From Bacteroidota bacterium (GTDB taxonomy: Bacteria > Bacteroidota > JABWAT01), in NCBI GenBank assembly GCA_013360915.1, contig JABWAT010000002.1:258098-322097 (forward strand): a DNA stretch of 64,000 bases. Direction: 5' to 3'. The notes beneath the pieces are model-generated. The model was not told where the DNA came from and did no database searches. It was given only the letters and a program-made list of their open reading frames with translations. Each line of letters opens with the position of its first letter. Positions within the stretch are counted from its first letter, which is position 1. The translations under genes and the position numbers were made by a program. This document shows, one piece after another, positions 1 through 64,000 of this stretch.

Positions 1-41
1 ATTCGTAATTATAGGTATTACTTTGGTACATCGCAGTATCA

Positions 42-908
42 ATGCCAGAAGGTATTATGCTAATGAAAAATGATCATGGAGATGTATATATTGTTTATCG
101 AATTTATCCTAAAATATCAAAGGAGCCAATTTACTTTACAGATAAGGAATCGCTTGTATCAGAAACTTTAAGATCATTCAGAAGGGCTCTGGGCGATTTA
201 AAATATCATATCAATTTTATCTTAGATAATTGTCCAACTAACTATGAATCAATTATTTATAGTATATTTGATAAATCAAACATTTGCATAAACAATGTTA
301 TAAATGGTGGCAATGTAGGGACATTTATTATTCAAATTGATTCGGCTTTAGCGAATAAATATTCGGATATTATATATTTTGCAGAGGATGATTATTATTA
401 TACAGATAAATCACTTGAGCATGGATATAACCACATTATTCAAAATCCTGAAATTGACTTTCTCACACTATATTTTAATCCGGATTATCTCGAGCATTCT
501 ATTCACCTGCCCTATTTTGATAAAGAGGTCTACAAAAGGGAAAATTGGATCGATGTATCAACAACATGTCTGACTTTCTTTGCGAGAAGGGCATCCCTTG
601 TGAGGGCTATGCCACACTTTCTTACCTATAAAAAAAATAATTATGATTCAAGTATATTTTTATCATTAACAAAACTTGGTCTTTTCTCAAAACTACTTTA
701 TTGGAATTTACTCAAAGATATGTTTGAAGGAAAAAACGAAGTTCTAAAAATTGTAGCGAAAACTTTCTTATTCGGATTTTACCAGGTTTTGCTGGGGAGC
801 AGGTATAAACTTGTCTCAACAACAAAGCCCATTGCTACTCACCTTCAAAGTGACAGGCTTTCTCCTGGTGCTGATTGGCTTGAGATTATTTTAAGAAGTA
901 AAACCTAA
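42..908 (+). CDS. putative GT-A fold glycosyltransferase (AT-rich cassette)
   Basis: 288-aa ORF with an acidic DxD-like motif (FAEDDYYY). Lies in the AT-rich block at the head of the polysaccharide locus. No stronger family assignment is possible by eye. Confidence 0.4.
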   Translation: MPEGIMLMKNDHGDVYIVYRIYPKISKEPIYFTDKESLVSETLRSFRRALGDLKYHINFILDNCPTNYESIIYSIFDKSNICINNVINGGNVGTFIIQIDSALANKYSDIIYFAEDDYYYTDKSLEHGYNHIIQNPEIDFLTLYFNPDYLEHSIHLPYFDKEVYKRENWIDVSTTCLTFFARRASLVRAMPHFLTYKKNNYDSSIFLSLTKLGLFSKLLYWNLLKDMFEGKNEVLKIVAKTFLFGFYQVLLGSRYKLVSTTKPIATHLQSDRLSPGADWLEIILRSKT

Positions 909-934
909 AAGGAGTCCCAAAAAGAAATACTACT

Positions 935-2326
935 GTGATATCTAAATTTAATCCGGGACAGAACATTGTATTGGTAGGATTAACACAGATTTCTGATCCA
1001 CTGCTAAATTTTCTAATTGTACAACAGCTGGCGCTTGTATTAGAACAATCTGAATTTGGCTGGTATGGTTATGTTATTTCCTTGCTGGGTATATCCTCGA
1101 AGATTAGTGATTTTTCATCGAACACTATTCTTGTTAGGGAGTATTGCAAAGAATATAATAGAATAGTTGTTTCAAGTTATTTTTCTGTAAGAGTAATTCT
1201 TATCTTAATTTCGCTTATTTTATTTGTTATTATTTCGTGGAATACAATCGAAGTAGGGCACCAATTACTTCCGTTTCTTGTCTTGCTGCTTCTGTTTCTG
1301 CCAAGAATTGATAGTTTACGATCGACTGTTAATTCTATAGCGCGTTCCCAATTCCTGAGCTCTAATATTCTATATGTTACTGTTGTAGAAGGCTTTCTTG
1401 TTTTACTGGTTATTATTTTAGGTTCCAAATTAAGTATATTTTCAATTACCTATTTTATTATTTCAATATCATTTGTATATACAATTGGAACACTCTATTT
1501 GTTTTCAAGGATAGGATTCAGTTTAAGGGAAATATTCATCTTTCCAAAGATTGGCACAATTACTTCCGTGATTAGGCAGTCTTCACCTTTAATTATAATT
1601 ACAATTAGTGATTTGGTAATCAACAGTGGAATAATAGTATATATAAAAATGAGATATGGTTATACAAGTACTGCTGAATTTAGTGTTGTTCAGCGCTTGT
1701 ATCTTCCACTTATGTTTATTCCTGCCAGTATTGCATATGGAATGGTTCCATTTTGGGTGAATCAACAAACCGTATCATTAACAAAGTGTTCAATTATTAG
1801 AACATTAAACTGGTTAGTAGTTACTGGTTTGATAATACTGGGATTTATTATAGGATATCGTAATGAAATATTAGGTGGGCTTTTTGGTTCAAATTATATT
1901 GATAGTTCAACTACTCTCTTGTATATATATTACTCAGTTCCAGCAGCCTTTATATCCTTTTTCATAGGTGAGTATTTGATAGCTGTTGGCAAGACAATGG
2001 AAGTGATCGTTAGTAGATTATTTAATATTATTGTCTTCATTGTGATTGTACTTGCTTTTGGTAATTCTCTTGAAGCTATTGCGTTGGCTTTTTCAATCGC
2101 AACACTTTGTGGTTCGATATATTTGCTTGTTAAGTGTAAGCAGAGTATAAGTCTGAGAGAAATATCACGAGAAGATTTATCACTCTATATATTCCCAATG
2201 ATTCTCTTTATTTGTATTAATTATTTAAAATCGTCTGTAATATTATGGATTGTTCCCTTTAGTTTAATTTATTTGTTAGTAACATACAAATCTGGAATAT
2301 TTCGGATAAATTATGTTGGAAAATAA
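935..2326 (+). CDS. multi-TM polysaccharide flippase (Wzx-like) or polymerase-like membrane protein
   Basis: 463-aa ORF, very hydrophobic with roughly 12 predicted TM segments. Sits between glycosyltransferases in the AT-rich region. Confidence 0.5.
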   Translation: MISKFNPGQNIVLVGLTQISDPLLNFLIVQQLALVLEQSEFGWYGYVISLLGISSKISDFSSNTILVREYCKEYNRIVVSSYFSVRVILILISLILFVIISWNTIEVGHQLLPFLVLLLLFLPRIDSLRSTVNSIARSQFLSSNILYVTVVEGFLVLLVIILGSKLSIFSITYFIISISFVYTIGTLYLFSRIGFSLREIFIFPKIGTITSVIRQSSPLIIITISDLVINSGIIVYIKMRYGYTSTAEFSVVQRLYLPLMFIPASIAYGMVPFWVNQQTVSLTKCSIIRTLNWLVVTGLIILGFIIGYRNEILGGLFGSNYIDSSTTLLYIYYSVPAAFISFFIGEYLIAVGKTMEVIVSRLFNIIVFIVIVLAFGNSLEAIALAFSIATLCGSIYLLVKCKQSISLREISREDLSLYIFPMILFICINYLKSSVILWIVPFSLIYLLVTYKSGIFRINYVGK

Positions 2327-3242
2327 CCCTGTTATTTCTTTTATACTTATAAATTATAATTCTGATGTATTTCTAAATAATATAGTACGTGAGATAATAA
2401 CCAAAGTACACAAGGTTTTGTTCGAGATTGTAGTATTTGAGAATTGCTCAACGGAACAGCAGGATTTTTCGGAAATCGAAAAAATAGGACAAGTACGATT
2501 AATAAAATCATTTAAAAATCTTGGTTTTGGAAGGGGATGTAATGAGGCTGTACAACACGCCAAGGGTGATTACTTCATTTTTATTAATCCTGATACAGAA
2601 ATTGTTAATCTTGATTTAATCTATTTACTCGAACTTATTCGGAATAAAGAGATTGGAGTTCTGGGAATACAACATGTCGATAGTACTAATAGTAGAGTAA
2701 TTTCTGTTCGACCTTTTTGTGGAGTCAGGCAGGCATTATTTGAATTATTTTGGTTGAATCGTCTTGTTGATTGGTTCAATTCCAAGCGAATTGATTTTTC
2801 AGTCCGAAACAGAGGCTACGCTGAGGTTGATTTTGTCTCTGGTGCATTTATGCTCATCAGAAAACCAGTTTTTAAGGAAATGAATGGTTTTGATCCCTTT
2901 TATTTTATGTATGTAGAAGAAGCCGATTTTGCATGGCGACTTAAAAAATCAGGATATAAAAATATTTTTGTTCCATCACAAGTTATCCGTCATTTCCAGG
3001 GAAAAAGTGTAAAGAATTATATCTTTGAACTTGAGAATAATCACCGTAATCAGATTTACTTTGTTTTTAAATTTCGAGGATTGGTGTCTGCAATTCTTTT
3101 TACTTGCATCCAATCATTAAATAAAGCTATACGAGGAATAGTTTATTTATTATTCGGTCTATTATCGGATTCAGTACAAAATAAAAAGAAAGGTTTTGCC
3201 TTTTTACAGGTTGCCAAAATTTATTGGTGGAGTAAAAAATGA
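2313..3242 (+). CDS. glycosyltransferase family 2
   Basis: N-terminus ISFILINYNS is typical of GT2. FINPD (DxD-like) motif and C-terminal FAWRLKKSGY region resemble rhamnosyltransferase-type GT2. Overlaps the upstream ORF by 14 nt. Confidence 0.75.
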   Translation: MLENNPVISFILINYNSDVFLNNIVREIITKVHKVLFEIVVFENCSTEQQDFSEIEKIGQVRLIKSFKNLGFGRGCNEAVQHAKGDYFIFINPDTEIVNLDLIYLLELIRNKEIGVLGIQHVDSTNSRVISVRPFCGVRQALFELFWLNRLVDWFNSKRIDFSVRNRGYAEVDFVSGAFMLIRKPVFKEMNGFDPFYFMYVEEADFAWRLKKSGYKNIFVPSQVIRHFQGKSVKNYIFELENNHRNQIYFVFKFRGLVSAILFTCIQSLNKAIRGIVYLLFGLLSDSVQNKKKGFAFLQVAKIYWWSKK

Positions 3243-4444
3243 AAATTCTGCAGATTTCTCCGCAGGTTCCCTTTCCACCAAATGATGGGGGGCGTATCAG
3301 CATTCATGGCATCCTGACATCTATGGCCTCTCTGGGCCACCAGTTACATTTTTTGACCTATGCAAAGGAGTGGTCAGTTTTGGATGCAGAAAAGATTATT
3401 GGTCCATTCGCCACTCCACATATTATCAGCTTTCATCCCAAGCATAATGTATCTGGTGGAATACTGAATTTATTCTCTCCCATTCCATATAATATCGAGA
3501 AATTTCATCGGAATGAATTCCTGAAAGTTGTTCAGGAAATTATCGCCAACGAGTCGATCGACGTGGTTCATATTGACCATTTGCATATGGGGTGGGTTGT
3601 GCATTGGTTGAAGGCAAACACAAAGATTCCAGTTGTTTTACGTCAGCATAATCTGGAAATGCGGATTATGAAACGGTACGCAGAACAGGAAACCAATTGG
3701 ATGATCAGGACATATGCTAATCTTCAATATAGAAAGCTCCTGAAATACGAACCAACAATTTGTGCCATGTTTGATGCTGTCGTCATGATTTCTGATTCCG
3801 ATGAGGTGGAATTACGTCAATTAAATCCCACAGTTAAGGCAATGACAATCCCAAGCGGTATATCATCTGCTTTGCTTGAACGAAAAATCGGTAAGACTAC
3901 CGGTATTAAAATTGCTCATATTGGTGCCATGGATTGGGCACCTAACCGGGATTCTCTTTTATCATTTATTTCACTCCATTTGCCTGAAATTATACGACAG
4001 TTTCCTGAATTGAAACTGGTTGCCATTGGAAGGGGAACAGACCAGATTGAAATCCCCGATCCGTTGAAATCCTTTGTTGATGCCAAAGGTTTTGTTGGTG
4101 ATGTTTGGAAGGAATTGGATTCTTGTATTGCTCTGGTTGTTCCTCTGCGGATCGGTGGGGGAATACGTATCAAAATATTAGAAATGATGGCTGCCGGTAT
4201 TCCTGTGATATCTTCAACTGTTGGTGCAGAAGGTTTGCCCTTTGTGTCTGGTAAAATAGGGTTTATTGCCGACTCCTCATCGGAGTATTGTGCTGCAATC
4301 CAACAATTAATACAGACTCCCGGAAAAAGAGAACAAATCATTATGTCTGCACGACATACCATTAGAGAACAGCATACATGGGAAATTATTGGTGGTCGGT
4401 TTGAACAATTATACATACAATTAATAAAGAACAAGGGATCCTGA
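3239..4444 (+). CDS. glycosyltransferase family 4 (GT-B)
   Basis: MKILQISPQ...PPNDGGR N-terminus and C-terminal E-x7-E-like region EMMAAGIPVISSTVGAEG. ATGA overlap with the upstream gene. Confidence 0.75.
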   Translation: MKILQISPQVPFPPNDGGRISIHGILTSMASLGHQLHFLTYAKEWSVLDAEKIIGPFATPHIISFHPKHNVSGGILNLFSPIPYNIEKFHRNEFLKVVQEIIANESIDVVHIDHLHMGWVVHWLKANTKIPVVLRQHNLEMRIMKRYAEQETNWMIRTYANLQYRKLLKYEPTICAMFDAVVMISDSDEVELRQLNPTVKAMTIPSGISSALLERKIGKTTGIKIAHIGAMDWAPNRDSLLSFISLHLPEIIRQFPELKLVAIGRGTDQIEIPDPLKSFVDAKGFVGDVWKELDSCIALVVPLRIGGGIRIKILEMMAAGIPVISSTVGAEGLPFVSGKIGFIADSSSEYCAAIQQLIQTPGKREQIIMSARHTIREQHTWEIIGGRFEQLYIQLIKNKGS

Positions 4445-5607
4445 TGGAACTGGTTTCCCTGGTTTTTATCGGAGTATCATTTTTGCTGGTCATATACAGC
4501 TATGTCGGATATCCATTTTTTCTGCATTTCCGGGTAAAAAAAGGGCCGGTGCTTCAGCGTCCGCCGGAAGTAGCTGAACAGCCCACTATCTCGATGATCA
4601 TTTCACTGTACAACGAGGAGTCTGTCATATCCGAAAAACTGGCAAACATTAATTCCATCGACTACCCCACTGACAAACTGACCGTTTTTTTTGGTCTTGA
4701 TTCCTGCAGCGATCATACAGAAGAACTTATCAGGTCCACACCGCTAAAATTTCCAGTCCGTTTGATTCATTATCCTGAACGACGGGGAAAAATCTTTGTT
4801 CTATTTGATCTGGTTATGGAGGCAAAGTCGGAATTGTTATTTTTTTCCGATGGTAATACCATGTTGCAACCGGATGCAATCCGAAACATGACGCCATGGT
4901 TTCAGAACCCGGTAATAAATGGAGTATGTGGGATGTTGTCTCTGGTTCCCAAGGGTGAAATGAAATGGAATGAAGTATTGTATTGGGACTATGAAACAAG
5001 AATAAAGTCAGATGAAGGCTCCCTGGGGTATTGCATTGGAGCCAATGGTGGAAATTACCTGATACGAAAATCCGCCTTTCCTTTCAGTTTGGGGCCTGGT
5101 TTGTATACTGACGATTTTGTGATTGGTCTGGCATCCCTTCTGGATGGGGGGCAGTTTGTTTTCGATTCTAAATCGAAAGCAATCGAGGAAGATACAGGTA
5201 ATCGTCGTGTTGAATTCAAGCGAAAAATCAGAATTGGAAAATCCAATCTGTCCACACTGATCTATATCAGAAGTTGGTTCCGGCGTCTCTCTTTGACTCC
5301 GGTTTTCTTTTTGATCTCACATAAAATGTTAAGATGGCTTGTCCCACTGGTAATGGTTTTTGTCTCTTTGCTACTCGTAGTTAATACTGTTATTTTTGGC
5401 TCTTTTTGGTGTTATTTATGTGGAGTGGTTCTTTTTGCCCATCTGCTTTCGACCATTCTCTTTCTTATGCCTGCCAGTAAATTTCCCGTAAGATTCATTG
5501 ATTCAGCTCTCTACATCATTCTGATGAACTGGGCTTTGTTTTTTGGGTATGTGAGGTTCTTCCTAGGTTCGAGAGAGTCGTTCTGGTCATCAACTATCAG
5601 AAAATGA
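4444..5607 (+). CDS. membrane-bound glycosyltransferase family 2 (synthase-like)
   Basis: N-terminal TM, then PTISMIISLYNEE GT2 core, DSCSD and FSDGNT acidic motifs, and a C-terminal multi-TM region. Confidence 0.65.
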   Translation: MELVSLVFIGVSFLLVIYSYVGYPFFLHFRVKKGPVLQRPPEVAEQPTISMIISLYNEESVISEKLANINSIDYPTDKLTVFFGLDSCSDHTEELIRSTPLKFPVRLIHYPERRGKIFVLFDLVMEAKSELLFFSDGNTMLQPDAIRNMTPWFQNPVINGVCGMLSLVPKGEMKWNEVLYWDYETRIKSDEGSLGYCIGANGGNYLIRKSAFPFSLGPGLYTDDFVIGLASLLDGGQFVFDSKSKAIEEDTGNRRVEFKRKIRIGKSNLSTLIYIRSWFRRLSLTPVFFLISHKMLRWLVPLVMVFVSLLLVVNTVIFGSFWCYLCGVVLFAHLLSTILFLMPASKFPVRFIDSALYIILMNWALFFGYVRFFLGSRESFWSSTIRK

Positions 5608-5608
5608 C

Positions 5609-6994
5609 ATGATAAAAATCATTTTTGCCTTCATCCTCCTCTTCGATCTGCTCGCCTTTAATTTGTCCTGGTGGGGGTATTACACCATCCGGACGATGGT
5701 TCAACCCGATGAGTTTTCCATTGTTCCCGAGCAGTTATGGGTCACGTCGGTGATCATGTCAGGGTATTGGTTTCTGATTTTCTTCCTGAGTGGGATGTAC
5801 CAGGTCCGGCTGATTGTTTCCCGTTTTGATGAAGCCATTCAACTGGTGAAAACAACCTTAATCGGTACCCTTATCATCGCCTTTCTTATTTTTCTGGATG
5901 AGGCAAGGGTTTCGCAGATTGCTGACGTGCGGCTGGTGATTCTGCTTTACTGGTTGGTACTGATGGCGCTGACCCTTGGTTTCCGGCTGACCATACGGAC
6001 TATTCAGCGGCATATGGTTGTGACCGGCCGGCTGGCACGCCGGACCATCGTGATCGGGTCGGGGAAAAAGGCCATTCTGGCTGCCAGAAATGTAAATCAG
6101 TACCCGGCACTCGGGTATCATTTCATCGGGTTTGTGCTTCAGGGAAAACCAACGGTCGACCTGACCCCTGCATTGGGTGATGTGAAGGAGCTGAAAGATC
6201 TGATTAAGTCGGAGCAGGTGGAGGAAATCATTGTTGCCATCGAAACCGATGACCGGCCGTTCCTTTCAGAGGTCCTTTCGACGGTTAACGGGGGACGGGT
6301 GGGTGTCAAAATCATTCCCGATTTATATGATGTGGTATCCGGCCAGGCCAGAACTCAGCAGATATACGGGTTCCCGCTGATCGATCTGAATCCGAACTTT
6401 CTTACACCCTTTGAAAAGGCGGCTAAACGAGCGTTCGATGTGGTTTTTTCTTTGTTATTTCTGCTGGCTGCCTCTCCCGTCATGTTGTTGAGTGCGCTGA
6501 TTATCCGGTTGGAAAGCAAGGGTCCTGTGTTTTTCATTCAGGAACGGGTCGGCCGGAATGGCAGACCGATCCGGGTGATCAAGTTCCGGTCCATGGTGGT
6601 AGATGCAGAAAAGCACACCGGTCCGGTTCTGGCAACGAAAGATGACCCGCGGATCACCCGTTGGGGTCGGTTTATGCGGAAAACCCGGATTGATGAATTT
6701 CCTCAATTATTCAACGTGCTGAAAGGGGATATGTCGGTGGTGGGTCCCCGGCCGGAGCGGCAGCATTTCATCGATAAGTACCGGGATCTTGTTCCGTTTT
6801 ATGAACGCAGGCTGAAAGTTCAGCCAGGAATCACGGGCCTGGCTCAGGTGAAGGGAAGTTATGAGAATTCGCTTGAAGATGTCTTTGAAAAGTTAAAATT
6901 CGACCTGTACTACATTGAGAATATGTCCTTTAAAATGGATATGACGATTCTGTTTCATACGGTATTTACGATGCTTCGCATGAAAGGGCAGTGA
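5609..6994 (+). CDS. exopolysaccharide polyprenyl glycosylphosphotransferase (WbaP/WcaJ family priming sugar transferase)
   Basis: N-terminal TMs and a CoA-binding-like central domain. C-terminal bacterial sugar transferase signature KRAFD...PGITGLAQV with DEFPQL...GDMSVVGPRPE. Confidence 0.85.
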   Translation: MIKIIFAFILLFDLLAFNLSWWGYYTIRTMVQPDEFSIVPEQLWVTSVIMSGYWFLIFFLSGMYQVRLIVSRFDEAIQLVKTTLIGTLIIAFLIFLDEARVSQIADVRLVILLYWLVLMALTLGFRLTIRTIQRHMVVTGRLARRTIVIGSGKKAILAARNVNQYPALGYHFIGFVLQGKPTVDLTPALGDVKELKDLIKSEQVEEIIVAIETDDRPFLSEVLSTVNGGRVGVKIIPDLYDVVSGQARTQQIYGFPLIDLNPNFLTPFEKAAKRAFDVVFSLLFLLAASPVMLLSALIIRLESKGPVFFIQERVGRNGRPIRVIKFRSMVVDAEKHTGPVLATKDDPRITRWGRFMRKTRIDEFPQLFNVLKGDMSVVGPRPERQHFIDKYRDLVPFYERRLKVQPGITGLAQVKGSYENSLEDVFEKLKFDLYYIENMSFKMDMTILFHTVFTMLRMKGQ

Positions 6995-7055
6995 AAAAGT
7001 CTATTAACCACGAAGGACACAAAGGGGTTTAAAAAGGGCACTAAGAATTAACACA

Positions 7056-7427
7056 ATGGATGATGAACATATTATCAGGAAGATTTTGGATTGCTCCTTT
7101 AAAGTTCACAAGACCTTAGGCCCGGGATTATTGGAATCTGCTTATGAAGAGTGCCTTAACTATGAGTTAGTTAAATCTGGGTTAAGGATCGAAAGGCAAA
7201 AGGGACTTCCGATTGTTTATGAAGAAATTCATATCGGCGTTGGCTATCGACTTGATCTTTTAGTGGAAAGCAGAATCATCGTTGAAATTAAGGCGGTCGA
7301 ATGTCTTCTTGATGTTCATTACGCTCAAATAATCACCTATTTGAAATTGTCAAATCTGAAACTTGGTCTTTTAATTAACTTCAATACAAAACTATTGAAA
7401 AATGGAATTCATCGTATCATTAATTAA
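7056..7427 (+). CDS. GxxExxY family protein (PD-(D/E)XK-like)
   Basis: 123 aa. The GPGLLESAY motif matches G-x-x-E-x-x-Y. More AT-rich than the flanking genes. Confidence 0.65.
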   Translation: MDDEHIIRKILDCSFKVHKTLGPGLLESAYEECLNYELVKSGLRIERQKGLPIVYEEIHIGVGYRLDLLVESRIIVEIKAVECLLDVHYAQIITYLKLSNLKLGLLINFNTKLLKNGIHRIIN

Positions 7428-7430
7428 TCA

Positions 7431-7463
7431 CTTTGTGATCTTTTTAATTACTTGGTGATCTTT
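7431..7463 (+). promoter_or_regulatory. 13-nt direct repeat (CTTkGTGATCTTT x2, 20-nt spacing) upstream of the aminotransferase gene
   Basis: CTTTGTGATCTTT at 7431-7443 and CTTGGTGATCTTT at 7451-7463, about 35 nt upstream of the ATG at 7496. Confidence 0.3.
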
Positions 7464-7495
7464 GTGGTTAGAAAAAGTTAAAAAGGTAGCCTACT

Positions 7496-8599
7496 ATGTC
7501 TATTTCGATGGTTGATCTGAAAAACCAGTACCTGAAAATCAAGCCAGAGGTCGATGCGGCCATTCAGAAGGTGCTTGATACAACCGCGTATATTGGTGGT
7601 CCTGATTGCGGAGAACTGGAATGTGAACTGGCTGGTTATCACGGTGTGAAACATGCCATCGGGTGTGCAAACGGAACCGATGCCCTGCAGATTGCCATGA
7701 TGGCCCTTGGAATCGGACCGGGTGATGAAGTGGTGACCACCGCCTTTTCCTTCGTGGCCACTACCGAAACCATTGCTGTGACCGGTGCACGTCCGGTTTA
7801 TGTGGATATCCATCCGAAAACCTTTAATATGGATCCGTCTAAACTGGAAGCGGCCATTACGGCCCGCACCAAAGCCATCATTCCCGTTCATCTGTACGGA
7901 CAACCAGCCGATATGGATGAGATTCTGCAGATTGCGGCCAAATACCGTCTGCCGGTGATTGAAGACAATGCCCAATCGATCGGAGCCTTGTACAAAGGGA
8001 AAAAAGCCGGGTCCATGGGACTGATTTCCACGACTTCTTTCTATCCTGCTAAAAACCTGGGTTGTTTTGGTGATGGTGGTATGATTTTCACCAATGATGA
8101 CCGTCTGGCCGAGAAACTGCGGATGATTGCCAATCACGGATCCCGGAAACGATATTACCATGAAATACTGGGACTGAACAGCCGTCTTGATACCATTCAG
8201 GCGGCCGTCCTGCGGGTGAAACTCAAATACCTCGATCAGTGGGCCACTGCCCGCCAGCAGGCAGCAGAAACGTATAACCGTCTGCTTTCCGGTTCGGGAG
8301 TGGTAACCCCGTTTCTGGCTCCCGACCGGACTCACGTGTACCATCAGTACTCGATTCTGGCTGATAAACGGTCTGCTCTTCAGGATTTTCTGAAAACCAA
8401 GGGTATTCCCACAGCGGTTCATTACCCGCATGCACTTCATTTGCAACCGGCTTTTTCGAACTATGGATTTATCGCCGGTGATTTTCCGGTGGCTGAAGAT
8501 GCGGCCAGCCGGATTCTCTGTCTGCCTATCCACACTGAAATGACGGCCGAGCAGCTTACCTTCATTTCAGAATCTATTCACCAATTTTATAAATCATGA
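7496..8599 (+). CDS. DegT/DnrJ/EryC1/StrS-family PLP-dependent sugar aminotransferase
   Basis: Conserved N-terminus (L..QY..I..E...A...VL....YIGGP...FE.E.A.Y.G.KHA...NGTDAL) and the ArnB/WecE-like layout. Confidence 0.85.
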   Translation: MSISMVDLKNQYLKIKPEVDAAIQKVLDTTAYIGGPDCGELECELAGYHGVKHAIGCANGTDALQIAMMALGIGPGDEVVTTAFSFVATTETIAVTGARPVYVDIHPKTFNMDPSKLEAAITARTKAIIPVHLYGQPADMDEILQIAAKYRLPVIEDNAQSIGALYKGKKAGSMGLISTTSFYPAKNLGCFGDGGMIFTNDDRLAEKLRMIANHGSRKRYYHEILGLNSRLDTIQAAVLRVKLKYLDQWATARQQAAETYNRLLSGSGVVTPFLAPDRTHVYHQYSILADKRSALQDFLKTKGIPTAVHYPHALHLQPAFSNYGFIAGDFPVAEDAASRILCLPIHTEMTAEQLTFISESIHQFYKS

Positions 8600-9330
8600 G
8601 TACCACTCCACAACCAAACCCGGTTCTGGTCATTGTGCCCACCTATAATGAGGTGGAAAATATTGACCGGCTTCTCTCCAGAATCCGTGCACAGGAAGTT
8701 CCGGTGGATATCCTGTTTATCGATGATAACTCGAAGGATGGCACCTCTGAGAAGATCAAGGCACACATGGCAGCCGATCCGCACATTGCCATTCTGGAAC
8801 GTCCCGGCAAAATGGGATTGGGAACTGCTTATGTGGCAGGTTTCAAGTATGCATTGGAACGTTCCTACCAGTATATCATGGAAATGGATGCCGATCTCAG
8901 CCATGATCCCGGCGAAATTCCCCGGTTTCTTCAGGCCGCTCAGGAGGCTGATATTGTGCTGGGCTCGAGATATATCACCGGTGTGAATGTTATCAATTGG
9001 CCTTTGAAACGACTGATTCTCAGTTATGGTGCCAATGTCTATGCAGGGTTGGTCCTTGGTACCAAAATCAAGGACATGACCGGCGGCTTTAAAATGTTCA
9101 GACGGGAGGTCCTGGAAAGTCTGGATCTGGACCGGTTAAAATCGAACGGATACAGTTTCCAGATTGAAACCACTTACCGTGCCCTTTGCAAGGGTTTTAA
9201 AGTCCGCGAAATCTCCATCATTTTTTACGACCGGACTGCCGGAAGCAGCAAAATGTCCAAAGCCATCGTCAGGGAAGCCATTATGATGGTATGGAAGCTC
9301 CGTCTTCGTCATCTGATCGGGCGGTTATAA
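8596..9330 (+). CDS. polyprenol-phosphate glycosyltransferase, GT2 (DPM1/ArnC-like)
   Basis: VIVPTYNE..NI, IDDNSKDGT and GLGTAYVAGF are diagnostic of dolichyl/undecaprenyl-phosphate sugar synthases. ATGA overlap with the aminotransferase. Confidence 0.8.
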   Translation: MSTTPQPNPVLVIVPTYNEVENIDRLLSRIRAQEVPVDILFIDDNSKDGTSEKIKAHMAADPHIAILERPGKMGLGTAYVAGFKYALERSYQYIMEMDADLSHDPGEIPRFLQAAQEADIVLGSRYITGVNVINWPLKRLILSYGANVYAGLVLGTKIKDMTGGFKMFRREVLESLDLDRLKSNGYSFQIETTYRALCKGFKVREISIIFYDRTAGSSKMSKAIVREAIMMVWKLRLRHLIGRL

Positions 9331-9337
9331 CCCCGGC

Positions 9338-11179
9338 ATGGATGTTTCGGTCATCATTGTCAGCTACAATGTCCGGTCCTACCTGATCAATTGCATCCGG
9401 TCGGTCCAGGAAGCATCGCCCGGCTGGAAGGTGGAGATTATCGTGGTTGATAATGCCTCGGATGATCAGAGTACCGAGGCTGTATCAGCTGCCTTTCCTG
9501 ATGTGAAACTGATACGGAATCCGGTCAATGTCGGATTTGGGGCCGCCTGCAACCAGGGCGTTCAGGTGTCGGCCGGCCGGTATATACTTTTCCTGAATCC
9601 GGATAGTCTGGTGGACCGTCCGGTATTTTCCACCCTGATTCCCTACATGGATGCCAATCCGTCGGTTGGTCTGACGGGCTGCAAAATTCTCAACGAGGAT
9701 GGAACCCTTCAGCCTGCCTGCCGCCGGTCCTTCCCAACCTTATGGGTTTCCTTCACCCGGCTGTCGGGGCTAAGCCGTCTGTTCCCGCACTCCAAGCGGT
9801 TTGCCCGGTACAACCTGACCTATCTGGATGAAAACGAAATGGCTGATATTGACGCAGTATCGGGTGCTTTCATGTTCGTCCGGCGCGAGGCCTTTGACCA
9901 GACAGGCGGTTTTGACGAAGATTATTTCATGTATGGCGAAGACCTGGACTTGTGCTATCAGGTCAGAAAGGCCGGTTTCCGGGTGGTGTATCATCCGGCT
10001 ACCACGGTGATTCATTTCAAAGGCCGCAGCAAATCGGTTCATGTCGATACCCGGTACCATTTCTATGAATCCATGAAAATTTTTGCCCGGAAACATGGCA
10101 GCGGGAATCCGGTCTTTATCGGACTGCTGAATCTGGCCATTACCTTCCGGTATCTGCTTGCAGCCTTCCGTGAACGATCGGCCGGCTTACTGACCGGGCT
10201 GACCGATGTAATCAGTCTGCTGATTCTGTTCGAAAGTCTCAGCGCCATCAGGAATGGCCGGTTGTTCGGATATCCGGATTATGCCTACCCGGTCATATTT
10301 ATTGTTCTGATTTTCGTTCAGGTGGCGGTTTACCTGTCGATGGGCGTCTATGAGTCGGCAACACCCCGCAGGCGGCGGGTGATACTGGCCTCGGTGGTGA
10401 CCTGGGTGATTGTGAGTCTGTCGGCCTATTTTTCAAAAGATTTTGCGTTTTCCCGACTGGTGCTGTTCGGATCCTTCCTGGCGGTAACAGCCACTCATGT
10501 CGGATACCGGGAACTGATCCGGTTAATGAGCCGGGTTCCACAGAGCCGCCGGGTCGTGGTGCTTTCCGGTCCGGATGGATTGGCGGGTTCTCCCTGGTTC
10601 GAACTGAGGGTGGTTTTTCAGCACCGGATGACACTGAAAGGCTATCTGTTCGGGAAACCGGTATCCAATAACAGCCAACAGGTGGAAGGATTGTGGTCCG
10701 ATTTACCCGAACAAATCCGCAAAAACCGGATTACCGATGTGGTTCTGGATACCGGGGTGATGGATTTTCAGGCACAGGTTCACTGGATTCAGTGGTGCAG
10801 GGAAGCGGGTGTTCATGTGGAACTGCTTTCCGTCACCGGTTTGAAAGAGACTCTGTTAAATGATATTTTGCGCCAGCCTGATCGGACCGGACTGGTGTAC
10901 CGGCTGGTTAAACGAATCACCGATTGGTGGGTGATTCGTGGGTTGGGCGTTGCAGGTGAAGGGAGAAAGGAACCCGGAAAATTCTGGATCGGTAATCCCG
11001 ATAAAGCCAGAAGACCGGCAGTCTTTACAGCCCATTACCTGTTAAATGATTGTTTTCCGCAGATTCAACGGGAAGAAGACCGCTATCTGCTGACGCTATT
11101 TTATAACCGGTTCCATTCGGTTGCCATGGACCGGCTGATTATGGAACGACTTGTGAAAAGGAGGGAAGACCGTGCCTAA
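9338..11179 (+). CDS. GT2 glycosyltransferase fused to a multi-TM plus CoA-binding-like C-terminal module
   Basis: N-terminal 300 aa is GT2 ([30 protein letters not shown]). Then about 4 TM helices and a C-terminal region resembling the WbaP central domain ([14 protein letters not shown]...ITDVVLD). Confidence 0.6.
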
Positions 11180-12143
11180 AGTCATTCTGGATTTCGAAAA
11201 ACCTATTTATAATCTCCAGCAGAAAATTGAAGAAATGAGATCCTACCACGTGGAAGGGAACGTGGATCTTTCATCGGAAATTGATCGGCTCGAGAAAAAA
11301 GTCATCGAGCTGAAAAAAAATATTTATTCCAACCTGACCCGCTGGCAGCGGGTGCAGCTGGCCCGTCACCCCGAACGCCCCTACTCACTCGATTATATCT
11401 ACCTGATGTTCAACGATTTTGTGGAGCTGCACGGGGATCGTCAGTTCGGTGATGATAAGGCCATTGTGGGCGGATTTGCCACTTTGAACAAACAGACGGT
11501 TATGGTAGTCGGGCAGCAGAAGGGACGGGACACCAAAACGAACCTGTTGCGGAACTTCGGAATGCCGAATCCGGAAGGATACCGGAAAGCGCTCCGGCTG
11601 TTCAAACTGGCAGAAAAATTTAATAAACCCGTCATTACCCTGATTGATACGCCCGGTGCTTACCCGGGTCTTGAAGCAGAGGAGCGGGGACAGGGTGAAG
11701 CCATCGCCCGTAACCTGTTTGAAATGGCCCGTTTGAAAGTACCCATTGTCTGTGTGGTGATTGGAGAGGGAGCCAGCGGAGGCGCATTGGGTATTGGTGT
11801 CGGCGACCGGCTGATTATGCTTGAAAATACCTGGTACTCAGTCATTTCTCCTGAAAGTTGCTCTTCTATTCTATGGCATAGCTGGGAATTTAAGGAACAG
11901 GCCGCTGAGGCACTTAAACTCACCCCGCCAGATCTGCTGAAACAAAATCTGATTGACCGAATTGTGGAAGAGCCTTTGGGAGGCGCCCATAACAATCCGG
12001 AAGAAGCAGCAAGAAATCTTAAAAAAGCGCTGCTGGAAGAACTGAAATCCCTTAAAAAGCTGTCTTCTGCCGAGCTGGTCAGTTCGCGGATTGATAAATA
12101 CTCCAATATGGGAGTGTACGGGTATCTCGACGCCACCACGTGA
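11172..12143 (+). CDS. accA: acetyl-CoA carboxylase carboxyltransferase subunit alpha
   Basis: [20 protein letters not shown] and GGFA....V.V.GQQKGR are classic AccA motifs. 323 aa. Confidence 0.9.
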
Positions 12144-12550
12144 TGATCAGTCACGATCTGCAACTCAGGGTATTGTATGGACATACCGACCAGATGGGCG
12201 TTGTTTATTACGGCCGGTATTTCGAGTATTTCGAAGCAGGCCGGAATGAACTATTACGAGCCATTGGACTGCCTTACTACCGGATGGAAGATCAGGGATT
12301 GATGTTGCCGGTGGTGGAGTCGCACGCCGATTACCGCGGTTCCTTCCGTTACGATGATCTGTTTACGATCAGAACCATCATCCGGACGATGCCAACTGTT
12401 AAGATCAGGCTGGATTATGAACTGTTTTTGCCAGGCGGTCCGGTTCAGGTGACCGGATTTACCCAGCATGTTTTTGTTGACCGCGACACACGGAAACCAC
12501 GCCGGGTTCCCGACACTATACTGAAGGCCTTTTCACCTTATTTCACATGA
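12140..12550 (+). CDS. acyl-CoA thioesterase, 4HBT/YbgC family
   Basis: 136 aa with the hotdog-fold thioesterase pattern ([18 protein letters not shown]). ATGA overlap with accA. Confidence 0.75.
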
Positions 12551-12726
12551 TTCACCCCGATTTACTGAACCTTCTGATCTGTCCTGCCTGCAAGTCGGAC
12601 AAACTGATCTATCAACCTGAACCACAACAACTGACCTGCCAGACCTGCAACCGGGTATATCCCGTGGTGGATGATATTCCAATCATGGTGGCAGACCGTC
12701 CGGATGGGGCCACCCATGCTGAATGA
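12547..12726 (+). CDS. Trm112/YcaR-like small zinc-ribbon protein (not in the ORF track; 59 aa)
   Basis: Translation [20 protein letters not shown]...CQTCNRVYPVVDDIPIM has paired CPxC/CxxC motifs typical of Trm112/UPF0434. Overlaps the ybgC stop and the nadC start. Confidence 0.6.
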   Translation: MIHPDLLNLLICPACKSDKLIYQPEPQQLTCQTCNRVYPVVDDIPIMVADRPDGATHAE

Positions 12727-13561
12727 ACATTCCGTCAGACAGCGGATCCGTCAGGCGCTGGAGGAGGACATCCGTGACGGCGATGTGACCACACTGGCCA
12801 TTATTCCAGCCGGACAGCAATCGACTGCTCTGATCAAAGCGAAAAGCGATGGAGTTCTTTGCGGCACACAGGTGGCCGACTGGGTTTTGCAGGAGTGTGG
12901 CAGCGAAACAGGGTTCACCTGGAACTTTAAAGAAGGTGACAGGCTGGTGACCGGACAGATTGCGGGTACATACAAAGGCCCGACCCGGGTGCTTCTCATG
13001 GCCGAACGGACACTGTTGAATTTCATTCAGCGGATGAGCGGAATTGCGACTCAGACCCGGCGGTTCACCGATCTGGTTTCACATACCTCCTGTAAAATTC
13101 TGGATACCCGGAAAACCGTTCCGGGACTCAGGGATCTTGATAAATACTCGGTAAAAACCGGTGGAGGAACCAATCACCGGATCGGTTTGTATGACATGGT
13201 TCTGATCAAAGATAACCACATTGCTGCGGCCGGATCTGTAACCGAAGCCATTAAACGGGTGCATGCCTGGCAGAAACAGACCGGTCGATTTCCTGACATT
13301 GAAGTGGAAGTGAAAAACCGCCGGGAACTGGCCGAAGTGCTTGCACTGGGCGGAGTTCAACGGATTTTACTGGATAATATGACACTGGCTCAGCTGGCTG
13401 AATGCGTTAAGGAAACCGCGGGCCGCATTCCACTTGAAGCTTCGGGAAACGTGAACCTTGAAACGGTGGCTGGCATTGCCGGTACCGGTGTGGATTTTGT
13501 ATCGGTTGGCTCACTGACCCATTCAGTGACCGCCATGGATCTCTCATTATTAATTGACTAA
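12716..13561 (+). CDS. nadC: nicotinate-nucleotide diphosphorylase (quinolinate phosphoribosyltransferase)
   Basis: ERTLLNFIQRMSGIAT, KILDTRKT.PGLR, VKTGGG.NHR.GLYD..LIKDNHI. Start chosen at MLNEH (12716) rather than the upstream in-frame Met. Confidence 0.85.
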   Translation: MLNEHSVRQRIRQALEEDIRDGDVTTLAIIPAGQQSTALIKAKSDGVLCGTQVADWVLQECGSETGFTWNFKEGDRLVTGQIAGTYKGPTRVLLMAERTLLNFIQRMSGIATQTRRFTDLVSHTSCKILDTRKTVPGLRDLDKYSVKTGGGTNHRIGLYDMVLIKDNHIAAAGSVTEAIKRVHAWQKQTGRFPDIEVEVKNRRELAEVLALGGVQRILLDNMTLAQLAECVKETAGRIPLEASGNVNLETVAGIAGTGVDFVSVGSLTHSVTAMDLSLLID

Positions 13562-13575
13562 CCAAGGAACCTTAC

Positions 13576-14058
13576 ATGAAAGTAACTAAAAACACCGTTG
13601 TCGTCCTCGATTATGAATTGAAAGTGGATGGCGAAGTGATCGACTCTTCACACGGAAATGAGCCATTGGCGTTCATTCATGGAACCGGATCGGTGATTCC
13701 GGGATTCTCAAATGCCATCGACGGGATGGAAGCCGGACAAAGCAAAACCTTTTCAGTGGCACCTGCCGATGGATATGGTGAATTTGATCAGGAAGCCGTT
13801 CGGGTGTATGATGTGAACGATTTCCCGACCGATATTAATCTGGAACCCGGGGTTCAGCTGTTTTTTGAAACAGATGATCATGTGGAAGTTCCCTGTTTCG
13901 TTAAGGAAATCACCGGCGAGGAAGTGACCGTTGATTTCAACCATCCGCTGGCAGGAAAAAACCTGAATTTCTCGGTGGATATCCGTGAAGTCCGTGCAGC
14001 CTCCTCTGAGGAATTGGCACACGGACATGTTCATGGGGCTCACGGTCACCATCACTGA
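13576..14058 (+). CDS. slyD: FKBP-type peptidyl-prolyl isomerase SlyD with a His-rich C-terminal tail
   Basis: VVLDYELKVDGEVIDSS...PLAFIHGTG.VIPG is the SlyD FKBP plus IF domain. Tail HGHVHGAHGHHH. Confidence 0.8.
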   Translation: MKVTKNTVVVLDYELKVDGEVIDSSHGNEPLAFIHGTGSVIPGFSNAIDGMEAGQSKTFSVAPADGYGEFDQEAVRVYDVNDFPTDINLEPGVQLFFETDDHVEVPCFVKEITGEEVTVDFNHPLAGKNLNFSVDIREVRAASSEELAHGHVHGAHGHHH

Positions 14059-14064
14059 GCCGTT

Positions 14065-14442
14065 ATGGAACCCGGAATCGGGATTGACCTGATCGAAATT
14101 TCCCGGATTGAGAAATCGGTTTCCGATTACGGAGACCGGTTTCTGAACCGGATATTCACCACGGCTGAGATCGGGTATTGCTCATCACGAGCCAATCCTT
14201 ATTCCCACTATGCGGCCCGTTTTGCTGCAAAGGAAGCATTTGCAAAAGCCGCCGGAACCGGAATCGGTCAGGAAATTGGCTGGCAGGATATTGAAATCGT
14301 CAGAGAATTTTCGGGCAGGCCGGGTATTCTGATCAGTGAACGGATCAGACAGCGATTCACCGGCTTTCAGGTTCTTCTCAGTGTGTCCCACACCCACGAC
14401 TATGCAGTCGCCATGGTTTCCATTCAACCCGACCGGGTGTGA
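14065..14442 (+). CDS. acpS: holo-ACP synthase (4'-phosphopantetheinyl transferase)
   Basis: GIGIDLIEISRI, FAAKEAFAKA.G and SVSHTHDYA.A are AcpS signatures. Confidence 0.85.
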   Translation: MEPGIGIDLIEISRIEKSVSDYGDRFLNRIFTTAEIGYCSSRANPYSHYAARFAAKEAFAKAAGTGIGQEIGWQDIEIVREFSGRPGILISERIRQRFTGFQVLLSVSHTHDYAVAMVSIQPDRV

Positions 14443-14813
14443 TCATGGCCATCCGGGCAAAAAAACTCTATTATTCCATTTCTGAAGTGTCGGTCCTGAC
14501 TGGTGTGGATGACCATGTGCTCAGGTTTTGGGAAACCGAGATCACCCGGCTGCGTCCTGCCAAAAACCGAGCTGGAAACCGGATTTACACGGAACAGGAC
14601 ATCCGCTTGGTGCATTTACTGAAGCGTTTGCTTTGGGAAAAAAACTACTCTCTGGCAGCGACCAACAAACTGTTACTCGAAAAACCACTCAGCGACTGGA
14701 TGACCGACCTTGAAACACCCGGTCCGGAAGACCTTCGTCACCAGGAACTGGAATCGATCCGGCAGGAACTGCTCGATCTTGAAAGACGAATTTCCGACTG
14801 GATGCATGAATAA
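14439..14813 (+). CDS. MerR-family transcriptional regulator
   Basis: N-terminal HTH (YSISEVSVLTGV..HVLRFWE) with a C-terminal coiled coil. ATGA overlap with acpS. Confidence 0.6.
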   Translation: MIMAIRAKKLYYSISEVSVLTGVDDHVLRFWETEITRLRPAKNRAGNRIYTEQDIRLVHLLKRLLWEKNYSLAATNKLLLEKPLSDWMTDLETPGPEDLRHQELESIRQELLDLERRISDWMHE

Positions 14814-14841
14814 GGAACCCGGCGGGTTTCCCTTTTGTTTT
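14814..14841 (+). terminator. rho-independent terminator
   Basis: GGAACCCGGCGGGTTTCC hairpin immediately after the stop codon, followed by CTTTTGTTTT. Confidence 0.6.
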
Positions 14842-14892
14842 ACGACTTATTGTATGAAACCAAAAACCAAACCAGTCTAAACGAGGAAATCC

Positions 14893-15408
14893 ATGTCAAA
14901 GCGTACCGATGTTTATAAATTCAAGGGCAACCCGATGACCCTTCTGGGAACTCCGGTCAAATCGGGAGACAAAGCCCCCAATTTCCGTCTCCGCAAAGGA
15001 TTACTGCCAGAGTCCACCATTACTCTTGAAGAATTTAAAGGGAAAAACCTGATCATCAGTGTGGCCCCATCGCTCGATACAGCCATCTGTGCCACCCAAA
15101 CCCGCAAGTTTAATGAAAAGGCTGCCACCATTCCCGGCGCCACTATTCTGACGGTTACCATGGATCTGCCACCGGCCCAATCCCGCTTTTGCACCACTGA
15201 AGGTATTTCGAATCTGACCACTGCTTCTGATTATGCAGAAAAATCCTTTGGACTGAACTATGGATTTCTGGTAGAAGAAATGCAGGTTCTGGCCCGTGGC
15301 GTGGTGGTGGTTGATAAAGCAGGTGTGGTTCGTCATGTGGAAATCACCCCTGATATCACCGTTGAACCAAATTATGATGCTGTGATCGATCTGGTTAATA
15401 AACTCTGA
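14893..15408 (+). CDS. tpx: thiol peroxidase (atypical 2-Cys peroxiredoxin)
   Basis: KAPNF.L......TL.EFKGK..IISV.PSLDT..CA.Q.RKFN are Tpx signatures. 171 aa. Confidence 0.85.
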   Translation: MSKRTDVYKFKGNPMTLLGTPVKSGDKAPNFRLRKGLLPESTITLEEFKGKNLIISVAPSLDTAICATQTRKFNEKAATIPGATILTVTMDLPPAQSRFCTTEGISNLTTASDYAEKSFGLNYGFLVEEMQVLARGVVVVDKAGVVRHVEITPDITVEPNYDAVIDLVNKL

Positions 15409-15469
15409 TTGTTCCGGGGAGGCCCTAGTTGCTTTCCCCATCTGCCGGCTGATGCAATCGCTTATAAAA

Positions 15470-15500
15470 GGCTGTCCAACCACGGACAGCCTTTTTTTTT
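15470..15500 (+). terminator. rho-independent terminator
   Basis: GGCTGTCC-AACCAC-GGACAGCC perfect 8-bp stem followed by a T9 run. Confidence 0.8.
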
Positions 15501-15629
15501 GCCCTGCATTTCTTACAGGATTGTGGGTTCAGTCCGGGAGGGCTTTGCTTTGCATCATCTGGTTCACTCATCCGGGTTGAAGGAGGTTTAAAAACCCGTT
15601 ACCTTTAAAGTTTAACCAAACCCGACCAT

Positions 15630-18284
15630 ATGAAAAATCTGATTCTTGCTGTCCTCATTTTAATTCCGAATCTGGCTGTCTCTCAGCATCAGCCGCGCAC
15701 CTGCTTCACACCTTATATGGTGGATAAAGCGCTTAAAGCCGATCCGGTTCTGGCTGCCCGCCGGGAATCGATGAAAACCCTGCTGAAAAATGAACTTCAG
15801 CGATCTTCAATGAAACGAACTTCCGGGGTTCAGCGTGTTCAGATCCCAGTGGTGGTTCACATTGTTTTAAATCCGGATTCACCGGGTCAATCGGTCACCG
15901 ATGAACAGGTTTACAGTCAGATTCGTGTGCTGAATGAGGACTACAGGAAAAAACCTGGGACGAACGGGTACAGCGATCACCCTGCCAGCGCCGATACACA
16001 GCTTGAATTCAAACTGGCCACCATTGCCCCAAACGGTCAGCCAACCACTGGTATCAACCGGATCAATGTAACCGAAACCTCTTTCGATCCGGACTTCGAT
16101 GATGAGCAACTGAAATCCTATTCCTACTGGGATGCCACCAAATATCTGAATATCTGGGTTGCCAATCTGACGGGAGGAATTCTGGGTTATGCCTACTACC
16201 CCGGGTCTGCACCTGACGGTCAGGATGGTGTGGTTATCCTCTATACCGCATTTGGTACCACGGGAAGTGCGCGCAGTCCGTTTAACCTTGGGAGAACGGC
16301 CACTCACGAAGTCGGACATTATCTTGATCTGATTCACACCTGGGGTGATGACAATTCCTGTTTCGGCACTGATGAAGTAGAAGATACGCCCCCTTGCAGC
16401 GGCCAGTATTTTTCGGGGAATAACAATGCGGCCTGTTCCTTCCCAGCCCAGTGTTTCGGGACACCCCGTCAGACCGAGAACTACATGGATTATTCCGATG
16501 ACCGGTGTATGAATCTGTTTACTCAGGGGCAATCGGACCGGATGAACACAGCGTTGACCCTTTTCAGGGCAGGATTGCTGAAACTTCCGGGGGTCAGCCA
16601 ATCCATCGGAGTGGATTACATTGACTATCCCTCACTTTTTACAGGGGGAACCTATGCCTTTACCGTTACGGTAAGGAACAATGGCAGCGCTTCGGTAACC
16701 GGAGGAAAACTTCATTACCGGGTTCCTGATGAAGGCATTGCCGATTCACTTGCGCTTACAGGATCCTTATCATCTGGTGGATCGAAAAAGGTGGTTGTCA
16801 ATCTTCAGTTTCAAACGGGCGGCGTGAAGGCCGTGAAGATGTGGACCTCGGTCAGTACCGATCAGTTTGCGGGTGATGATACAGCAAGTGTTCTGGTTCC
16901 GGTGGAAAAAAACCGACCGGAGGTGGTTGCTGATTTTGATCTGTACAGTGATTATCAAACCCCGGATGTTATTCAGATCGGATGGAAAATGCCTCTGAAG
17001 ACCGTGAACGGAGTTTCCATCAGCAGCCCCATGTCTGCGATTCTTTTCAGAGACGGCGAAGCCTTCATCCGCCTGGATAATTTATCTGCCGGAGAGGCGC
17101 TTCAATACCGGGACAGTGGTCTGGTACAGTACAACTCCTATTCCTATTCGGTTGGTACCCTGGTTTCCGGAATACCCGATACCAGTACGCTGGTTACCGG
17201 AGACTTCAGGTCGGGTGGATCACCGATTCCTGATTCACCTGCCGATTTATCAGCACGTACCAACGGATCGATTGGTCATCTGACTTTCCGTTTACCGATG
17301 GCCCACGATGATGGTACGCCTCTGCACAATCCGCTTCATTATGTGATTTACCGGATTCCCGGCGGGTATCTGGACTCCTCACTGTTTTCAATTGATGATC
17401 TGAACGGGGTGGTGACGGTCTTTGATATTCCCATTGGAAAAGGGGCCCGGAATTACCGGTATTCGGTCCTGGCCACTGGTCTGGCTCCATTCTATGCCCG
17501 CAGTACCGAAAGCAATTCAGTTGTAATCAGAACCGGTGCCTTTTCAACGGTTCCATTCACCGATGCCGTTTCTTCGGGGAAATCGGTGTTTCTTGGCGAC
17601 TCACTCTGGCAGGTCACTACTGAAACGGCCAATCCGGCCAACGGGATTCTTCAATTTTCAGGTCATCCGGGTTCGTCCGATACCTGGCTGATCAGTCCGA
17701 TGATCCGACTGTCGGGAAAGAACACCGTCACTTACCGGACGCAGGTACTGGAAGGCAACGGCCTGGCAGGAACCCTTTCCTGGTCCACCAATTATGGTAA
17801 AACCTGGACTGTTCTGGACTCGGTTAAGAGTTCCGATTTACCCGCCTGGGAGCAGAATCAGGCATCCTGGATGACACGGGCTGTTCAGTTTACCACAGTC
17901 AGTGACACGGTGGTTATCCGTTTTGAAGGTGCAATGAATCATCCGGGGCTTTCCTGGCTGATTGACGACGTGAAAATCACCTCCGGAGGTGTTTCGGTTG
18001 ATGAACCTGTCGGTACCACTCAGGGATTTAAACTGGGTCAGAACTACCCGAATCCATTTAATCCGGAATCCAGAATTTCCCTGACGTTACCTGAAGGAAT
18101 GGTGGTGAGTACCCGTTTACTTGACGTACTGGGAAGGGAAGTGAACCGGGAGCCTGGTGTCTTTCTACCTGCCGGCGATCATGTACTGGTCATCAGAGCG
18201 GGACATCTTTCCAGCGGATTGTATTTGTATGAAGTAACAGCAGGAAACTTCCGGCAGACCCGGCTGATTCAGCTGGTCAGGTAA
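15630..18284 (+). CDS. secreted M43 (pappalysin/cytophagalysin-like) zinc metalloprotease with T9SS C-terminal sorting domain
   Basis: Signal peptide. HEVGHYLDLIHTWGD extended zinc-binding motif (HExxHxxxxxH). Cys-rich stretch. C-terminal ~80 aa (NYPNPFNPESRISLTL...LYLYEV) matches the Por/T9SS CTD. Confidence 0.7.
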   Translation: MKNLILAVLILIPNLAVSQHQPRTCFTPYMVDKALKADPVLAARRESMKTLLKNELQRSSMKRTSGVQRVQIPVVVHIVLNPDSPGQSVTDEQVYSQIRVLNEDYRKKPGTNGYSDHPASADTQLEFKLATIAPNGQPTTGINRINVTETSFDPDFDDEQLKSYSYWDATKYLNIWVANLTGGILGYAYYPGSAPDGQDGVVILYTAFGTTGSARSPFNLGRTATHEVGHYLDLIHTWGDDNSCFGTDEVEDTPPCSGQYFSGNNNAACSFPAQCFGTPRQTENYMDYSDDRCMNLFTQGQSDRMNTALTLFRAGLLKLPGVSQSIGVDYIDYPSLFTGGTYAFTVTVRNNGSASVTGGKLHYRVPDEGIADSLALTGSLSSGGSKKVVVNLQFQTGGVKAVKMWTSVSTDQFAGDDTASVLVPVEKNRPEVVADFDLYSDYQTPDVIQIGWKMPLKTVNGVSISSPMSAILFRDGEAFIRLDNLSAGEALQYRDSGLVQYNSYSYSVGTLVSGIPDTSTLVTGDFRSGGSPIPDSPADLSARTNGSIGHLTFRLPMAHDDGTPLHNPLHYVIYRIPGGYLDSSLFSIDDLNGVVTVFDIPIGKGARNYRYSVLATGLAPFYARSTESNSVVIRTGAFSTVPFTDAVSSGKSVFLGDSLWQVTTETANPANGILQFSGHPGSSDTWLISPMIRLSGKNTVTYRTQVLEGNGLAGTLSWSTNYGKTWTVLDSVKSSDLPAWEQNQASWMTRAVQFTTVSDTVVIRFEGAMNHPGLSWLIDDVKITSGGVSVDEPVGTTQGFKLGQNYPNPFNPESRISLTLPEGMVVSTRLLDVLGREVNREPGVFLPAGDHVLVIRAGHLSSGLYLYEVTAGNFRQTRLIQLVR

Positions 18285-18427
18285 CTCAGGACATCCGTCT
18301 GCGGCGACGGTCGAGAAGGCGGTTTTTACTGCCGCGGATGGAATGATCCGACCGTCGCTGGCGACGCCAGAGGAAGGCCAGTATCATCAGTGAAATTGTT
18401 GCCAGCAATCCGATCAGAAAAAACACA

Positions 18428-18880
18428 TCACACCTCTTTACTGTCGATGATCAGGGTAACGGGGCCATCATTTATCAATTCAACCTGCATCATCGCTCCA
18501 AAAATTCCGGTTGCAACCGGTTTACCTGTTAACTCCTCACACCGCTGAATCACCCTGTCAACCAATGGCCGGGCGATGGCAGGTCCGGCTGATCGGATGA
18601 ATGATGGCCGGTTGCCTTTTCTGGTATCACCATACAGGGTAAATTGTGATACAATCAGAACCTCACCTCCGCAGTCCAGTACACTGCGGTTCATCTTATC
18701 ATGGTCATCGGGAAAGACCCGCATGCTGATGAGTTTTGAAGCCATCCAATCTGCATCGGCCTCTGTGTCGGAATCGAGAATTCCAAGAAGAACCATCATA
18801 CCCCTGCCGATGGAGCCGACCACCTGGTCATTAACGGTGACAGACGCCCTGCTGACCCGCTGAACCACTGCTCTCACCAT
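18428..18880 (-). CDS. dtd: D-aminoacyl-tRNA deacylase
   Basis: MVRAVVQRV..ASV.V...VVG.IG.G..VLLG and SQFTLYGD..KG.RPSF. Confidence 0.85.
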   Translation of the reverse strand: MVRAVVQRVSRASVTVNDQVVGSIGRGMMVLLGILDSDTEADADWMASKLISMRVFPDDHDKMNRSVLDCGGEVLIVSQFTLYGDTRKGNRPSFIRSAGPAIARPLVDRVIQRCEELTGKPVATGIFGAMMQVELINDGPVTLIIDSKEV

Positions 18881-19734
18881 GCACCTCTGAAAAATCGGGG
18901 AGAGCCAGAAAGGTCACTGATGATTTCTGAGTCGGAAAGCTGATCAGCAAAACAGGAAGAGACGGCATCCATCAGATCCCGGTGACCTTCCAGCCATAGT
19001 TGACCTGGTTTGTTTAACAATGCTGGCAGGCATTCTGAAATTTTCCGGTAGAAAACCAACCCATCAGGTCCTCCATCCAGCGCCAGCCGGGGTTCCCACT
19101 GGCTGACTTCGGGTTCGAGGGTGTTGCATTCTTCAGATGGAATGTACGGTGGATTCGAAACGATCAGATCAAAAGTGCCGGGGATGGGAGTGGTCAGAAA
19201 ATCCAGTTCAAGAAACCGGATCCGGGAGTCAACCCCTGCCAGCCCAGCATTCTGCCGGGCGATACGCAGTGCATCGGGTGACCGATCCACTGCAGTGATG
19301 GTGGAATCGGGAAAGGCAGAAGCCAGGGAAATGGCCAGAATCCCGCTACCGGTCCCGATATCGAGCACCTGAGCAGGCGGAAAGTTGCGGTGAAAGCGAA
19401 TAATCCGGTCAGCCAGTTCCTCAGTCTCAGGCCGGGGAATCAGAACACCCGGTTCCACATGAATCGTGAGATTGAGAAAGGGGACTTCACCGGTCAGGTA
19501 TTGAACCGGTTCCCGTTTGGCCCGGCGCCTGAGCAGTTCCCGGAACCGGTCGGTTTCTGCCGGACTTAGCGGATAGTCAAACCGGAGGTACAAGGAGAGG
19601 CGATCGGTTTTCAGGACGTGCGCCAGCAACCACTCGGCATTTAATCGTGGGTTTTCAATTCCCTTGCTTTCAAGAAAGGGTGCAGAAACCCTCAGGAAAT
19701 CCAAAACGGTAACCGGCTGATCGTTTTGACCCAT
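18874..19734 (-). CDS. prmC: release factor glutamine N5-methyltransferase
   Basis: NPPYIP motif and class-I SAM-methyltransferase motif I (LDIGTGSG). Confidence 0.85.
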   Translation of the reverse strand: MGQNDQPVTVLDFLRVSAPFLESKGIENPRLNAEWLLAHVLKTDRLSLYLRFDYPLSPAETDRFRELLRRRAKREPVQYLTGEVPFLNLTIHVEPGVLIPRPETEELADRIIRFHRNFPPAQVLDIGTGSGILAISLASAFPDSTITAVDRSPDALRIARQNAGLAGVDSRIRFLELDFLTTPIPGTFDLIVSNPPYIPSEECNTLEPEVSQWEPRLALDGGPDGLVFYRKISECLPALLNKPGQLWLEGHRDLMDAVSSCFADQLSDSEIISDLSGSPRFFRGAW

Positions 19735-20696
19735 TACCCGTTCCGGTGACTCAGTCCCGATAGGAACTGGTAAATGAGCAAAGCAGCTAATTTTGCGGTC
19801 CGGTTATCGGAGTCGAACAGGGGATTCACTTCGCAGATATCGAAACTGGTTACGGCCGGATTTTCTCCCAGATCATAGGCAGCCACCAGCATTTTCTCTG
19901 TATTTACACCGGTAACAGGCGGGGCCGAACACCCTGGTGCCACACTGGCGGGAAAGCAGTCGATATCAATGGTGGCATAAACCGGATGATCGGGGGACAC
20001 CCATGGCTTGAGGGTGAAATGCCTCATATTAAAGTCAGAGAGCCATTCGGTCCGTATGGATTTTTCCCGTGCATAATCGAGGTAGTATGCCGAATTTGAA
20101 TTGGGCTGTATTCCCAGTACCGCATAACTGCTCAGCAAACCGGAAGGATGCTCAATCATCTGACGGAAGGGTGTCCCGCTGTTGCCAATGCCATCGGCTG
20201 GGAGCACTCTCACATCCAGATGAGCATCGAAATTGATCACCGAGACCGCTTTTTGTTTCTGAACATAGCCCAGAAAATGTCCGTAGGCTGTTTCGTGCCC
20301 GCCACCAATGACCACAGGAATGGCCCGGTGATGGAGAACATAGGCAACCACCGAACCCAGCCGGTATTGTGCTTCCTCGAGACTGGATCCGGTCTGAACC
20401 AGACCCAGGTCATATATTCTGAACCGGTCAAACCGGCGTATGCCAGCCTGCATGTTTCCGGCAGGCAAACGGTACAGCATATCACGAACTTTTTCGGGAC
20501 CTCCGCGGGCCCCTTCACGACCATGATTCCTCACGACGCCGCGGTCTTCGGGGAAGCCGATGAGGCAGACATCCCCGATGTGAAGGTCGGGCGGTGTTTC
20601 CTCTGCAAACTCGATGATTTCGCCAATCCGGATATCCTTCGGGTCGTTTCGGGAAAATCGTTGAATGACAGGAACAGGAATCAGTGGAAGGGACAT
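19734..20696 (-). CDS. hutG: formimidoylglutamase/arginase-family hydrolase (hutG-like)
   Basis: Arginase-fold motifs (FDAHLDV, GGGHE, D.D.D). Start chosen at MSLPL (20696), which gives a 16-nt overlap with the hutI stop. The ORF track extends to 20840. Confidence 0.6.
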   Translation of the reverse strand: MSLPLIPVPVIQRFSRNDPKDIRIGEIIEFAEETPPDLHIGDVCLIGFPEDRGVVRNHGREGARGGPEKVRDMLYRLPAGNMQAGIRRFDRFRIYDLGLVQTGSSLEEAQYRLGSVVAYVLHHRAIPVVIGGGHETAYGHFLGYVQKQKAVSVINFDAHLDVRVLPADGIGNSGTPFRQMIEHPSGLLSSYAVLGIQPNSNSAYYLDYAREKSIRTEWLSDFNMRHFTLKPWVSPDHPVYATIDIDCFPASVAPGCSAPPVTGVNTEKMLVAAYDLGENPAVTSFDICEVNPLFDSDNRTAKLAALLIYQFLSGLSHRNG

Positions 20697-21925
20697 TCGA
20701 TCGGTTCTCCGGTAGAAAAAATCCATCGACCCTGTGCCATGACAGCGGCCGTGTGATTGACGGATGGATGGTAAATCAGATGGTTCCAGTCGGGAGCATT
20801 CCAGATGACGAGATCCGCCCGGTAACCGGGGAGGAGACAACCCGTCACATGATGTCTTCCCAAAGCCCGGGCCGCATTTGTGGTCACAGCTTTCAGGCAG
20901 TCATCTGCTGACATCCCCATGTAGAGAGCGGCGAGAGTCATCACCATGGACAGGCTTTCCATGGGGCATGAACCCGGGTTAAAGTCGGTGGCGAGCGCAA
21001 CCGGAATACCGGCAGCGGTTAATTTCGAAAGCGGTGCAAAGGGTTTTTTCAAATAAAAGGCTGTACCCGGCAACAAAACAGCCACGGTTCCCGATGAGGA
21101 TAGATCCCGGATTCCCTGATCGGTCACACACAACAGGTGATCGGCAGACCAGGCCTGATACCGGGCAGCCAGAGAGGCACCTCCGATGGGAGTCAGTTCA
21201 TCGGCATGAACTTTTATCGCAAGTCCCGCTTTGCGGGCGGCTGCGAGAATACGGTCAGACTCTCCAATGGTGTAAACCCCCTTCTCACAAAAAACATCCA
21301 CTGCCTCGGCAAGATTTTCCATGGCAATGGCAGGAATCAGGTCCTGAATAATCTGGTTGATCCAGACCGTCCGGTCGATATCCGGTGGAATATCATGTGC
21401 TCCCATAAATGTCGGACTGATATCGATGGGGGATTCGTTTTTCAGCTGGTCGATGATTCGAAGCAGGCGGTATTCCGATTCAGATTCCAGTCCGTATCCT
21501 GTTTTGATTTCCAGGGTGGTGACACCTTGCTGAATCCAACGCCGGATGCGGTGCCGGGCGGATCGCAAAAGGTCGGTGGAGGATGCTGAACGGGTTTTGA
21601 GGACGGTCGTCCGTATTCCGCCGCCGGCAGCCGCAATTTCTTCGTAGGTGGCTCCCTGAGTCCGGCTGATAAATTCGTCTGAGCGGTCACCGGCAAAAAC
21701 CAGGTGAGTATGGCAATCAATGAGACCGGGAGTGACGGTCTGACCGGTAGCATCCAGTTCGGCAGCCGATCCGGGCACGGGTGCTTTTTCCATGGGACCG
21801 ACCCAGGAGATGCGGCCATTTTCGATGAGAATGCCGGCATTTGAAAGGGTGATCACGGGGTCGTGTAAATCGGGGCCCGGTGTTTTCAACTGGGCAATGT
21901 TCTTGATAAAAACGGTCTCGCTCAT
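20681..21925 (-). CDS. hutI: imidazolonepropionase
   Basis: GLIDCHTHLVFAGDR, HADE and the rest of the amidohydrolase metal-binding pattern. Start chosen at MSETVF. Confidence 0.85.
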   Translation of the reverse strand: MSETVFIKNIAQLKTPGPDLHDPVITLSNAGILIENGRISWVGPMEKAPVPGSAAELDATGQTVTPGLIDCHTHLVFAGDRSDEFISRTQGATYEEIAAAGGGIRTTVLKTRSASSTDLLRSARHRIRRWIQQGVTTLEIKTGYGLESESEYRLLRIIDQLKNESPIDISPTFMGAHDIPPDIDRTVWINQIIQDLIPAIAMENLAEAVDVFCEKGVYTIGESDRILAAARKAGLAIKVHADELTPIGGASLAARYQAWSADHLLCVTDQGIRDLSSSGTVAVLLPGTAFYLKKPFAPLSKLTAAGIPVALATDFNPGSCPMESLSMVMTLAALYMGMSADDCLKAVTTNAARALGRHHVTGCLLPGYRADLVIWNAPDWNHLIYHPSVNHTAAVMAQGRWIFSTGEPIECPFH

Positions 21926-22054
21926 GACGAAACAAAGATAATGTGCTGGTTTCCTGTGCTGAAACCGGAACGAAGGAATCCGGCGGGTAGACATACAGAA
22001 CCTGTCGGTTATCTTTGCGTCTGAACAAACCGGTTAATCTGTTGAGGATGATGA

Positions 22055-24169
22055 ATGAACCGACTCGTGCTTTTGTTAACAGGGGCCTTCCTGTTTTCTG
22101 ATGTGATTCTGGTGACCGCCCAACCCGATTTGTTTTTTGGGACGCGGGGAACAGGAAATCAGTTCCCCGGTGCAACTGTGCCACATGGGATGATATCCCT
22201 TTCCCCGCATACCAATTCTTCTCACCCGGTTGGTTATTTGGCTGGTGATTCAGTTATCCACGGTTTCGGCACCGTTCATCTAAGTGGTGCATCCTGGCCG
22301 GTTTTTGGTGGAGTAACGGTCATGCCGGGTGTTGATGGCCGTTTTTCTGCTGTAAAAAAAAATGAAAGGGCAGTGCCGGGTTTTTATCAGGTTGAGCTGC
22401 AGGAAACCGGTATTACTGCATCCATGGCTGCCTCTGTTCGATCCGGGTTGTTTCATTTCAGATGGAATCAGTCACAAGCAGGGAAACGGCAGATTCGAAT
22501 CGGTCTGAATGATCAGCTTGGGGGTCCGCAAAGCGGATTTACAGAAATCATCAATTCCTCAGAAATGGTTGGTTATCAGGCGGGTCGATCGTACGGACCC
22601 TCTGCGGTTCCCTACACAATTTACTATGTGCTCCGTTTCAGTGAACCTGCTGCATCCATTGAAATCAAAACCAGATACAACAGCCAGTTTCCAGTCAGTC
22701 CCACTTTGTTTCTGAAGGATTCGCTCACCGTAGCCGATCTGAGTTTTGGAAATCAGGCCGATTCTGTTCTGGTTCAGGTGGGCGTTTCCTTCGTTAGCAT
22801 TGCCAATGCAAGGCTTAATCTGGAATCGGAATTGCGTGGCTTTGATTTCGGATCAATTCAGCGGGTAGCTGCCAGTCTGTGGCAGGAAGCATTGGGCCGC
22901 GTGTCGGTGGCAGGCGGAAGCGATCATTTTCGGACCCTGTTTTCGACGGCACTTTATCACAGTCTCTTGCTTCCTATGACTTTTTCTGATGTGAACGGAG
23001 AGTACCCAAGACCGGGAGGAGCTGGCGTGAATCAGACCACCGGGACCCAGCTAACTGCTCTTTTTCTCGATTATGGGTGGCGGACCCACTATCCGCTTCT
23101 GAGTTTTCTGTATCCGGAAACCATGCTACAAGTTCAATCCTCCATACTGAACATCGCCGAATCGCAGGCCTGGTTACCGATGACCGAACTGGCAGGAAGG
23201 GAAACCTTTCAGGCAGAGGGTGATCCGGCCACCATGGTTCTGGCTGACAGCTGGTTTCGTGGCATGGTCCCGGCCAATCCGGTCAGGGCCATGTCCTGGA
23301 TGGTAAAGTCAGCATCGGATACGCTGCGCCGGAATCCCATTCGTCCCGGATTGGAAGATTACATCCGGTTGGGCTATATGCCGGCTGATGCCGACCAGCC
23401 CGATGCGTCGGTGATCCAGACACTTGATTATGCCCGGTCCGATTTTATGCTGGCCCGCCTGGCCGATACCCTGGACATGCCCAATGTAAGGAAGGATATG
23501 CGTCGGCGCGCTGCTTTGCCATTTTCGCTTTGGGATCCGGTTCAAAACCGGTTCCTGCCCCGGAATGATCAGCGCGGAGTGGTGCAAACGACTGCAGATC
23601 CGCGTTTCTGGCTTTTCAGGTATGACTGGTCAAGGCAAACACTGACCGACTCGCTGGGAGGTATGAAGGACCTGTTAAAGGTTCTGGTTTCCATGATCAG
23701 GAAAAACCAGATATCTCTTTCAGACCCGGTTCAGGCAGAGTGGCCCTTGTTTTTCATGCAGGAGAAGGCCGAAGTCTGGCGGGCCCATCAGGTTTACCGT
23801 GATTATCTGTTAAAAACGTATTCAGCGGGTGTTAATGATTACGCGGCATCCAATGAAGGCGCTGCGGAATCTTCCAGACTGGTCTGGCTGATGATGGGAT
23901 TGTATCCCGAGCAAACCGGACGAACGGGATATTTTCTGATTCCCCCGGCCTTTGAGACAGTAACTGTTCAGAGGGGCGGACGGCTGAAGGATCAGAGATC
24001 CATCATAATTGTGGCGGAAAAGCAGAGACCAGCCAACTACTTTATCAAAGAGGTCTCCTGGCGTGGCAAACCGGAGGAGGATTATTTCATTCCCCATCAC
24101 TCGCTGATAAGAGGAGGCGAACTGAAACTGGAAATGAATCCCCGGATCGTCCAGGTATTAATGGATTAA
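22055..24169 (+). CDS. glycoside hydrolase family 92-like protein (putative alpha-mannosidase)
   Basis: Signal peptide. N-terminal GNQFPGATVPHGMISLSP matches the GH92 GxTFPGAxxPFGMxQxSP motif. C-terminal MMGLYPEQTGRTGYFLIPPAFETVTV matches the GH92 C-terminal block. Shorter than typical GH92 enzymes. Confidence 0.55.
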   Translation: MNRLVLLLTGAFLFSDVILVTAQPDLFFGTRGTGNQFPGATVPHGMISLSPHTNSSHPVGYLAGDSVIHGFGTVHLSGASWPVFGGVTVMPGVDGRFSAVKKNERAVPGFYQVELQETGITASMAASVRSGLFHFRWNQSQAGKRQIRIGLNDQLGGPQSGFTEIINSSEMVGYQAGRSYGPSAVPYTIYYVLRFSEPAASIEIKTRYNSQFPVSPTLFLKDSLTVADLSFGNQADSVLVQVGVSFVSIANARLNLESELRGFDFGSIQRVAASLWQEALGRVSVAGGSDHFRTLFSTALYHSLLLPMTFSDVNGEYPRPGGAGVNQTTGTQLTALFLDYGWRTHYPLLSFLYPETMLQVQSSILNIAESQAWLPMTELAGRETFQAEGDPATMVLADSWFRGMVPANPVRAMSWMVKSASDTLRRNPIRPGLEDYIRLGYMPADADQPDASVIQTLDYARSDFMLARLADTLDMPNVRKDMRRRAALPFSLWDPVQNRFLPRNDQRGVVQTTADPRFWLFRYDWSRQTLTDSLGGMKDLLKVLVSMIRKNQISLSDPVQAEWPLFFMQEKAEVWRAHQVYRDYLLKTYSAGVNDYAASNEGAAESSRLVWLMMGLYPEQTGRTGYFLIPPAFETVTVQRGGRLKDQRSIIIVAEKQRPANYFIKEVSWRGKPEEDYFIPHHSLIRGGELKLEMNPRIVQVLMD

Positions 24170-26610
24170 GTGATGCGGATGACCACAATGGTCATGTCAT
24201 CGTGCTGAGGAGCCTGCCCGCAGAATTTCCTCACTTCATCATTGATGGCCGTAATAATCGCCTGTGCAGGTTTTCCCGATTGATGACGGATTGCCGCGAG
24301 TAAACGCTCCTCTCCGAATTCCTCACGGGATTCATTCATGGCCTCGGTGTATCCGTCGGTGTAGAAAACAATGATGTCACCCGGGCTTAGAGACACGGTC
24401 TGATCTTTGATCACCTTCTCGAAACGGTCACCACGTTCCATTCCGAGAGCCAGTCCCTCCGGTTTCAGGTTTTCAGTTTTTCCATCACCCAGCAACCAGA
24501 CAGCCGGATTGTGGCCCGCCCGGGCAATGGTCATGGTCCGGGATTCTGCATCGAGTATGGCATAAAACATCGACACAAAATTTCCTTTTTCGATGGTACG
24601 TGAAAGCAATTGATTCACTTTCGTCAGTACCCGCGAAGGAAGGGTTCCCGATTCAGCATTTGACTGAACAATTCCTTTGGTCAGTGTCATGTAAATGGCG
24701 GCAGGGAGACCCTTTCCGGACACATCACCAACTGCAATTCCCATTTTGGTCGGACTGATGGCGATATAATCGAAATAATCACCCCCGACTTCCAGAGCGG
24801 GGATACAGGCACCGGCGATATCTGCACCCGGAAAGGCCGGACTTGATTTTGGCAGCAGTTTTAATTGAACCTGTCGTGCAATTTCCAATTCCCGTGATAA
24901 CCTCACCCGTTCAGTGATCCGGCGGATGTGAGCTGGTGTGGTATCGGGATTGTATGAAAAGGCCTCTTTACGGATAAAGCCACTGATTGCAAATCCGGCC
25001 GGAATGCAGATGAGCAGGGCGGCCGGAACGGACACCATCCAGAAAGCCGACGGGTCTGCAAAGACAAAGGGAACCAGAGAAACCAGACTGGCAACCGTGA
25101 AGTTGGCCATGATGGCAGTCAGAACATCCCATCTGATCATCAGCCAGGTGAAGTACAGACCGGCCAGGAAAAGAAAAACCAGCGTTGGAATGGCATCATT
25201 CAGAAAGGTAACGTTCCAGAAGGATACGGCATAAAACATCCAGAGAGTGTTCGAAACCAGAATGCCGGCCCACTGGTTTTTGAGACGTCTTGAAAAGTAT
25301 TGATTTCCGAATAACCGGAAAATTAATTCTGCGGTGAGTGAGCCGGCCACTCCGGCCAGAATGGGGTTAATAGCTGGCATCCATGAACTCCAGGCAGGCG
25401 TATAGTTGGAAAGAACCGTTTTCCCACCTGCCAGAATCACGACCAACATTCCGATCACCATCAGACCCAGCAGGGTAAATCCGGCCAGATACCCTCTGCT
25501 GACAGAGATTGCCAGTTGAAGGGTGCTGAACTGCCGGTTGAGCAACCCATCGAGGGCGGCCATTTTCTGGCTGTGCTGTTCCCTCAGATAAGATTCACCG
25601 ATGCTCCAGGCCGTAAAGGCAGCCAATGCGGCAACCGGATTGAAAATGAGCAGCCGGCCGGTCAGCTGAACCACTGCAATCCAGTCAAAACTGAGTTCCC
25701 CAAGTCCCCATCCGAAGGGGGACACCGGAAGCATATTGATGGTATCGACTGAAAGCACCAGCCATGTGAGCCAGAATACCATTTTGGCCGAGGAAACGCC
25801 GACTTCTCCTTCGTGGTATTTTTTCAGAAAGGTAGCCAGCAGGAAGGCCAGAACAATGATAAAAGCAAAAGCAGAAATGTTCCCACCTAATACCGCTAAT
25901 GAATTGGATTGTGCTTCGTCACTCCGGTAGCTGGTTGGCAACTCGACGTTCATATCGAGAAAAGTATTTTCGCTGCCTGCAATCAGGACACCAAGCCGGA
26001 TGGTGGTTTTCAGAACAGAATCAGGTTTATAAAACCAGAATTGATGATCGGTGCGTTGTTCCCGACGGTTAGACACCACTTCCTTTTCACGGAAACCGGT
26101 AGTATCGATGCCAAAGCGCAGAATCTGATTAATTGCAGACTGTCTGGCTTCTTCCGGGGTCAGGTGGGCAGGACCCCATTCCTGGTTTTCAATACCAGTC
26201 AGGGTGAAATCATATCCTGTGATTTTTCCGGTCGGGGAGAGGTAAACCTGAAACTGCCGCTGAGGTGAGCTTCTGGCCACATTTTTATAAAAGTACACCA
26301 TCCAGTAGGGGGAAATCAGACCGAGCGAATCATGACGGCTCAACACCATGGCTGTGTCATAATCGGTTACATGCCAGGCATAACCAAACCGGTCATCTCC
26401 GAAAAAGCGGGCCGTCACCTCATATTCTTCAACGGGGTATCCGCGTTCCTTCAGAAACCCCTCAGCCCTTTCTATGACCAGAGACCGGCCTGCAGTCATT
26501 TCATGATTACGTACAGGGAGAACATACGGAAGTCCGATCCAGAAAATCAGAAATCCAAGTAGTCCGGCGATCAGCCAACGGGCAGACCAGTTATCTGGTT
26601 TTGGTTGCAT
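24166..26610 (-). CDS. membrane sensor PP2C/SpoIIE-family serine/threonine phosphatase (TM, periplasmic domain, ~10 TM, PP2C)
   Basis: C-terminal EVGGDYFDYI...GDVSGKG...TDGYTEA are PP2C signatures. N-terminal single TM, ~220-aa extracytoplasmic domain, then a polytopic 7TM-DISM-like block. Confidence 0.7.
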   Translation of the reverse strand: MQPKPDNWSARWLIAGLLGFLIFWIGLPYVLPVRNHEMTAGRSLVIERAEGFLKERGYPVEEYEVTARFFGDDRFGYAWHVTDYDTAMVLSRHDSLGLISPYWMVYFYKNVARSSPQRQFQVYLSPTGKITGYDFTLTGIENQEWGPAHLTPEEARQSAINQILRFGIDTTGFREKEVVSNRREQRTDHQFWFYKPDSVLKTTIRLGVLIAGSENTFLDMNVELPTSYRSDEAQSNSLAVLGGNISAFAFIIVLAFLLATFLKKYHEGEVGVSSAKMVFWLTWLVLSVDTINMLPVSPFGWGLGELSFDWIAVVQLTGRLLIFNPVAALAAFTAWSIGESYLREQHSQKMAALDGLLNRQFSTLQLAISVSRGYLAGFTLLGLMVIGMLVVILAGGKTVLSNYTPAWSSWMPAINPILAGVAGSLTAELIFRLFGNQYFSRRLKNQWAGILVSNTLWMFYAVSFWNVTFLNDAIPTLVFLFLAGLYFTWLMIRWDVLTAIMANFTVASLVSLVPFVFADPSAFWMVSVPAALLICIPAGFAISGFIRKEAFSYNPDTTPAHIRRITERVRLSRELEIARQVQLKLLPKSSPAFPGADIAGACIPALEVGGDYFDYIAISPTKMGIAVGDVSGKGLPAAIYMTLTKGIVQSNAESGTLPSRVLTKVNQLLSRTIEKGNFVSMFYAILDAESRTMTIARAGHNPAVWLLGDGKTENLKPEGLALGMERGDRFEKVIKDQTVSLSPGDIIVFYTDGYTEAMNESREEFGEERLLAAIRHQSGKPAQAIITAINDEVRKFCGQAPQHDDMTIVVIRIT

Positions 26611-26819
26611 AGAATATCTCTGGCAAAAAAGCTAAAGGTCGCAGGAACGTGAGACGGATTCAAGACCCGATAACAGGCAATGGTTAAATCTGATTTTGTT
26701 AACCTCCCGTTTAAAAAACATCTGAGAGGATAATCATGAAGGGTGTTCTTTAATCAGGTGGTCATTTGCCCGACAAACAAGTTACAGACCTTTGTGCCTG
26801 AAATGAAAGGGAGAAAACC

Positions 26820-27632
26820 ATGAAACCAAACATCCTTGCATTGGCCGGACTATTGATTCTGATGATTCCTGCAGGTTTGGCTGCACAGACCGGAAAAATT
26901 TCGGGCCGGGTGATCGGGGACCACACTCAGGAACCACTTTCCGCTGCCACGGTCATCATCAGTGTGAAAGGGGAAGCCAGGCAATCGGTGCGGTCAAATG
27001 CCAACGGAAATTTCAGTTTTTCAAATCTTGAACCCGGCACCTATGACCTGATTGTGAACAAGAAGGGATACAACCGGTTCAGCAAAGCTGTTCGTGTGAA
27101 TCCGGATTTCACTCTCAGACTGATTATCCCGGTGGAAGGCGGAGAGAAGCCCGTTTCCAAAGGAGTCCTGATTGCATCAAACTCATCAAAATCAGTGGAA
27201 GTAAAGCAACCCGGGCTGACCCAGATCAAACCCGTTGCCGACCAGATACAGGGGGCAGAACCAGGGCCTTCGGCCGATACATCTTCAGAATATCCGGGGC
27301 TGCAAACCATACCTGAAGAAGTTCCTGCTGATGTTCTGGTAGACTATCCTGATACCGAACCGGCACCTGAAGGTGGGCTAAAAGCGGTGATCAGGAATAT
27401 CGAGTACCCTGATCAGGCGATCCGGATGTTTATTCAGGGAAAAGTGGTTGTTTCGGTTTTAGTGAACAGCAAGGGAGAGCCCGAGCGTGTGGATGTTCTG
27501 ACAAGTGCACACCCGGTTCTTAGTGAAGCAGCCATCAACACCATTTACAAAACCAGGTTCATTGCGGCAACTCAGGGAGGAAGGGCCATCAGTGCAAGAG
27601 TCAATCTTCCGGTCCAGTTTGTGCTGCGCTGA
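26820..27632 (+). CDS. secreted protein with CarbopepD_reg-like N-terminal domain and TonB C-terminal domain
   Basis: Signal peptide. GKISGRVIGD...ATVII...ANGNFSFSNLEPGTYDL is the carboxypeptidase-regulatory-like fold. The C-terminal 90 aa matches TonB_C (EPAPEGG...GKVVVSVLV...G.P.RV). No N-terminal membrane anchor or Pro-rich spacer. Confidence 0.5.
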   Translation: MKPNILALAGLLILMIPAGLAAQTGKISGRVIGDHTQEPLSAATVIISVKGEARQSVRSNANGNFSFSNLEPGTYDLIVNKKGYNRFSKAVRVNPDFTLRLIIPVEGGEKPVSKGVLIASNSSKSVEVKQPGLTQIKPVADQIQGAEPGPSADTSSEYPGLQTIPEEVPADVLVDYPDTEPAPEGGLKAVIRNIEYPDQAIRMFIQGKVVVSVLVNSKGEPERVDVLTSAHPVLSEAAINTIYKTRFIAATQGGRAISARVNLPVQFVLR

Positions 27633-27639
27633 ACGCGGG

Positions 27640-29901
27640 TCAGCGAACCACCTGAAGGTTTGCGAATTTCAGAACCAGGGTTTTTACGCCGGCTCCGATG
27701 AAATGAACCACTGCCTTTCGGGTATCACCGGACCCGGCTACCGATTCAACCCGTCCCTTGCCGAACTTGGCATGCTGAACATATACCCCAGCGCGGATAT
27801 CTGCCTGACCGGAGTCATATACCACCGTTCGTTCCTTTGAGGATGATTTCTGGTTTTTGTATTTCTCATCGCGCCAGTAATATGGATTTTTCTGGCTGTA
27901 TTCTTCACGGCTGCTGTCACCCAATCCGGTCATGAAGGCGGCCTGACGTGGCTTGGATTCGGCCTGAACCCGACCTTCGGTCCTGATGTGAGTGAGGTCC
28001 ATTTCGTCAATAAACCGGCTTCGGATGGTATACTCTGACTGGCCAAAACGGAAACGGGTCTTGGCATGGGAGAGGAAAAGGAGTTTTTCGGCCCGGGTGA
28101 CACCCACATAGCACAACCGGCGTTCTTCTTCCATCTGGCGGGGATCATCCATGGCTCCGGATAGAGGGAAAAGTCCATCTTCCAGTCCGGCAAGAAACAC
28201 CACGGGAAATTCCAATCCTTTCGCTGCATGAAGGGTCATCAGCGTCACCGCATTTCGTTCGCCATCCAGATTATCCACATCGGTCACCAACGCCACTTCC
28301 TGCAGAAAGGCATCCAGGCTGGCATCGGTCCTGCCCGCGGCAAATTCCTCGATGGCATTGATCAGTTCCTGCACGTTTTCCACGCGAGCCCGACCTTCCT
28401 GTGTCTGTTCCTGACCGAGATCGCGAAGAATTCCGACCTGCTCAATGTAGGTTCTGATCAGAAGACCCAAAGGGGAATTGGACAAGTTGGACCGGGTTGA
28501 CTGAATGGCTTGCCCGAGTTCAGTCAGTGACTGACGTTGTTTGGCGTTCAGTCCGCCGATCATATCGGCCGACTGAAGCAATTCCACCGGACTCCGGTTG
28601 GCCTGATGCGCATAGTCCAGTAACCGGTTTAAAGCCGTTTCACCGATTCCGCGTGCCGGATAGTTGATGATCCGCCGGAAACTTTCCTCGTCTTTCGGAT
28701 TGATCAGCATTTTCAGATAGGCAAGAACGTCTTTGACTTCCTTGCGCTTGTAAAACTGGATGCCCCCGATAATGATATAGGGAACGGAAATGCGGCGGAG
28801 GCCATCTTCCATGGCACGGCTTTGGGCATTCGTCCGGTAAAGGATGGCAAAATCCCGGTTCTGGTACCCTTTTGTGATTTTAAGATTCTGGATGCAGGCT
28901 GCAATTTTTGTCGATTCATCCCGCTCAGAATCTGCTTCAATCAGGGTGATGTGATCACCTTCCGGGTTATCGGTCCAAAGGGTTTTCTTAATCTGGTCCT
29001 TATTTGCTTTAATAACAGAGTCGGCTACTGATAATATCCGTTGGGTAGACCGGTAATTCTGTTCCAGACGGACGACCCGCGCTTCGGGATAGTCTTTTTC
29101 GAAATCAAGGATATTCTGAATATCGGCCCCGCGCCAGGAGTAAATGGACTGGGCATCGTCTCCCACCACGCAGATGTTGCGGTTTTTAGCGGCAAGCATT
29201 TTCGAAATCAGATATTGCGCACGGTTCGTATCCTGATATTCATCGATCATCAGGTAACGAAACTGATCCTGATACCGGGCGAGACTTTCGGGACGTGCTT
29301 TGAACAGTTCGATGGGTTTCATGAGCAGGTCATCGAAATCCATTGAATTGGCTTCTTTCAGCCTGACCTGGTATTCCTCATAAACCTCGGCGGCCTTTAC
29401 ATCGGCCGGGAAAACAGCAGCCTGGTGAAAATCGGCCGGGTACCACATCCGGTTTTTGGCAGACGAAATTTTCGACATGATCATCCGGACGGGGAATTGC
29501 TGGGTATTCACCTGCTTATCTGCCAGAATCCGTTTGATGAGGCTTTCCTGATCCTCGGTATCGTAAATGCTGAATTGTTTGGTATAGCCAATTTTATCGG
29601 CTTCATATCGAAGGATCCGTGCAAACACCGAGTGGAAGGTCCCCATCCAGATTCCCTTGCTGATGGTCTCGCCGGTAATGGCCGAAATACGACCCTGCAT
29701 TTCACGCGATGCTTTGTTTGTAAAAGTCAGGAGGAGCAGTTGCCAGGGCTGGGCATGCTTTTCAGCAAGCAGGTGGGCGGCGCGGAAGGTCAGCACACGG
29801 GTCTTTCCGGAGCCGGCGCCGGCAATAATCATGACCGGTCCGGCCACAGTGGCAGCCGCCTCGCGCTGGCGCTCATTCAATTCATCTAAAAATCGGGACA
29901 T
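27640..29901 (-). CDS. uvrD: ATP-dependent DNA helicase UvrD/PcrA family
   Basis: MSRFLDELNERQREA...GPVMIIAGAGSGKTRVLT (Walker A). UvrD helicase motifs present throughout. 753 aa. Confidence 0.85.
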   Translation of the reverse strand: MSRFLDELNERQREAAATVAGPVMIIAGAGSGKTRVLTFRAAHLLAEKHAQPWQLLLLTFTNKASREMQGRISAITGETISKGIWMGTFHSVFARILRYEADKIGYTKQFSIYDTEDQESLIKRILADKQVNTQQFPVRMIMSKISSAKNRMWYPADFHQAAVFPADVKAAEVYEEYQVRLKEANSMDFDDLLMKPIELFKARPESLARYQDQFRYLMIDEYQDTNRAQYLISKMLAAKNRNICVVGDDAQSIYSWRGADIQNILDFEKDYPEARVVRLEQNYRSTQRILSVADSVIKANKDQIKKTLWTDNPEGDHITLIEADSERDESTKIAACIQNLKITKGYQNRDFAILYRTNAQSRAMEDGLRRISVPYIIIGGIQFYKRKEVKDVLAYLKMLINPKDEESFRRIINYPARGIGETALNRLLDYAHQANRSPVELLQSADMIGGLNAKQRQSLTELGQAIQSTRSNLSNSPLGLLIRTYIEQVGILRDLGQEQTQEGRARVENVQELINAIEEFAAGRTDASLDAFLQEVALVTDVDNLDGERNAVTLMTLHAAKGLEFPVVFLAGLEDGLFPLSGAMDDPRQMEEERRLCYVGVTRAEKLLFLSHAKTRFRFGQSEYTIRSRFIDEMDLTHIRTEGRVQAESKPRQAAFMTGLGDSSREEYSQKNPYYWRDEKYKNQKSSSKERTVVYDSGQADIRAGVYVQHAKFGKGRVESVAGSGDTRKAVVHFIGAGVKTLVLKFANLQVVR

Positions 29902-29907
29902 GGGGAC

Positions 29908-32436
29908 TTAATCCAGTTTTCCTAAATAGCGTAGTACAAAAACCGTCATGTCATCATCGTGGTCACGGCCGGCTGCGAATGAATCGCAGGCGTCGAACAT
30001 CGCACGGGTGATCATGGCCGGCTGAAGCCAGGTACGGGTGATCCGTTCGGCTGCATGGTCGAATCGTTTTTCCTCGAACCACATGACATCATCCGGATTG
30101 GTTCGTTCGGTGAACCCATCCGAAGTGGCGATCAGGACATCTCCCGGATTTAATTGAAACGACAGCGTGCTGAGTTCAAAGTCGGGGATCATGCCCAATG
30201 GGGGACCAGTCAGTTCAAGAACCGTGAAGGTATCTTTTTTTGCGTTGTAATAAAAGGGAAAGGGCATTCCGGTCGAGCACATCTCCACACGGTTCCGGTC
30301 CAGATCGAGGACCATCAGCGTCAGGCCCATTCCGATTCCTCGGTTCCGGATGGATTCACGGAGAGCCAGGTTGAGGTTTTTAACCAGTTTCTCCATGGGA
30401 AGGTCAATGTTGTAGGATCGGATGGAATTGATCAGTGCCATTTTCAGCATACCGACCACCAGTCCGGCACCCACCCCATGACCGGTTGCATCCCCGATGG
30501 CCAGACACCAGCGGTTTTTATCGATATGAATCACATCGTAATAATCGCCACCCACTTCTGCGGCGGTCCGCATCCCTGCATCGATCAGAACAGAAGGATG
30601 AATAGCCAGTGATTCGGGAAGCATATCGAACTGAAGCCGTCGTGCAAATTCCAGCTCTTCCGATTTCCTTCTCAGGTCCATCTGGAGCAATTGCTCTTCC
30701 TTTTCCTTTTGAAGGAGCAGGACTTCTTCTTCCTTGGCCTTTCTCACCGATTCAATCATCTGGTTGAAGGAACGGGTAAGGTACCCGATTTCATCGTCCT
30801 CACGCACCGGCACCCGCACATCGAGGTTACCGGCATTTACCTGACGAACCCCATGAAGTAAAATCCGGATGGGGCGCACCACCGTCAGGCGGAAAAAGGA
30901 AGGGAAAACCAGAATCACCAACAGAGTGGAAGCCACAATCATGATGATAAAAACACTGGAACCCTGATGGATGTAATTCCGGTGTTCCTGGTAGAAGTCC
31001 TCGAAAAATGCCCGGCCGGGAGGTGTGGTGACCGACACGCCCGAACTGAAGTTTACCGGAAATCCTTCGCCACCGGTTCCGGGATCTGCACCGATATATC
31101 CCGGTAAGACCGGACTGAGTCCGATGTAACTCATCCGGATACGGCCATCCGGAAAAAAGAGAACCTGAAAACTGTTCGAGGTCCGGCGTCCGAAATCGGG
31201 AACGCCCAGCCAGGTCACCGAAACCAGTGAATCCGATTGGTGAAGCAGAACAGACCCACCCTGTTCCGGATTCAGATCTTTGAACAGGATGGCCAGTTTT
31301 GGGGTTGGCCGGTAAAATTCAAAGACCAGATAACTGCGGATGGCTTCCCGGAAGCTGACCATTCCATTGGCGGAAACCCAGATCTGGCGGTAGTTTTCGC
31401 CAAAAAAAGGAAAGGAAAAGGGGAGGGACACGGTATCGGCGCCGGCATCGGTCAGAAGCAATCGCTGTTTTCCCGGAGTTTTCCAAAGCGGAGGTCCGGT
31501 GGCGATCCGGTAACCACCATTGACCAGCGGAATCAGATCAATGGTTTTCATATCGGGGGCCCGGCGTGTGAAATCGTAAATCTCGCTCAGTTTCGACATG
31601 GTTGCTGAACCGACGGTGCTGAGGACAACCAGAATCGTTACCATCGAAACCACAATGATTTTACGGGAAATGGTAGATGGTTCCGGTGATAATTTGAAGT
31701 AGGCAAGAATAAAGGAGAACAAAAAGAGCAGCCAGGCAGCGTTGGAAAAATACAGGTTGGTCTGTTCCGAAATCAGGCTGGCGTGAAACAACACATTCAG
31801 CAGCGTGGGAACCGACCCCAGCAACACAATTCCTGCCAGCAGGATCAGATCCCGGAATGGTTCAAGCGATTCATCCCTTCCGCCGGCAAGGCTTTTTAAC
31901 AGCGTTCTGATCAGACGGCGGTGATAGGCCAGGGACCAGAAGTTCAGCGGATTCCGGTCGGTGACGGGTACCATGGCCTGGCGGACCAGAAGAACCACGG
32001 CCCATGCAAAACCGGTAAGAATCAGCAGGTTGTATGCAATCTGTTCTTCGGGGATGTAATGCTGGTAAGTGACCATTCTGAAAGTCAGAACCGCAGCAAA
32101 CACCACCAGAACTGCCGTGCCGGTGATTCCCATGACTTTCATTTCTCTGACAAAATTCAGCCGAGGGTAGTGATAGGCATATTGATTAAACAGCAGGATG
32201 GCCCCGCCCAGCAGCACATACCGGATGGGGATGAGAAACTTAGCCCAGAAATCGAGCAGGGAAGAAGCGAGAAAACCGGTGAGAAAAAAGCTGCTGATCA
32301 GAAGAAAAAACAGCAAACGGTACCAGCCGCGGGTATGACGTTTCCGGCTGATTACGAAAAAAACCGCAATCAGCGTGGACAGCAGAAACTGTGAAAACGC
32401 ACTGATGGAAAACTGATTAAAATAGAAATCGGGCAT
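29908..32436 (-). CDS. membrane sensor PP2C/SpoIIE-family phosphatase (N-terminal 7-8 TM, extracytoplasmic domain, HAMP, PP2C)
   Basis: HAMP-like segment (VVRPIRILLHGVRQVNAGNLDVRV...LTRSFNQM), coiled coil, PP2C motifs (EVGGDYYDVI, GDATGHG, TDGFTE). N-terminal polytopic block plus a ~200-aa extracytoplasmic insert. Confidence 0.7.
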   Translation of the reverse strand: MPDFYFNQFSISAFSQFLLSTLIAVFFVISRKRHTRGWYRLLFFLLISSFFLTGFLASSLLDFWAKFLIPIRYVLLGGAILLFNQYAYHYPRLNFVREMKVMGITGTAVLVVFAAVLTFRMVTYQHYIPEEQIAYNLLILTGFAWAVVLLVRQAMVPVTDRNPLNFWSLAYHRRLIRTLLKSLAGGRDESLEPFRDLILLAGIVLLGSVPTLLNVLFHASLISEQTNLYFSNAAWLLFLFSFILAYFKLSPEPSTISRKIIVVSMVTILVVLSTVGSATMSKLSEIYDFTRRAPDMKTIDLIPLVNGGYRIATGPPLWKTPGKQRLLLTDAGADTVSLPFSFPFFGENYRQIWVSANGMVSFREAIRSYLVFEFYRPTPKLAILFKDLNPEQGGSVLLHQSDSLVSVTWLGVPDFGRRTSNSFQVLFFPDGRIRMSYIGLSPVLPGYIGADPGTGGEGFPVNFSSGVSVTTPPGRAFFEDFYQEHRNYIHQGSSVFIIMIVASTLLVILVFPSFFRLTVVRPIRILLHGVRQVNAGNLDVRVPVREDDEIGYLTRSFNQMIESVRKAKEEEVLLLQKEKEEQLLQMDLRRKSEELEFARRLQFDMLPESLAIHPSVLIDAGMRTAAEVGGDYYDVIHIDKNRWCLAIGDATGHGVGAGLVVGMLKMALINSIRSYNIDLPMEKLVKNLNLALRESIRNRGIGMGLTLMVLDLDRNRVEMCSTGMPFPFYYNAKKDTFTVLELTGPPLGMIPDFELSTLSFQLNPGDVLIATSDGFTERTNPDDVMWFEEKRFDHAAERITRTWLQPAMITRAMFDACDSFAAGRDHDDDMTVFVLRYLGKLD

Positions 32437-32490
32437 GGTAAGCAGTCATCCGGCCTCAATCAGGGCCGGATGGGTTGGATTGGCGACTGT

Positions 32491-32964
32491 TCAGCGTTGT
32501 TTTCCGGTTGGCACCCTCAGCAGCGAATCGGCTGTTTTCAGGGCGGTGGCAGACAAGTCGATGGCCTGTCTGATTCGTTGGGAAACAGTATCCAGACTGG
32601 CCATTTGCCGGTCAAGAATGGCGGTAACCTGTTCATGGGAGAGCGCTTCATAATCCGGCTGACCCAAATCGGGCATTACCACATTCATTTTCTGAATGGC
32701 CGATTGAACCGCAGATGAGGCAGAATCAGTCAGGGTGCGGATCTGGGCAGCATTCATCAGAGAGCCTGCTCTGGATTCAAGGGTCAACCGGATGGAATCC
32801 AGTTTTTTCTCGACGGACATCAGGTAGCGGTGATGTTTCATTTCTACATGATGAATGCTGTCAATTTCGGCATATTTACTCATTTCCTGTCTCATGTCGG
32901 AATCTGATTTTCCGCACGACCACAACAAAAAAGCGGAAAAAGATGCGATCACAATGGATTTCAT
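32491..32964 (-). CDS. hypothetical lipoprotein
   Basis: Start chosen at MKSIVIASFSAFLLWSCGK (lipobox LWSC). Helical, no recognisable domain. Confidence 0.4.
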   Translation of the reverse strand: MKSIVIASFSAFLLWSCGKSDSDMRQEMSKYAEIDSIHHVEMKHHRYLMSVEKKLDSIRLTLESRAGSLMNAAQIRTLTDSASSAVQSAIQKMNVVMPDLGQPDYEALSHEQVTAILDRQMASLDTVSQRIRQAIDLSATALKTADSLLRVPTGKQR

Positions 32965-33232
32965 GACACTCCTTTGGTTCATACAGAGAGCAAAAGTAAA
33001 CAACCCTCTCAGGTATAAGAAATGCAGGACATAGGTTTTTTCCCGATACAATGCTTAACTTTGTAGCCGACCCGAAAATTCCGGGTCCGGGTGCGACCCC
33101 CGGGAATAAATAAATGCGCTAACCGCCAACGAGTCAGGCCACTGTCCTCGACTATCGATCGCCGATCCGCAAGCCCCCCACCCGTCACCAGCTGGATTAT
33201 ACCAGCTATTAACAACACTGAAAGAGATAACG

Positions 33233-35080
33233 TTGAGTTTCGAAACATTCAACCTCCATGAAAGTATCATGGAAGGTATCCGCGATGCCGGATACCAGAC
33301 CCCCACGGCCATTCAGGAACAAGCCATTCCCATTATCATGGAAGGCAAAGACCTGATCGGGTCCGCCCAGACGGGCACAGGAAAAACGGCCGCCTTTGTA
33401 CTTCCGGTCATGCACCGGTTGCTTTCAAACCCAAAACCAGGCATCCGTTGCCTGATTTTAAGTCCGACACGCGAATTGGCCACCCAGATTTACGACCAGA
33501 TCTGGGGTTTGGGATATCACACCGGTCTTTCCTCTGCCAACATTATTGGCGGAACCGATTGGGTCGATCAGTCAGAAGCCCTGAAACGCGGAGCCAACCT
33601 CGTTGTTGCCACTCCCGGACGTCTGATGGACCAGATGCGTGACATTGCCATCGATTTCAGCTCGGTTGAGATTCTCATCCTGGATGAAGCAGACCGTATG
33701 CTGGACATGGGATTCATGCCGGCTGTTATGAATATCCTTTCCAAGCTGCCTGCAGAACGTCAGAATCTGCTTTTTTCTGCCACCATTCCCGGTAAGATCA
33801 AATCCATCACCGAAAACATGATGAAAGATCCCATCTGGGTCAATGTGGCCAGCTATCGTGCGGCTGACACGGTTACCCAGCGGTATTACCTGGTTCCTGA
33901 ATTTCAGAAACCAGACCTTCTGGCAAAGCTGATCAAGAAACATGAATGGAAATCGGTCATTGTTTTTACCGGCACCAAGAAAGGGGCCGACCACCTGACC
34001 GGAAAGCTTCAGCGCCGCGATATACCGGTATCGAGTATTCACGGAGATCGCAGCCAGGAAGAACGCGAAATTGCATTGAATGCCTTTAAATCAGGTCAGT
34101 ATCAGGTTCTGGTGGCCACCGATGTCATCGCCCGCGGAATCGACATTACCGATGTAAGCCACATTGTTAATTTCGACATTCCCCGTGATCTGGATGATTA
34201 CATTCACCGGATCGGCCGGACCGGCCGGAACGAAGCAACCGGAGAAGCAGTCACACTCGTTTCACAGGGTGAACTGAAGTATCTCGATACCCTTCGCGAC
34301 CGGTTGAAAATTGAGATTCTGCGCGAAGAAATCCCGGAAGATATTCAGGAATTTCTTGATCAGAAGGCAAAAAACATTGACCATCGCCGTGATCCGAAAA
34401 AACTTCGTCATGGTCAGAGGCCTCATCGCGGTGACCGCCCGCATCATTCTCCGGACGCTGCAGAAGCCGGAGTGGGAACCGTTTCTGCCGGAGCAGATCT
34501 GGTCGATGCAGTTGGTGAAGCTTCAACGCCTGCAGAAGGCGAAGAGGCAATCAAGCGGAAAAAATCAAACCGGAATCGTCGCCGGCCGAAAAAACGGCCG
34601 CAGGGTGATGGTCAGGCGGTTGGTTCAGAAGCTCAGTCAACCGTCCGCGAAGGACAGGAGTCTGCTGAACAACCCCGGCAGGAAGGAAGACAGCAGCCCC
34701 GTCGTGAACCAAGGCAGGATAACCGTCCGCCCAGAGAGCCGCGTGGTGATAACCGGAACGAACCCCGCCAGGACAACCGTCCGGATAACCGGCAAAGGGA
34801 ACCACGGACCGACAACCGCCAGCGGGAACCCCGTTCAGACAACCGGAATGAGAACCGTCCGGATAACCGGCAGCAGCGGCAGGACACGCGCGGTCCGAGG
34901 CAGCAGGGTCAAGGTCCGAGAGACCGTAAACCAGGGCAGCAGCAAAAGCCGCGTCCGCAGGGCCAATCCCGTGTTTCTCAGGCAGGCCGGAAGCCAGAAA
35001 GTAAAAATGATGGTCTGAAACTATCTCAACCAGGCAGCCTGCTGACCAAAATCGTCAGGTTTTTTACCGGTAAAAAGTAA
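33233..35080 (+). CDS. DEAD-box ATP-dependent RNA helicase with Arg-rich low-complexity C-terminal tail
   Basis: Q-motif, AQTGTGKT (Walker A), PTRELA, DEAD in LILDEADRMLDMGF, SAT, HRIGRTGR. The tail from ~aa 400 consists of repeated R(E/Q)PRxDNR units. Confidence 0.85.
   Translation: MSFETFNLHESIMEGIRDAGYQTPTAIQEQAIPIIMEGKDLIGSAQTGTGKTAAFVLPVMHRLLSNPKPGIRCLILSPTRELATQIYDQIWGLGYHTGLSSANIIGGTDWVDQSEALKRGANLVVATPGRLMDQMRDIAIDFSSVEILILDEADRMLDMGFMPAVMNILSKLPAERQNLLFSATIPGKIKSITENMMKDPIWVNVASYRAADTVTQRYYLVPEFQKPDLLAKLIKKHEWKSVIVFTGTKKGADHLTGKLQRRDIPVSSIHGDRSQEEREIALNAFKSGQYQVLVATDVIARGIDITDVSHIVNFDIPRDLDDYIHRIGRTGRNEATGEAVTLVSQGELKYLDTLRDRLKIEILREEIPEDIQEFLDQKAKNIDHRRDPKKLRHGQRPHRGDRPHHSPDAAEAGVGTVSAGADLVDAVGEASTPAEGEEAIKRKKSNRNRRRPKKRPQGDGQAVGSEAQSTVREGQESAEQPRQEGRQQPRREPRQDNRPPREPRGDNRNEPRQDNRPDNRQREPRTDNRQREPRSDNRNENRPDNRQQRQDTRGPRQQGQGPRDRKPGQQQKPRPQGQSRVSQAGRKPESKNDGLKLSQPGSLLTKIVRFFTGKK
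34650..34960 (+). repeat. intragenic imperfect tandem repeats encoding the RxDNR-rich helicase tail
   Basis: The 20-mer AACCGTCCGGATAACCGGCA occurs at 34775-34794 and 34853-34872. CGNNANAACCG-type periodicity surrounds it. Confidence 0.5.
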
Positions 35081-35105
35081 AAATCTGGTTGTAAATCTTC
35101 TGTGG

Positions 35106-35138
35106 AATGCCCGGCCTGTGCCGGGCATTTCTGTTTTA
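35106..35138 (+). terminator. rho-independent terminator
   Basis: AATGCCCGGC-CTGT-GCCGGGCATT perfect 10-bp stem followed by TCTGTTTT. Confidence 0.8.
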
Positions 35139-35315
35139 TAGCAGATCAGTTGCCGTATTTTCTTGCGTAATTTCCTGTATCGCCGTGAAATATTAACCAA
35201 GGACTAATGATCAGGCAGGTGGTTGGTACTTTGAGTTTGGTTAACCCGTTTTCTATTTTCGCATTCCATTTTTAAAGTCTGTGTCGCCTTTGCGTTCAGA
35301 ACAACGGGAGAACCT

Positions 35316-36350
35316 ATGAAAATCAATGTTGCCATTCTTGGGGCCACCGGTGCGGTGGGCCAGCGATTTATCCAACTGCTCGAAAACCATCCGGTCTTTC
35401 AGATCCATGAGCTTGTTGCTTCCTCCCGCTCTGCAGGGAAACCCTACCGGGAAGCTGCCAAATGGAAATTGGCCACTCCGGTTCCCGAAGATGTAAAAAA
35501 TAAAGTCGTTCTGTCACTCGATGCTTCCCTCGAATCCAAAATTCTTTTTTCAGGATTGGACTCTGATGTGGCAGGTGAGGCCGAAGCAGCTTACCGGTCT
35601 AAAGGTCATCTTGTTATTTCCAATTCAAAGAACCATCGCATGGATACCGATGTTCCGCTGGTGGTTCCTGAAATCAATCCGGATCACCTGGATCTGGTCA
35701 CCCGGCAAAAATCGGTTTATGGTGGCGCCATTGTGACCAATCCGAATTGTTCAACCATTGGTCTGGTACTGGGTCTGGCACCTGTGTTCGACCTTGGTAT
35801 TGAACAAGCCATTGTATCGACCATGCAGGCCATTTCCGGTGCCGGCTATCCCGGGTTGCCGAGTTTTGATATTCTGGATAATGTGATTCCGCACATTGGG
35901 GGAGAAGAACCCAAAATTGAAGAGGAACCACAGAAAATTTTCGGAACGCTGAGCGGACAAACGATCCTGCCTGCCACAGTCCGGACGAGCGCCATGGTTC
36001 ACCGGGTCCCTGCGCTGGATGGCCACCTGATTGCGGTGTCGCTCCGTTTTAAGAAACCGGCCACACGTGAAGAATTGGTCAGCCGGTTCACCCATTATAC
36101 CGGTGAGCCACAAAAGCTGGGCTGCTATTATGCACCCACTCCTCCCGTGCAATACTTCGAAGCAGTTGACCGCCCTCAGACCCGTCTGGACCGTGATCTG
36201 GGCCGGGGAATGACCGTATCGGTCGGAAATCTGAGACCCTGCAGCATTTTTGACTGGAAATACAATATTCTCGTTCACAACACCGTTCGTGGGGCGGCTG
36301 GCGGAACCATTCTCATCGCTGAACTGATGGTGAAGAAGGGACTGGTCTGA
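35316..36350 (+). CDS. asd: aspartate-semialdehyde dehydrogenase
   Basis: MKINVAILGATGAVGQRFIQLL. Catalytic NCST region. 344 aa. Confidence 0.85.
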   Translation: MKINVAILGATGAVGQRFIQLLENHPVFQIHELVASSRSAGKPYREAAKWKLATPVPEDVKNKVVLSLDASLESKILFSGLDSDVAGEAEAAYRSKGHLVISNSKNHRMDTDVPLVVPEINPDHLDLVTRQKSVYGGAIVTNPNCSTIGLVLGLAPVFDLGIEQAIVSTMQAISGAGYPGLPSFDILDNVIPHIGGEEPKIEEEPQKIFGTLSGQTILPATVRTSAMVHRVPALDGHLIAVSLRFKKPATREELVSRFTHYTGEPQKLGCYYAPTPPVQYFEAVDRPQTRLDRDLGRGMTVSVGNLRPCSIFDWKYNILVHNTVRGAAGGTILIAELMVKKGLV

Positions 36351-36353
36351 TCC

Positions 36354-37715
36354 ATGATCGTGATGAAATTTGGCGGAACCAGTGTCGGAACCGCCCAGCG
36401 AATTCAGGAACTGACCCGAATCATCGGGTCGTATCAGAACAGCAATCCGATTGTGGTGGTATCTGCCATGTCGGGTGTAACCAACCTGCTGGTTGATGCC
36501 TCAGAGAAGGCAAAATCGGGCGACTACAATGCGTTTTACCGTTGTGTCGATGAAATCACCCAGAAGCACCTGCAGTGTATCGAAAACATTTTTGACAGCC
36601 ATCCTGAACTGCTCAAACCGCTTTATGAGTACACCCTCGCTCATGTGAAGGAAATCAGAAACCTGCTGGAAGGGGTGGCCATTCTGAAAGAACTGACTCC
36701 CCGGACCAGTGATCTGATTAACAGTTACGGCGAGCGGATCTCCTCGATGATTGTTACCTATGCCCTCAACGCTTCCGGCATTCCCTCTCAGCATGTCGAT
36801 GCCCGCGATGTGGTGATAACCGATTCTGAATTCGGGGCAGCCAAACCTCTCATCCCAAAAATCAGGTCACGCGCAGAAGAAGTGGTGGTGCCTGTGGTGA
36901 AATCGGGCAAAATTCCTGTGATGGGTGGTTATATCGGCAGAACTGTGGATGGAATTACATCCACACTTGGCCGGGGCGGATCCGATTACACGGCTGCCGT
37001 GATCGGATTGGCTGTCGATGCCAGTGAGATCCAGATCTGGACCGACGTGGATGGAATCATGACCTGCGATCCGAGAATGATTCCGAATGCAAAAGTTCTG
37101 ACCAAGGTATCCTTCAACGAAGCCAGTGAAATGGCCTTTTTTGGGGCCAAGGTACTTCATCCGTCCACCATTAAGCCAGCCGTTGAGAATAACATTCCGG
37201 TGAAGATTCTCAACTCCTTCAACCCGTCCTTCCCGGGTACGCTGATCACCAATGAAACCGATGCCGGTTTTCCCATAAAGGCCATCGCCTTTAAGAAAAA
37301 GGTGACCGTTATTTCCATTTCCAGTCCGAAATTGTTGTACGGTTTCGGATACATGGCCCGTCTTTTCTCTGTTTTTGAGAAGTATAAAACGTCCATCGAC
37401 ATTGTGGCCACCTCTGAGGTCTCGGTTTCCATGAGTCTGGATAATACCGATCAGATCGGATCCATTGTGGCCGATTTATCAGAAATTGCCGACGTGAAAG
37501 TGGAAAACGAACTGGCTATCATTTCCATTGTCGGAATGAATTTCTCCCAGAAAAGTGGTATTGCAGCCAAAATTTTTACAGCGCTTCAATCCATCAATAT
37601 TAAAATGATTTCCTTCGGTGCATCCGATATCAACTTCACGCTGGTGGTTGATATGAAATCATTGGAGCCGGCTGTAAAAAATCTGCATCGTGTACTGTTT
37701 GATGACGTAAACTGA
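36354..37715 (+). CDS. lysC: aspartate kinase
   Basis: MKFGGTSVG N-terminus. Amino-acid-kinase fold with C-terminal ACT repeats. 453 aa. Confidence 0.85.
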   Translation: MIVMKFGGTSVGTAQRIQELTRIIGSYQNSNPIVVVSAMSGVTNLLVDASEKAKSGDYNAFYRCVDEITQKHLQCIENIFDSHPELLKPLYEYTLAHVKEIRNLLEGVAILKELTPRTSDLINSYGERISSMIVTYALNASGIPSQHVDARDVVITDSEFGAAKPLIPKIRSRAEEVVVPVVKSGKIPVMGGYIGRTVDGITSTLGRGGSDYTAAVIGLAVDASEIQIWTDVDGIMTCDPRMIPNAKVLTKVSFNEASEMAFFGAKVLHPSTIKPAVENNIPVKILNSFNPSFPGTLITNETDAGFPIKAIAFKKKVTVISISSPKLLYGFGYMARLFSVFEKYKTSIDIVATSEVSVSMSLDNTDQIGSIVADLSEIADVKVENELAIISIVGMNFSQKSGIAAKIFTALQSINIKMISFGASDINFTLVVDMKSLEPAVKNLHRVLFDDVN

Positions 37716-37735
37716 TCGTGAAAGGACAATCCCCA

Positions 37736-38506
37736 ATGAAAAAGCTGCGGTTAGGACTTGTTGGTGTCGGACAGATGGGAACCCGCCTGATTGAACTGGC
37801 ACCCGAACGGGGCCACACCATTACTGCCGAGTTTAAGAGCAACTATCCTTTCACCGAGGAACGGATGATTCAGGCCAAGGACCGGGTTGATGTGTGGATC
37901 GATTTTTCCCATGCATCCCTTACTGAAAAACTGGTAAAGACCGTGTCTGAACATCAGCTTAAACTGGTGATTGGCACCACCGGTTGGTACGACAAGCTGG
38001 ATGATTATAAAGCCATGGTTCAGAATTCAGGAGCCGGTGTCATCTACGCCCCCAATTTTTCAACGGGCGTCTACACGTTTAATAAAATTGTTGAATTTGC
38101 GGCTTCCATCATGTCGAAGCTGAAAGCCTATGATGTGGCCATCCATGAAATTCATCATCATGAAAAACGGGATGCCCCGAGCGGAACCGCAAAATCATTG
38201 GCTCAGACACTTCTTACCCATTACAAGGCTTCCGGACTGAAGAAAAAGGTGGTACCTCTGGCTCCGGGAAACACCGACATTGCGGCAGATACCATTTACG
38301 TGTCTTCCTCCAGAGTAGGCCATGTGGTGGGTCGTCATGAAATTCAGTTCGACAGTGTGGAAGATTCCATCGGACTGATCCACGATGCACGCAGCCGGAA
38401 TGGTTTTGCACTCGGCGCCATACGGGCAACCGAATGGATTTATGACAAGCAGGGATTTTACAATCTCGACGATTTTTTTGCCGATTTATTGGGTAATCAG
38501 GAATGA
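37736..38506 (+). CDS. dapB: 4-hydroxy-tetrahydrodipicolinate reductase
   Basis: Rossmann N-terminus (GLVGVGQMG). EIHHHEKRDAPSGTA matches the DapB E(L/I)HHxxKxDAPSGTA motif. Start placed at the ATG that has an AAAGGA RBS. The ORF track uses the GTG at 37718. Confidence 0.8.
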   Translation: MKKLRLGLVGVGQMGTRLIELAPERGHTITAEFKSNYPFTEERMIQAKDRVDVWIDFSHASLTEKLVKTVSEHQLKLVIGTTGWYDKLDDYKAMVQNSGAGVIYAPNFSTGVYTFNKIVEFAASIMSKLKAYDVAIHEIHHHEKRDAPSGTAKSLAQTLLTHYKASGLKKKVVPLAPGNTDIAADTIYVSSSRVGHVVGRHEIQFDSVEDSIGLIHDARSRNGFALGAIRATEWIYDKQGFYNLDDFFADLLGNQE

Positions 38507-39396
38507 GAAGCCGGTTCCAGGGCTGTTTTACAGCGATTGTCACTCCAATGAACCCGGATGGGTCCATTGATTATCCATCGTTGCAGCGGTTGATTGACTG
38601 GCAGATCGGGCAGGGAATTCATGGACTCGTCGTGGCTGGTTCAACCGGTGAGGCGGCTACCCTGACAGATGAAGAGCAAACCGAATTAATCCGGTTTGTT
38701 GTGAAAACTGTCAATGGCCGTTGTGTGGTTATTGGCGGAGCCAGTTCCAATGTGACCCGTCAGGCCATCCGGCGGGCAGAAGTGGTTTCTGATCTGGGTG
38801 TGGATATGTTGCTTTCCACCTCACCCTACTACAACAAACCCACCATGAGCGGCATTGTCGAGCATTACCGTTTACAATCAGCGGCGAGCAAGGTACCGGT
38901 CATAGCGTATAACGTCCCCGGTCGCACCGGCAGCAATATCACTGCAGATACCACCCGTCGTTTGGAAGATTTGCCCAACATGGGAGGCATCAAGGAAGCT
39001 TCAGCCAGCGTGGTTCAGGTCCTTACCGTTTTAAAAAATCGTTCGCGGCGCGATTTCCATGTCTGGTTAGGAGAAGACTCCCACATGTTGCCGTTAATGG
39101 CCTGCGGCGCCGATGGACTGATTTCCGTGGCATCCAACGAGATTCCGGGACCGCTCAGCAAAGTTGCAGAACTTGCATTGGCCGGAAAAACAGCAGATGC
39201 AGCCGCTGTCTTTCTGAAAGTTCTCGATTTACTCGAGGCCAATTTCTGGGAATCGAATCCGATTCCGGTTAAGTACATCCTTTCCAGAATGGGATTTGTG
39301 CAGGAACAATACCGCCTGCCGCTGGTTCCTGCTTCTGATGCCACCAAAAAACGGCTGGATGATCTGGCCGCTTCCCTCGGATTGTATCATGTCTGA
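38503..39396 (+). CDS. dapA: 4-hydroxy-tetrahydrodipicolinate synthase
   Basis: TAIVTPM...G.ID, GLVV.GSTGE and the rest of the DapA/NAL fold. ATGA overlap with dapB. Confidence 0.85.
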
Positions 39397-40231
39397 TTTA
39401 AAAAACCGCATCGGATCCGCCTTTCAGAAACCTGCATCGGAACTGACCGCAGAGGACCGACAGGCGTTTGATCAATTGCTGGCCGGATTGGAATCCGGAT
39501 CAATTCGGGCAGCTGAGCCGGGTGCAGATGGTTCCTGGTCGGTTAATCATTGGGTGAAACAGGGTATACTGGTGGGCTTCCGGTTGGGAATCATTTCCGA
39601 TCAATCCACCGGTGGATTTCCGTTTTTTGATAAAAACACCTATCCCATGCAAAATCTGAATGGCGTCGAACGGTCGGTGAGAATTGTTCCAGGTGGTTCA
39701 TCTGTCCGTCGCGGAGCCTTTCTTGGCAAAGGGGTGACATGCATGCCGCCGATGTATATCAACGTGGGTGCTTTTGTTGATGAAGGAACCATGGTGGATT
39801 CACATGCACTGGTCGGATCCTGTGCCCAGATTGGGAAACGGGTTCATTTGTCGGCTGCCGCCCAGATCGGTGGTGTGCTCGAGCCGGTCAATGCGCTTCC
39901 GGTGATCATTGAAGATGACGTGATGGTCGGTGGAAATACCGGAATCTACGAAGGCACCGTGGTTAAACGGGGCGCCGTCATCGGAACAGGTGTCATTCTG
40001 ACAGCCTCAACGCCTGTCTATGACCTGGTGAATGAAACAGTTTACCGCCGGACCGAACAAGGGCCCCTTACCATTCCGGTAAATGCAGTGGTGGTGCAGG
40101 GAAGCCGATCGGTGAAATCGGACTTTGCCCAACAGCACGGCCTGGCGATCTACACCCCGGTTATCATCAAATACAAAGACGATAAAACCACTGCCGCTGT
40201 TGCACTGGAATCGGCGCTCAGGCCGTTGTAG
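39389..40231 (+). CDS. dapD: 2,3,4,5-tetrahydropyridine-2,6-dicarboxylate N-succinyltransferase
   Basis: N-terminal domain similar to E. coli DapD (..IE.AF.......DR.A...L..LDSG..R.AE), then hexapeptide repeats. ATGTCTGA overlap with the dapA stop. Confidence 0.75.
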
Positions 40232-40421
40232 GGGAAGTAGTCAGGAGGCAGGAGCCGGAATTCGGCCCTTCGAATACCCAAAGGCCTCGGTTAAATCAGT
40301 CACCAATCACCCATCACCGGCACTTCCTGATTTCGGATCACCGTTCTCTGTTCTCTGATCACTTTTTAAACCCATCTTCCCACCTTATTTTAGCTGATCT
40401 TGAAAGAAAGCAGGATTAGCC

Positions 40422-40868
40422 GTGAAAAGACTCTCTCCAGACGAATTAGCCCGTATCCGCCAGGCGGCCATACGGGAACTCGGTGCCGGTGCCCCGGAGC
40501 ACCAGATTCAGGAATTGGTCAATGCAGTGGTGGATGAAATGGAACGCGGGGCTCCTTCCATTACTTTGGGTGCTTCTGCTCCGCCCAGTTCCGATTCGGG
40601 CAAGGTGATTATCACCGCTTTCGGGAAAAACAGACCCGGGATCCTCTTTCAGATCAGCAAGACTTTATTCGAACTGTCAATGGATGTCCAGGATGTCAGT
40701 CAGAAAATCATGCAGGACTTTTTTACCCTGATCATGATCGTTGACCAAACCACCTCACCCGCCGATTTTGCCCAATTAAAAAGTCGTCTGAATCAGACGG
40801 CTGATGAAATGGGAATCCGGATCTTCGTGCAGCACGAGGATATTTTTAAATCGATGCACCGGGTCTGA
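40422..40868 (+). CDS. ACT-domain protein (UPF0237 family) with ~50-aa N-terminal extension
   Basis: GKVIITAFGKNRPGILFQISKTLFEL...FTLIMIVD is an ACT fold. The paired downstream UPF0210 gene is diagnostic of the UPF0237/UPF0210 pair. GTG start as given in the ORF track. Confidence 0.6.
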   Translation: MKRLSPDELARIRQAAIRELGAGAPEHQIQELVNAVVDEMERGAPSITLGASAPPSSDSGKVIITAFGKNRPGILFQISKTLFELSMDVQDVSQKIMQDFFTLIMIVDQTTSPADFAQLKSRLNQTADEMGIRIFVQHEDIFKSMHRV

Positions 40869-40871
40869 CGC

Positions 40872-42236
40872 ATGTCTTCATACGATTTTAACGAGATTAT
40901 TCAAACCATCCGGATGACGGAACTGGATCATTTTGATATCCGGACTGTCACACTTGGTATTTCCCTGCGCGACTGTCAGTCGAGGAATGCTGAAACCACC
41001 TCACAGAAAATTTACGACAAAATCACACGGGTGGCTTCCCGGCATGTTGAAAATGCCCGGAAAGTGGAAAGCATGTTCGGAATCTCCATTGCCAATAAGC
41101 GCATTTCTGTTACCCCCATTGCCATTGCCTGTGACGGACTGACTGCTGATGAATTTGTGAAGATTGCAGAAACCCTCGACCGGGCCGCCGGAGAGTGTGG
41201 TGTGGATTTTATTGCAGGTTATTCAGCACTGGTTCAGAAGGGTTATACCAACGGAGACAGGGAACTGATTAAATCCATTCCAGAAGCACTTGCCCGTACG
41301 AAACGGGTATGTTCTTCGGTCAATGTGGCTTCGACCAAGGCCGGCATCAACATGGATGCTGTGCTCGAAATGGCTCATGTGATCAAGAAAACCGGGGTTC
41401 TTACCCAGGATCAGGATGGGATCGGATGTGCCAAACTGGTTGTTTTCTGTAATGTTCCTGAAGATAACCCATTTGTGGCCGGCGCTTTTCATGGTGTGAC
41501 CGAACCTGAAGTCGTTTTGAATGTGGGAATATCGGGTCCCGGCGTGGTGCTCGATACCATCCGCCGGCTCGGAAAGGTTTCCATGCCAGATCTTGCAGAA
41601 GCGGTTAAGAAAACATCGTTCCGTATCACCCGGGCAGGCGAAATTATCGGACAGAAAGTGGCACAGGGGCTGGGTGTTCCGTTTGGAATCGTTGATTTAT
41701 CCCTGGCTCCCACACCGGCTATCGGCGACAGCATTGCCGACATTCTCGAGGCCATGGGTCTGGAATCGGTTGGTGCTCCCGGAACGACGGCTGCGCTGGC
41801 ATTACTGAATGAGTCGGTGAAAAAAGGGGGACTGATGGCCAGTTCTCAGGTGGGCGGAATGAGTGGTGCGTTCATCCCGGTCAGCGAAGATGCCGGGATG
41901 ATCCGTGCCGCCGAGAAAGGGCACCTGAGCATCGAAAAGCTTGAAGCGATGACAGCCGTTTGCTCGGTGGGTCTGGATATGATTGCCATTCCTGGTAAGA
42001 CCCCAGCCGAGACCATTGCCGGCATTATTGCGGATGAATGTGCCATCGGTATGGTAAATAATAAAACCACAGCGGTCCGGATTCTTCCCATTCACGGAAA
42101 GGATGTGGGTGATGTGGTTGATTACGGCGGGTTACTGGGACGGGCACCCATCATGCCAGTCAGGAATCTTGACTGTTCGGTTTTCGTAACACGTGGCGGC
42201 CGGATCCCACCCCCGGTCCGGAGCCTGACAAACTGA
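40872..42236 (+). CDS. UPF0210 (DUF711, PFL-like) protein
   Basis: [16 protein letters not shown]...[10 protein letters not shown] is the conserved UPF0210 N-terminus. 454 aa. Confidence 0.7.
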
Positions 42237-42292
42237 CATCCGGCATGGGATTTGACTCTCTGGCCGGATAACCAAAAAAAGGAAGCATTCAA

Positions 42293-42898
42293 ATGAGTAA
42301 AACTGCAATCATTCTCCTGAGCATCTTTGGAGGATTTCTGGTCCTGGCTCTTGTTATCGGACTCTGGCTGGCCGGTCAGTACAACACCATGGTCACCCTG
42401 AACGAAACCGTGGACAATGCCTGGTCCAAAGTTCAGTCAGACTATCAGCGGAGATCCGATCTGATTCCCAATCTGGTCAGCACCGTGAAAGGATTTGCCG
42501 GCCAGGAACAAACGGTTCTGCTGGGTGTCACCGAAGCCCGTTCCCGGGTGGGACAGATGAACGTATCAAAGGATGTACTTGATGATCCTCAGGCGTTTAA
42601 ACGGTTCAGCCAGGCCCAATCGGAACTTGGTGGTGCTTTGAGCCGCCTTCTGGTTGTTTCAGAAAACTACCCGCAGCTGAAGTCGGATGCCAACTTCCTT
42701 GACCTACAGGCTCAGCTGGAAGGCACCGAAAACCGCATCAAGAAATCACGTGATGATTTTAACAATACGGTTCAGGCTTATAACACTGCAATTAAAACAT
42801 TCCCCAAGGTTCTTCTGGCCGGATTGTTTGGTTTTAACCCCAAGCAATATTTCGAAGCCTCTGAAGGATCGGAAAACGCACCAAAGGTTGAATTTTGA
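42293..42898 (+). CDS. LemA family membrane protein
   Basis: N-terminal TM, then QYNTMV.L.E.VDNAWS.VQS.YQRRSDLIPNLV.TVKG, which is the LemA signature. Confidence 0.8.
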   Translation: MSKTAIILLSIFGGFLVLALVIGLWLAGQYNTMVTLNETVDNAWSKVQSDYQRRSDLIPNLVSTVKGFAGQEQTVLLGVTEARSRVGQMNVSKDVLDDPQAFKRFSQAQSELGGALSRLLVVSENYPQLKSDANFLDLQAQLEGTENRIKKSRDDFNNTVQAYNTAIKTFPKVLLAGLFGFNPKQYFEASEGSENAPKVEF

Positions 42899-43704
42899 TC
42901 CGTCAAATTCTGCTGACCTTTCTTCTTTGTCTGGGACTGGCTTTTCCGGCCAGTGCTCAGACGGTTGAAGACATCATTCAGAATAAAAACTGGGTGATGG
43001 ATTATGCCGGACTGTTTTCCCCTCAGGCATTTGAGTACGCATCCGATTCCCTCTACCGGTTTTCGACCCGTACCGGCAATCAGATCAATATTCTGACTTT
43101 GAAGGAGATTCCGAATGGGGAGGACATTTTCACCTTTTCGATGAAAGTCGCTGAGGGACGACGGATTGGTCAGCAGGGATTGGATAACGGTGTTCTGGTT
43201 GTCATCACCACCACCGGAAGACGGGAATTCAGAATTTATCCCGGCCGTGGCCTTGAAGCGGTACTTCCCGATGCCTCTATTAAGCGTTTTTTCAGGGAAG
43301 TGGCTGTGCCGCTGCTTAAAGCGGGTGAGTTTGATAATGTACTGATGGTGACCATCGGGTTTATAGCCCGCGCCGCAGAAGGTGAGTTTGCCGTTGCAGA
43401 AAAGAAGAAAGACGGTCCGGTTGTTCCCGGTATTGCCTTTGTCATCTTTATCGTTGTTATGATCCTGTTATTCTCAGTCCTTTCCCGATTGACCCGCCGG
43501 TCCCGGTCATTGGGAATTCATCCCGGAACCGGAAAACGGTCCCGCCCATCAACCGATGCCTCTGCGCTTCCCTTTATTCTGCCACTGATTTTTGGTAGTG
43601 GCCGCGGGGGTGGTGGATTCGGGGGTGGTTCATCGGGCGGATGGGGCGGATTTTCGGGGGGCGGCGGTTCCTTCGGAGGAGGAGGCAGCGGTGGAAGCTG
43701 GTAA
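42895..43704 (+). CDS. TPM-domain (TLP18.3/Psb32/MOLO-1) protein with Gly-rich C-terminal tail
   Basis: Signal peptide. DYAGLFS...GNQI.ILTL...FS. C-terminal TM and GGGGFGGGSSGGWGGFSGGGGSFGGGGSGG tail typical of YgcG-like TPM proteins. ATGA overlap with lemA. Confidence 0.75.
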   Translation: MIRQILLTFLLCLGLAFPASAQTVEDIIQNKNWVMDYAGLFSPQAFEYASDSLYRFSTRTGNQINILTLKEIPNGEDIFTFSMKVAEGRRIGQQGLDNGVLVVITTTGRREFRIYPGRGLEAVLPDASIKRFFREVAVPLLKAGEFDNVLMVTIGFIARAAEGEFAVAEKKKDGPVVPGIAFVIFIVVMILLFSVLSRLTRRSRSLGIHPGTGKRSRPSTDASALPFILPLIFGSGRGGGGFGGGSSGGWGGFSGGGGSFGGGGSGGSW

Positions 43705-45022
43705 AAAGATTGGGTTCATCGGTTTGGCTCTTGCCATTCTCTCCGCATGTTCCACACAACGTCAGAGTTCGGTCCAACAAGACTTAGATGCCTATACCGG
43801 TGCCAACCGGTCTGTTGCCTTTACGAAACTGACCGAAAAGGAAACTGGCTACCCGTTGGTCATTCTGGATTATACACTTGATCTGAAGCGGACCACACCG
43901 GTTGAAATTGCCTTTTTCGATCAGTTTCCGGTTTTTTTCAGTCAGGATATCCGAATCAGGACCACCTCTTCTTTCAGTGGCCCTGTGTACCTTCCGGCGC
44001 CGGTGCCACGTTTTTCATCCTCGGTGGATCTGTATATCTCCGTCCTCCACAACGGTGAGTGGAAAACGTATGTGACTAATGATCTTCAGTCATTTCTGAA
44101 AACGTACAAAGGTCGGTATGAACCAGGCTGGGACAGCTCTCCCCATTTTGTTATGGATGGAATTAAGCCAGATACCGAAATCCATCTCAGCCTGGTACAG
44201 CAGTTTTCATCACAGGAAAACACCATCCCTGTCGTTTTCCCCGGGAAGGCCTTTTTACGACAATTTTCCTTCAGTCTGAACCAGAAAACCGATTGGGGCG
44301 GCATTGACCTGTTAACCACGTTGCCTTTACTGAAAACTGAAAATCAACGTTCAACGCTCGTAGATGATATGTTGACTGAAGGTGTGGTTAAAACATCCAA
44401 CACCATTAAACCACTATCCGTCCTCGAATTCCGCAATTGGGAAATTTCACCTGCCGATTACCTGATTGTCTCTAAACCAGGGCTTTCTGTGAGCCCGGTA
44501 ATTCAGGAGTCCGGAAAACCGGTTTGTTTCAATCCGGTTAATGGGCCAACGGATCCGATTGCGAACAGACTGTTAAACCGTCTGATCTGGCCCGGCCTGG
44601 ACTTCTCTGAATTTCGCAGAAATCCCTGGATCATTTCCTTTGTTTCCGATTTAAGGGAAGCAACCGGCAATGACAGCATTGCGGTGATTTTTCCAGGAAA
44701 AAACACAGAAAAGCGCGATCACATTACCCGATGGATGAAAAAGGCTGTTTTCAATGAACAAACACTGGAAACCGGCATACCTCCCCTTTTTGCGGGCATC
44801 TACCCCGAGTGGCCGCTTCTGGTTACCGGTTTTTCCTGGATGATCAGCAGCAAGGTCGAAACCGTCAGCATGAAAATCGGTCCGGCGGAACCATACCAGT
44901 CTTCTGTCCTGTTTTTCATTCCGACAGATTCATCAGAAAATTCCACTGGTAATTCCTATAATTTCGATTTTTCGAAATCGTCTGCTGTTAAAGTTTATTG
45001 GTTATTTCCTCAGAAAAAATAA
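43691..45022 (+). CDS. hypothetical lipoprotein (third gene of the LemA-TPM operon)
   Basis: Proposed GTG start at 43691 gives MEAGKKIGFIGLALAILSAC (lipobox). No recognisable domain. The ORF track's upstream ATG at 43592 lies deep inside the TPM gene. Confidence 0.45.
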   Translation: MEAGKKIGFIGLALAILSACSTQRQSSVQQDLDAYTGANRSVAFTKLTEKETGYPLVILDYTLDLKRTTPVEIAFFDQFPVFFSQDIRIRTTSSFSGPVYLPAPVPRFSSSVDLYISVLHNGEWKTYVTNDLQSFLKTYKGRYEPGWDSSPHFVMDGIKPDTEIHLSLVQQFSSQENTIPVVFPGKAFLRQFSFSLNQKTDWGGIDLLTTLPLLKTENQRSTLVDDMLTEGVVKTSNTIKPLSVLEFRNWEISPADYLIVSKPGLSVSPVIQESGKPVCFNPVNGPTDPIANRLLNRLIWPGLDFSEFRRNPWIISFVSDLREATGNDSIAVIFPGKNTEKRDHITRWMKKAVFNEQTLETGIPPLFAGIYPEWPLLVTGFSWMISSKVETVSMKIGPAEPYQSSVLFFIPTDSSENSTGNSYNFDFSKSSAVKVYWLFPQKK

Positions 45023-45031
45023 AAAACACTG

Positions 45032-46063
45032 ATGCTTTTATTACTCGACCTTAACACCCCCGAAGAACGGATCAGTCATATCGAGGACCGCATCAGGGAA
45101 TTACGGCTGACGCCCCATCGGATTCCCGGTGCCCATCGTCTGGCCATCGGTATTACTGGAAATAAATCAGGAATCAGTGACGATATTTTCCTTTCCATGC
45201 CCGGTGTGCTCGAGGTTCACCGGATTTCCAAACCTTTCAAACTCGTCAGCCGGGAAATGAAACCCGATGACACCATTATCATGGTGAAAGGTGTTCCGAT
45301 CGGAGGAACCCATTTTTCGCTGATGGCTGGTCCCTGTTCGGTGGAAAGCCGTGATCAGATCATGCGAACAGCGGAACGGGTGGCAGAAGATGGTGCACAG
45401 TTTCTGCGCGGGGGTGCTTTTAAACCCCGTTCATCCCCCTACAGTTTTCAGGGGCTTAAGCAGGAAGGATTGAAACTCATCCGGCAGGCCGCTGATGAAT
45501 TTGGTCTCCGGGTGGTAACCGAACTGATGAATCCCGATCATTTTGAAGAGGTGGAACACCACGCCGATATTATTCAGATCGGTGCGCGGAATATGCAAAA
45601 CTTTTCTATGCTGGAAATGTTGGGCCGTTCCCGCCGTCCGATTTTACTGAAACGGGGATTGAGTGCCACCATTGAAGAATGGCTGCTTTCTGCCGAATAC
45701 ATTATGGCAAATGGCAATCCCAATGTGATCCTGTGTGAAAGGGGAATCCGGACGTTTGAAACGTATACCCGGAATACCCTCGATCTGAATGCAATCCCAG
45801 TGATCAAGAAGCTGAGCCACCTTCCGATTCTGGTCGATCCGAGCCATGGAATCGGTTTATGGGATGGGGTGGCGGCCATGGCGCGTGCCGGAGTGGCGGC
45901 AGGAGCAGATGGACTTATCATTGAAGTCCATCCCGATCCTGAAACGGCCCTGTCCGATGGACCTCAGTCGCTGAAATTCAAGACCTTTTCTGCATTGGCC
46001 GGCCAGCTGAGACAATTGGTACCCCTGTTAGGCAAGGATTGGCCTGAAAGGGACCGGGCATGA
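45032..46063 (+). CDS. aroF: 3-deoxy-7-phosphoheptulonate (DAHP) synthase, type I-beta with N-terminal regulatory domain
   Basis: GPCSVES...GA.FLRGGAFKPR.SPYSFQGL...IGARNMQNF.ML matches the KDO8PS-like DAHP synthase core (Thermotoga type). Confidence 0.75.
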   Translation: MLLLLDLNTPEERISHIEDRIRELRLTPHRIPGAHRLAIGITGNKSGISDDIFLSMPGVLEVHRISKPFKLVSREMKPDDTIIMVKGVPIGGTHFSLMAGPCSVESRDQIMRTAERVAEDGAQFLRGGAFKPRSSPYSFQGLKQEGLKLIRQAADEFGLRVVTELMNPDHFEEVEHHADIIQIGARNMQNFSMLEMLGRSRRPILLKRGLSATIEEWLLSAEYIMANGNPNVILCERGIRTFETYTRNTLDLNAIPVIKKLSHLPILVDPSHGIGLWDGVAAMARAGVAAGADGLIIEVHPDPETALSDGPQSLKFKTFSALAGQLRQLVPLLGKDWPERDRA

Positions 46064-46917
46064 GTGACGAAAAGTCCGGACTACGGCTGGCGCTCATTCA
46101 GACCGACAGTCGTCTGTGTGATCTGAAATCGAATACCATTGCTCACCGTGAACTTGCCCGGAAGGCCATTGAGTCCGGGGCAAATCTGGTTATTTTTCCT
46201 GAGCTGTCCCTGTCAGGTTATCAGCTGATGGATGCCACGTATGATCTTGCAATCACTCCGGATTCCTCACTTTTCGATGAATTTAAACCACTCAGTATGT
46301 TTGCTCCCATCCTGACCGGTGCACCTGAACGCGGAGCGGATGGCCAGATTTTCAACTCGGTCTTTCTGATTGATAACGGAGAAGTAAGGGTCGTTCACCG
46401 GAAACGGTATCTGCCGACTTATAACGTGTTTGATGAATCGCGGTTCTTTTCTGCCGGAAAAGAGATTCAGCCTGCTGACACCCGGGTTGGCAAGCTCGGG
46501 ATACTCATCTGTGAAGATTCCTGGCATCCCACACTGGCCTGGCTGCACGCACAACAGCAGGCCGATCTTCTTATTATCATGGCGGCCTCTCCTTACCGGA
46601 GTGAGCTTGCAGTAGAAACACTTGATATCAGGAGTAAATGGAAAGCGATTGCCCAATCCTACGCCATTACCCTAAGTCTGCCTGTGGCGGTTTGTAACCG
46701 GGTGGGCAGTGAGGATGGCATTTTGTTCTGGGGCGGATCAGCTGTTTATAAAGCGGGAGGGCAACAGCTTGCAGAAGCGCCCCTTTTTGAGCCGACCGAA
46801 CTGGTCGCCACGCTGAACACTCAGGACCGCAACCGGGAGCGTTATTCAAGCACGCATTTTCTTGATGACGATCAGCTCTGGTTCCAAAACCAGACGAGCA
46901 AACTCAGCAAGACCTGA
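46060..46917 (+). CDS. carbon-nitrogen hydrolase (nitrilase superfamily)
   Basis: LALIQTD...VIFPELSLSGY. The ILICEDSWHP block holds the catalytic Cys, with Glu and Lys upstream. ATGA overlap with aroF. Confidence 0.75.
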   Translation: MSDEKSGLRLALIQTDSRLCDLKSNTIAHRELARKAIESGANLVIFPELSLSGYQLMDATYDLAITPDSSLFDEFKPLSMFAPILTGAPERGADGQIFNSVFLIDNGEVRVVHRKRYLPTYNVFDESRFFSAGKEIQPADTRVGKLGILICEDSWHPTLAWLHAQQQADLLIIMAASPYRSELAVETLDIRSKWKAIAQSYAITLSLPVAVCNRVGSEDGILFWGGSAVYKAGGQQLAEAPLFEPTELVATLNTQDRNRERYSSTHFLDDDQLWFQNQTSKLSKT

Positions 46918-47048
46918 ACGGGGTTGGTTTTACCCCTGATTAAAACACCCTAAAATCACAGGCTGGTTACCAGGTCATACGATCAAATCTGTAAATTCAT
47001 TGTATATTTGACCCGGACCGTTTTCAATACCGGGGTTGTCCGTTATTC

Positions 47049-50000
47049 ATGAAACACAGAATCAGTCGCCTCCTTCTTTTCCTTTTCTTTCTCTTGGGTC
47101 CCCTGACCTCGGCGGCTCAGTCTATTCTTTTTGACCGTCTGGGCGCCGAACAAGGCTTTCCTCTTGGAATTGTCAACGGAATCCTTCAGGATGAAACTGG
47201 TTTTATATGGATCGCAACCCCAGATGGATTATACCGTTACGACGGATATGGGCTAAAAGCCTACAAACACCGGCCCACCGATGTTAATTCGCTGTCTGAT
47301 AATAATATCCTCACCATTCAGCAATCAAAAACGGGAAAAATCTGGATCGGTACGGCTGGGGGAGGCTTAAACCTTTTTGACCCGGCGACAGAAACGTTCA
47401 GACGTTACCCGACCGATTTTAATGATCCGAAAGCATTATCAAACATAACCGTACGCGGAGTGGTGGAAGATTCCCGAAACATGGTCTGGATCACCACGGC
47501 CTTCGGATTGAACCGTCTGAACCCCGAAACCGGAGAAGTCACCCGGTATTTCAATCAGCCCGGAGTCCCCAATTCCCTGGCTTCAAATGACATGCGGGAT
47601 ATTACCATTGACCGTGAAGATCGTCTGTGGATTGCCACCGATGATGCCACCGGTCTGGTGTCATACAATCCCCAATCCGGACGGTTCTCCCTGTTCAGGC
47701 ATCAGCCGGGAAATCCCAATTCAATTTCGAACAACTCGATCCGGGCGGTTTATGCCGATGAACAGGGATTTGTATGGGTTGGTACCGATGCCGGATTGAA
47801 TCGGCTGAATCCGGCCAACGGGCATTTCTGGCGGGTGACCAACGACCCGCGGTACCCGCAGGCCTGGTCCCGGGTACGTATCGAAACCATTATCCGTGAC
47901 TCTCGCGGAAATATCTGGTTTGGAACGGTTACTGATGGCATTTTCCGTCTGGATATCAATTCCGGAAAAATGGTTCAGTCGAAGTATGATGTACTGAATC
48001 CGAATTCCATCAGCGGAGATTGGGTGCTTTGTCTGTTTGAAAGCCGGTCAAAAATCATATGGGCAGGAACGTCTGGCAATGGCATCAATAAGTACTCCCC
48101 GGTAAAGGAAAAATTCCGTCACTATAAAAAGGAAACCGGTAAAACCAACACCCTTCAGAGCAATACCATCCGGGCCCTATATCAGGATATGACCGGTGAT
48201 TTATGGATCGGGACCATTTCGGGTGGAGTAACGCGGATGGATCTTGAAACCGGTGAATTGACCACTATTCGCAGGGTTGCCGGCCAGGCGAATACCCTTC
48301 CCATCGACGATGTGTCGTCTGTTTTTCAGGATACACCTGGTGAAATCTGGTTTGGAACCTGGCGGGGCGGGCTGGTCAGGATGAATCAGATTTCGGGGAC
48401 CATGCAATTGTTTCAGGCCAATGAGGGAAACCAGGCTTCGCTCAGTGATGACCGGATACAAACCATTTTTAAATCGAAAAGGGGAAATCTCTGGGTCGGA
48501 ACCGAAAACGGGCTGAATCTGATCAACCGGGAGGCCGGAACCTTCACCCGATTCCGTCATAATCCCACCGATCAGGGAAGCATCAGCGACAGCCGGGTGC
48601 AGACCATTTATGAAGATACCCGCGGTCGTTTATGGATCGGCACCTGGAATGGTCTGAATCTGTTGAATGAACAAACCGGTCAGTTCACCCGGTATCTGAT
48701 GGACCGTGACGATGATCTTGGGATCAATAACAACAGTGTGATTTCCATAGCCGAAGACCGGACCGGAAAACTCTGGCTGGCAACCTATGGTGGTGGTCTG
48801 AATCTCTTTGATCCGCAGAGCGGAAAGGTGGATGTCTATTTTTCTGAGGAGGATGGTCTCCCCAGCAATCTTTTATACGGACTGACCCGCGATGATAACG
48901 GCCAACTCTGGATCAGCACCACCCGTGGTCTTTCCCGATTCAATCCGCAGGAACGGAAGTTCAGGAACTATGACAGTCAGGATGGGCTTCAGAGTACCGA
49001 ATTCTACTGGGGAGCTTATCACCGGCTGAAAGACGGACACATGGTGTTTGGTGGTCTTAACGGATTTAATTATTTCCACCCGGACAGTGTTTACGATAAT
49101 TCGCATATACCGCCGCTGGTACTCACCGGTTTCCGGATATTTGATAAACCTGCCACCCTGCCCGGGACCCTTCATTCACTTTCCGAAATCGTTCTCAGTT
49201 ACGAGCAGAACTTTTTTACCTTCGAGTTTGCAGCTCTCGACTATAACAATCCCGAAAAAAACCAGTATGCCTATAAACTGGAGGGATTTAATGAGGAATG
49301 GATAACCGCCGGGAACAACCGGTCTGCCACCTTTACCAACCTGGATGGAGGTGATTATACCTTCCGGGTCATTGGCTCAAACAGCGACAATCAGTGGAAC
49401 ATGGATGGATTGGCCATCAAACTGACCGTGCTTCCACCATTTTATAAAACGTGGTGGTTCCGGATTCTGGTGGGTCTTTCTGTTGCCGGTCTTGTGTTGT
49501 TCTGGTTCCGGACCCGTCTGAATCTGATTGAAAAACAAAAGGACCTGCTGGAACAACAGGTTGCAGAACGGACTCATGAACTGGCTCTGAAAACCGAATC
49601 GCTAGAAAACATCAACACGATTGTAAAGGCCATCAATTCTGAACTGAATTTCGGACGGTTATTGCAGGTGGTTCTTGAGCAGATCAGAGTGGTTAAGGGA
49701 ATTGAGTTTTCGGTTGCCATTGATCTGGACCGTACCCTTCAGCAATATGTCATCCGGCTGACCGAGGGAACTTCAACTCTGGCAGATACCAATATCGGGC
49801 CACGGGCTGATTTCGAGGAACGAATCATTTCCGGTGGAAAAATCATTGCTCCGAATATTCTGGTTATTCAAAAGCCTTCAGCGAACAGTCATCCCATGTG
49901 GGAAGTTCTGGACAGAGTGCCTGCAAGTATGCTGGTCTTCCGGATTCTGGTTGATCAGGTCGTGGAAGGCTATCTGATTTTTGGAAACTGGACCGATGTC

Positions 50001-50810
50001 ACCGCCTTTGACAGTCCGGATGTTCAGTTATTTGAGAATCTGAGAGAGCATATTCAGACTGCTTTCATCAAAACCCGCCTGATGGATGAACTGCGCATTC
50101 TGAACGAAAAGAAAAATGAATTTCTTGGAATTGCAGCACACGATCTGCGAAACCCGCTTACCATTATCATGAATTACGTTCAGCTCGTTGCCGAGCAGCT
50201 GAAATCGAATCGCTTCGATCCTGCAAAAGCCTCACGTGACCTTGAGAAGGTTCTGAATGTGACCCAGCAAATGACACGCATGATCGCTGCCTTCCTCGAT
50301 ATTTCTTCAATTGAGGCGGGAAAAATTGAGTTGAACAAGCGACCCGATAATGTGTCGACCCTTCTGATGGAAACCGAAAGTTTTTACCAGCGGCTGGCCG
50401 AGCAGAAATCCATTTCTCTGCAGTATCACTATCTGGGCCGGATTCCTGATGTTCACATGGACCGTGACCGGGTGGCTGAAGTGGTTGATAACCTGATCAC
50501 AAACGCCATTAAATACACTCACCCGGGCGGATCAATCACAGTGACCTGTTATGAGGAGAAGAGTGAGGTTCTGGTGACAGTTTCTGATACCGGTCAGGGA
50601 TTGACCGATTCGGACATGAAGGAATTGTTTACCAGCTTTAAAAAACTGAGTTCAACCCCGACGGCCGGAGAGGCCAGCACCGGGCTTGGTCTGGCCATTG
50701 TAAAGAAAATCATGGATCTGCACCACGGAAGGGTATGGGCTCAATCTAAAAAAGGTCACGGGTCCTCGTTCAGTATTGCGTTTCCCGTGCTTAAAAAACA
50801 GGCTGTTTAA
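47049..50810 (+). CDS. sensor histidine kinase with periplasmic two-component-regulator propeller repeats and Y_Y_Y domain (no receiver domain)
   Basis: Signal peptide. About 12 repeats of the W.GT..GL..(Y/F)D-type propeller motif. Y_Y_Y-like block (YKLEGFNEEW...GDYTFRV), TM, coiled coil, HisKA (FLGIAAHDLRNPL), HATPase_c (N..KYT, D.G.G, GLGLAIVK). Confidence 0.8.
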   Translation: MKHRISRLLLFLFFLLGPLTSAAQSILFDRLGAEQGFPLGIVNGILQDETGFIWIATPDGLYRYDGYGLKAYKHRPTDVNSLSDNNILTIQQSKTGKIWIGTAGGGLNLFDPATETFRRYPTDFNDPKALSNITVRGVVEDSRNMVWITTAFGLNRLNPETGEVTRYFNQPGVPNSLASNDMRDITIDREDRLWIATDDATGLVSYNPQSGRFSLFRHQPGNPNSISNNSIRAVYADEQGFVWVGTDAGLNRLNPANGHFWRVTNDPRYPQAWSRVRIETIIRDSRGNIWFGTVTDGIFRLDINSGKMVQSKYDVLNPNSISGDWVLCLFESRSKIIWAGTSGNGINKYSPVKEKFRHYKKETGKTNTLQSNTIRALYQDMTGDLWIGTISGGVTRMDLETGELTTIRRVAGQANTLPIDDVSSVFQDTPGEIWFGTWRGGLVRMNQISGTMQLFQANEGNQASLSDDRIQTIFKSKRGNLWVGTENGLNLINREAGTFTRFRHNPTDQGSISDSRVQTIYEDTRGRLWIGTWNGLNLLNEQTGQFTRYLMDRDDDLGINNNSVISIAEDRTGKLWLATYGGGLNLFDPQSGKVDVYFSEEDGLPSNLLYGLTRDDNGQLWISTTRGLSRFNPQERKFRNYDSQDGLQSTEFYWGAYHRLKDGHMVFGGLNGFNYFHPDSVYDNSHIPPLVLTGFRIFDKPATLPGTLHSLSEIVLSYEQNFFTFEFAALDYNNPEKNQYAYKLEGFNEEWITAGNNRSATFTNLDGGDYTFRVIGSNSDNQWNMDGLAIKLTVLPPFYKTWWFRILVGLSVAGLVLFWFRTRLNLIEKQKDLLEQQVAERTHELALKTESLENINTIVKAINSELNFGRLLQVVLEQIRVVKGIEFSVAIDLDRTLQQYVIRLTEGTSTLADTNIGPRADFEERIISGGKIIAPNILVIQKPSANSHPMWEVLDRVPASMLVFRILVDQVVEGYLIFGNWTDVTAFDSPDVQLFENLREHIQTAFIKTRLMDELRILNEKKNEFLGIAAHDLRNPLTIIMNYVQLVAEQLKSNRFDPAKASRDLEKVLNVTQQMTRMIAAFLDISSIEAGKIELNKRPDNVSTLLMETESFYQRLAEQKSISLQYHYLGRIPDVHMDRDRVAEVVDNLITNAIKYTHPGGSITVTCYEEKSEVLVTVSDTGQGLTDSDMKELFTSFKKLSSTPTAGEASTGLGLAIVKKIMDLHHGRVWAQSKKGHGSSFSIAFPVLKKQAV

Positions 50811-51658
50811 GGAAGCAGGTCTTCGCACAGATCACGGTAGGAGGCCAGGGTTCCTGATAAACGCTGACGCTGGGAAGTGGTCAGCGTCTGATCGAGCGAT
50901 AAAATGAGCTGGCGGGTCACCCGACGGTTGTTGTCATTAATCTTTCCCAGTTCAGAAGTGGTATCGCGGACCAGCAGCCACTCCCGCAATTTCTCTTTCA
51001 TCACCTGTGGCTGATTCCGTTGTTCCAGGATCGATAAAAAAGCTTCCTGCCGCTGCAGTCTCCAGGCATAGCGCAAATCACCCCCCTCTGTCATCCGTGC
51101 AACATGTGATCGGATGATTCCGGTCTGGTCGGGTGATAGGTCCCCGATGGTGTCTTCAATCCGTTCAATCCACCGGTCGGTCCGTTTCTGCAACCGCTCA
51201 TCCGCCGGAAGGTCTTCACTTGAATCAAGTAACTTCTGGTTCTCCTTGGCAAAGGACTGTTTCAGTTGGGCAACCTGGGCATCGGTGAGCCGGGGAAGTA
51301 GCATTCCGGCCGGTGAAATGGTTTTCTGTACCAGACGTTTCCAGGCAGAATCGGCTTCTGCCAGTACCATATCATACTGATTGGGGGAAATGGGGGAGAG
51401 GGCTTGCCTGGACCAGGTATCAAGTTTGCTCGCATACCGTGGTATTTCCTGTGAACGGTGCCAGGACAAGAGGTTTTTCAGTTCAAGTTTCAGCAGGGCC
51501 GATTGGGTGGCATCGAGGTCGAGGTACCGGCTCACCATCATGGCTCCCAGAAAATCGGCCTGCAGATACCCGATTTTAAGAACAGAGCACCCACCGGAAA
51601 TGATCAGACCAGCAAACAGAACCAGGGGAAGCAGGAATCTGTGGGCTGGTCTTTTCAT
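50807..51658 (-). CDS. hypothetical lipoprotein
   Basis: MKRPAHRFLLPLVLFAGLIISGGCS lipobox. Helical, no recognisable domain. 3' end overlaps the kinase stop by 4 nt (convergent). Confidence 0.45.
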   Translation of the reverse strand: MKRPAHRFLLPLVLFAGLIISGGCSVLKIGYLQADFLGAMMVSRYLDLDATQSALLKLELKNLLSWHRSQEIPRYASKLDTWSRQALSPISPNQYDMVLAEADSAWKRLVQKTISPAGMLLPRLTDAQVAQLKQSFAKENQKLLDSSEDLPADERLQKRTDRWIERIEDTIGDLSPDQTGIIRSHVARMTEGGDLRYAWRLQRQEAFLSILEQRNQPQVMKEKLREWLLVRDTTSELGKINDNNRRVTRQLILSLDQTLTTSQRQRLSGTLASYRDLCEDLLP

Positions 51659-51669
51659 CGGAGATCCTT

Positions 51670-52131
51670 TCAGGTCAGGTCGTCATTTCCCTTGTAGTCC
51701 GAAATCACGCGGGTAAAGTGATACCCTTTAATCTCATATCCTTCACGGTAATAGAATTTGTGAGACCGGGTGTTGGTGGCAAACGCATCGAGCATGATGG
51801 TGTTACACCCTTGCTCGCGTGCATAATCTTCGAGCCAGGTCATGAATTCATGTCCGATACCATCCGAACGAAAACGGTCGTCGATGATGAAGTCATCAAG
51901 TTCCAGATACCGTCCGCAATAAAATTTCGTTCCGATCCAAACACCGCAAATACCGGCACAGGTTCCATCCGACAGAAAGGCTCCTGCACATTTAAACCCG
52001 GTCTGCCACATTTCATCGAGATATTTTTTCAGTCGCTGACGGGTGACCTCCCGGTTGAGGTTTCCTGCGAAATTCAGTATGGTATCGTTGTCATTGGGGG
52101 TCATCCAACGAAAGGAGATGGATTTCTTCAT
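51670..52131 (-). CDS. GNAT family N-acetyltransferase
   Basis: Start chosen at MKKSISF. GNAT motif A region DDFIIDDRFRSDGIGHEFMTWLEDYAREQGC. Confidence 0.7.
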   Translation of the reverse strand: MKKSISFRWMTPNDNDTILNFAGNLNREVTRQRLKKYLDEMWQTGFKCAGAFLSDGTCAGICGVWIGTKFYCGRYLELDDFIIDDRFRSDGIGHEFMTWLEDYAREQGCNTIMLDAFATNTRSHKFYYREGYEIKGYHFTRVISDYKGNDDLT

Positions 52132-52276
52132 GGAGTGGTCCTTTTGGTCTACAGGTTTCAAAGATAAGAGGGAGTCACCAAATGCAAAAACCAATCAGCC
52201 ATGAATAGAAGACGAAAGGATAAAGACCCACTTTTCCCGTGGTAGAAAACACCTGGTAAAATGAGTACCTTTTTGT

Positions 52277-53311
52277 ATGAACACACAGATCCTCCTTTTC
52301 CATCTGAGTCTGGTTTTTGCAGTACTGATGGCTCCTGCTTCTTCTCCTGCTCAGAACAGGGACCCTTTTCCAACTGATTCAGCAGCAGTTTGCTGGTGGA
52401 ATACCATTGAACAGCTATCCGACAGTGGCTGGACAGAGGGCAAAACGGTCAGTCCGTTTTATCCGGACTATCTTTCATTTTACCGACTGCCGGTGAATGA
52501 GAAGCAGGTTACCTACTCAATCAGAAATCTTCGCAAGGCAGGATTCAGGCTATTTATGCAGCAATGGAACCCTGACGATCCGAAAGCCACGGTTCTGGTC
52601 GGACATGGTTACATGGACCATACCGGAATGCACGGACGGCTGATTGCGTTTCTGCTTGAACGCGGATACCGGGTGGTTACCTGGGACTTACCAGGACATG
52701 GTCTTTCTGATGGACCCCGCGGAGCCATTGATTCCTTTTCTGTTTACAGTCAATTGTTTGAAAAAGTGGTTGGTGAGGTAAAAACCTCGTCTCCCGGCCC
52801 GGTTCATTTTATCGGGCACAGCACCGCCTGCCTGATTGCGTTTAATTACCTGACCAAAGCAATGGCTGATCCGTTTGATTCGGTTGTGTTTGTCGCACCG
52901 CTTGCCCGGCATTTTCTGTGGGAGCCCGGTGTGTTCGGCCATGCGGTTTTAAAAAAGACCGGTATTTCCCGACTTCCGCGTATGGTCATGAATGTCAGTG
53001 GTGATGAGGCGTTTAATAACCTGCTGCGTATTGATCCGCTGAACAGCGGATGGGTTCCGGTCAGCTGGCCGGCCGCACTCTATAAATGGGAAAATCACCG
53101 GCCGGTTGAACCCGTGTCTCATCGTCAGGTTCTGATTCTGACCGGAACCCATGATACAGTGGTGGATGCAGATTGGAACCGGGTGTATTATCAGCAGGTT
53201 TTTCCAGCCGTGAAAATTGAGATAATTCCGGGAGGGCGACATCATCTGCTCAATGAGGAATCGAAAATCAGAGATATCGTTTATTCGGTTCTGGAGGGTG
53301 TTTTTCCGTAA
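52277..53311 (+). CDS. alpha/beta hydrolase (lysophospholipase/monoacylglycerol-lipase-like), secreted
   Basis: Signal peptide. HGYMDHTG oxyanion-hole region. GHSTA nucleophile elbow (G-H-S-x-A variant of GxSxG). Confidence 0.7.
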   Translation: MNTQILLFHLSLVFAVLMAPASSPAQNRDPFPTDSAAVCWWNTIEQLSDSGWTEGKTVSPFYPDYLSFYRLPVNEKQVTYSIRNLRKAGFRLFMQQWNPDDPKATVLVGHGYMDHTGMHGRLIAFLLERGYRVVTWDLPGHGLSDGPRGAIDSFSVYSQLFEKVVGEVKTSSPGPVHFIGHSTACLIAFNYLTKAMADPFDSVVFVAPLARHFLWEPGVFGHAVLKKTGISRLPRMVMNVSGDEAFNNLLRIDPLNSGWVPVSWPAALYKWENHRPVEPVSHRQVLILTGTHDTVVDADWNRVYYQQVFPAVKIEIIPGGRHHLLNEESKIRDIVYSVLEGVFP

Positions 53312-53581
53312 CGGACAGGAAGCCAATCGGCCTGTCGGGGACAGTTTCCTTTCCTGATGAAAGTAAGTCGACTGCCAAGGTTCACCCGGCCCGGGATCGT
53401 ACGGACCAATAAATGTATAAAAACGGGATCAAATGAATGATTGTAATCATCGGGATCCTGGCAAAAAATACTTTCTTAACCTGAACCTTGTCAGTTTTTA
53501 ATGGAAAGTAGGTGAAAAAACTGATCAGAATTTCCGAAACATGATTGACTGATTCGTATTTTCAGGTTTTTCTGTTATGGG

Positions 53582-55771
53582 ATGTTTTTCATGCACAAAC
53601 TGCTTTTTTTGTTTTTCCTTCCTGTTCTGAATGTTCTTTCTTTCGCTCAGGGTTCCGAAACCTTTTCCAATATTCCCACAGGCCAATCCAGTTATGCCTC
53701 ACGGACATGGACCGGTGATAATGGACTTCAATGGACGGCTTCTAAGGCGCGGACCGACCTGACCATCACAGGTCCGGCCATTACCGTCGACGGACGGACG
53801 ACCACAGAATCCATTTCTGTCACTGGCATTCCGGGCGGAATCGGGTCCATCACGCTGACTCACCGACAGGAATTTACCGGATCGGGCGGTTTACTGACGG
53901 TCAAAATCAACGGTGAAACGGTGGGGTCGGCCATTCCGATCACCACCACGGCCACCGCATCGACGATAACAAACATTGGTATATCGGGTACCATTGCACT
54001 TACCATTGAGATTACCTCGGTTCGTGCCTCGGTGGATGATATCACCTGGACCGGCAGTGATGGGGGAGGCCCGGTTCTGAAAGGAGAACCCAGTTCGTAT
54101 CCCACCTCGGTGATAGCCCCGAATCCGGCCGCCACCAGTTTTTCGGTGGAATGGCTCGATGCAGTGGGAGATACCCTGCCGGATGGTTATCTGCTCAAAG
54201 GATCTGCCACCGGATTTGCTTCGATTCCATCGCCGGTTGATGGCGTGGCCGAACTTACCGGTGTGCTGACGAAAACCGCTTCATTCGGGGTTGAAACTGT
54301 CCTTTTCACCGGACTGGAAGCATCGACAACCTACTATCTGAAGATATTTCCCTACACCAATTCGGGTGCATCCATCAATTATAAAACGGATGGAGAGGCG
54401 CCTCAGGTCAGCGTGACCACGGCTTCATCAGGTGGTGGAGGCGGAGATATCCCGGCCGGTTACTATCAGACGGCCACCGGATCGGGTGCGACGCTGAAGA
54501 CCAATCTGTACAACATCATCAAGGGACATACCTCGGTCAGTTACAATTCGCTTTACACTCACTTCCAGTCAACCGACAGCCGGTCGGATGGCAAGATATG
54601 GGATATGTACTCCAACGTAACCTGGACGCATGGTCAGAAGCAATGTGGCAGTTATTCGCAAGAAGGGGATTGCTACAACCGGGAGCACTCATTTCCGGCT
54701 TCCTGGTTTAACGATGCCAGTCCGATGTATTCTGACTTGTTTCATCTGTATCCGACCGATGGGTATGTGAACAACCGGCGTAGTAACTATCCGTTTGGCC
54801 GGGTGAACTCACCCAGTTACACCTCACAGAACGGAAGTAAAGTCGGTTCAAACTCCACACCGGGTTTTTCAGGAACCGTTTTCGAACCGATTGACGAATA
54901 CAAAGGTGATTTTGCCCGAACCGTTTTCTACATGGTCACCCGTTATGAAAACCTGGTCTCTGGGTGGGAAAACAACACATCCAACGCCGATGCAGTCCTG
55001 TCGGGAAATACCTTTCCGGCATTGGAGCAGTGGGCGCTCGATCTGTACTGGCAGTGGCATCAGGATGATCCCGTCAGCCAGAAGGAAATCGATCGCAATA
55101 AGGCCATTTATGAAATTCAGGACAACCGGAATCCATACATCGACCATCCGGAATATGTTGATCTGGTCTGGGGCGGGGTTGCCACGGCTGTTGAACTGAC
55201 CGACTGGTCGGGCCATTGGATAAACGGATCGGTCCGGTTAAACTGGAGTACCGAATCGGAGTGGGAATCGGCCGGATTTGAAGTTTTCCGGTCGGACCAT
55301 CCGGCGGATGGATTCAGGAAAATTGCGTCGGTTGATCTGACGGATAAAAAAGCCCCCCATGGCACCAATGGCGGGCAGTATGAATGGACGGACCTTGTTC
55401 CCCATCAGGCCCGGGTATGGTATTACCGGCTGGATGAATTGTCGGCATCGGGTGAACGGACGTCCTATCCGGTTATCCGAGTGAAATCAACCGGGGAAAC
55501 AATTGGAAAGCTCGAGGTGCATTCTATATGGCCGAATCCGTTCAATCCGTCGGTACAAATGGATTATTCAGTAGCGACAGGCGGAGAGGCCACCATTTCG
55601 GTGGTGTCGGTGCTGGGTCAGGTGCAAATGACTCAAAAAATTCAACTGACACCGGGAAGGCATGAGTGGCAATGGTCTCCGACCGGGCAGCCGGTGGCTT
55701 CGGGCGTCTATTACATCATCATCCGCACAGCCGGATCGACCATTTCAAAACCGGTGGTTTATCTGAAGTAG
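53582..55771 (+). CDS. secreted Endonuclease-I family (EndA/NucM-like) nuclease with N-terminal Thr-rich beta domains and T9SS C-terminal sorting domain
   Basis: Signal peptide. Middle region YN.EHSFPASWF...DLFHLYPTDGYVNNRRSNYPFG...DEYKGDFARTVFYM matches Pfam Endonuclease_1. C-terminal IWPNPFNPS...SGVYYIIIRT matches the T9SS CTD. Confidence 0.7.
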   Translation: MFFMHKLLFLFFLPVLNVLSFAQGSETFSNIPTGQSSYASRTWTGDNGLQWTASKARTDLTITGPAITVDGRTTTESISVTGIPGGIGSITLTHRQEFTGSGGLLTVKINGETVGSAIPITTTATASTITNIGISGTIALTIEITSVRASVDDITWTGSDGGGPVLKGEPSSYPTSVIAPNPAATSFSVEWLDAVGDTLPDGYLLKGSATGFASIPSPVDGVAELTGVLTKTASFGVETVLFTGLEASTTYYLKIFPYTNSGASINYKTDGEAPQVSVTTASSGGGGGDIPAGYYQTATGSGATLKTNLYNIIKGHTSVSYNSLYTHFQSTDSRSDGKIWDMYSNVTWTHGQKQCGSYSQEGDCYNREHSFPASWFNDASPMYSDLFHLYPTDGYVNNRRSNYPFGRVNSPSYTSQNGSKVGSNSTPGFSGTVFEPIDEYKGDFARTVFYMVTRYENLVSGWENNTSNADAVLSGNTFPALEQWALDLYWQWHQDDPVSQKEIDRNKAIYEIQDNRNPYIDHPEYVDLVWGGVATAVELTDWSGHWINGSVRLNWSTESEWESAGFEVFRSDHPADGFRKIASVDLTDKKAPHGTNGGQYEWTDLVPHQARVWYYRLDELSASGERTSYPVIRVKSTGETIGKLEVHSIWPNPFNPSVQMDYSVATGGEATISVVSVLGQVQMTQKIQLTPGRHEWQWSPTGQPVASGVYYIIIRTAGSTISKPVVYLK

Positions 55772-55785
55772 AAACGAACCGGCTA

Positions 55786-56121
55786 TCAGCCGGCTTCACC
55801 CCCATTGGTAATGCGGATCACCTGCTCCTCCAGGTCAATCCGGTACCCGTCTGACCGTGCGTACAGGGCCAGTTTCCTGAATAACGCATCGACCGTTCTG
55901 GCTAGGGAGTGGTTTACCGGATTTATGGTCGTCACTTCCCATCCATTCTTAACATTCCGGATAACAAGAACCGGGGCTGTCACCCCGGCTTCCTTTGCTG
56001 CGACTGTGAGCACCTGGTTAGTTTCTGAAACCACCTGCCCGAGCCAGGCAGGTTGAACGGACTGAGCTACACCTGCCTGAAAAAATCCGACCAGAATGAG
56101 GGTGAGTACCGACCGGATCAT
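55786..56121 (-). CDS. small secreted hypothetical protein
   Basis: Start chosen at MIRSVLTLILVGFFQAGVAQS (signal peptide), immediately after the upstream SBP stop. 111 aa. Confidence 0.35.
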   Translation of the reverse strand: MIRSVLTLILVGFFQAGVAQSVQPAWLGQVVSETNQVLTVAAKEAGVTAPVLVIRNVKNGWEVTTINPVNHSLARTVDALFRKLALYARSDGYRIDLEEQVIRITNGGEAG

Positions 56122-56123
56122 TC

Positions 56124-57842
56124 TTACTTTTTCATGGCTTCGCGCCATTGTTCAATGGTGGAGAGCTGTGAAGTCACTCCGTACAGATAAATACTGGCAG
56201 GGTCAAATTGAGTGGAGAAGTAATTCAGACTCGGAAGGGAAAAGAGCCAGGCTCCCAGAGCCAGTTCATGTTCGGTCTGATCGACCCGTCTGGCATATTC
56301 CTGTTTGTCCCCGATGTTCGATGCGGCCATAAATCCGTAGACGTATTCAAGCAGGAGTGCTTCCTTTTCAGGATCGCCCTTGGTGTCGGTGGCATCCAGC
56401 CGGAAGTAGTTCCGGTTGCCGGCCAGGGACGAGGCATTCACTGTACCTCCCATTCCATTGGTTACCAGATTGATCCGGTACTGTTCAGGATCAGGTTCCC
56501 GCAGGAAAATATCGTACAGATCGAACAGGAAATTGCTCCGGTAGCCATTAACCGCCACCAGAACCGCATCGTAATTACCGGTACGGAGGTCTTCGGCCGA
56601 GGCGGCTGTGGCCCGGATCCGGTTTTTACCAATGGCTGGTTCATTCAGTATGGTGACCAATTCGGATAACTCTTCACGGTTTCCTGCATTCAGAAACACT
56701 TTGATCCGGACCGAATCGGGAAGTACTGACAGATCAGGTCCTGCCGACAAACGGGCAGGGGTCACCACTTCCTCTTCGATGTAATAGGAACTTGAGGGAA
56801 ACACACTGTAATTGAGAAAATCATTGTAAGCATTGGTTTTTCCCTTGTAGTCGGTCACCGGCCGTTGCTGGGGTGTTCCGGCTTTGAAAAACCGGCTCAG
56901 AATGGCCTGATTGTTCAGCAATCCGCGCAGACTTTGTCTCTGTTCCAGACTCAGACGGTCGGTGTTGAATAAAACCGCGAAGAAGGTGGTGCTGATGTTG
57001 GGTTTGGCAAAAAATTCCTCCGGGTCAGACAGGAGCGGAGAGGAAGATCCGAAGGGCGTACCCGGAAGAACATTAAACTCACCGTTGGCAAACTCGGTCT
57101 GGTAGGTGGAGTTATCAATAAACGGAACCAGTTTCAGAGTGGTGATTCCGGCCGGCCCCCCTGGCATTCTGATGAACCAATCCGGGGTTCCTTCCGGTCT
57201 GACCTGCAGGTAGGGTCCCGATCCGATCGGATAGGCAGCCTGATTCAGCTGAGAGCTTGCAGGCAGAACTTTAAAAGAAAAGACTTCCTTGACATCATTT
57301 TCGGTCCAGATTCTGGTGGGTTTTAACTGAAACCGTATTTCATCGTTTTCATCGGGACCTGTGAAGTCAAAGGATTCGAGAGCCTGTGCCACCAGAATAT
57401 AATCGGGCGACAAACTTCCCAGTGCCAGAATCCGGCGCAGGGTAAATCGGATATCCCGTGCAGTGACCGGAACCATGTTTCCTTCGCTGATGGTCAGTTC
57501 ATCATCCTGAACGACCGGTTTCCAGGAATCATGCCATTTTTTACCCGGTTTCAGACGGATAATCACGGTATTTTCGGTGGTAATCCCGACCAGTTCACCC
57601 AATCCATCTTCATAAACGATTCCCGACGGATTTGCGGAGATGTTAAACAGACCATCATACAGCACTTCATCCAGTTTATCGGATAACGGGTCGGCTGCCG
57701 GAAGCTGTGGGTCCAGAACAGGAGGCTGGTGTGAGATGTATGGAATGGCAATGGTATCTTTCAGCCGGTTGGATGGCCAGAACAGAAAGGTGAGCAGGGC
57801 CACAACAGCAATTCCACCGCCAATGAGAAGTCCTTTTTTCAT
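56124..57842 (-). CDS. ABC transporter substrate-binding protein, family 5-like (peptide/nickel), N-terminally TM-anchored
   Basis: N-terminal TM. VLDPQ...DGLFNISANPSGIVYEDGLGELVGITTENTVIIRLKPGKKWHD resembles the family-5 SBP N-lobe. Sits in an operon with Dpp/Opp-type permeases and ATPase. Confidence 0.55.
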   Translation of the reverse strand: MKKGLLIGGGIAVVALLTFLFWPSNRLKDTIAIPYISHQPPVLDPQLPAADPLSDKLDEVLYDGLFNISANPSGIVYEDGLGELVGITTENTVIIRLKPGKKWHDSWKPVVQDDELTISEGNMVPVTARDIRFTLRRILALGSLSPDYILVAQALESFDFTGPDENDEIRFQLKPTRIWTENDVKEVFSFKVLPASSQLNQAAYPIGSGPYLQVRPEGTPDWFIRMPGGPAGITTLKLVPFIDNSTYQTEFANGEFNVLPGTPFGSSSPLLSDPEEFFAKPNISTTFFAVLFNTDRLSLEQRQSLRGLLNNQAILSRFFKAGTPQQRPVTDYKGKTNAYNDFLNYSVFPSSSYYIEEEVVTPARLSAGPDLSVLPDSVRIKVFLNAGNREELSELVTILNEPAIGKNRIRATAASAEDLRTGNYDAVLVAVNGYRSNFLFDLYDIFLREPDPEQYRINLVTNGMGGTVNASSLAGNRNYFRLDATDTKGDPEKEALLLEYVYGFMAASNIGDKQEYARRVDQTEHELALGAWLFSLPSLNYFSTQFDPASIYLYGVTSQLSTIEQWREAMKK

Positions 57843-57859
57843 GTGATGCTCCGGTTCGG

Positions 57860-60226
57860 TTAATTTTTACGGATAAGAGGTACCTGGGTCATGACACTGA
57901 TTTCATGAACCTTGAATGACCGGTGTCTGAACTGAACGTCCAGAATGTTTTCTTTCCCCTTGTTAGTCTGGATCGGGGTGATTCTGGCTGTATAATCATT
58001 GGCAGCGGTGGGAGCTTCGATCACAATCCGACCTTCATTTTTAATGGGTTTACCATTGATGGTGATCGATTCAAACCAGGATTCCTGGCTGGCATTTTTG
58101 GCCAATTCGGCTGGTAATTTGATATTAATATCCCAAACGGGAAAGGCCGCATCGGTTTCCATGACCAGATTCATCCGGAACCGGTAGTCATTGCTTCCCG
58201 ATTGATTTGAGGTGACGGGTGTGACAAACACTTTCCGGTACTGGGTTGGCTTGGTGATGCGTTTGGCCAGCATCGGATCCACCTCGGCAATGGCCGTTTT
58301 TATTTTCTGATCGGTTCCTTTATACATTTTTCCGTGGGCAAGGATGGCACGTGCCTTCGCCACTCCGTTGGCAGATGGATTGGAAAGAAAATCCCGGTAA
58401 ATCAGATCGATGGCATTTTCTGGAAAGGTGACGGTTTTCAACCGGGTTAACCGGTCACGGATGGCCTGGTTTTTCTTCTGCAGATCACCCTCATTTCCCG
58501 TGGTGTAGGAAATGGTGTAAACAGGTTCCCAGACGGAGGCGGTGTACAAACTGTCAACGGCATCAACAGTCTGACTGTTTTCCTTCATAAAGCCGGAGAC
58601 GAGCTCATCGGTGAGGGATTCCACGGTCTGGAAGAGAGTCTGCTCGAGATCTCTTACCGTGCGGGACTTGTACGGAAGAATGGCTTTCAGATCCAGATAA
58701 TCGGTGTCGCGGTTCAATTCGATCAGGCCATTTTCGGCGGCACCAAATTCATGGTTGCGGATATTGGCAGAGATGGAATCACGTTGGGCATTTACCGAGG
58801 CTTCATCCAGACCGCGGTACTGTGCCAGCAGAAAACCCAGGTCCTTGTTTCGGTTCAGAAGGGAAAGAATCGATTTAAAATCGTTCTCATTTTTCAGTTG
58901 GGAAATGGTTCCGGCGGCTGCTCCTGCCCGGCGGTATTGAGACAACGTCTTGTTATACTGATCGAGAGCGGACCTGATCTGACCGTTCAGAAGGCTGACA
59001 GCCCGCGTTCCCGACCAGGTACCATATTCGCTGGTCTGAACACGAGGAAGGGAAGATTGCAGGTTCTCGAGTCGTCTGACCAATCCCTGATAAAAGTCGG
59101 AAGTGGGCCATCCCTGATACTCACTGACCTCCCCGCTCAGCTTTTCCAGAGTGGATGTCAGGGTCGATAGTTGAGTGGTATTCTGGTTAAAACGGTTTCT
59201 GAAACCAACCACCTGATTAAAATCGGCTGCAGGTGTGAGGGAGAGCAGAGGATACAGGGATTCGACCGAAGCCAGGTTTTCATCGAAGGGTTTTATATCC
59301 TGTTTCTGCCGGATGCGCTGATCAAACCAGGAGGTCAGACTTTGAACCCGCGGGCGGAATGTTTTCAGGATCTCGGACTGGGTTCCGGCAGGAAACCGGT
59401 TTAATGAGCCAAGAAGATCGCTGAGAACCTCGATGGAACCTGCCAGCATGGCCGGATTATTACGGGTTTCAGATTCGAGCCTGTAGGCCTTCAGCAGTTT
59501 CAGGTAAAGGTTTTGGAAGGCCAGTTCATCGGCAACGGCCGAGGAAAGTTGATTCCATGAACTGAAGGATGGGTCTGCGGAAGTCTGGCTTGCAACCGGG
59601 ATCACTGACTTGAGCTGAGTGAGACCGGCCTGAACCTGTTTTTGTATGCCGATGAATTTCTCAAGTTCAGCAAGCGCAGTGGGGAATTGAAATCCCTGAA
59701 AATTGACTTTAGATCCGAGGGAATCGACGTACAACCGGTTTGCAATGGCCGACTGATGATCCTTTTCCAGAGCAGCAAAGGTTGATTCGAACCGGAAACG
59801 CCAGTCGGGGAGGTAACGGTATTGTAGGTTTAGAGTCAGGTCGGCCGTCACACTATCAATCACCCAGTAGTGCGTCTGGCCTGACCGTTCAAATTTCCAG
59901 GCACGGAATCCGGCCGGTGCCGCTTCCATTTCTTTGATTTTAACAATCTCGCCCTTTCCGTCATCGAACCGGCTGGTGAAATAAAAACGAAGCACATCAA
60001 ACTGGTCGCTTTTCAAAGCCAGGGCCATTCCTTCGCGGTCGGTTCCGGGGAAGGCAATGTAATATTTGTTTTTTGCAGACAGGTCGAACCGGTTATCACC
60101 CGCTTTCAGTTCGATGTAAGTGCCTTCGGCAGACGAAATCGGGGGTTTGGGAGAGAGTTCGCTGAAAGTGGAACAGCCGGTCAGGGCGGTTGCAGCGATC
60201 AACACCAGAAAAAGTACTTTATGCAT
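57860..60226 (-). CDS. large hypothetical lipoprotein (788 aa) embedded in the ABC transporter operon
   Basis: MHKVLFLVLIAATALTGCS lipobox. Predominantly helical, no recognisable catalytic motif. Confidence 0.5.
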   Translation of the reverse strand: MHKVLFLVLIAATALTGCSTFSELSPKPPISSAEGTYIELKAGDNRFDLSAKNKYYIAFPGTDREGMALALKSDQFDVLRFYFTSRFDDGKGEIVKIKEMEAAPAGFRAWKFERSGQTHYWVIDSVTADLTLNLQYRYLPDWRFRFESTFAALEKDHQSAIANRLYVDSLGSKVNFQGFQFPTALAELEKFIGIQKQVQAGLTQLKSVIPVASQTSADPSFSSWNQLSSAVADELAFQNLYLKLLKAYRLESETRNNPAMLAGSIEVLSDLLGSLNRFPAGTQSEILKTFRPRVQSLTSWFDQRIRQKQDIKPFDENLASVESLYPLLSLTPAADFNQVVGFRNRFNQNTTQLSTLTSTLEKLSGEVSEYQGWPTSDFYQGLVRRLENLQSSLPRVQTSEYGTWSGTRAVSLLNGQIRSALDQYNKTLSQYRRAGAAAGTISQLKNENDFKSILSLLNRNKDLGFLLAQYRGLDEASVNAQRDSISANIRNHEFGAAENGLIELNRDTDYLDLKAILPYKSRTVRDLEQTLFQTVESLTDELVSGFMKENSQTVDAVDSLYTASVWEPVYTISYTTGNEGDLQKKNQAIRDRLTRLKTVTFPENAIDLIYRDFLSNPSANGVAKARAILAHGKMYKGTDQKIKTAIAEVDPMLAKRITKPTQYRKVFVTPVTSNQSGSNDYRFRMNLVMETDAAFPVWDINIKLPAELAKNASQESWFESITINGKPIKNEGRIVIEAPTAANDYTARITPIQTNKGKENILDVQFRHRSFKVHEISVMTQVPLIRKN

Positions 60227-60301
60227 GATTAACCTCCGGGGAAAAGGAACTTGTGCTTAAAACAATCATGAGGACCGGTAAATTCCATCTATTAATGCCC
60301 A

Positions 60302-61774
60302 TCAGACGATATCCGCTGATAAAAAGATCCGGTTGCCAGGTCTGGTGAGGCGGTCAAAGATGGCTTCATTGTGAGAAATCAGTAAAACGGCAGTCTGTTT
60401 TTCCAGAGCCGTTGTAAGCAGGTTCATAAAAAGCTGAATCGTCCGGAAATCAACTCCGTTCAATGGTTCATCGAGAATCAGAATCCGGGGAGAGGCAGCC
60501 ATGCTTCTGAGAAGATTCAGTCGCTGTTTCTGGCCACCGCTCAGGAATTTCACCTTTTGTTTCAGAAAGCCCGGGTCTATCTGATTGATGAATGCAGTTT
60601 GAAGGTAAGCGCGCACCTGTTCAGACGTGGAAAGATCTGGATTGCGCAATGCAAAAAAGACCTGTTCCACCGTTGAAGATTGGTTCAGCGCTTCATCGGC
60701 CAGCTGAAAGGCCATGGAAAGGGTCTTTCCCCACAGGGTATTTTTCCAGAACCCGGGCGGAGTGTTTCCATTCAGTAAATGGCTTCCGATGGTCAGATTC
60801 AGATCTGAGGCGCGGTACAAACCAAGAATGACACGGGCAATGGTGGTTTTTCCCACTCCGCTTGGTGCCTTCAGATAGGTCAGATTACCGGCTGTCAGCG
60901 ACAGGTTCACCTGATTGGCTGCCTCATTGGAAAAAACGAGCCGGCGCCCGTGAACCTCCAGTCCTGACTCGAGGGACAGGACTGGGTGGCCATTGGTTTG
61001 TTTCAAAGGCTGAAGGGATTGCTGCCAGCCGGAATAACCGGCTGCGTCAAATTCTGTCTGCGTGACCGATCCATCCGGTTGCCGGCTCAGTTCCTGAAAT
61101 TGAAAATGAGGCAGCCATTCCTGTTCCTGCAGGTACGTGATGATGGTGTAATCGTGTGTGATCAGCAGTGCGGTGGTTCCATAAGTCCGGTAAGACTGCA
61201 TCAGTTGCTGCAGAAATGCATTGCGGAATCCATTATCCAGACTGCCGGTGGGTTCATCGAAAACAAAAAGGGCTTCCGGATTTGATCCTTTCTGCAGTCG
61301 TTTGGCCTTTTGCAGCGCCATGGCCAGCAGAAATCGTTGTTTTTCTCCGCCACTGGGACGGTAAGATTGCGGATAGACAGGCAGAAGAGGTTTCCATCCA
61401 TCCGATTGCCAGAGCGCGGTCAGAATCGCCTCCTCGCCGGAAAGCCCGGCCAGGTCTGCTTCATGAAGCTGGTCCTGCACGGTCATGGCCGGATTCAGGT
61501 GAGTGGAGGGTTCCTGGAAGACGAAAAATCCCTGTTTTCTGAAGGTCTGAGTCCGTGCTGTTTTGCAATAGTCTTCATATCGTTCACCGTTTACGCGCAG
61601 TCCAAGCCGGGTCTGATCGGCAAGACCAAACAGGGAACGGGCAATGAGACTTTTTCCGATGCCGGATTCACCGAAGAGAACGTTGATTTTTCCGGGCTGA
61701 ATTAAAAACCGTTCAATTTGAACCAGACGCCGGGCCTCACTGCTGATGGTAAGGGAAAACGACCAGGGATTCAC
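60302..61774 (-). CDS. ABC transporter ATP-binding protein with two fused ATPase domains (DppD/DppF-like)
   Basis: Two Walker A motifs (GESGIGKS, APSGVGKTT), ABC signatures (PSGGEKQR, LSGGQKQR) and two Walker B motifs (FVFDEPT, LILDEP). Confidence 0.85.
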   Translation of the reverse strand: MNPWSFSLTISSEARRLVQIERFLIQPGKINVLFGESGIGKSLIARSLFGLADQTRLGLRVNGERYEDYCKTARTQTFRKQGFFVFQEPSTHLNPAMTVQDQLHEADLAGLSGEEAILTALWQSDGWKPLLPVYPQSYRPSGGEKQRFLLAMALQKAKRLQKGSNPEALFVFDEPTGSLDNGFRNAFLQQLMQSYRTYGTTALLITHDYTIITYLQEQEWLPHFQFQELSRQPDGSVTQTEFDAAGYSGWQQSLQPLKQTNGHPVLSLESGLEVHGRRLVFSNEAANQVNLSLTAGNLTYLKAPSGVGKTTIARVILGLYRASDLNLTIGSHLLNGNTPPGFWKNTLWGKTLSMAFQLADEALNQSSTVEQVFFALRNPDLSTSEQVRAYLQTAFINQIDPGFLKQKVKFLSGGQKQRLNLLRSMAASPRILILDEPLNGVDFRTIQLFMNLLTTALEKQTAVLLISHNEAIFDRLTRPGNRIFLSADIV

Positions 61775-62622
61775 AGATGATGCCTTCCGGAATAGCCATT
61801 GCCGATGCGGAACCAGCAGACCAGGGTAAAGGTGATGAGAAAGGCGACTGACAAGCCCTGAAGGTGGCGGGTTATCATCGGCCAGAAGTAAGTTGGATCG
61901 GACAGCAACACACCGATGGAAAGGATGTCCTGTTTGCTGTCGATATGGGCCAGCATTGAGCCGAGCGTGGGAGGAAAGTTCACCGCACTGACCGTTTGTG
62001 AAAGTCCGACCGAAAGCACAAAATCAATGCTGCAAAGCAGAAAGATTGTCAGACCGGTTCCGCTGATAAGTTTATTGATCAGGTGGGGGCGGCTGTTTCT
62101 CCACCAGATTTCGATCAGGATCAATACCCGGTCAGGAACGCCAGCTACCCTTGAGGCATGAACAAAATCGGTTTGTTCAAAGGCGGCAATCCGGTCATTC
62201 AGCATGTCGGTGAATTCATGAAACATGACCAATCCGACGGTAAGACCCATTCCGGTCAGGATCAGGGTGGGTGAGGTCAGCCAGTCTGCCTGGATAAGCA
62301 GGGTCAGAATGATAAATCCCAGAAGGAGTCCGATGATCTGGGGAACTGACCGTAAGGTCCCGAGGATCAGATCCAGCATTGTGAATATCCAGCGGTGATG
62401 GTTCCATCTGGTCAGGGTCATGATTAGCGAAAAGGAAACCGACAGAAGGGTGGCGGTGCACAGACTGACGACGGTGATCATCAGGGTATTACCAAAACCG
62501 GACCATACTCTCAACATAGCCGGCCGGTTGAGGAACAGCAGATTCCATGCCAGTAAAATCAGCAGGCCTGTGATCCAGATCAGGAACCAGCGGCGGTCCC
62601 TGTGGGTCATCCAGCCGGTCAT
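61771..62622 (-). CDS. ABC transporter permease (DppC/OppC-like)
   Basis: 6-TM permease. Start chosen at MTGWMTH, which gives an ATGA overlap with the upstream permease stop. ATGA overlap with the downstream ATPase. Confidence 0.75.
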   Translation of the reverse strand: MTGWMTHRDRRWFLIWITGLLILLAWNLLFLNRPAMLRVWSGFGNTLMITVVSLCTATLLSVSFSLIMTLTRWNHHRWIFTMLDLILGTLRSVPQIIGLLLGFIILTLLIQADWLTSPTLILTGMGLTVGLVMFHEFTDMLNDRIAAFEQTDFVHASRVAGVPDRVLILIEIWWRNSRPHLINKLISGTGLTIFLLCSIDFVLSVGLSQTVSAVNFPPTLGSMLAHIDSKQDILSIGVLLSDPTYFWPMITRHLQGLSVAFLITFTLVCWFRIGNGYSGRHHL

Positions 62623-63725
62623 GGGTTGTCTCCGGATGCTGATCGATCCATACTCAGTTGTTTCCGGTAACGCTGCACATCGACGACCCATTCAGTGGCC
62701 CGCACCAGCAGGAAGAGGGAAGCCATCATGATCAGCACATCGGGTAAGTTCCGGAAAAGGACCTGTCTTAGCAATTCATACCCGAAACGTCCCTGAATGT
62801 TCAGGGCCATTTCCAGAATGATCAGACAGGTGACCGTGAAGGCTGCCTGTTCGCGTGCGGTGGGTCCGTAATCCAACCGTGCGTTTAACATGGAATGATG
62901 AAGAAGATGTCCCGGACAGGACTTTTTCCAGGAAAGGATGACCCGCCAGGGAACCCCATCTGGTTTACCGGGTGAGAAATTTTCATTGACACCGCGGACC
63001 CGTGCCATCTGAATAAATCCGTGATGGTGATTGGTCAGAAGCAGGTTCAGGAATTTTTGGGAATACAGGGCCAGACTTCCATTGGTGAGAAGACCTAATG
63101 CCACCAGGACCGGCCAGGAATCAGCGGTCCAGAAGGCTTTGAGGCTGTATGCAACCAGAAAACCGGGAGAGAAGAGAACGAAAAGCAAAAGGGTCCGGCC
63201 GGCATCGTGCCATCCTTCCGACTCCTGTTCCTCCTTCCGGATGAAAAGTAAAAACCGGTAAGTACCGATGGTCTGTGCCCCAAAAACCGAAAAAATCAGG
63301 ACAATTGCATACAGCAGGGTAAACTCTGAAAATTGACGGAGGGCATTGAACGGATCATGAAATACCAGCCCGGCCTGTTGTCTGTTTTCTGCAAGACCAC
63401 GTGCCAGTTGATCGGATTGATACCGTCTGATGGATCGGACAACCATTTCACCATCGGAATCCGGGTTGGCTGCCTCAATCAGGTCGGCCACAATGGCCTG
63501 ATGCAGCGGATCCTGCCAATCAATTCCCGGAACCGACAGCCACCGGGCAATGGTCGGATCAGGTTTGGAGGTATTGACTGTCCTCAGTGGCTGCAGAGCC
63601 ATGCCGATGAAAAAAAACACGATGGACACCACCAGAAGAGAACCAAGATGCCGGAAAGTGATGGATGCCATGTGTTCTTCAGTCACTCCGTTTTTTAAGC
63701 CGGTAAATATCGCCAGAAAGAACAC
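62619..63725 (-). CDS. ABC transporter permease (DppB/OppB-like)
   Basis: 6-TM permease with an N-terminal periplasmic loop. First gene of the minus-strand operon. Confidence 0.75.
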   Translation of the reverse strand: MFFLAIFTGLKNGVTEEHMASITFRHLGSLLVVSIVFFFIGMALQPLRTVNTSKPDPTIARWLSVPGIDWQDPLHQAIVADLIEAANPDSDGEMVVRSIRRYQSDQLARGLAENRQQAGLVFHDPFNALRQFSEFTLLYAIVLIFSVFGAQTIGTYRFLLFIRKEEQESEGWHDAGRTLLLFVLFSPGFLVAYSLKAFWTADSWPVLVALGLLTNGSLALYSQKFLNLLLTNHHHGFIQMARVRGVNENFSPGKPDGVPWRVILSWKKSCPGHLLHHSMLNARLDYGPTAREQAAFTVTCLIILEMALNIQGRFGYELLRQVLFRNLPDVLIMMASLFLLVRATEWVVDVQRYRKQLSMDRSASGDNP

Positions 63726-63797
63726 AGGACTCCAATCCCGGTTACCAGTTTGCTTTCAACCCGGCTTATGATGAAATTACTGTATAAATAAACAGCA

Positions 63798-64000
63798 TGA
63801 TTCCTTCCATGAAGTCCGATTCCACCTCTGCAGAATCAACAAAGCCGGTAACAGGATTGTTTCAGGAACCTGCAGGACACCCCATGTATCCGTTTATTGT
63901 TCTTGATACAGAAACCACCGGCATGGGTCCCTCTGCCCGGATTATTGAACTGGCCATGGTGGAAGTGAACCATGGAAAAGTGACGGCCCGGTGGGAATGG
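63798..64000 (+). CDS. DnaQ-like 3'-5' exonuclease domain protein (5' partial, runs off window end)
   Basis: FIVLDTETTGMGPSARIIELA is the Exo I motif of DEDD exonucleases. Confidence 0.5.

Follow-up and report, generated by a model that had tools for sequence, protein, structure and literature searches.

PGTs have been grouped into SmPGT, LgPGT and BiPGT classes, a BiPGT being a protein in which the PGT core is joined to a further catalytic domain, for example a glycosyltransferase (PMC11626204; PMC10942596). In WbaP, the module formed by the four-TM-helix bundle and the DUF makes homodimers through a hairpin swap and TM3, its DUF binds UMP/UDP, and the same module is reused in front of PglF-like dehydratases (PMC10942596). 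EpsZ, also a true Lg-PGT, has no such hairpin and probably relies on a partner protein for dimerisation (PMC12802240). Asp-Glu is the conserved catalytic dyad of the monoPGTs (PMC10942596; PMC10186338).

The gene described here lies in a 64-kb stretch of a contig from a Bacteroidota bacterium, hereafter the window, and encodes a GT2 domain followed by 360 residues derived from an Lg-PGT (Table 1). Like the Lg-PGTs (WbaP PDB 8T53, WcaJ and EpsZ; TIGR03025/TIGR03023), the fusion has a four-TM bundle and then a DUF, in the same order and register, with KRxxD opening the catalytic domain and a C-terminal motif of the YYxxNxSxxxDxxI type. Unlike them, it has a GT2 in front and lacks the WbaP-swap hairpin, the re-entrant helix, KFRSM, the dyad, PRP and a Bac_transf match; its tail is 95 aa long, against about 190 in Lg-PGTs. 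With the BiPGTs it shares the joining of a glycosyltransferase domain and PGT-derived sequence in one polypeptide, in a glycoconjugate locus. It differs from them in that their PGT core is functional whereas its own is dead by sequence, in that a separate live Lg-PGT is encoded alongside, and in that the partner domain is attached to an N-terminal module of the Lg-PGT type.

In the PglF/WbpM-type dehydratases the module is N-terminal to the dehydratase and there is no PGT remnant, whereas in the fusion the module is C-terminal to the enzyme. No Polysacc_synt_2 domain, the mark of the PglF-like dehydratases, was matched in the fusion by Pfam, and the module is clearly PGT-derived because the KRxxD and terminal motifs remain. 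3NKL is a related domain. Our literature search, whose coverage excluded a 2021 SSN paper that possibly lists such proteins, found neither a catalytically dead PGT nor such an architecture.

Table 1. Features of the fusion gene and its neighbours; coordinates are those of the window.
Feature	Coordinates	Strand	Description	Basis
Fusion ORF	9338..11179	+	613 aa + stop; GT2 fused to pseudo-Lg-PGT	ORF list
GT2 (GT-A fold) catalytic domain	9338..10102	+	residues 1-255	Pfam, Foldseek, conserved motifs, dN/dS
Connecting helix + four-TM-helix bundle	10103..10537	+	residues 256-400	hydropathy, AF2, Lg-PGT alignment
Rossmann-like DUF (CoA_binding_3-like) domain	10538..10831	+	residues 401-498	
Linker helix	10832..10891	+	residues 499-518; site of the beta-hairpin region in Lg-PGTs and 650-710-aa relatives	
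Vestigial PGT catalytic domain	10892..11176	+	residues 519-613	hhalign, MAFFT alignment, hydropathy
Intact Lg-PGT (priming enzyme)	5609..6994	+	461 aa; KRAFD, KFRSM, DEFPQ, GPRP	PF02397 3.2e-70, PF13727 3.1e-16, TIGR03025 7.4e-133
DegT/DnrJ/EryC1-type sugar aminotransferase	7496..8599	+	cassette member, 8/9 loci	PF01041 3.8e-125
Small GT2, Dpm1/ArnC/PpgS-like	8596..9330	+	244 aa, no TM helices	PF00535 4.1e-34
accA (acetyl-CoA carboxylase carboxyltransferase alpha)	11172..12143	+		PF03255 2.7e-151

Architecture of the fusion protein

The only public name of the protein is that of its 100% match, 'MAG: glycosyltransferase [Bacteroidetes bacterium]' (P0001). The AF2 model, built on a 36-sequence family alignment (mean pLDDT 89.3, pTM 0.79), consists of the GT2, a long helix (258-306), three more helices (317-334, 345-365 and 373-397) and a beta/alpha region at 404-497, past which come helices and two short strands. 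Hydropathy and the model together place the TM helices at about 284-306, 317-334, 345-365 and 373-397.

Pfam places the GT2 domain at residues 4-231, with PF00535 matched over 4-188 (88.6 bits against a cutoff of 23.3, 5.8e-25). The model of the domain has a GT-A fold, and its Foldseek matches include hyaluronan synthase, GalNAc-T2 and a Leptospira GT (E~1e-12). Since the full-length model returned GT2 matches alone in Foldseek, the C-terminal half was modelled separately. D38, D43, N87-P88-D89, E201-D202 and D204 show no variation, or at least 90% conservation, among the 36 family sequences. We take the conserved acidic residues to be the catalytic motifs (DxD-type and the ED catalytic-base region), and the GT2 looks catalytically competent on this reading of the sequence.

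Kinship of the membrane module with Lg-PGTs

Both the four-TM-helix bundle and the cytoplasmic DUF/CoA_binding_3 domain of the Lg-PGT type are present in the fusion. The sequence-only reading had seen here a GT2 joined to a WbaP-like TM and CoA-binding-like module with no working phosphotransferase, and Pfam, TIGR03025/TIGR03023 and hhalign all bear this out. TIGR03025 (EPS polyprenyl glycosylphosphotransferase) covers residues 290-497 with its positions 3-221 of 445 (E=5e-11), and the WcaJ model TIGR03023 covers 289-497 with positions 2-226 (E=3e-7). For CoA_binding_3, for which a Pfam scan had been suggested, the match is only sub-threshold, at residues 339-405 (18.4 bits against 25).

The same reading had suggested a pairwise alignment of the module with the priming enzyme of the locus. 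BLASTP of the fusion against this neighbouring Lg-PGT is not significant (E=0.07); the pair test is too weak here, and profiles are required. When the four closest family members were aligned by hhalign with the true PGTs that neighbour the fusion at eight loci, the expected similarity did emerge, over 235 columns (P=6.9e-5). The alignment lays fusion residues 285-534 on PGT residues 8-281, spanning TM1-4 and the DUF and placing KRITD on KRAFD, and within it the TM bundle pairs with PGT residues 8-130.

Against PDB sequences, phmmer and hmmsearch with the window family alone (the short-tailed members of the fusion type, 4-6 sequences) gave nothing useful, and the wider family profile described below was needed. 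This profile has two separate matches on WbaP 8T53 (28-306 to 66-352; 313-390 to 433-519), so that about 80 WbaP residues are skipped; on PglC it matches from residue 99 onward only. WbaP is the best structural match, and the structural matches are modest. At the hairpin site about 22 aa are missing from the window family in the MAFFT alignment with its relatives, and AF2 has a helix at 499-512 and no hairpin. Since the hairpin is absent, dimerisation of the window family, if any, must use another interface.

An eroded catalytic domain

What, then, is left of the PGT catalytic domain? In the fusion just two parts of it survive, the opening KRxxD and the final ~70 residues. Preserved in the tail are KRITD (525-529), the two short strands and a terminal motif of 12 residues (FYxxxxHxxxxD). 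The motif check found no KFRSM, Asp-Glu dyad or PRP in the tail, and hydropathy found no re-entrant helix. PF02397 (Bac_transf) does not match the fusion in Pfam, nor, at E<=10, the tails of four family members taken alone. The positions aligned with the dyad are non-acidic or deleted in the window family, and the catalytic core has lost about 67-80 residues. With the re-entrant helix, KFRSM, the dyad and PRP lost, phosphosugar transfer is impossible by the known mechanism. The Asp of the monoPGT dyad is the covalent nucleophile.

The MAFFT alignment of the tails separates three grades. True Lg-PGTs have KRxxD, the hydrophobic re-entrant helix, IRLES...KFRSM, DE(L/F)PQ, GPRP, PGxTGLAQ and YYxxNxSxxxDxxI. 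An intermediate family of 640-720 aa keeps KRxxD, the helix, GxxSxVG, PGlTGL and the terminal motif, and is without ~67 aa, the dyad and PRP. The window family keeps KRxxD and the terminal LFYNRFHxxxxD, a further ~50 aa having been lost. Averaged over the 20 residues that follow KRxxD, hydropathy falls along the same series, from +2.72 in true PGTs through +1.84 in the intermediate family to -0.65 in the window family; thus the re-entrant helix is gone from the last, where the helix at this position is polar.

Intermediate tails align with true PGT catalytic domains in hhalign (99.7%, E=1.5e-26), and window-family tails align with intermediate tails at a probability of 79% (P=1.6e-5). The latter alignment scores 33.2; the best of 200 column shuffles reached 17.0, and the reversed alignment 12.4. 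Aligned directly with true PGT domains, the window-family tails do not reach significance (E=0.058), the register being unchanged; therefore their link to the true PGTs is transitive, through the intermediate family. An HMM of the intermediate tails gives a weak signal on single window tails: P0001 reaches 10.4 bits, where the highest of 3,000 shuffles had 8.7, and the other window-family tails lie within the top ~0.5% of shuffles. Statistics from window-family profiles alone are moderate because only 4-6 sequences exist. Taken together, the alignments indicate that residues ~519-613 are a recognisable vestige of a PGT catalytic domain, rather than random sequence. The earlier statement that no sugar-phosphotransferase C-terminal domain follows is accordingly right as regards a functional domain and a Bac_transf match, and wrong in that the vestige is there.

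A wider family of GT2-fused dead PGTs

A search for the same architecture elsewhere had been suggested from the sequence, and it uncovered a large family with GT2, four TM helices, DUF and an internally deleted PGT domain. The full-length profile collects at least 2,882 clusters at 90% identity (E<=1e-40), a count drawn from 8,000 word-sharing candidates that may include proteins matching mainly through GT2. The best 120 members are all 646-711 aa long. They come from Ignavibacterium album and Ignavibacterium sp. (cultured strains among them, and one genome complete at 3.57 Mb), from Ignavibacteriales and from Bacteroidota MAGs, and a Kapaibacterium member was also found in the family. The C-terminal profile likewise matched dozens of 640-720-aa proteins over the TM helices and DUF, from about residue 260.

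These relatives (e.g., P0131, 'MULTISPECIES: glycosyltransferase [Ignavibacterium]') have an orthologous GT2, the four TM helices, the DUF and the same genomic position as the fusion and, like it, a PGT domain without dyad, PRP or KFRSM. The 650-710-aa proteins retain the hairpin region, the hydrophobic re-entrant helix, GxxSxVG, PGlTGL and a partial Bac_transf match, whereas the window family has lost the hydrophobicity of the helix and a further ~50 aa and has no Bac_transf match. DExPQ, GPRP and KFRSM occur in 0 of the 116 best family members, in which GxxSxVG (113/116) and the terminal motif (107/116) are kept. P0022 has E-K at the dyad position. An intact GT2-Lg-PGT ancestor was sought among the relatives and none was found, the long-tailed members also being without the dyad.

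It might be argued that these are true bifunctional enzymes, which prime undecaprenyl phosphate and also add the next sugar, since a class with fused glycosyltransferases is published (PMC11626204) and the relatives look the part. Nearly all of the best 120 carry GT2, CoA_binding_3 and Bac_transf Pfam marks, a few being without Bac_transf, and JGI names of the type 'GT2 family glycosyltransferase/lipopolysaccharide/colanic/teichoic acid biosynthesis glycosyltra...' occur beside generic ones ('glycosyltransferase', 'O-antigen biosynthesis protein'). CoA_binding_3 is significant there, but the Bac_transf match is partial (profile positions ~94-178 of 179) and in the window protein it is absent. 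Given also that the dyad, PRP and KFRSM are missing from the window family and from 116/116 relatives, that the core is deleted as described above, and that a separate intact Lg-PGT is present in 9/9 loci, we consider bifunctionality very improbable. The matches to all three domains mean that such proteins could be miscounted as bifunctional PGTs; the missing dyad means that they should not be.

Of the short-tailed form, HMMER run exhaustively with the C-terminal profile added just two close representatives, P0005 and P0006, of ~615 aa. The form is shared by at least six cluster representatives that are equally long and 37-51% identical, and a scan with two peptide patterns placed the form in three GTDB species-representative genomes only, all 'Bacteroidetes bacterium' MAGs. 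The window gene is the most reduced known form of the wider dead-PGT family. Standalone dead PGTs of ~401-413 aa without a GT2 (P0009, P0010, P0055 and others) were considered as a third architecture and dropped; the two that were checked begin at contig base 1-2, with accA next, and hence are fragments.

Genomic context, selection and descent

The polysaccharide locus that carries the fusion is of the Wzx/Wzy type, and the fusion lies at its conserved end. Nine distinct loci have one gene order in common: variable Wzx/Wzy/GT genes, true Lg-PGT, DegT (8/9), small GT2 and fusion, with accA and then 4HBT on the 3' side. The true Lg-PGT (456-472 aa) is found 2-3 genes upstream in 9/9 loci, including that of the complete Ignavibacterium genome. 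The small GT2 (238-244 aa) is likewise present in 9/9, directly upstream, with a PDDEXK_3 gene between the two in locus L015. accA follows in 8/9 full loci and in both contig-end fragments, and in loci L012/L013 a TetR gene stands after the fusion in its place. As a conserved housekeeping gene next door, accA delimits the cassette on the 3' side and lies outside the system. Rfam and tRNA scans of the 64-kb window found nothing.

Estimated from three close homologues that are 80-88% identical, with dS near saturation in two of the three pairs, dN/dS is 0.03-0.04 for the GT2, ~0.07 for the TM bundle, 0.09-0.12 for the DUF and 0.13-0.30 for the tail. Two tail motifs, RLxKRxxD and another of 15 residues, do not vary among the four closest members. 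These values, together with the invariant motifs, indicate that selection maintains the entire fusion protein.

The presence of a WbaP-like gene 2.3 kb upstream and the foreign look of the GC content of the upstream part of the locus could suggest a recent chimera with that gene, or else a gene in decay or wrongly assembled, in which a frameshift had removed the PGT domain. We give this explanation hardly any credence, and less than bifunctionality. The two proteins have no significant BLASTP similarity; the short-tailed architecture recurs in the six or more divergent representatives and three GTDB species already noted; accA begins at the stop codon of the fusion, so that nothing was cut off and there is no room for a lost domain; and dN/dS is well below 1 throughout. 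Moreover, sequence and position identify the fusion as the positional orthologue of a 663-aa Ignavibacterium protein (P0150; AP026678.1, the 3.57-Mb record). Because the same fusion occupies the same genomic position in Ignavibacterium and other lineages, it is no chimera made in the window locus, which the sequence-only reading had offered as one possibility. The comparisons point instead to an old ancestor, a GT2-Lg-PGT-like fusion in which the PGT domain went dead before being eroded further in the window lineage.

Proposed role of the module

If the module does not transfer phosphosugar, what is it for? The constant adjacency to a live Lg-PGT suggests a docking or anchoring device, not a second priming enzyme. 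We propose, as somewhat better than an even proposition, that the protein is an early-step transferase, an active GT2 carried on a dead and eroded Lg-PGT paralogue, in which the module serves as membrane anchor and as scaffold for dimerisation or docking. The module would hold the cytoplasmic GT2 at the membrane beside the priming PGT and would act as a scaffold, as in WbaP, whether it forms a heterodimer with the Lg-PGT next to it or a homodimer alongside that enzyme. An early sugar, probably the second, would then be attached by the GT2 to the undecaprenyl-PP-sugar just made by the PGT. That this step is the second is suggested by gene position and by what is generally known of related GT2s. 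Possibly the DUF still senses uridine nucleotides. The longer relatives, with their re-entrant helix, might still bind the polyprenyl chain, which the window form cannot do in the same way.

Docking to the priming enzyme is in our view a good hypothesis, consistent with the co-location with an Lg-PGT in all nine loci and with the part that this module plays in WbaP dimerisation (PMC10942596). On the other hand, the fusion evolves faster than its PGT neighbour (~50% and 73% identity, respectively, to the same genomes). This counts against the docking model, as it is not necessarily what would be expected of tight, co-evolving partners.

An alternative, which we hold to be unlikely though worth weighing, is that the module makes no specific contact with the priming PGT and is a plain membrane anchor, a nucleotide-sensing regulator or both, perhaps a homodimer tuned by UMP/UDP. 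The TM bundle and the DUF are the best-conserved parts of the module, the DUF of WbaP binds UMP/UDP (PMC10942596), and the loss of hairpin and re-entrant helix in the window family implies that little beyond anchoring is needed. Yet one TM helix would do for anchoring, and a module of this size has been kept with a tail under purifying constraint. Nor does plain anchoring explain the adjacency to a true Lg-PGT in every locus, though operon logic alone could yield that.

It is also conceivable that the module tethers or partners the small Dpm1/ArnC-like GT2 encoded just upstream, and that the cassette makes a polyprenyl-phosphate amino-sugar donor. In a comparable way, eukaryotic DPM1 is tethered by DPM3, and the D2 domain of mycobacterial Ppm1 by D1. 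The small GT2 is without a TM segment, accompanies the fusion in every locus, usually together with the DegT aminotransferase, and its best NCBIfam matches (AglJ, PpgS, dolichyl-P hexose transferase and ArnC) are polyprenyl-phosphate sugar synthases. The re-entrant helix, which in PGTs reportedly contacts polyprenyl phosphate (Entova 2019, cited in PMC10942596), is kept in the longer relatives. However, the NCBIfam matches are all far below their cut-offs, the window family has lost the re-entrant helix, and the GT2 domain of the fusion itself is left unexplained. We regard tethering of the small GT2 as improbable, and keep the early-step transferase scaffolded by a dead PGT as our preferred reading.

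A broader version of the preferred reading is more speculative, and we would put it forward as a possibility that is rather doubtful. The GT2-fused dead PGTs might be the first recognised pseudoenzyme branch of the monotopic PGTs, in which a heterodimer with the live Lg-PGT, made through the TM bundle and the DUF, replaces the homodimer and the undecaprenyl-PP-sugar is handed over directly between the active sites of a fixed complex of priming enzyme and second glycosyltransferase; the window lineage would then be the minimal scaffold.

Implications

The wider dead-PGT family is a more interesting object than the window gene. To understand higher-order organisation is, according to the WbaP work, a long-standing goal (PMC10942596), and the family touches the open question of how bacteria arrange the earliest membrane steps of polysaccharide assembly in complexes. 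By what it has kept, the family reveals which parts of the accessory module of Lg-PGTs serve something other than catalysis. It is a natural, ready-made system for testing PGT-GT coupling and, as Ignavibacterium strains that carry it are in culture, such experiments are feasible.

Divergence of the fusion and the state of its database relatives

The intact priming enzyme of the cassette (the true PGT, window 5609-6994) shares 73% identity with its orthologues in the genomes of three relatives (loci L001, L004, and L005), whereas the neighboring fusion of a GT2 domain to a TM module and a dead PGT domain (window 9338-11179) shares only 49-51% overall with its counterparts there, and its C-terminal module only 37-41%. 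By these identities, the dead-PGT fusion evolves at a much higher rate than its live PGT neighbor.

Seven protein entries in the database, each 401-413 aa long (P0009, P0010, P0014, P0041, P0055, P0075, and P0079) have the appearance of dead PGTs without a GT2 domain. A standalone GT2-less form was considered and rejected for the entries checked, as both (two of the seven) start at contig base 1-2 and are fragments. Loci L016 and L017, which lie at contig ends, go with this group of entries. Since the lengths of these entries are nearly identical, the assemblies must break repeatedly close to the junction of the GT2 and the TM module, and it may be that they do so because the GT2 half is part of the strain-variable portion of the locus.

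Variable part of the locus and possible gene insertion

GC content is 32-35% in window 1-4000, 43-47% in 4000-8000, and about 51% in the remainder. The low-GC stretch (window 1-7000) contains the variable portion of the polysaccharide locus, with a weak GT2-like ORF, a Wzx-like Polysacc_synt gene, a GT2, a GT4, and a further GT2, and it looks horizontally exchanged. The GC gradient extends into the true PGT gene.

An ORF of the PD-(D/E)XK nuclease family stands between the true PGT and DegT (Table). Cassette comparison shows that L001, L004, and L005, which are orthologous loci, lack it, and that a PDDEXK_3 gene in the cassette of L015 sits at a different junction. It looks like a small gene that has entered the cassette repeatedly. 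The ORF antisense to DegT is almost certainly a shadow of that strongly supported plus-strand gene (PF01041, 3.8e-125) and no genuine gene.

Coordinates of features in the window and in relatives' loci
Feature	Locus	Position	Strand	Remark
PDDEXK_3 ORF	window	7056-7427	+	123 aa; PF13366, 1.9e-42
PDDEXK_3 gene	L015	6563-6952		small GT2/fusion junction
Antisense ORF	window	7478-8533	-	351 aa
QRPTase-like ORF	window	12671-13561		after 4HBT; position similar to relatives' nadC
Second Wzx-like Polysacc_synt gene	L010	14332-15795
	L014	10560-12065
	L015	10658-12133
	L016	3666-5180
DegT/small GT2 overlap	window	8596-8599		4 nt
Fusion/accA overlap	window	11172-11179		8 nt; putative accA start, first GTG
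accA/4HBT overlap	window	12140-12143		4 nt

The 3′ border and possible coupling to accA

Several relatives carry a second Wzx-like gene directly downstream of accA-4HBT(-nadC), outside the cassette border. No such flippase gene was seen past 4HBT in the window up to 14 kb; the genes downstream of 4HBT there also include an FKBP-like ORF. Scans of the full window (1-64000) for tRNA genes and Rfam families gave nothing reaching threshold.

The short overlaps between successive genes, of which that of the fusion with accA depends on a putative start, suggest that the polysaccharide cassette and the housekeeping gene accA are co-transcribed and translationally coupled.

Follow-up and report, generated by a model that had tools for sequence, protein, structure and literature searches.

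The window, a 64-kb stretch of DNA from a Bacteroidota bacterium, encodes two membrane sensor phosphatases, P1 and P2, on either side of a uvrD helicase gene. We consider it likely that these are two independent phosphatases of the RsbU/SpoIIE (PPM/PP2C) group, that they are orphans acting on unlinked substrates, most likely STAS-type proteins, and that their position around uvrD is lineage-specific. The flanking arrangement would then call for no new biology, being a lineage-specific accident of gene order that involves two orphan sensor phosphatases. The value of the locus is modest and lies at the domain level. P1 represents a widespread uncharacterised family that combines a pseudo-protease of the CPBP/Abi fold with PepSY-like repeats and a PP2C domain, and P2 carries an unnamed input module of 8 TM helices, a NIDO-like domain and HAMP that is common to phosphatases, histidine kinases and cyclases. 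The P1 family and the P2 module are candidates for annotation models and provide a way into envelope sensing in phyla that are related to Bacteroidota and little studied. Each phosphatase would work as a single-polypeptide transmembrane transducer, in which an extracytoplasmic or membrane-embedded input acts through a helical linker on a cytoplasmic PP2C domain, with the linker presumably controlling PP2C output.

Both open reading frames are real. P1 (24166..26610, minus strand) is an 814-aa membrane sensor PP2C phosphatase whose exact NCBI match, NUQ80941.1, is titled 'PP2C family protein-serine/threonine phosphatase'. P2 (29908..32436, minus strand; NUQ80944.1) is an 842-aa membrane sensor HAMP-PP2C phosphatase with Pfam matches to HAMP and SpoIIE. 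The 3.3-kb distance between the two PP2C genes is just a little out of the ordinary; beyond 3 kb, P1-family loci have ~6 additional PP2C genes per Mb in their flanks, and a second PP2C gene lies within 10 kb at 9 of the GTDB P1-family loci. Between P1 and P2 are a gene for a 753-aa PcrA/UvrD-type SF1 helicase (27640..29901, minus strand; NUQ80943.1) and a gene for a 270-aa CarboxypepD_reg and TonB_C protein (26820..27632, plus strand). The helicase has a Pfam UvrD-helicase match (E 1e-89), UvrD_C and a tudor domain, and scores 861.6 bits against NCBIfam pcrA (cut-off 911.2). The 270-aa protein has an N-terminal signal/TM segment, Pfam matches to TonB_C (E 2.1e-16) and CarboxypepD_reg (E 7.4e-16), and a match to NCBIfam tonB_Cterm. 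The initial annotation had placed P1 and P2 on the same strand, which is correct. P1, P2 and uvrD are all on the minus strand, unlike the TonB_C gene. The latter converges on uvrD, with stop codons 7 nt apart, and is divergent from P1, which is convergent with a GH92 gene with a 4-nt overlap. The plus-strand TonB_C gene thus makes P1 a separate, monocistronic transcription unit. At the other end, the P2 stop codon lies 6 nt ahead of the uvrD start codon (TAA-GTCCCC-ATG), and no terminator-like site was found at this junction. Upstream of P2 is a gene for a small predicted lipoprotein of ~157 aa counted from Met30 (32491..32964, minus strand; the mechanical ORF extends to 33051). It has a signal peptide and the lipobox MKSIVIASFSAFLLWSCGK, and no match in Pfam or NCBIfam. 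Intergenic gaps in the window are all at most about 270 nt, and a promoter scan found sigma-70-like sites to be no more numerous than in shuffled sequence.

P1 and P2 both end in a SpoIIE-type PP2C domain (PF07228, cut-off 25 bits), as was first proposed. The domain covers aa 620-813 of P1 (24172..24753, minus strand; E 4.6e-51, 173.9 bits) and aa 640-837 of P2 (29926..30519, minus strand; E 5e-38, 131.4 bits). The motifs GGDYxD, GDVSGKG, TDG and HDDMT are invariant in a 19-sequence alignment of the P1 family, as are the metal-coordinating residues D611, D614, D629, D752, D804 and D805. The P2 motifs GGDYYD, GDATGHG, SDG and DDDMT are invariant across six orthologues, and the metal-coordinating equivalents D631, D634, D649, D773, D828 and D829 across six P2-family sequences. 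The solved structures nearest to the P1 domain are an RssB-type PP2C (3eq2), Rv1364c, SiaA and SpoIIE, and the same proteins are the PDB relatives of the P2 domain. These PP2Cs of the RsbU/SpoIIE subfamily act in partner-switch-type modules. P1 and P2 resemble Bacillus subtilis RsbU and SpoIIE in having the PF07228 domain with its metal-binding Asp motifs, as well as a helical linker and a regulatory module at the N terminus. They differ in their sensor modules, which have no relationship to the RsbU or SpoIIE ones, and in the absence of adjacent STAS, kinase or sigma genes. SpoIIE itself has 10 N-terminal TM segments (PMC11418112; PMC12088040). Neither P1 nor P2 is SpoIIE proper, as they score 35.6 and 38.2 bits against NCBIfam TIGR02865 (cut-off 490.8), and neither has a link to sporulation or cell division. 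The TM-HAMP-PP2C layout of P2 is that of Pseudomonas aeruginosa SiaA, the membrane HAMP-PP2C of the SiaABCD biofilm switch (6k4e), and the NCBIfam SiaA model (NF038263) matches aa 497-836 of P2 with E 3.9e-20. However, the P2 score of 71.9 bits, like the 42 bits of P1, is below the equivalog cut-off of 700, and the P2 sensor (8 TM plus NIDO-like) is different and much larger. No SiaB-, SiaC- or SiaD-like genes were found among the window ORFs.

No cognate STAS protein with an RsbW/SpoIIAB-type kinase is encoded near either phosphatase within the window, in agreement with the initial annotation. A Pfam scan of all 55 non-overlapping ORFs that reach 60 aa returned no STAS domain, stand-alone HATPase_c_2 kinase or sigma factor, and a profile search for STAS and RsbW over every window ORF of 50 aa or more was likewise empty. 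This had been taken to mean that standard RsbU/SpoIIE circuitry does not explain the locus, a conclusion that the distribution of the P1 family contradicts. The family is present in at least 82 GTDB species representatives, with MAG labels of Bacteroidota, Ignavibacteriota, Calditrichia and KSB1. Neighbourhood counts were made on 79 analysed loci from a GTDB scan that excludes the window's species, and the best match to P1 has 40% identity. At 76/79 of these loci STAS is absent within 10 kb. Unlinked STAS and RsbW genes are therefore the rule for the P1 family and present no anomaly for standard RsbU/SpoIIE logic. STAS is present within 10 kb at 3/79 loci and an RsbW-type kinase at 2/79. A STAS gene is directly upstream of the P1-family gene in L087, and an RsbW-type kinase gene is just upstream in L077. 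The STAS genes of L063 and L034 were rejected as P1 partners, with Obg, DprA and GltX intervening; they more likely belong to an upstream HATPase_c_2-PP2C fusion. P1 and P2 most likely act on phosphorylated proteins of the STAS type (anti-sigma-antagonist-like) whose genes lie elsewhere in the genome.

The same neighbourhoods bear on whether P1 and P2 counteract Hanks-type Ser/Thr kinases (eSTK/eSTP) rather than partner-switching kinases. Such a role would be consistent with the near absence of STAS linkage in the P1 family and with Hanks kinase (Pkinase) genes that adjoin a P1-family gene or a tandem PP2C gene in L044, L067 and L077 and lie 8.8 kb off in L027. However, Pkinase linkage (4/79) is as rare as STAS linkage, and there is no Pkinase gene within the window. 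Both catalytic domains match SpoIIE (PF07228) strongly, no PP2C-type (PstP-like) model appeared in the scans, and the nearest solved relatives are the RssB-type PP2C, Rv1364c, SiaA and SpoIIE. We consider a role opposite Hanks kinases unlikely, and STAS-type substrates remain the preferred reading. Since STAS (3/79) and Hanks kinase genes (4/79) are both rarely linked, gene context does not name the substrate. A universal neighbour of the P1 family was also sought and rejected, as the commonest neighbour family is found at just 13/82 loci and neighbour sets track clades.

Two polytopic sensor PP2Cs do lie around uvrD, as initially described, but the significance attached to this layout, namely a duplication and a non-standard circuit, is not upheld. 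Apart from the window, the full PP2C-uvrD-PP2C layout was found only in L009, a close relative with 86-93% identity. Neither of the two P1 orthologues with 47% identity has it, nor do any of the 79 GTDB P1-family loci analysed, where UvrD is never within 10 kb (0/79). The layout is lineage-specific gene order, and the proximity of P1 is limited to the immediate genus. The adjacency of P2 and uvrD is also retained in L010 and in L096, which is of the same lineage as L012. The trio of lipoprotein, P2 and uvrD is kept in the window and L009, in L010 and in L096/L012, and the genes downstream of uvrD differ. Homologues of the lipoprotein are encoded directly upstream of the P2 orthologues in L010 (38% identity, E 9e-27) and also in L009, L011 and L096. 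P2 and uvrD are probably co-transcribed in the clade that keeps the trio.

Nothing shows a functional link between P2 and uvrD. The 6-nt junction, kept although the downstream genes differ, nevertheless leaves room for a real operon-level link. One could envisage a coupling of the envelope to DNA repair in which the lipoprotein, P2 and uvrD form a functional operon, the phosphatase tunes UvrD/PcrA or a stress regulon, and P1 is a second input to the same pathway. The junction without a terminator-like site and the persistence of the trio in these lineages would fit such a scheme, as would the RecG gene located 21-103 nt upstream of the P1-family gene at 8 loci of another clade. Against this, the trio-keeping lineages are close relatives (UvrD 70-89% identical) in a shallow and mostly collinear clade, and their shared gene order extends to a DEAD-box helicase and, in L096, to asd and lysC as well. 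P2 orthologues with 41% and 40% identity have lost the adjacency and have an integrase (L013) or a transporter (L015) beside P2 instead of uvrD, and uvrD is missing from all 79 P1-family neighbourhoods. The RecG linkage is one clade-level event, invariably alongside the same 389-aa neighbour. We are aware of no SpoIIE-type PP2C that acts on an SF1 helicase. We regard the coupling of P2 to DNA repair as rather improbable, and it is more doubtful still that the two helicase linkages, P2-uvrD here and RecG-P1 in the other clade, both reflect envelope-to-DNA-repair signalling. Lineage-specific gene order around two orphan phosphatases is the reading that we favour.

The initial annotation had described P1 and P2 as paralogous, with permuted sensors, and as duplicated and diverged. 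BLASTP aligned the PP2C domains alone, with 30% identity over 251 aa, and profile-profile comparison of the sensor halves (hhalign) gave a probability of 0.3%. Permuted or homologous sensors are ruled out by these two comparisons. The P2 PP2C domain scores 70 bits against P1 of the same genome and 70-88 bits against P1-family members of other phyla. P1 and P2 each belong to their own family, with unrelated sensor halves. That one sensor phosphatase was duplicated locally in tandem and then underwent domain shuffling, as the shared strand, the close spacing and the similar length and C-terminal domain might suggest, is highly improbable given that alignment is limited to the PP2C domain, that the P2 PP2C domain scores P1 no better than it does the P1 family of other phyla, that the sensor profiles are unrelated and that the distribution of each family is wide or separate. 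Tandem HAMP-PP2C genes of ~870 aa that lie beside P1-family genes in other phyla were rejected as P2-like, as they have the HAMP region alone in common with P2, and the P2 PP2C domain is no closer to theirs than to P1-family PP2Cs.

The topology of P1 is roughly the one first proposed, with a TM helix, a periplasmic region of ~200 aa and then 9 TM helices by hydropathy and AF2. TM helix 1 (aa 8-30; 26521..26589, minus strand) coincides with an AF2 helix at 8-30, and the N terminus is cytoplasmic. The periplasmic domain (aa 31-225; 25936..26520, minus strand) consists of two PepSY-like alpha+beta repeats, in which the PepSY/YpeB-like arrangement of an alpha helix on a 4-stranded sheet is found in tandem. 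P1 differs from YpeB/PepSY proteins in that it has no PepSY or DUF4901 sequence match and that the context is the sensor of a phosphatase. The polytopic membrane domain (aa 226-547; 24970..25935, minus strand) comprises the 9 TM helices, has the CPBP/Abi fold and contains the invariant motifs FLKKYHEGEV and WSxGExxxR. Both sequence and fold place it in the CPBP/Rce1-like family (PF02517; E 7.3e-6, 26.6 bits, cut-off 22.4). Of the CPBP motifs EExxxR, FxxxH and HxxxN/D, the first reads AELIFR in P1, and the His is missing at the motif 2 and 3 positions. Across the P1 family the first motif is xELxFR, and the first Glu of EExxxR, the FxxxH His, and the His and Asn/Asp of HxxxN/D are conserved nowhere. 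The family thus differs from Rce1/CPBP (type II CAAX) intramembrane metalloproteases in the family-wide loss of the catalytic Glu, His, His and Asn/Asp. The loss of these residues suggests that the domain has no enzymatic role and serves for binding or as a scaffold. A bifunctional P1, with an active CPBP intramembrane protease fused to the phosphatase, can be set aside as extremely unlikely on the same residues, which the stand-alone homologues P0028 and P0029 retain (SEEFLFR, FGH, WHYxxD).

P1 would sense by means of its two PepSY-like repeats and a protease-dead CPBP/Abi membrane domain, and its signal would pass through a conserved juxtamembrane helix. The linker in this position (aa 548-619; 24754..24969, minus strand) has near-invariant columns in the 19-sequence alignment (HIRRITERxR..ELEIARxVQ) and probably transmits the signal. 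Sensor kinases are documented targets of Abi-domain proteins such as SpdC and Abx1, which modulate them by way of TM contacts (PMC5854430). SpdC/LyrA of Staphylococcus aureus and Abx1 of Streptococcus agalactiae have the Abi/CPBP fold and act on histidine kinases as separate proteins, whereas the Abi-like module of P1 is joined covalently to a PP2C domain, with PepSY-like repeats in front. We tentatively raise the possibility that the P1 family constitutes an undescribed input module, in which PepSY-like repeats and a catalytically dead CPBP/Abi domain with the two invariant motifs are hard-wired to a PP2C domain. Spread over Bacteroidota, Ignavibacteriota, Calditrichota and KSB1, it might be the fused equivalent of the modulation of sensor kinases by SpdC and Abx1, and might report a membrane- or envelope-borne ligand or partner.

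The topology of P2 is also as initially described, with 8 TM helices, an extracytoplasmic region of ~200 aa, a further TM helix, HAMP and a coiled coil. The first 8 helices form an N-terminal block (aa 8-283; 31588..32415, minus strand), defined by hydropathy and by AF2 helices at low confidence and oriented with the N terminus outside and positively charged loops inside. The block matches no Pfam model. 7TMR-DISM sensors had been suggested, but no Pfam match to them was found in P1 or P2 at E <= 0.01, or in the P2 block even at E up to 5. The block is followed by an extracytoplasmic, beta-rich, NIDO-like domain (aa 284-488; 30973..31587, minus strand). Its Pfam match is borderline, with NIDO (PF06119, cut-off 25) scoring 19.9 bits in the full protein and 24.8 in the isolated domain over profile positions 2-56 of 186 alone. 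The score is 30.5 bits in the P2 orthologue P0069, and 10/23 homologues of the module have a NIDO match. The AF2 model of the sensor, built on a 4-sequence alignment, was poor (pLDDT 51) and was kept out of the fold search, so that the fold is assigned from NIDO sequence scores that are borderline. TM helix 9 and HAMP follow (aa 488-565; 30742..30975, minus strand), with a hydropathy peak at aa 488-523 and a HAMP match at aa 515-565 (E 1.6e-12), and a coiled-coil linker (aa 566-639) precedes the PP2C domain. P2 would sense through the 8-TM block and the NIDO-like periplasmic domain and signal through HAMP and the coiled coil, and the lipoprotein encoded just upstream may assist it as a co-sensor.

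Homology across the full P2 sensor, from about profile position 3 to 526, was found in ~25 of the best 150 matches, and no model or name for the module of 8 TM helices, NIDO-like domain and HAMP was found in Pfam and NCBIfam. In 23 homologues of the module, HAMP was found in 21, HATPase_c in 15, Guanylate_cyc in 4 and SpoIIE in 4. The histidine kinases and cyclases with this input are homologous to P2 over its entire sensor and differ in their output, which is HisKA/HATPase_c, a receiver domain or Guanylate_cyc rather than PP2C. The NIDO-like domain of P2 also occurs in giant proteins. A metagenome scan with the P2 sensor profile returned no matches, and one with full-length P2 orthologues recovered one true orthologue, L096.

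Two membrane-bound sensor PP2C phosphatases are encoded on the minus strand of the window, P1 (814 aa, 24166-26610) and P2 (842 aa, 29908-32436), both at the positions that the initial annotation had assigned to them. Records from a Bacteroidota MAG at NCBI, on a 620-kb contig, already annotate P1 (NUQ80941.1, "PP2C family protein-serine/threonine phosphatase"), P2 (NUQ80944.1, "SpoIIE family protein phosphatase") and the 753-aa PcrA/UvrD helicase between them (27640-29901, minus strand; NUQ80943.1, "UvrD-helicase domain-containing protein"). The stop codon of P2 and the start of uvrD are separated by only 6 nt (TAA-GTCCCC-ATG) with no terminator-like site in the junction, suggesting that P2, uvrD and a small ORF upstream of P2 (32491-33051, minus strand) probably form a single transcription unit. 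P1 is monocistronic; a plus-strand gene for a CarboxypepD_reg and TonB_C protein (26820-27632) sits between it and the P2-side genes, and a convergent GH92 gene overlaps its 3' end by 4 nt (24166-24169). The TonB_C and uvrD genes are also tightly convergent, their stop codons lying 7 nt apart (27632-27640), and there is no room for a terminator at either this site or the P1/GH92 overlap.

Both proteins end in a strong Pfam SpoIIE domain (PF07228), and P2 also has a HAMP domain. Hydropathy and the helices of AF2 models give P1 a first TM helix at aa 8-30, a periplasmic region of ~200 aa and nine further TM helices at aa 226-547, and give P2 eight TM helices at aa 8-283, an extracytoplasmic region of ~200 aa and a ninth TM helix leading into the HAMP domain. 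In both, the positively charged loops face the cytoplasm, which places the PP2C domains there. The metal-binding PP2C motifs are intact and are invariant within each of the P1 and P2 families. The closest solved relatives by sequence are an RssB-type PP2C response regulator (3eq2), Rv1364c, SiaA (6k4e) and SpoIIE, every one a PP2C of the RsbU/SpoIIE subfamily. Enzymes of this subfamily act on STAS-like partner-switch proteins. Against the NCBIfam equivalog models of RssB, SiaA and SpoIIE, P1 and P2 score far below the cut-offs; they are family members orthologous to no characterised enzyme.

The initial annotation had found no partner-switching genes nearby, and this was borne out. All 55 non-overlapping window ORFs of at least 60 aa were scanned with Pfam, and local STAS and RsbW/SpoIIAB profiles were searched against every window ORF of at least 50 aa. 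Neither approach detected a STAS protein, a stand-alone HATPase_c_2 kinase, a sigma factor or a Hanks kinase in the window, where no intergenic gap is big enough for a hidden 100-aa gene. The sole HATPase_c_2 signal lay within a hybrid histidine kinase (47049-50810). Across the P1 family, STAS genes were found within 10 kb at 3 of 79 loci. At one (L087) the STAS gene is immediately upstream of the P1-family gene on the same strand; at the other two (L034 and L063) the STAS gene comes after a HATPase_c_2-HAMP-PP2C-TPR fusion, and obg, dprA and gltX intervene before the P1-like gene. The fusion (1,262 aa, with an RsbW-like HATPase_c_2 domain) and the 235-aa STAS protein after it (L063, 668-5310; L034, 1-3453) form a compact partner-switching module. 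An RsbW-type kinase is encoded just upstream of the P1-family gene at another locus (L077), and Hanks kinase genes occur at four. Since such genes are rarely nearby, the partners of the P1 family are as a rule unlinked, and gene neighbourhoods do not reveal what the substrate is. That the two PP2Cs oppose Hanks kinases, as those four loci might suggest, is unlikely. P1 and P2 are sensor PP2Cs whose catalytic motifs are intact and whose outputs are cytoplasmic; their modular sensors are unrelated and their gene order is lineage-specific. We consider them probably two ordinary orphan sensor phosphatases with STAS-type substrates encoded elsewhere in the genome. Each would respond to a signal from the envelope or membrane by dephosphorylating such a protein, P1 through a conserved juxtamembrane helix and P2 through its HAMP domain and a coiled coil.

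The position of the two genes around uvrD had been singled out as an unexplained arrangement. The complete order lipoprotein-P2-uvrD-TonB_C-P1-GH92 was found elsewhere only in the near-identical locus L009 (P2 93% and P1 86% identical to the window). Neither uvrD nor P2 lies near the P1 orthologues of 47% identity (L007, L008). Searching GTDB with the P1 sensor profile yielded 82 species representatives (80 retained), which carry the labels Bacteroidota, KSB1, Calditrichia, Ignavibacteriota, Aminicenantes and Chlorobi-like. Across the 79 loci that were analysed, no UvrD gene lies within 10 kb. The adjacency of P2 and uvrD fared better, being retained after the lipoprotein gene in a shallow clade (L010 and L096, the latter of the same lineage as L012; P2 about 50% identical, intergenic gaps of 91-258 nt) and lost beyond it, where the P2 orthologues (41% and 40% identity) are followed, in place of uvrD, by an integrase gene at L013 and a transporter gene at L015. 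The L010 and L096 genomes are, by sequence, close to that of the window: their UvrD proteins are 70% identical to it (89% to each other), and both loci are collinear with it upstream through a DEAD-box helicase gene, L096 additionally through asd and lysC. Lack of conservation in related genomes, which the initial annotation had named as grounds for refuting its reading, therefore holds for the three-gene layout, and for the P2-uvrD pair beyond the shallow clade. Co-transcription of P2 and uvrD presumably carries no regulatory meaning, and a genuine functional link between them, for which the shared transcription unit would speak, is unlikely.

At L013 (3188-12846), a tyrosine integrase gene and more than 10 small ORFs without a Pfam match follow the P2 orthologue P0069, which looks like a mobile-element insertion at the site of uvrD in other lineages. 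A block of Exo_endo_phos, response regulator, 690-aa histidine kinase and TerC genes directly follows uvrD in L010 (8588-14063) and is found again 1.4-7 kb ahead of the P1 orthologue in L008 (2878-8612), L016 and L019. This shared block hints at a loose ancestral linkage between P2-uvrD and P1.

The 3.3 kb between the two PP2C genes is only mildly unusual, because nine GTDB P1-family loci have a second PP2C gene within 10 kb and the far flanks of P1-family loci hold about 6 PP2C genes per Mb. At five of the nine, the second gene is in tandem and encodes a ~870-aa HAMP-SpoIIE protein with a sensor non-homologous to that of P2; the ~865-873-aa gene follows the P1-family gene (L044, 36-5166; L047, 515-5873; L063, 9914-15132; L077, 5550-11347; and L085), and Hanks-type kinase genes adjoin the pair in L044 and L077. 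Even the commonest neighbour family of P1-family genes occurs at just 13 of 82 loci; neighbour sets track clades. TPM-domain genes lie 0.5-3.7 kb upstream at 13 of the 82. The P1-family genes of one clade have a same-strand RecG helicase gene 21-103 nt upstream (L041, L046, L057, L062, L071, L072, L080 and L082), each time accompanied by the same 389-aa neighbour. This is an independent second case of a helicase gene next to a PP2C gene.

P1 and P2 had also been taken for diverged duplicates with permuted sensors, a view that the comparisons reject. In BLASTP only the PP2C domains align (30% identity over 251 aa), profile-profile comparison of the sensor halves gave a probability of 0.3%, and each protein belongs to a separate orthologue family. 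The PP2C domain of P2 scores 70 bits against P1 of the same genome and 70-88 bits against P1-family members of other phyla. Thus the same-genome P1 is no better a match, and tandem duplication of one sensor phosphatase is very improbable.

Novelty is modest and confined to the domain level: P1 has a pseudo-CPBP/PepSY input, and P2 an 8-TM/NIDO-like input that has no name. The AF2 model of P1 aa 1-560 was confident (pLDDT 82.8, pTM 0.82, 12-sequence alignment); Foldseek found no match to it in the PDB. P1 consists of a TM helix, two PepSY-like repeats, a CPBP/Abi-fold membrane domain, a conserved linker and the PP2C domain. Its Rce1-like/CPBP Pfam match scores above the gathering cut-off, and stand-alone relatives without PP2C (P0028 and P0029; 1,113-1,116 aa, CPBP plus DUF4901/YcdB-YcdC repeats) keep the canonical motifs SEEFLFR, FGH and WHYxxD. 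In the P1 family the sequence reads xELxFR, the two His residues and the Asn/Asp of these motifs are missing, and FLKKYHEGEV (after TM2) and WSxGExxxR are conserved instead. These losses make the membrane domain a pseudo-protease, and an active protease is very improbable. Abi-fold signalling modulators have precedent in SpdC and Abx1, which contact the TM helices of histidine kinases by binding (PMC5854430); P1 looks like such a module, but fused directly onto its output.

Three full-length relatives of P2 were all that word-based searches recovered. An exhaustive profile search with its sensor gave 10,425 matches at E ≤0.001. No Pfam model covers the TM block, the NIDO match of P2 is borderline (24.8 bits vs 25), and the AF2 model of this sensor was poor (pLDDT 51) and was left unused. 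The extracytoplasmic domain (about aa 290-470) is a repeat unit in giant proteins, which reach 5,642 aa; among P0071-P0217, homologous proteins from this search, the NIDO-like domain is present 3-15 times in giant, presumed surface proteins. About 25 of the best 150 matches have the entire module of eight TM helices, domain and TM helix. Among 23 full-module proteins we found HAMP in 21, HATPase_c in 15, HisKA in 13, a receiver domain in 9, Guanylate_cyc and SpoIIE in 4 each, and a NIDO match in 10. The occurrence of one module with HATPase_c, Guanylate_cyc and SpoIIE outputs indicates a reusable input domain without a name. Translated from Met30, the small ORF upstream of P2 begins with a signal peptide of the lipoprotein type and carries a lipobox (MKSIVIASFSAFLLWSCGK); homologues are encoded immediately upstream of P2 orthologues at L009, L010, L011 and L096. 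This lipoprotein is plausibly a periplasmic co-sensor that may assist P2 signalling.

Elsewhere in the window, minus-strand ORFs of 788, 306, 368 and 120 aa without a Pfam match (57860-60226, 61771-63725, 55786-56148) adjoin an ABC ATPase gene (60302-61774) and a weak SBP_bac_5 gene (56124-57842). A cluster at 42293-45022 comprises LemA and TPM_phosphatase genes and a gene for a 476-aa protein without a Pfam match. The first ~6 kb has a GC content of 0.32-0.43 compared to about 0.51 elsewhere and belongs to a run of glycosyltransferase, Polysacc_synt, Bac_transf and DegT genes (1-11179), with a PDDEXK_3 nuclease gene (7056-7427) marking the GC transition; this run probably represents a surface-polysaccharide locus that was acquired or is variable.

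Follow-up and report, generated by a model that had tools for sequence, protein, structure and literature searches.

A lipoprotein family encoded with a divergent importer-type ABC system in Bacteroidota and related bacterial groups

A stretch of 64,000 nucleotides from contig JABWAT010000002.1 of a Bacteroidota bacterium, analysed as a whole and referred to here as the window, carries an ABC importer locus in which the gene of a 788-residue lipoprotein lies between the ATPase gene and the gene of the substrate-binding protein (SBP). The locus raises the question of what this lipoprotein is and whether it belongs to the transporter or was inserted into its operon.

Organization of the operon and its conservation

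Six tightly packed genes occupied positions 55786–63725 of the minus strand, and all six open reading frames (ORFs) were found at the coordinates given in a preliminary description of the window. In the order of the minus strand, the locus was composed of the following features.

62619–63725, minus strand: permease 1, ORF of 368 residues from the GTG at 63725; long, very divergent DppB/OppB-type membrane subunit
61771–62622, minus strand: permease 2, ORF of 283 residues; DppC/OppC-type membrane subunit
60302–61774, minus strand: fused ATPase, ORF of 490 residues; two complete ABC nucleotide-binding domains
57860–60226, minus strand: rod lipoprotein, ORF of 788 residues; lipobox LTGC with Cys18
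56124–57842, minus strand: family-5 (cluster C) SBP, ORF of 572 residues; uncleaved N-terminal transmembrane helix
55786–56121, minus strand: small secreted protein, ORF of 111 residues (120 residues if the start is 56148); signal peptide and one domain
55777–55795, minus strand: terminator-like hairpin that overlaps the final stop codon of the locus; stem of 8 pairs (5 G-C), then a T-rich tail

The true start of permease 1 was uncertain, with GTG 63725, GTG 63686, and ATG 63671 as candidates. The ATG of permease 2 was located on the stop codon of permease 1, which gave the ATGA overlap described earlier; at the junction of permease 2 and the ATPase, however, the overlap was not ATGA but GTGA, and the start codon of the ATPase was GTG. 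The ATPase and lipoprotein genes were 75 nt apart, the lipoprotein and SBP genes 17 nt, and the SBP and small protein genes 2 nt. The hairpin at 55777–55795 is probably the 3' end of the operon; it was a consensus match only, and such sites were no more numerous in the region than in shuffled sequence. No riboswitch or other regulatory RNA pointing to a ligand was found.

Relatives of the lipoprotein were found in 158 species genomes. Eighty loci were fetched, whose labels were mostly Fibrobacterota, Calditrichota, Ignavibacteriota, or unclassified Bacteroidota-like MAGs, and in four or more related groups of bacteria the lipoprotein gene adjoined the same very divergent importer genes. The comparison of gene neighbourhoods proposed in the preliminary description showed that the homologues were consistently linked to the transporter genes. 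The SBP gene followed the lipoprotein gene in 77 of 81 loci, and in the remaining four the contig ended before the SBP position in the tblastn layout. Among the 57 loci whose sequence continued downstream of the lipoprotein gene for 7 kb or more, 50 carried the full ordered set on the same strand, namely lipoprotein, SBP, a secreted protein of ~290 residues, permease, permease, and ATPase. When the ORFs of the loci were clustered all against all, only these six families were common between loci, and no conserved flanking gene appeared. The permeases (57–59 loci) and the ATPase (53 loci) each clustered as single families.

In the window and in its 89%-identical relative, the permease–permease–ATPase block preceded the lipoprotein–SBP–small protein block, whereas the lipoprotein block came first in all other loci. 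The gene order of the window is a genus-level cyclic permutation. The lipoprotein is therefore not an insertion between the ATPase and the SBP, as had been proposed: in almost every other genome, its gene opens the module. The proposed functional tie between the lipoprotein and the ABC transporter was strongly supported, since the linkage was kept across groups and survived rearrangement. The tree of the SBP followed the taxon labels, which suggests an old and mainly vertical inheritance of the module.

The linkage was not uniform in strength. The permease and ATPase genes were not beside the lipoprotein–SBP pair in five long loci (L019, L020, L046, L054, and L077), and they were likewise apart from it in a complete Calditrichota genome (L086). 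Given such loci, the pair might work with another partner or alone. Together with the lipoprotein–SBP junction as the tightest link of the module and the ability of the two three-gene blocks to swap places, they are consistent with an independent periplasmic pair, a receptor, chaperone, or enzyme, beside a transporter engaged in ordinary peptide or oligosaccharide uptake. This reading was considered rather improbable. The permease and ATPase genes lie directly downstream on the same strand in most informative loci, they form divergent single families of their own, and it is hard to see what purpose an SBP on a transmembrane tether would serve if it had no cognate permease.

The importer-type core and the substrate-binding protein

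The architecture of the module was that of a peptide-type (Dpp/Opp) importer, in line with the preliminary description, but its sequences were far from the canonical system. Three features of a type I importer were found: a family-5 SBP, two nucleotide-binding domains with complete motifs, and, through orthologues only, BPD_transp_1 permeases. Like the Opp/Dpp/Nik-type systems (PepT, TC 3.A.1.5), among them DppABCDF of E. coli and OppABCD of M. tuberculosis, the module combined a longer and a shorter BPD_transp_1 subunit with a pair of nucleotide-binding domains whose motifs were all preserved, in an operon whose genes overlapped. It differed from them in a sequence similarity at the edge of detection, a transmembrane helix that tethers the SBP, an ATPase without the oligo_HPY C-terminal extension, two extra conserved periplasmic proteins in the operon, and an SBP that was the most conserved subunit.

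Neither permease of the window had a Pfam match; the DppB- and DppC-like character assigned to them earlier was not visible in these proteins themselves and was recovered through their orthologues. BPD_transp_1 was matched by 7 of 27 orthologues of permease 1 (best E 9.3e-8) and by 5 of 27 orthologues of permease 2 (best E 4.1e-9). Orthologues of permease 1 occupied the same position in 59–60 loci with 25–46% identity. Permease 1 contained four strong hydrophobic segments in a simple hydropathy scan, its EAA motif, read from the consensus, was altered, and its family profile had no match among PDB sequences. Permease 2 matched Opp2B (1.9e-4, weak) and HEQRo_perm_3TM (2.5e-3) in NCBIfam, and its family profile weakly reached MetI and M. 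tuberculosis DppB in the PDB (E 0.009–0.03). Its EAA-like loop was conserved at residues Asp152, Phe153, Ala156, and Gly161. No match to FtsX or MacB_PCD was found in Pfam for either permease, and the membrane domain of the mechanotransmitting type VII ABC systems (FtsEX, MacB, and LolCDE) was rejected, the orthologues matching BPD_transp_1 instead.

The ATPase contained two ABC_tran stretches (Pfam, E 2.1e-36). Ten motif stretches were checked, the Walker A, Q-loop, signature, Walker B, and H-loop of each domain, and their key catalytic residues were identical in 27 of 27 orthologues; the single polypeptide was thus confirmed to hold two complete ABC ATPase domains. Each half was only ~245 residues long and the Pfam matches included no oligo_HPY domain, an extension that is typical of the Opp/Dpp/Nik-type family but not strictly defining. 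The best full-length alignment in NCBIfam was with YejF (residues 11–472). Like this ATPase, YejF of YejABEF, a microcin C/peptide importer, and GsiA of GsiABCD are fused two-domain polypeptides. However, the ATPase of the module scored 95 bits against a family cut-off of 834 for YejF, and was 490 residues long against the 529 positions of the NCBIfam YejF model. To our knowledge, the Yej and Gsi operons contain neither a lipoprotein nor an extra secreted protein.

The SBP of the window scored 31.6 bits with SBP_bac_5, just below the cut-off of 32.4 bits. Its family-5 (cluster C) fold was confirmed by its orthologues and by a fold search, and its N-terminal transmembrane anchor was conserved across orthologues, so that the earlier view of a membrane-anchored, family-5-like SBP stood. 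The family profile had no match among PDB sequences. The nearest solved SBPs, whose ligands are very different (mannopinic acid, nickel complexes, peptides, and sialic acid), scored alike and pointed to no particular substrate.

The SBP was the best-conserved component of the module, with a median identity of 54%, compared with 42% for the ATPase, 42% for permease 2, 34% for the lipoprotein, and 29% for permease 1. In ABC systems the usual pattern is the reverse, the SBP being less conserved than the ATPase. In the AlphaFold model of the SBP, which was of moderate confidence (pLDDT 74.8), the segments of residues 242–283 and 538–572 were not placed, yet these had the highest share of invariant residues, 29% compared with 17% overall. 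Such segments fit surfaces that may become ordered only upon partner binding.

This conservation above that of the ATPase, with invariant residues in segments predicted to be unstructured alone, suggests a protein–protein constraint beyond ligand binding. It would suit a module that is not a nutrient importer but a force- or signal-transmitting device of the envelope, which we regard as unlikely though the first of the alternatives to be weighed. In such a device, the ABC core would move under the power of ATP, and the tethered SBP-fold hub would relay the movement to the rod lipoprotein and the secreted protein, whose targets would be the cell wall or outer membrane, for instance to space, remodel, or sense the envelope. 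FtsEX–EnvC follows a similar logic, as do the outer-membrane lipoproteins LpoA/LpoB in reaching inner-membrane enzymes. A family-5 SBP fold in a non-transport role has a precedent in LpqW of mycobacteria. LpqW differs in being a lipoprotein that is not known to be accompanied by permease and ATPase genes; the SBP of the module is anchored by a transmembrane helix, and its gene is almost always found with those of a complete transporter. The apparent age and apparently vertical inheritance of the module in several related groups, which are not those of a patchy nutrient operon, also favour such a device. The core argues otherwise: its membrane subunits belong with the type I importers and not with the MacB/FtsX kind of the known mechanotransmitting systems, and a working importer needs precisely such an EAA-like coupling loop and two fully competent ATPase sites.

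The rod lipoprotein and the small secreted protein

The lipobox cysteine of the lipoprotein was conserved in the family and was followed by Ala or Ser. In the AlphaFold model, which was confident overall (pLDDT 90.1) but left the inter-domain arrangement of the rod uncertain (pTM 0.55), an N-terminal β-sandwich (residues ~25–140) and a C-terminal β-sandwich (residues ~655–780) were linked by a long all-helical region (residues 141–650). The C-terminal domain was the most conserved part, with 50% identity to the window protein; the identity of the helical region was 22–26% over most of its length and 36% for residues 511–650. An invariant polar patch was located where the final helices meet the C-terminal domain (His631, Tyr635, Gly637, Glu648, Lys655, and Arg664). 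The patch could be a binding or catalytic site, which would suit the independent lipoprotein–SBP pair considered above. The elongated, helical form with conserved end domains is a further point for the force- or signal-transmitting device.

The lipoprotein had been described as lacking a recognisable family, and this held in every search that was run. The window protein had no match in Pfam, NCBIfam, or PADLOC. Pfam searches of 44 members gave no family common to more than two of them, and none of those matches was significant. The family profile had no match among PDB sequences, and Foldseek against PDB folds gave nothing at E 0.001 or better, so that the match to a well-characterised family looked for by these family and fold searches was not found. 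An exhaustive profile search returned only full-length members of the same family, which comprised 127 representatives at the 50% clustering level with one architecture in all. As judged from its sequence, the rod lipoprotein is a family matching none described before. It is defined here by a length of ~740–880 residues, the lipobox cysteine, the conserved β-sandwiches at both ends, and the gene of a tethered family-5 SBP directly downstream.

Alternatively, the protein could belong to a known class from which it has diverged, for example as a second binding protein, a glycan-capturing lipoprotein of the SusD type, or a peptidase, and the finding would then be ordinary. The β-sandwiches locally resembled CBM6, CBM35, and the C-terminal domain of Clostridium perfringens enterotoxin, with weak scores (Foldseek E 0.02–0.12). 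Set against the searches above and the absence of a metallopeptidase or serine-hydrolase motif among the invariant residues, these likenesses leave such an origin very improbable, and it is already largely refuted. A SusD/RagB-like capturing lipoprotein was rejected by both its helical (TPR-like) fold and its sequence family.

The helical region gave only generic spectrin-like fold matches. The likeness to the rods of spectrin, α-actinin, and plectin was one of shape, with 5–13% identity, high r.m.s.d., and no common sequence family, and membership in the spectrin repeat family was tested by sequence and rejected. A spectrin-like rod shape is common among many long helical proteins.

The 111-residue secreted protein was present directly after the SBP, as described earlier, but alignment showed it to be a truncated member of the sixth conserved family. 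It corresponded to the C-terminal domain of the ~290-residue secreted protein whose gene, in other genomes, separates the SBP gene from the permease 1 gene, and was 36% identical to the C-terminal part of the 278-residue protein of locus L001. The family was present in 61 loci. No remnant of the N-terminal domain was found anywhere in the window, and the 89%-identical relative carried the same short form (121 residues).

An SH3_3 match was found in 1 of 21 members of the ~290-residue family (E 0.01), and the family profile touched a yeast SH3 domain (E 0.2); neither was significant. Bacterial SH3 domains often bind peptidoglycan. The two weak signals were independent and point in the direction of the force- or signal-transmitting device, but besides their lack of significance, the window lineage lost the N-terminal domain that gave them and yet retains the module.

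Proposed working of the module

Direct results were the gene set, how its genes are ordered and conserved, the classes of fold, the completeness of the ATPase motifs, and the transmembrane anchor of the SBP and lipid anchor of the lipoprotein. We consider the chances about even that the six genes specify the parts of a single envelope machine, in which two accessory proteins of the periplasm are dedicated to an importer of the Opp/Dpp type. Its core would be a very divergent but complete type I importer composed of two membrane subunits, the two-domain ATPase, and the SBP tethered to the inner membrane. The periplasmic partners would be the rod lipoprotein and the secreted protein, which has ~290 residues in most lineages and is reduced to the 111-residue C-terminal domain in the window. 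Both the small protein and the lipoprotein, the latter through its conserved end domains, may dock onto the tethered SBP. Such a complex is hinted at by the conservation of the SBP, by the conserved ends and variable rod of the lipoprotein, and by the conservation of both anchors.

In this importer, the poorly conserved helical part of the lipoprotein would serve as a spacer, and if the lipid anchor is in the outer membrane, the rod would span the periplasm. A single substrate, the same in all carriers and perhaps a peptide-like compound derived from the envelope, would be captured or handed over by the assembly, passed by the SBP to the permeases, and imported at the expense of ATP hydrolysed at the two active sites.

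Elongated lipid-anchored or coiled-coil periplasmic proteins work with inner-membrane complexes in LpoA/LpoB and FtsEX–EnvC. Their likeness to the module is one of idea and useful as a lead only; no sequence or fold match to them was found, and the ABC core of the module, which includes an SBP, belongs to the importer type and not to the FtsX/MacB type. It is doubtful, but conceivable, that an ancient trans-envelope machine of the Fibrobacterota, Calditrichota, Ignavibacteriota, and Bacteroidota builds, spaces, or senses the envelope instead of feeding the cell. An importer-type ABC motor and an SBP-fold hub would then work through a spectrin-like rod lipoprotein anchored in the outer membrane, and this would be the first type I, SBP-dependent ABC system to do mechanical or structural work in the periplasm. 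The lipoprotein marks an uncharacterised and probably ancient envelope module.

Gene layout, order, and distribution

The module was composed of six open reading frames on the minus strand, with a permease–permease–ATPase block ahead of a lipoprotein–SBP–small protein block, where SBP denotes the family-5-like substrate-binding protein.

Open reading frames of the module in the window (coordinates, strand, product)
62619–63725, minus strand, permease 1
61771–62622, minus strand, permease 2
60302–61774, minus strand, ATPase, 490 aa
57860–60226, minus strand, lipoprotein, 788 aa
56124–57842, minus strand, SBP, 572 aa
55786–56121, minus strand, small secreted protein, 111 aa

The permease 1 and permease 2 genes overlapped by ATGA, and the permease 2 and ATPase genes by GTGA with a GTG start. 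The other intergenic gaps were 75, 17, and 2 nt, and the last stop codon of the operon was overlapped by a terminator-like hairpin. The six tightly packed genes of the preliminary description were found as described, except for the second overlap, which had been read as ATGA.

A secreted 729-aa Endonuclease I (53582–55771, plus strand; E = 2.5e-81) was encoded convergently with the 3′ end of the operon. Its C-terminal sorting domain for type IX secretion, found along with a weak FN3 match, establishes that type IX secretion is present in the lineage of the host. A gene oriented divergently to the operon (63809–64000, plus strand) continued past the window end, and was also found at 2977–4647 and 4764–6431 of the related loci L002 and L085, respectively. 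Its product was a 555-aa fusion of an RNase_T exonuclease, a GIY-YIG domain, and a UvrC-middle domain. The mreB-mreC-mreD-pbp2-rodA cell-elongation cluster beyond this gene was considered as a hint of function and treated as coincidence, being absent as conserved context in other module carriers. Elsewhere in the window, a 1253-aa hybrid sensor kinase (47049–50810, plus strand) contained Reg_prop beta-propeller repeats and a Y_Y_Y domain, and two large membrane proteins (24166–26610 and 29908–32436, both minus strand) ended in SpoIIE (PP2C) phosphatase domains, one with a HAMP domain and the other with an Rce1-like domain.

In a distribution scan of one genome per species, relatives of the lipoprotein were found in 158 species, and the best 80 loci were analyzed. 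These were labeled as Fibrobacterota (Fibrobacter, Chitinivibrionales, and Chitinispirillaceae), Calditrichota (including Caldithrix abyssi), and Ignavibacteriota (Melioribacteraceae and Ignavibacteriales), and further loci came from MAGs named 'Bacteroidetes bacterium'. The module was spread over at least three named phylum-level groups and an unclassified Bacteroidota-like clade.

When the six window proteins were compared with the loci by tblastn, a near-universal order was obtained: lipoprotein, SBP, a gap of ~0.9 kb, permease 1, permease 2, and ATPase. In 77 of 81 loci, the lipoprotein gene was directly followed by that of the SBP, the remaining four reaching contig ends first. Of the 57 loci whose sequence ran on for 7 kb or more downstream of the lipoprotein gene, 50 contained the complete ordered set. 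When all ORFs in the loci were clustered all-against-all, exactly six shared families emerged (in 81, 72, 61, 59, 57, and 53 loci) and, antisense shadow ORFs aside, no conserved flanking genes. The tie between the lipoprotein and the transporter genes, proposed from a single window, was much stronger and wider than that window shows.

The window order was common to only one relative, at 89% identity, and relatives at 55–57% identity already had the common order. The lipoprotein was therefore not inserted into a Dpp-like operon, as had been supposed. Instead, the two three-gene blocks changed places in the lineage of the window, and the linkage outlasted the swap.

A neighbor-joining tree of the SBP followed the taxon labels, which suggests from sequence comparison that inheritance of the module was old and mainly vertical. 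The SBPs of MAGs labeled Bifidobacteriales, Gemmatimonadota, Prosthecochloris vibrioformis, and Chitinophagales nested within Fibrobacterota, Ignavibacteriota, or neighboring clades, and the labels or binning of these odd MAGs are probably wrong. The carriers with odd labels were L048, L084, L009, L065, L070, and L027; the last, from a MAG labeled Deltaproteobacteria, carried the module and was left out of the tree.

Extra genes of 3.6–5.9 kb were located between the SBP and permease 1 in L016 (14181–17965), L028 (14421–18076), and L053 (4355–10232), indicating that the module can accommodate additional genes there. In five further loci (L019, L020, L046, L054, and L077) the permease and ATPase genes were not adjacent to the lipoprotein–SBP pair, and in the complete genome of Calditrichota bacterium LG25 (L086) they were not nearby. 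These six cases suggest an independent lipoprotein–SBP pair that merely tends to sit beside a transporter. Given the order kept in 50 of the 57 long loci, such a pair is improbable.

A divergent type I importer core

The ATPase contained two ABC_tran domains (Pfam), and the Walker A, Q-loop, signature, Walker B, and H-loop motifs were intact in both halves, with key catalytic residues identical across 27 orthologues. The sole NCBIfam model aligning over its full length was YejF, a fused peptide-type ATPase, and no oligo_HPY extension was found among its Pfam matches. Permeases 1 and 2 of the window had no Pfam match of their own; their orthologues matched BPD_transp_1 (best E-values of 9.3e-8 for permease 1 and 4.1e-9 for permease 2), and permease 2 gave weak matches to Opp2B, MetI, and DppB. 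By sequence, neither the SBP profile nor the permease 1 profile found a solved relative. These matches classify the core as a complete Opp/Dpp/Nik-type (type I) importer that lies at the edge of what sequence comparison can recognize. In the consensus of permease 1, the EAA-type coupling region (residues about 232–285) looks altered, reading ESRKGYV-TA-VKNL with N where G is usual, and about 25 additional residues precede the next conserved block.

The SBP had a conserved N-terminal transmembrane helix with neither a lipobox nor an evident cleavage site, and this helix probably anchors it in the inner membrane. The architecture of the module was that of a PepT-type ABC importer, and was neither of the MacB/FtsX type nor SusD-like. 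However, the module differed from PepT-type systems in its transmembrane-tethered SBP, its ATPase lacking the oligo_HPY extension, its extreme sequence divergence, and its two additional conserved components.

The lipoprotein and the secreted protein

The lipobox cysteine of the lipoprotein was conserved and was followed by Ala or Ser. No family match was found for the lipoprotein in Pfam, NCBIfam, or PADLOC, and by sequence it was not of the spectrin family. Named members of the lipoprotein or SBP families were labeled 'hypothetical protein', 'predicted secreted protein', or generic SBP. A second word-based protein search, with a 44-sequence alignment, returned the same five close relatives and nothing further. 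When 1.84 billion representative proteins were searched exhaustively with the family profile, 127 members were found, about 45 of them full length. All had an identical architecture, and no protein shared just one of the domains. That the lipoprotein is a diverged member of a known family was largely refuted and is very improbable. A role in anti-phage defence was also considered and rejected, as PADLOC gave generic ATPase matches only.

The AlphaFold model of the lipoprotein, built with 44 sequences, was confident (pLDDT 90.1), with a pTM of 0.55 that leaves the relative placement of the domains uncertain. It predicted a beta-sandwich at about residues 25–140, long helices at 141–650, and a second beta-sandwich at about 655–780. 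Identity to distant members was 50% in the C-terminal sandwich and 34% in the N-terminal one, and was 22–26% over most of the helical region and 36% in its final part (residues 511–650). Residues His631, Tyr635, Gly637, Glu648, Lys655, and Arg664 formed an invariant, mainly polar cluster where the last helices meet the C-terminal domain.

The gap between the SBP and permease 1 in other genomes was occupied by an ORF of 280–300 aa with a signal peptide, encoding a ~290-aa protein. The 111-aa product of the window aligned with the C-terminal ~100 residues of this family, at 36% identity to the closest full-length member, and no remnant of the missing N-terminal domain was found anywhere in the window. 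The N-terminal domain of the full-length proteins had a conserved LSDG-T motif and a segment ending in YGW. This segment looks SH3-like, with support that was not significant: SH3_3 (Pfam) was matched by one of 21 members (E = 0.01), and the family profile touched a yeast SH3 domain in the PDB (E = 0.2). In L086, two copies of a short repeat (11848–12396, 3′ of the SBP), whose translated ORFs share LNFGLKIICLFFFCDY, replaced the gene of the ~290-aa protein and were followed by a TPR protein gene.

Conservation pattern, proposed working, and significance

The usual pattern in ABC systems is strongest conservation of the ATPase, with the SBP among the least conserved components. Across the loci, the SBP had the highest median identity to the window (54%), ahead of the ATPase and permease 2 (42% each), the lipoprotein (34%), and permease 1 (29%). 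This stronger constraint on the SBP than on the ATPase suggests that several proteins form a stable assembly in the periplasm and serve a single conserved task. SBP residues 242–283 and 538–572 were left unplaced by AlphaFold (pLDDT below 50) and were richest in invariant residues (29% each, compared with 17% overall), which makes them candidate partner-binding segments. Taken with the conservation of the lipoprotein end domains, they would fit a stable periplasmic assembly with the SBP as its hub.

An Opp/Dpp-type importer, in which the tethered SBP is served by the lipoprotein and the secreted protein as two dedicated partners, has in our judgment an even chance of being correct. In this reading, the SBP would be the docking site both for the secreted protein and for the end domains of the lipoprotein, whose variable helical part would serve as a spacer that may reach across the periplasm from the outer membrane. 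All bacteria carrying the module would share one substrate. The fold neighbors of the SBP had very different ligands at similar scores, and a search of the window operon for riboswitches or other RNA clues to the ligand found none, with E-values up to 1 admitted. Among six related loci searched for regulatory RNA, a single ZMP/ZTP riboswitch was found, in a Fibrobacteres MAG (L010 19372–19453, plus strand; 55.5 bits), ~0.9 kb downstream of the ATPase gene and probably unrelated to the module. An envelope device that transmits force or signal, built on the same importer-type ABC core, is considered an unlikely alternative to the partner-served importer.

Peptide-type ABC importers are textbook systems of five parts, which do not include accessory periplasmic proteins. 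Here, a very divergent importer is firmly linked to two further protein families that the libraries searched do not name, and no description of the module was found in the full text of open-access papers and bioRxiv. The carrier groups include important polymer degraders, such as Fibrobacter, the chitin-degrading Chitinivibrionales, and Melioribacter. Through the module, several hundred 'hypothetical proteins' gain a name and a genomic setting, and its cultivable carriers (Fibrobacter, Caldithrix, Melioribacter, and Ignavibacterium) make direct tests possible. If its task is uptake, it would represent a new way to feed a tethered binding protein in two-membrane bacteria; if not, it would widen the known range of importer-type ABC systems.
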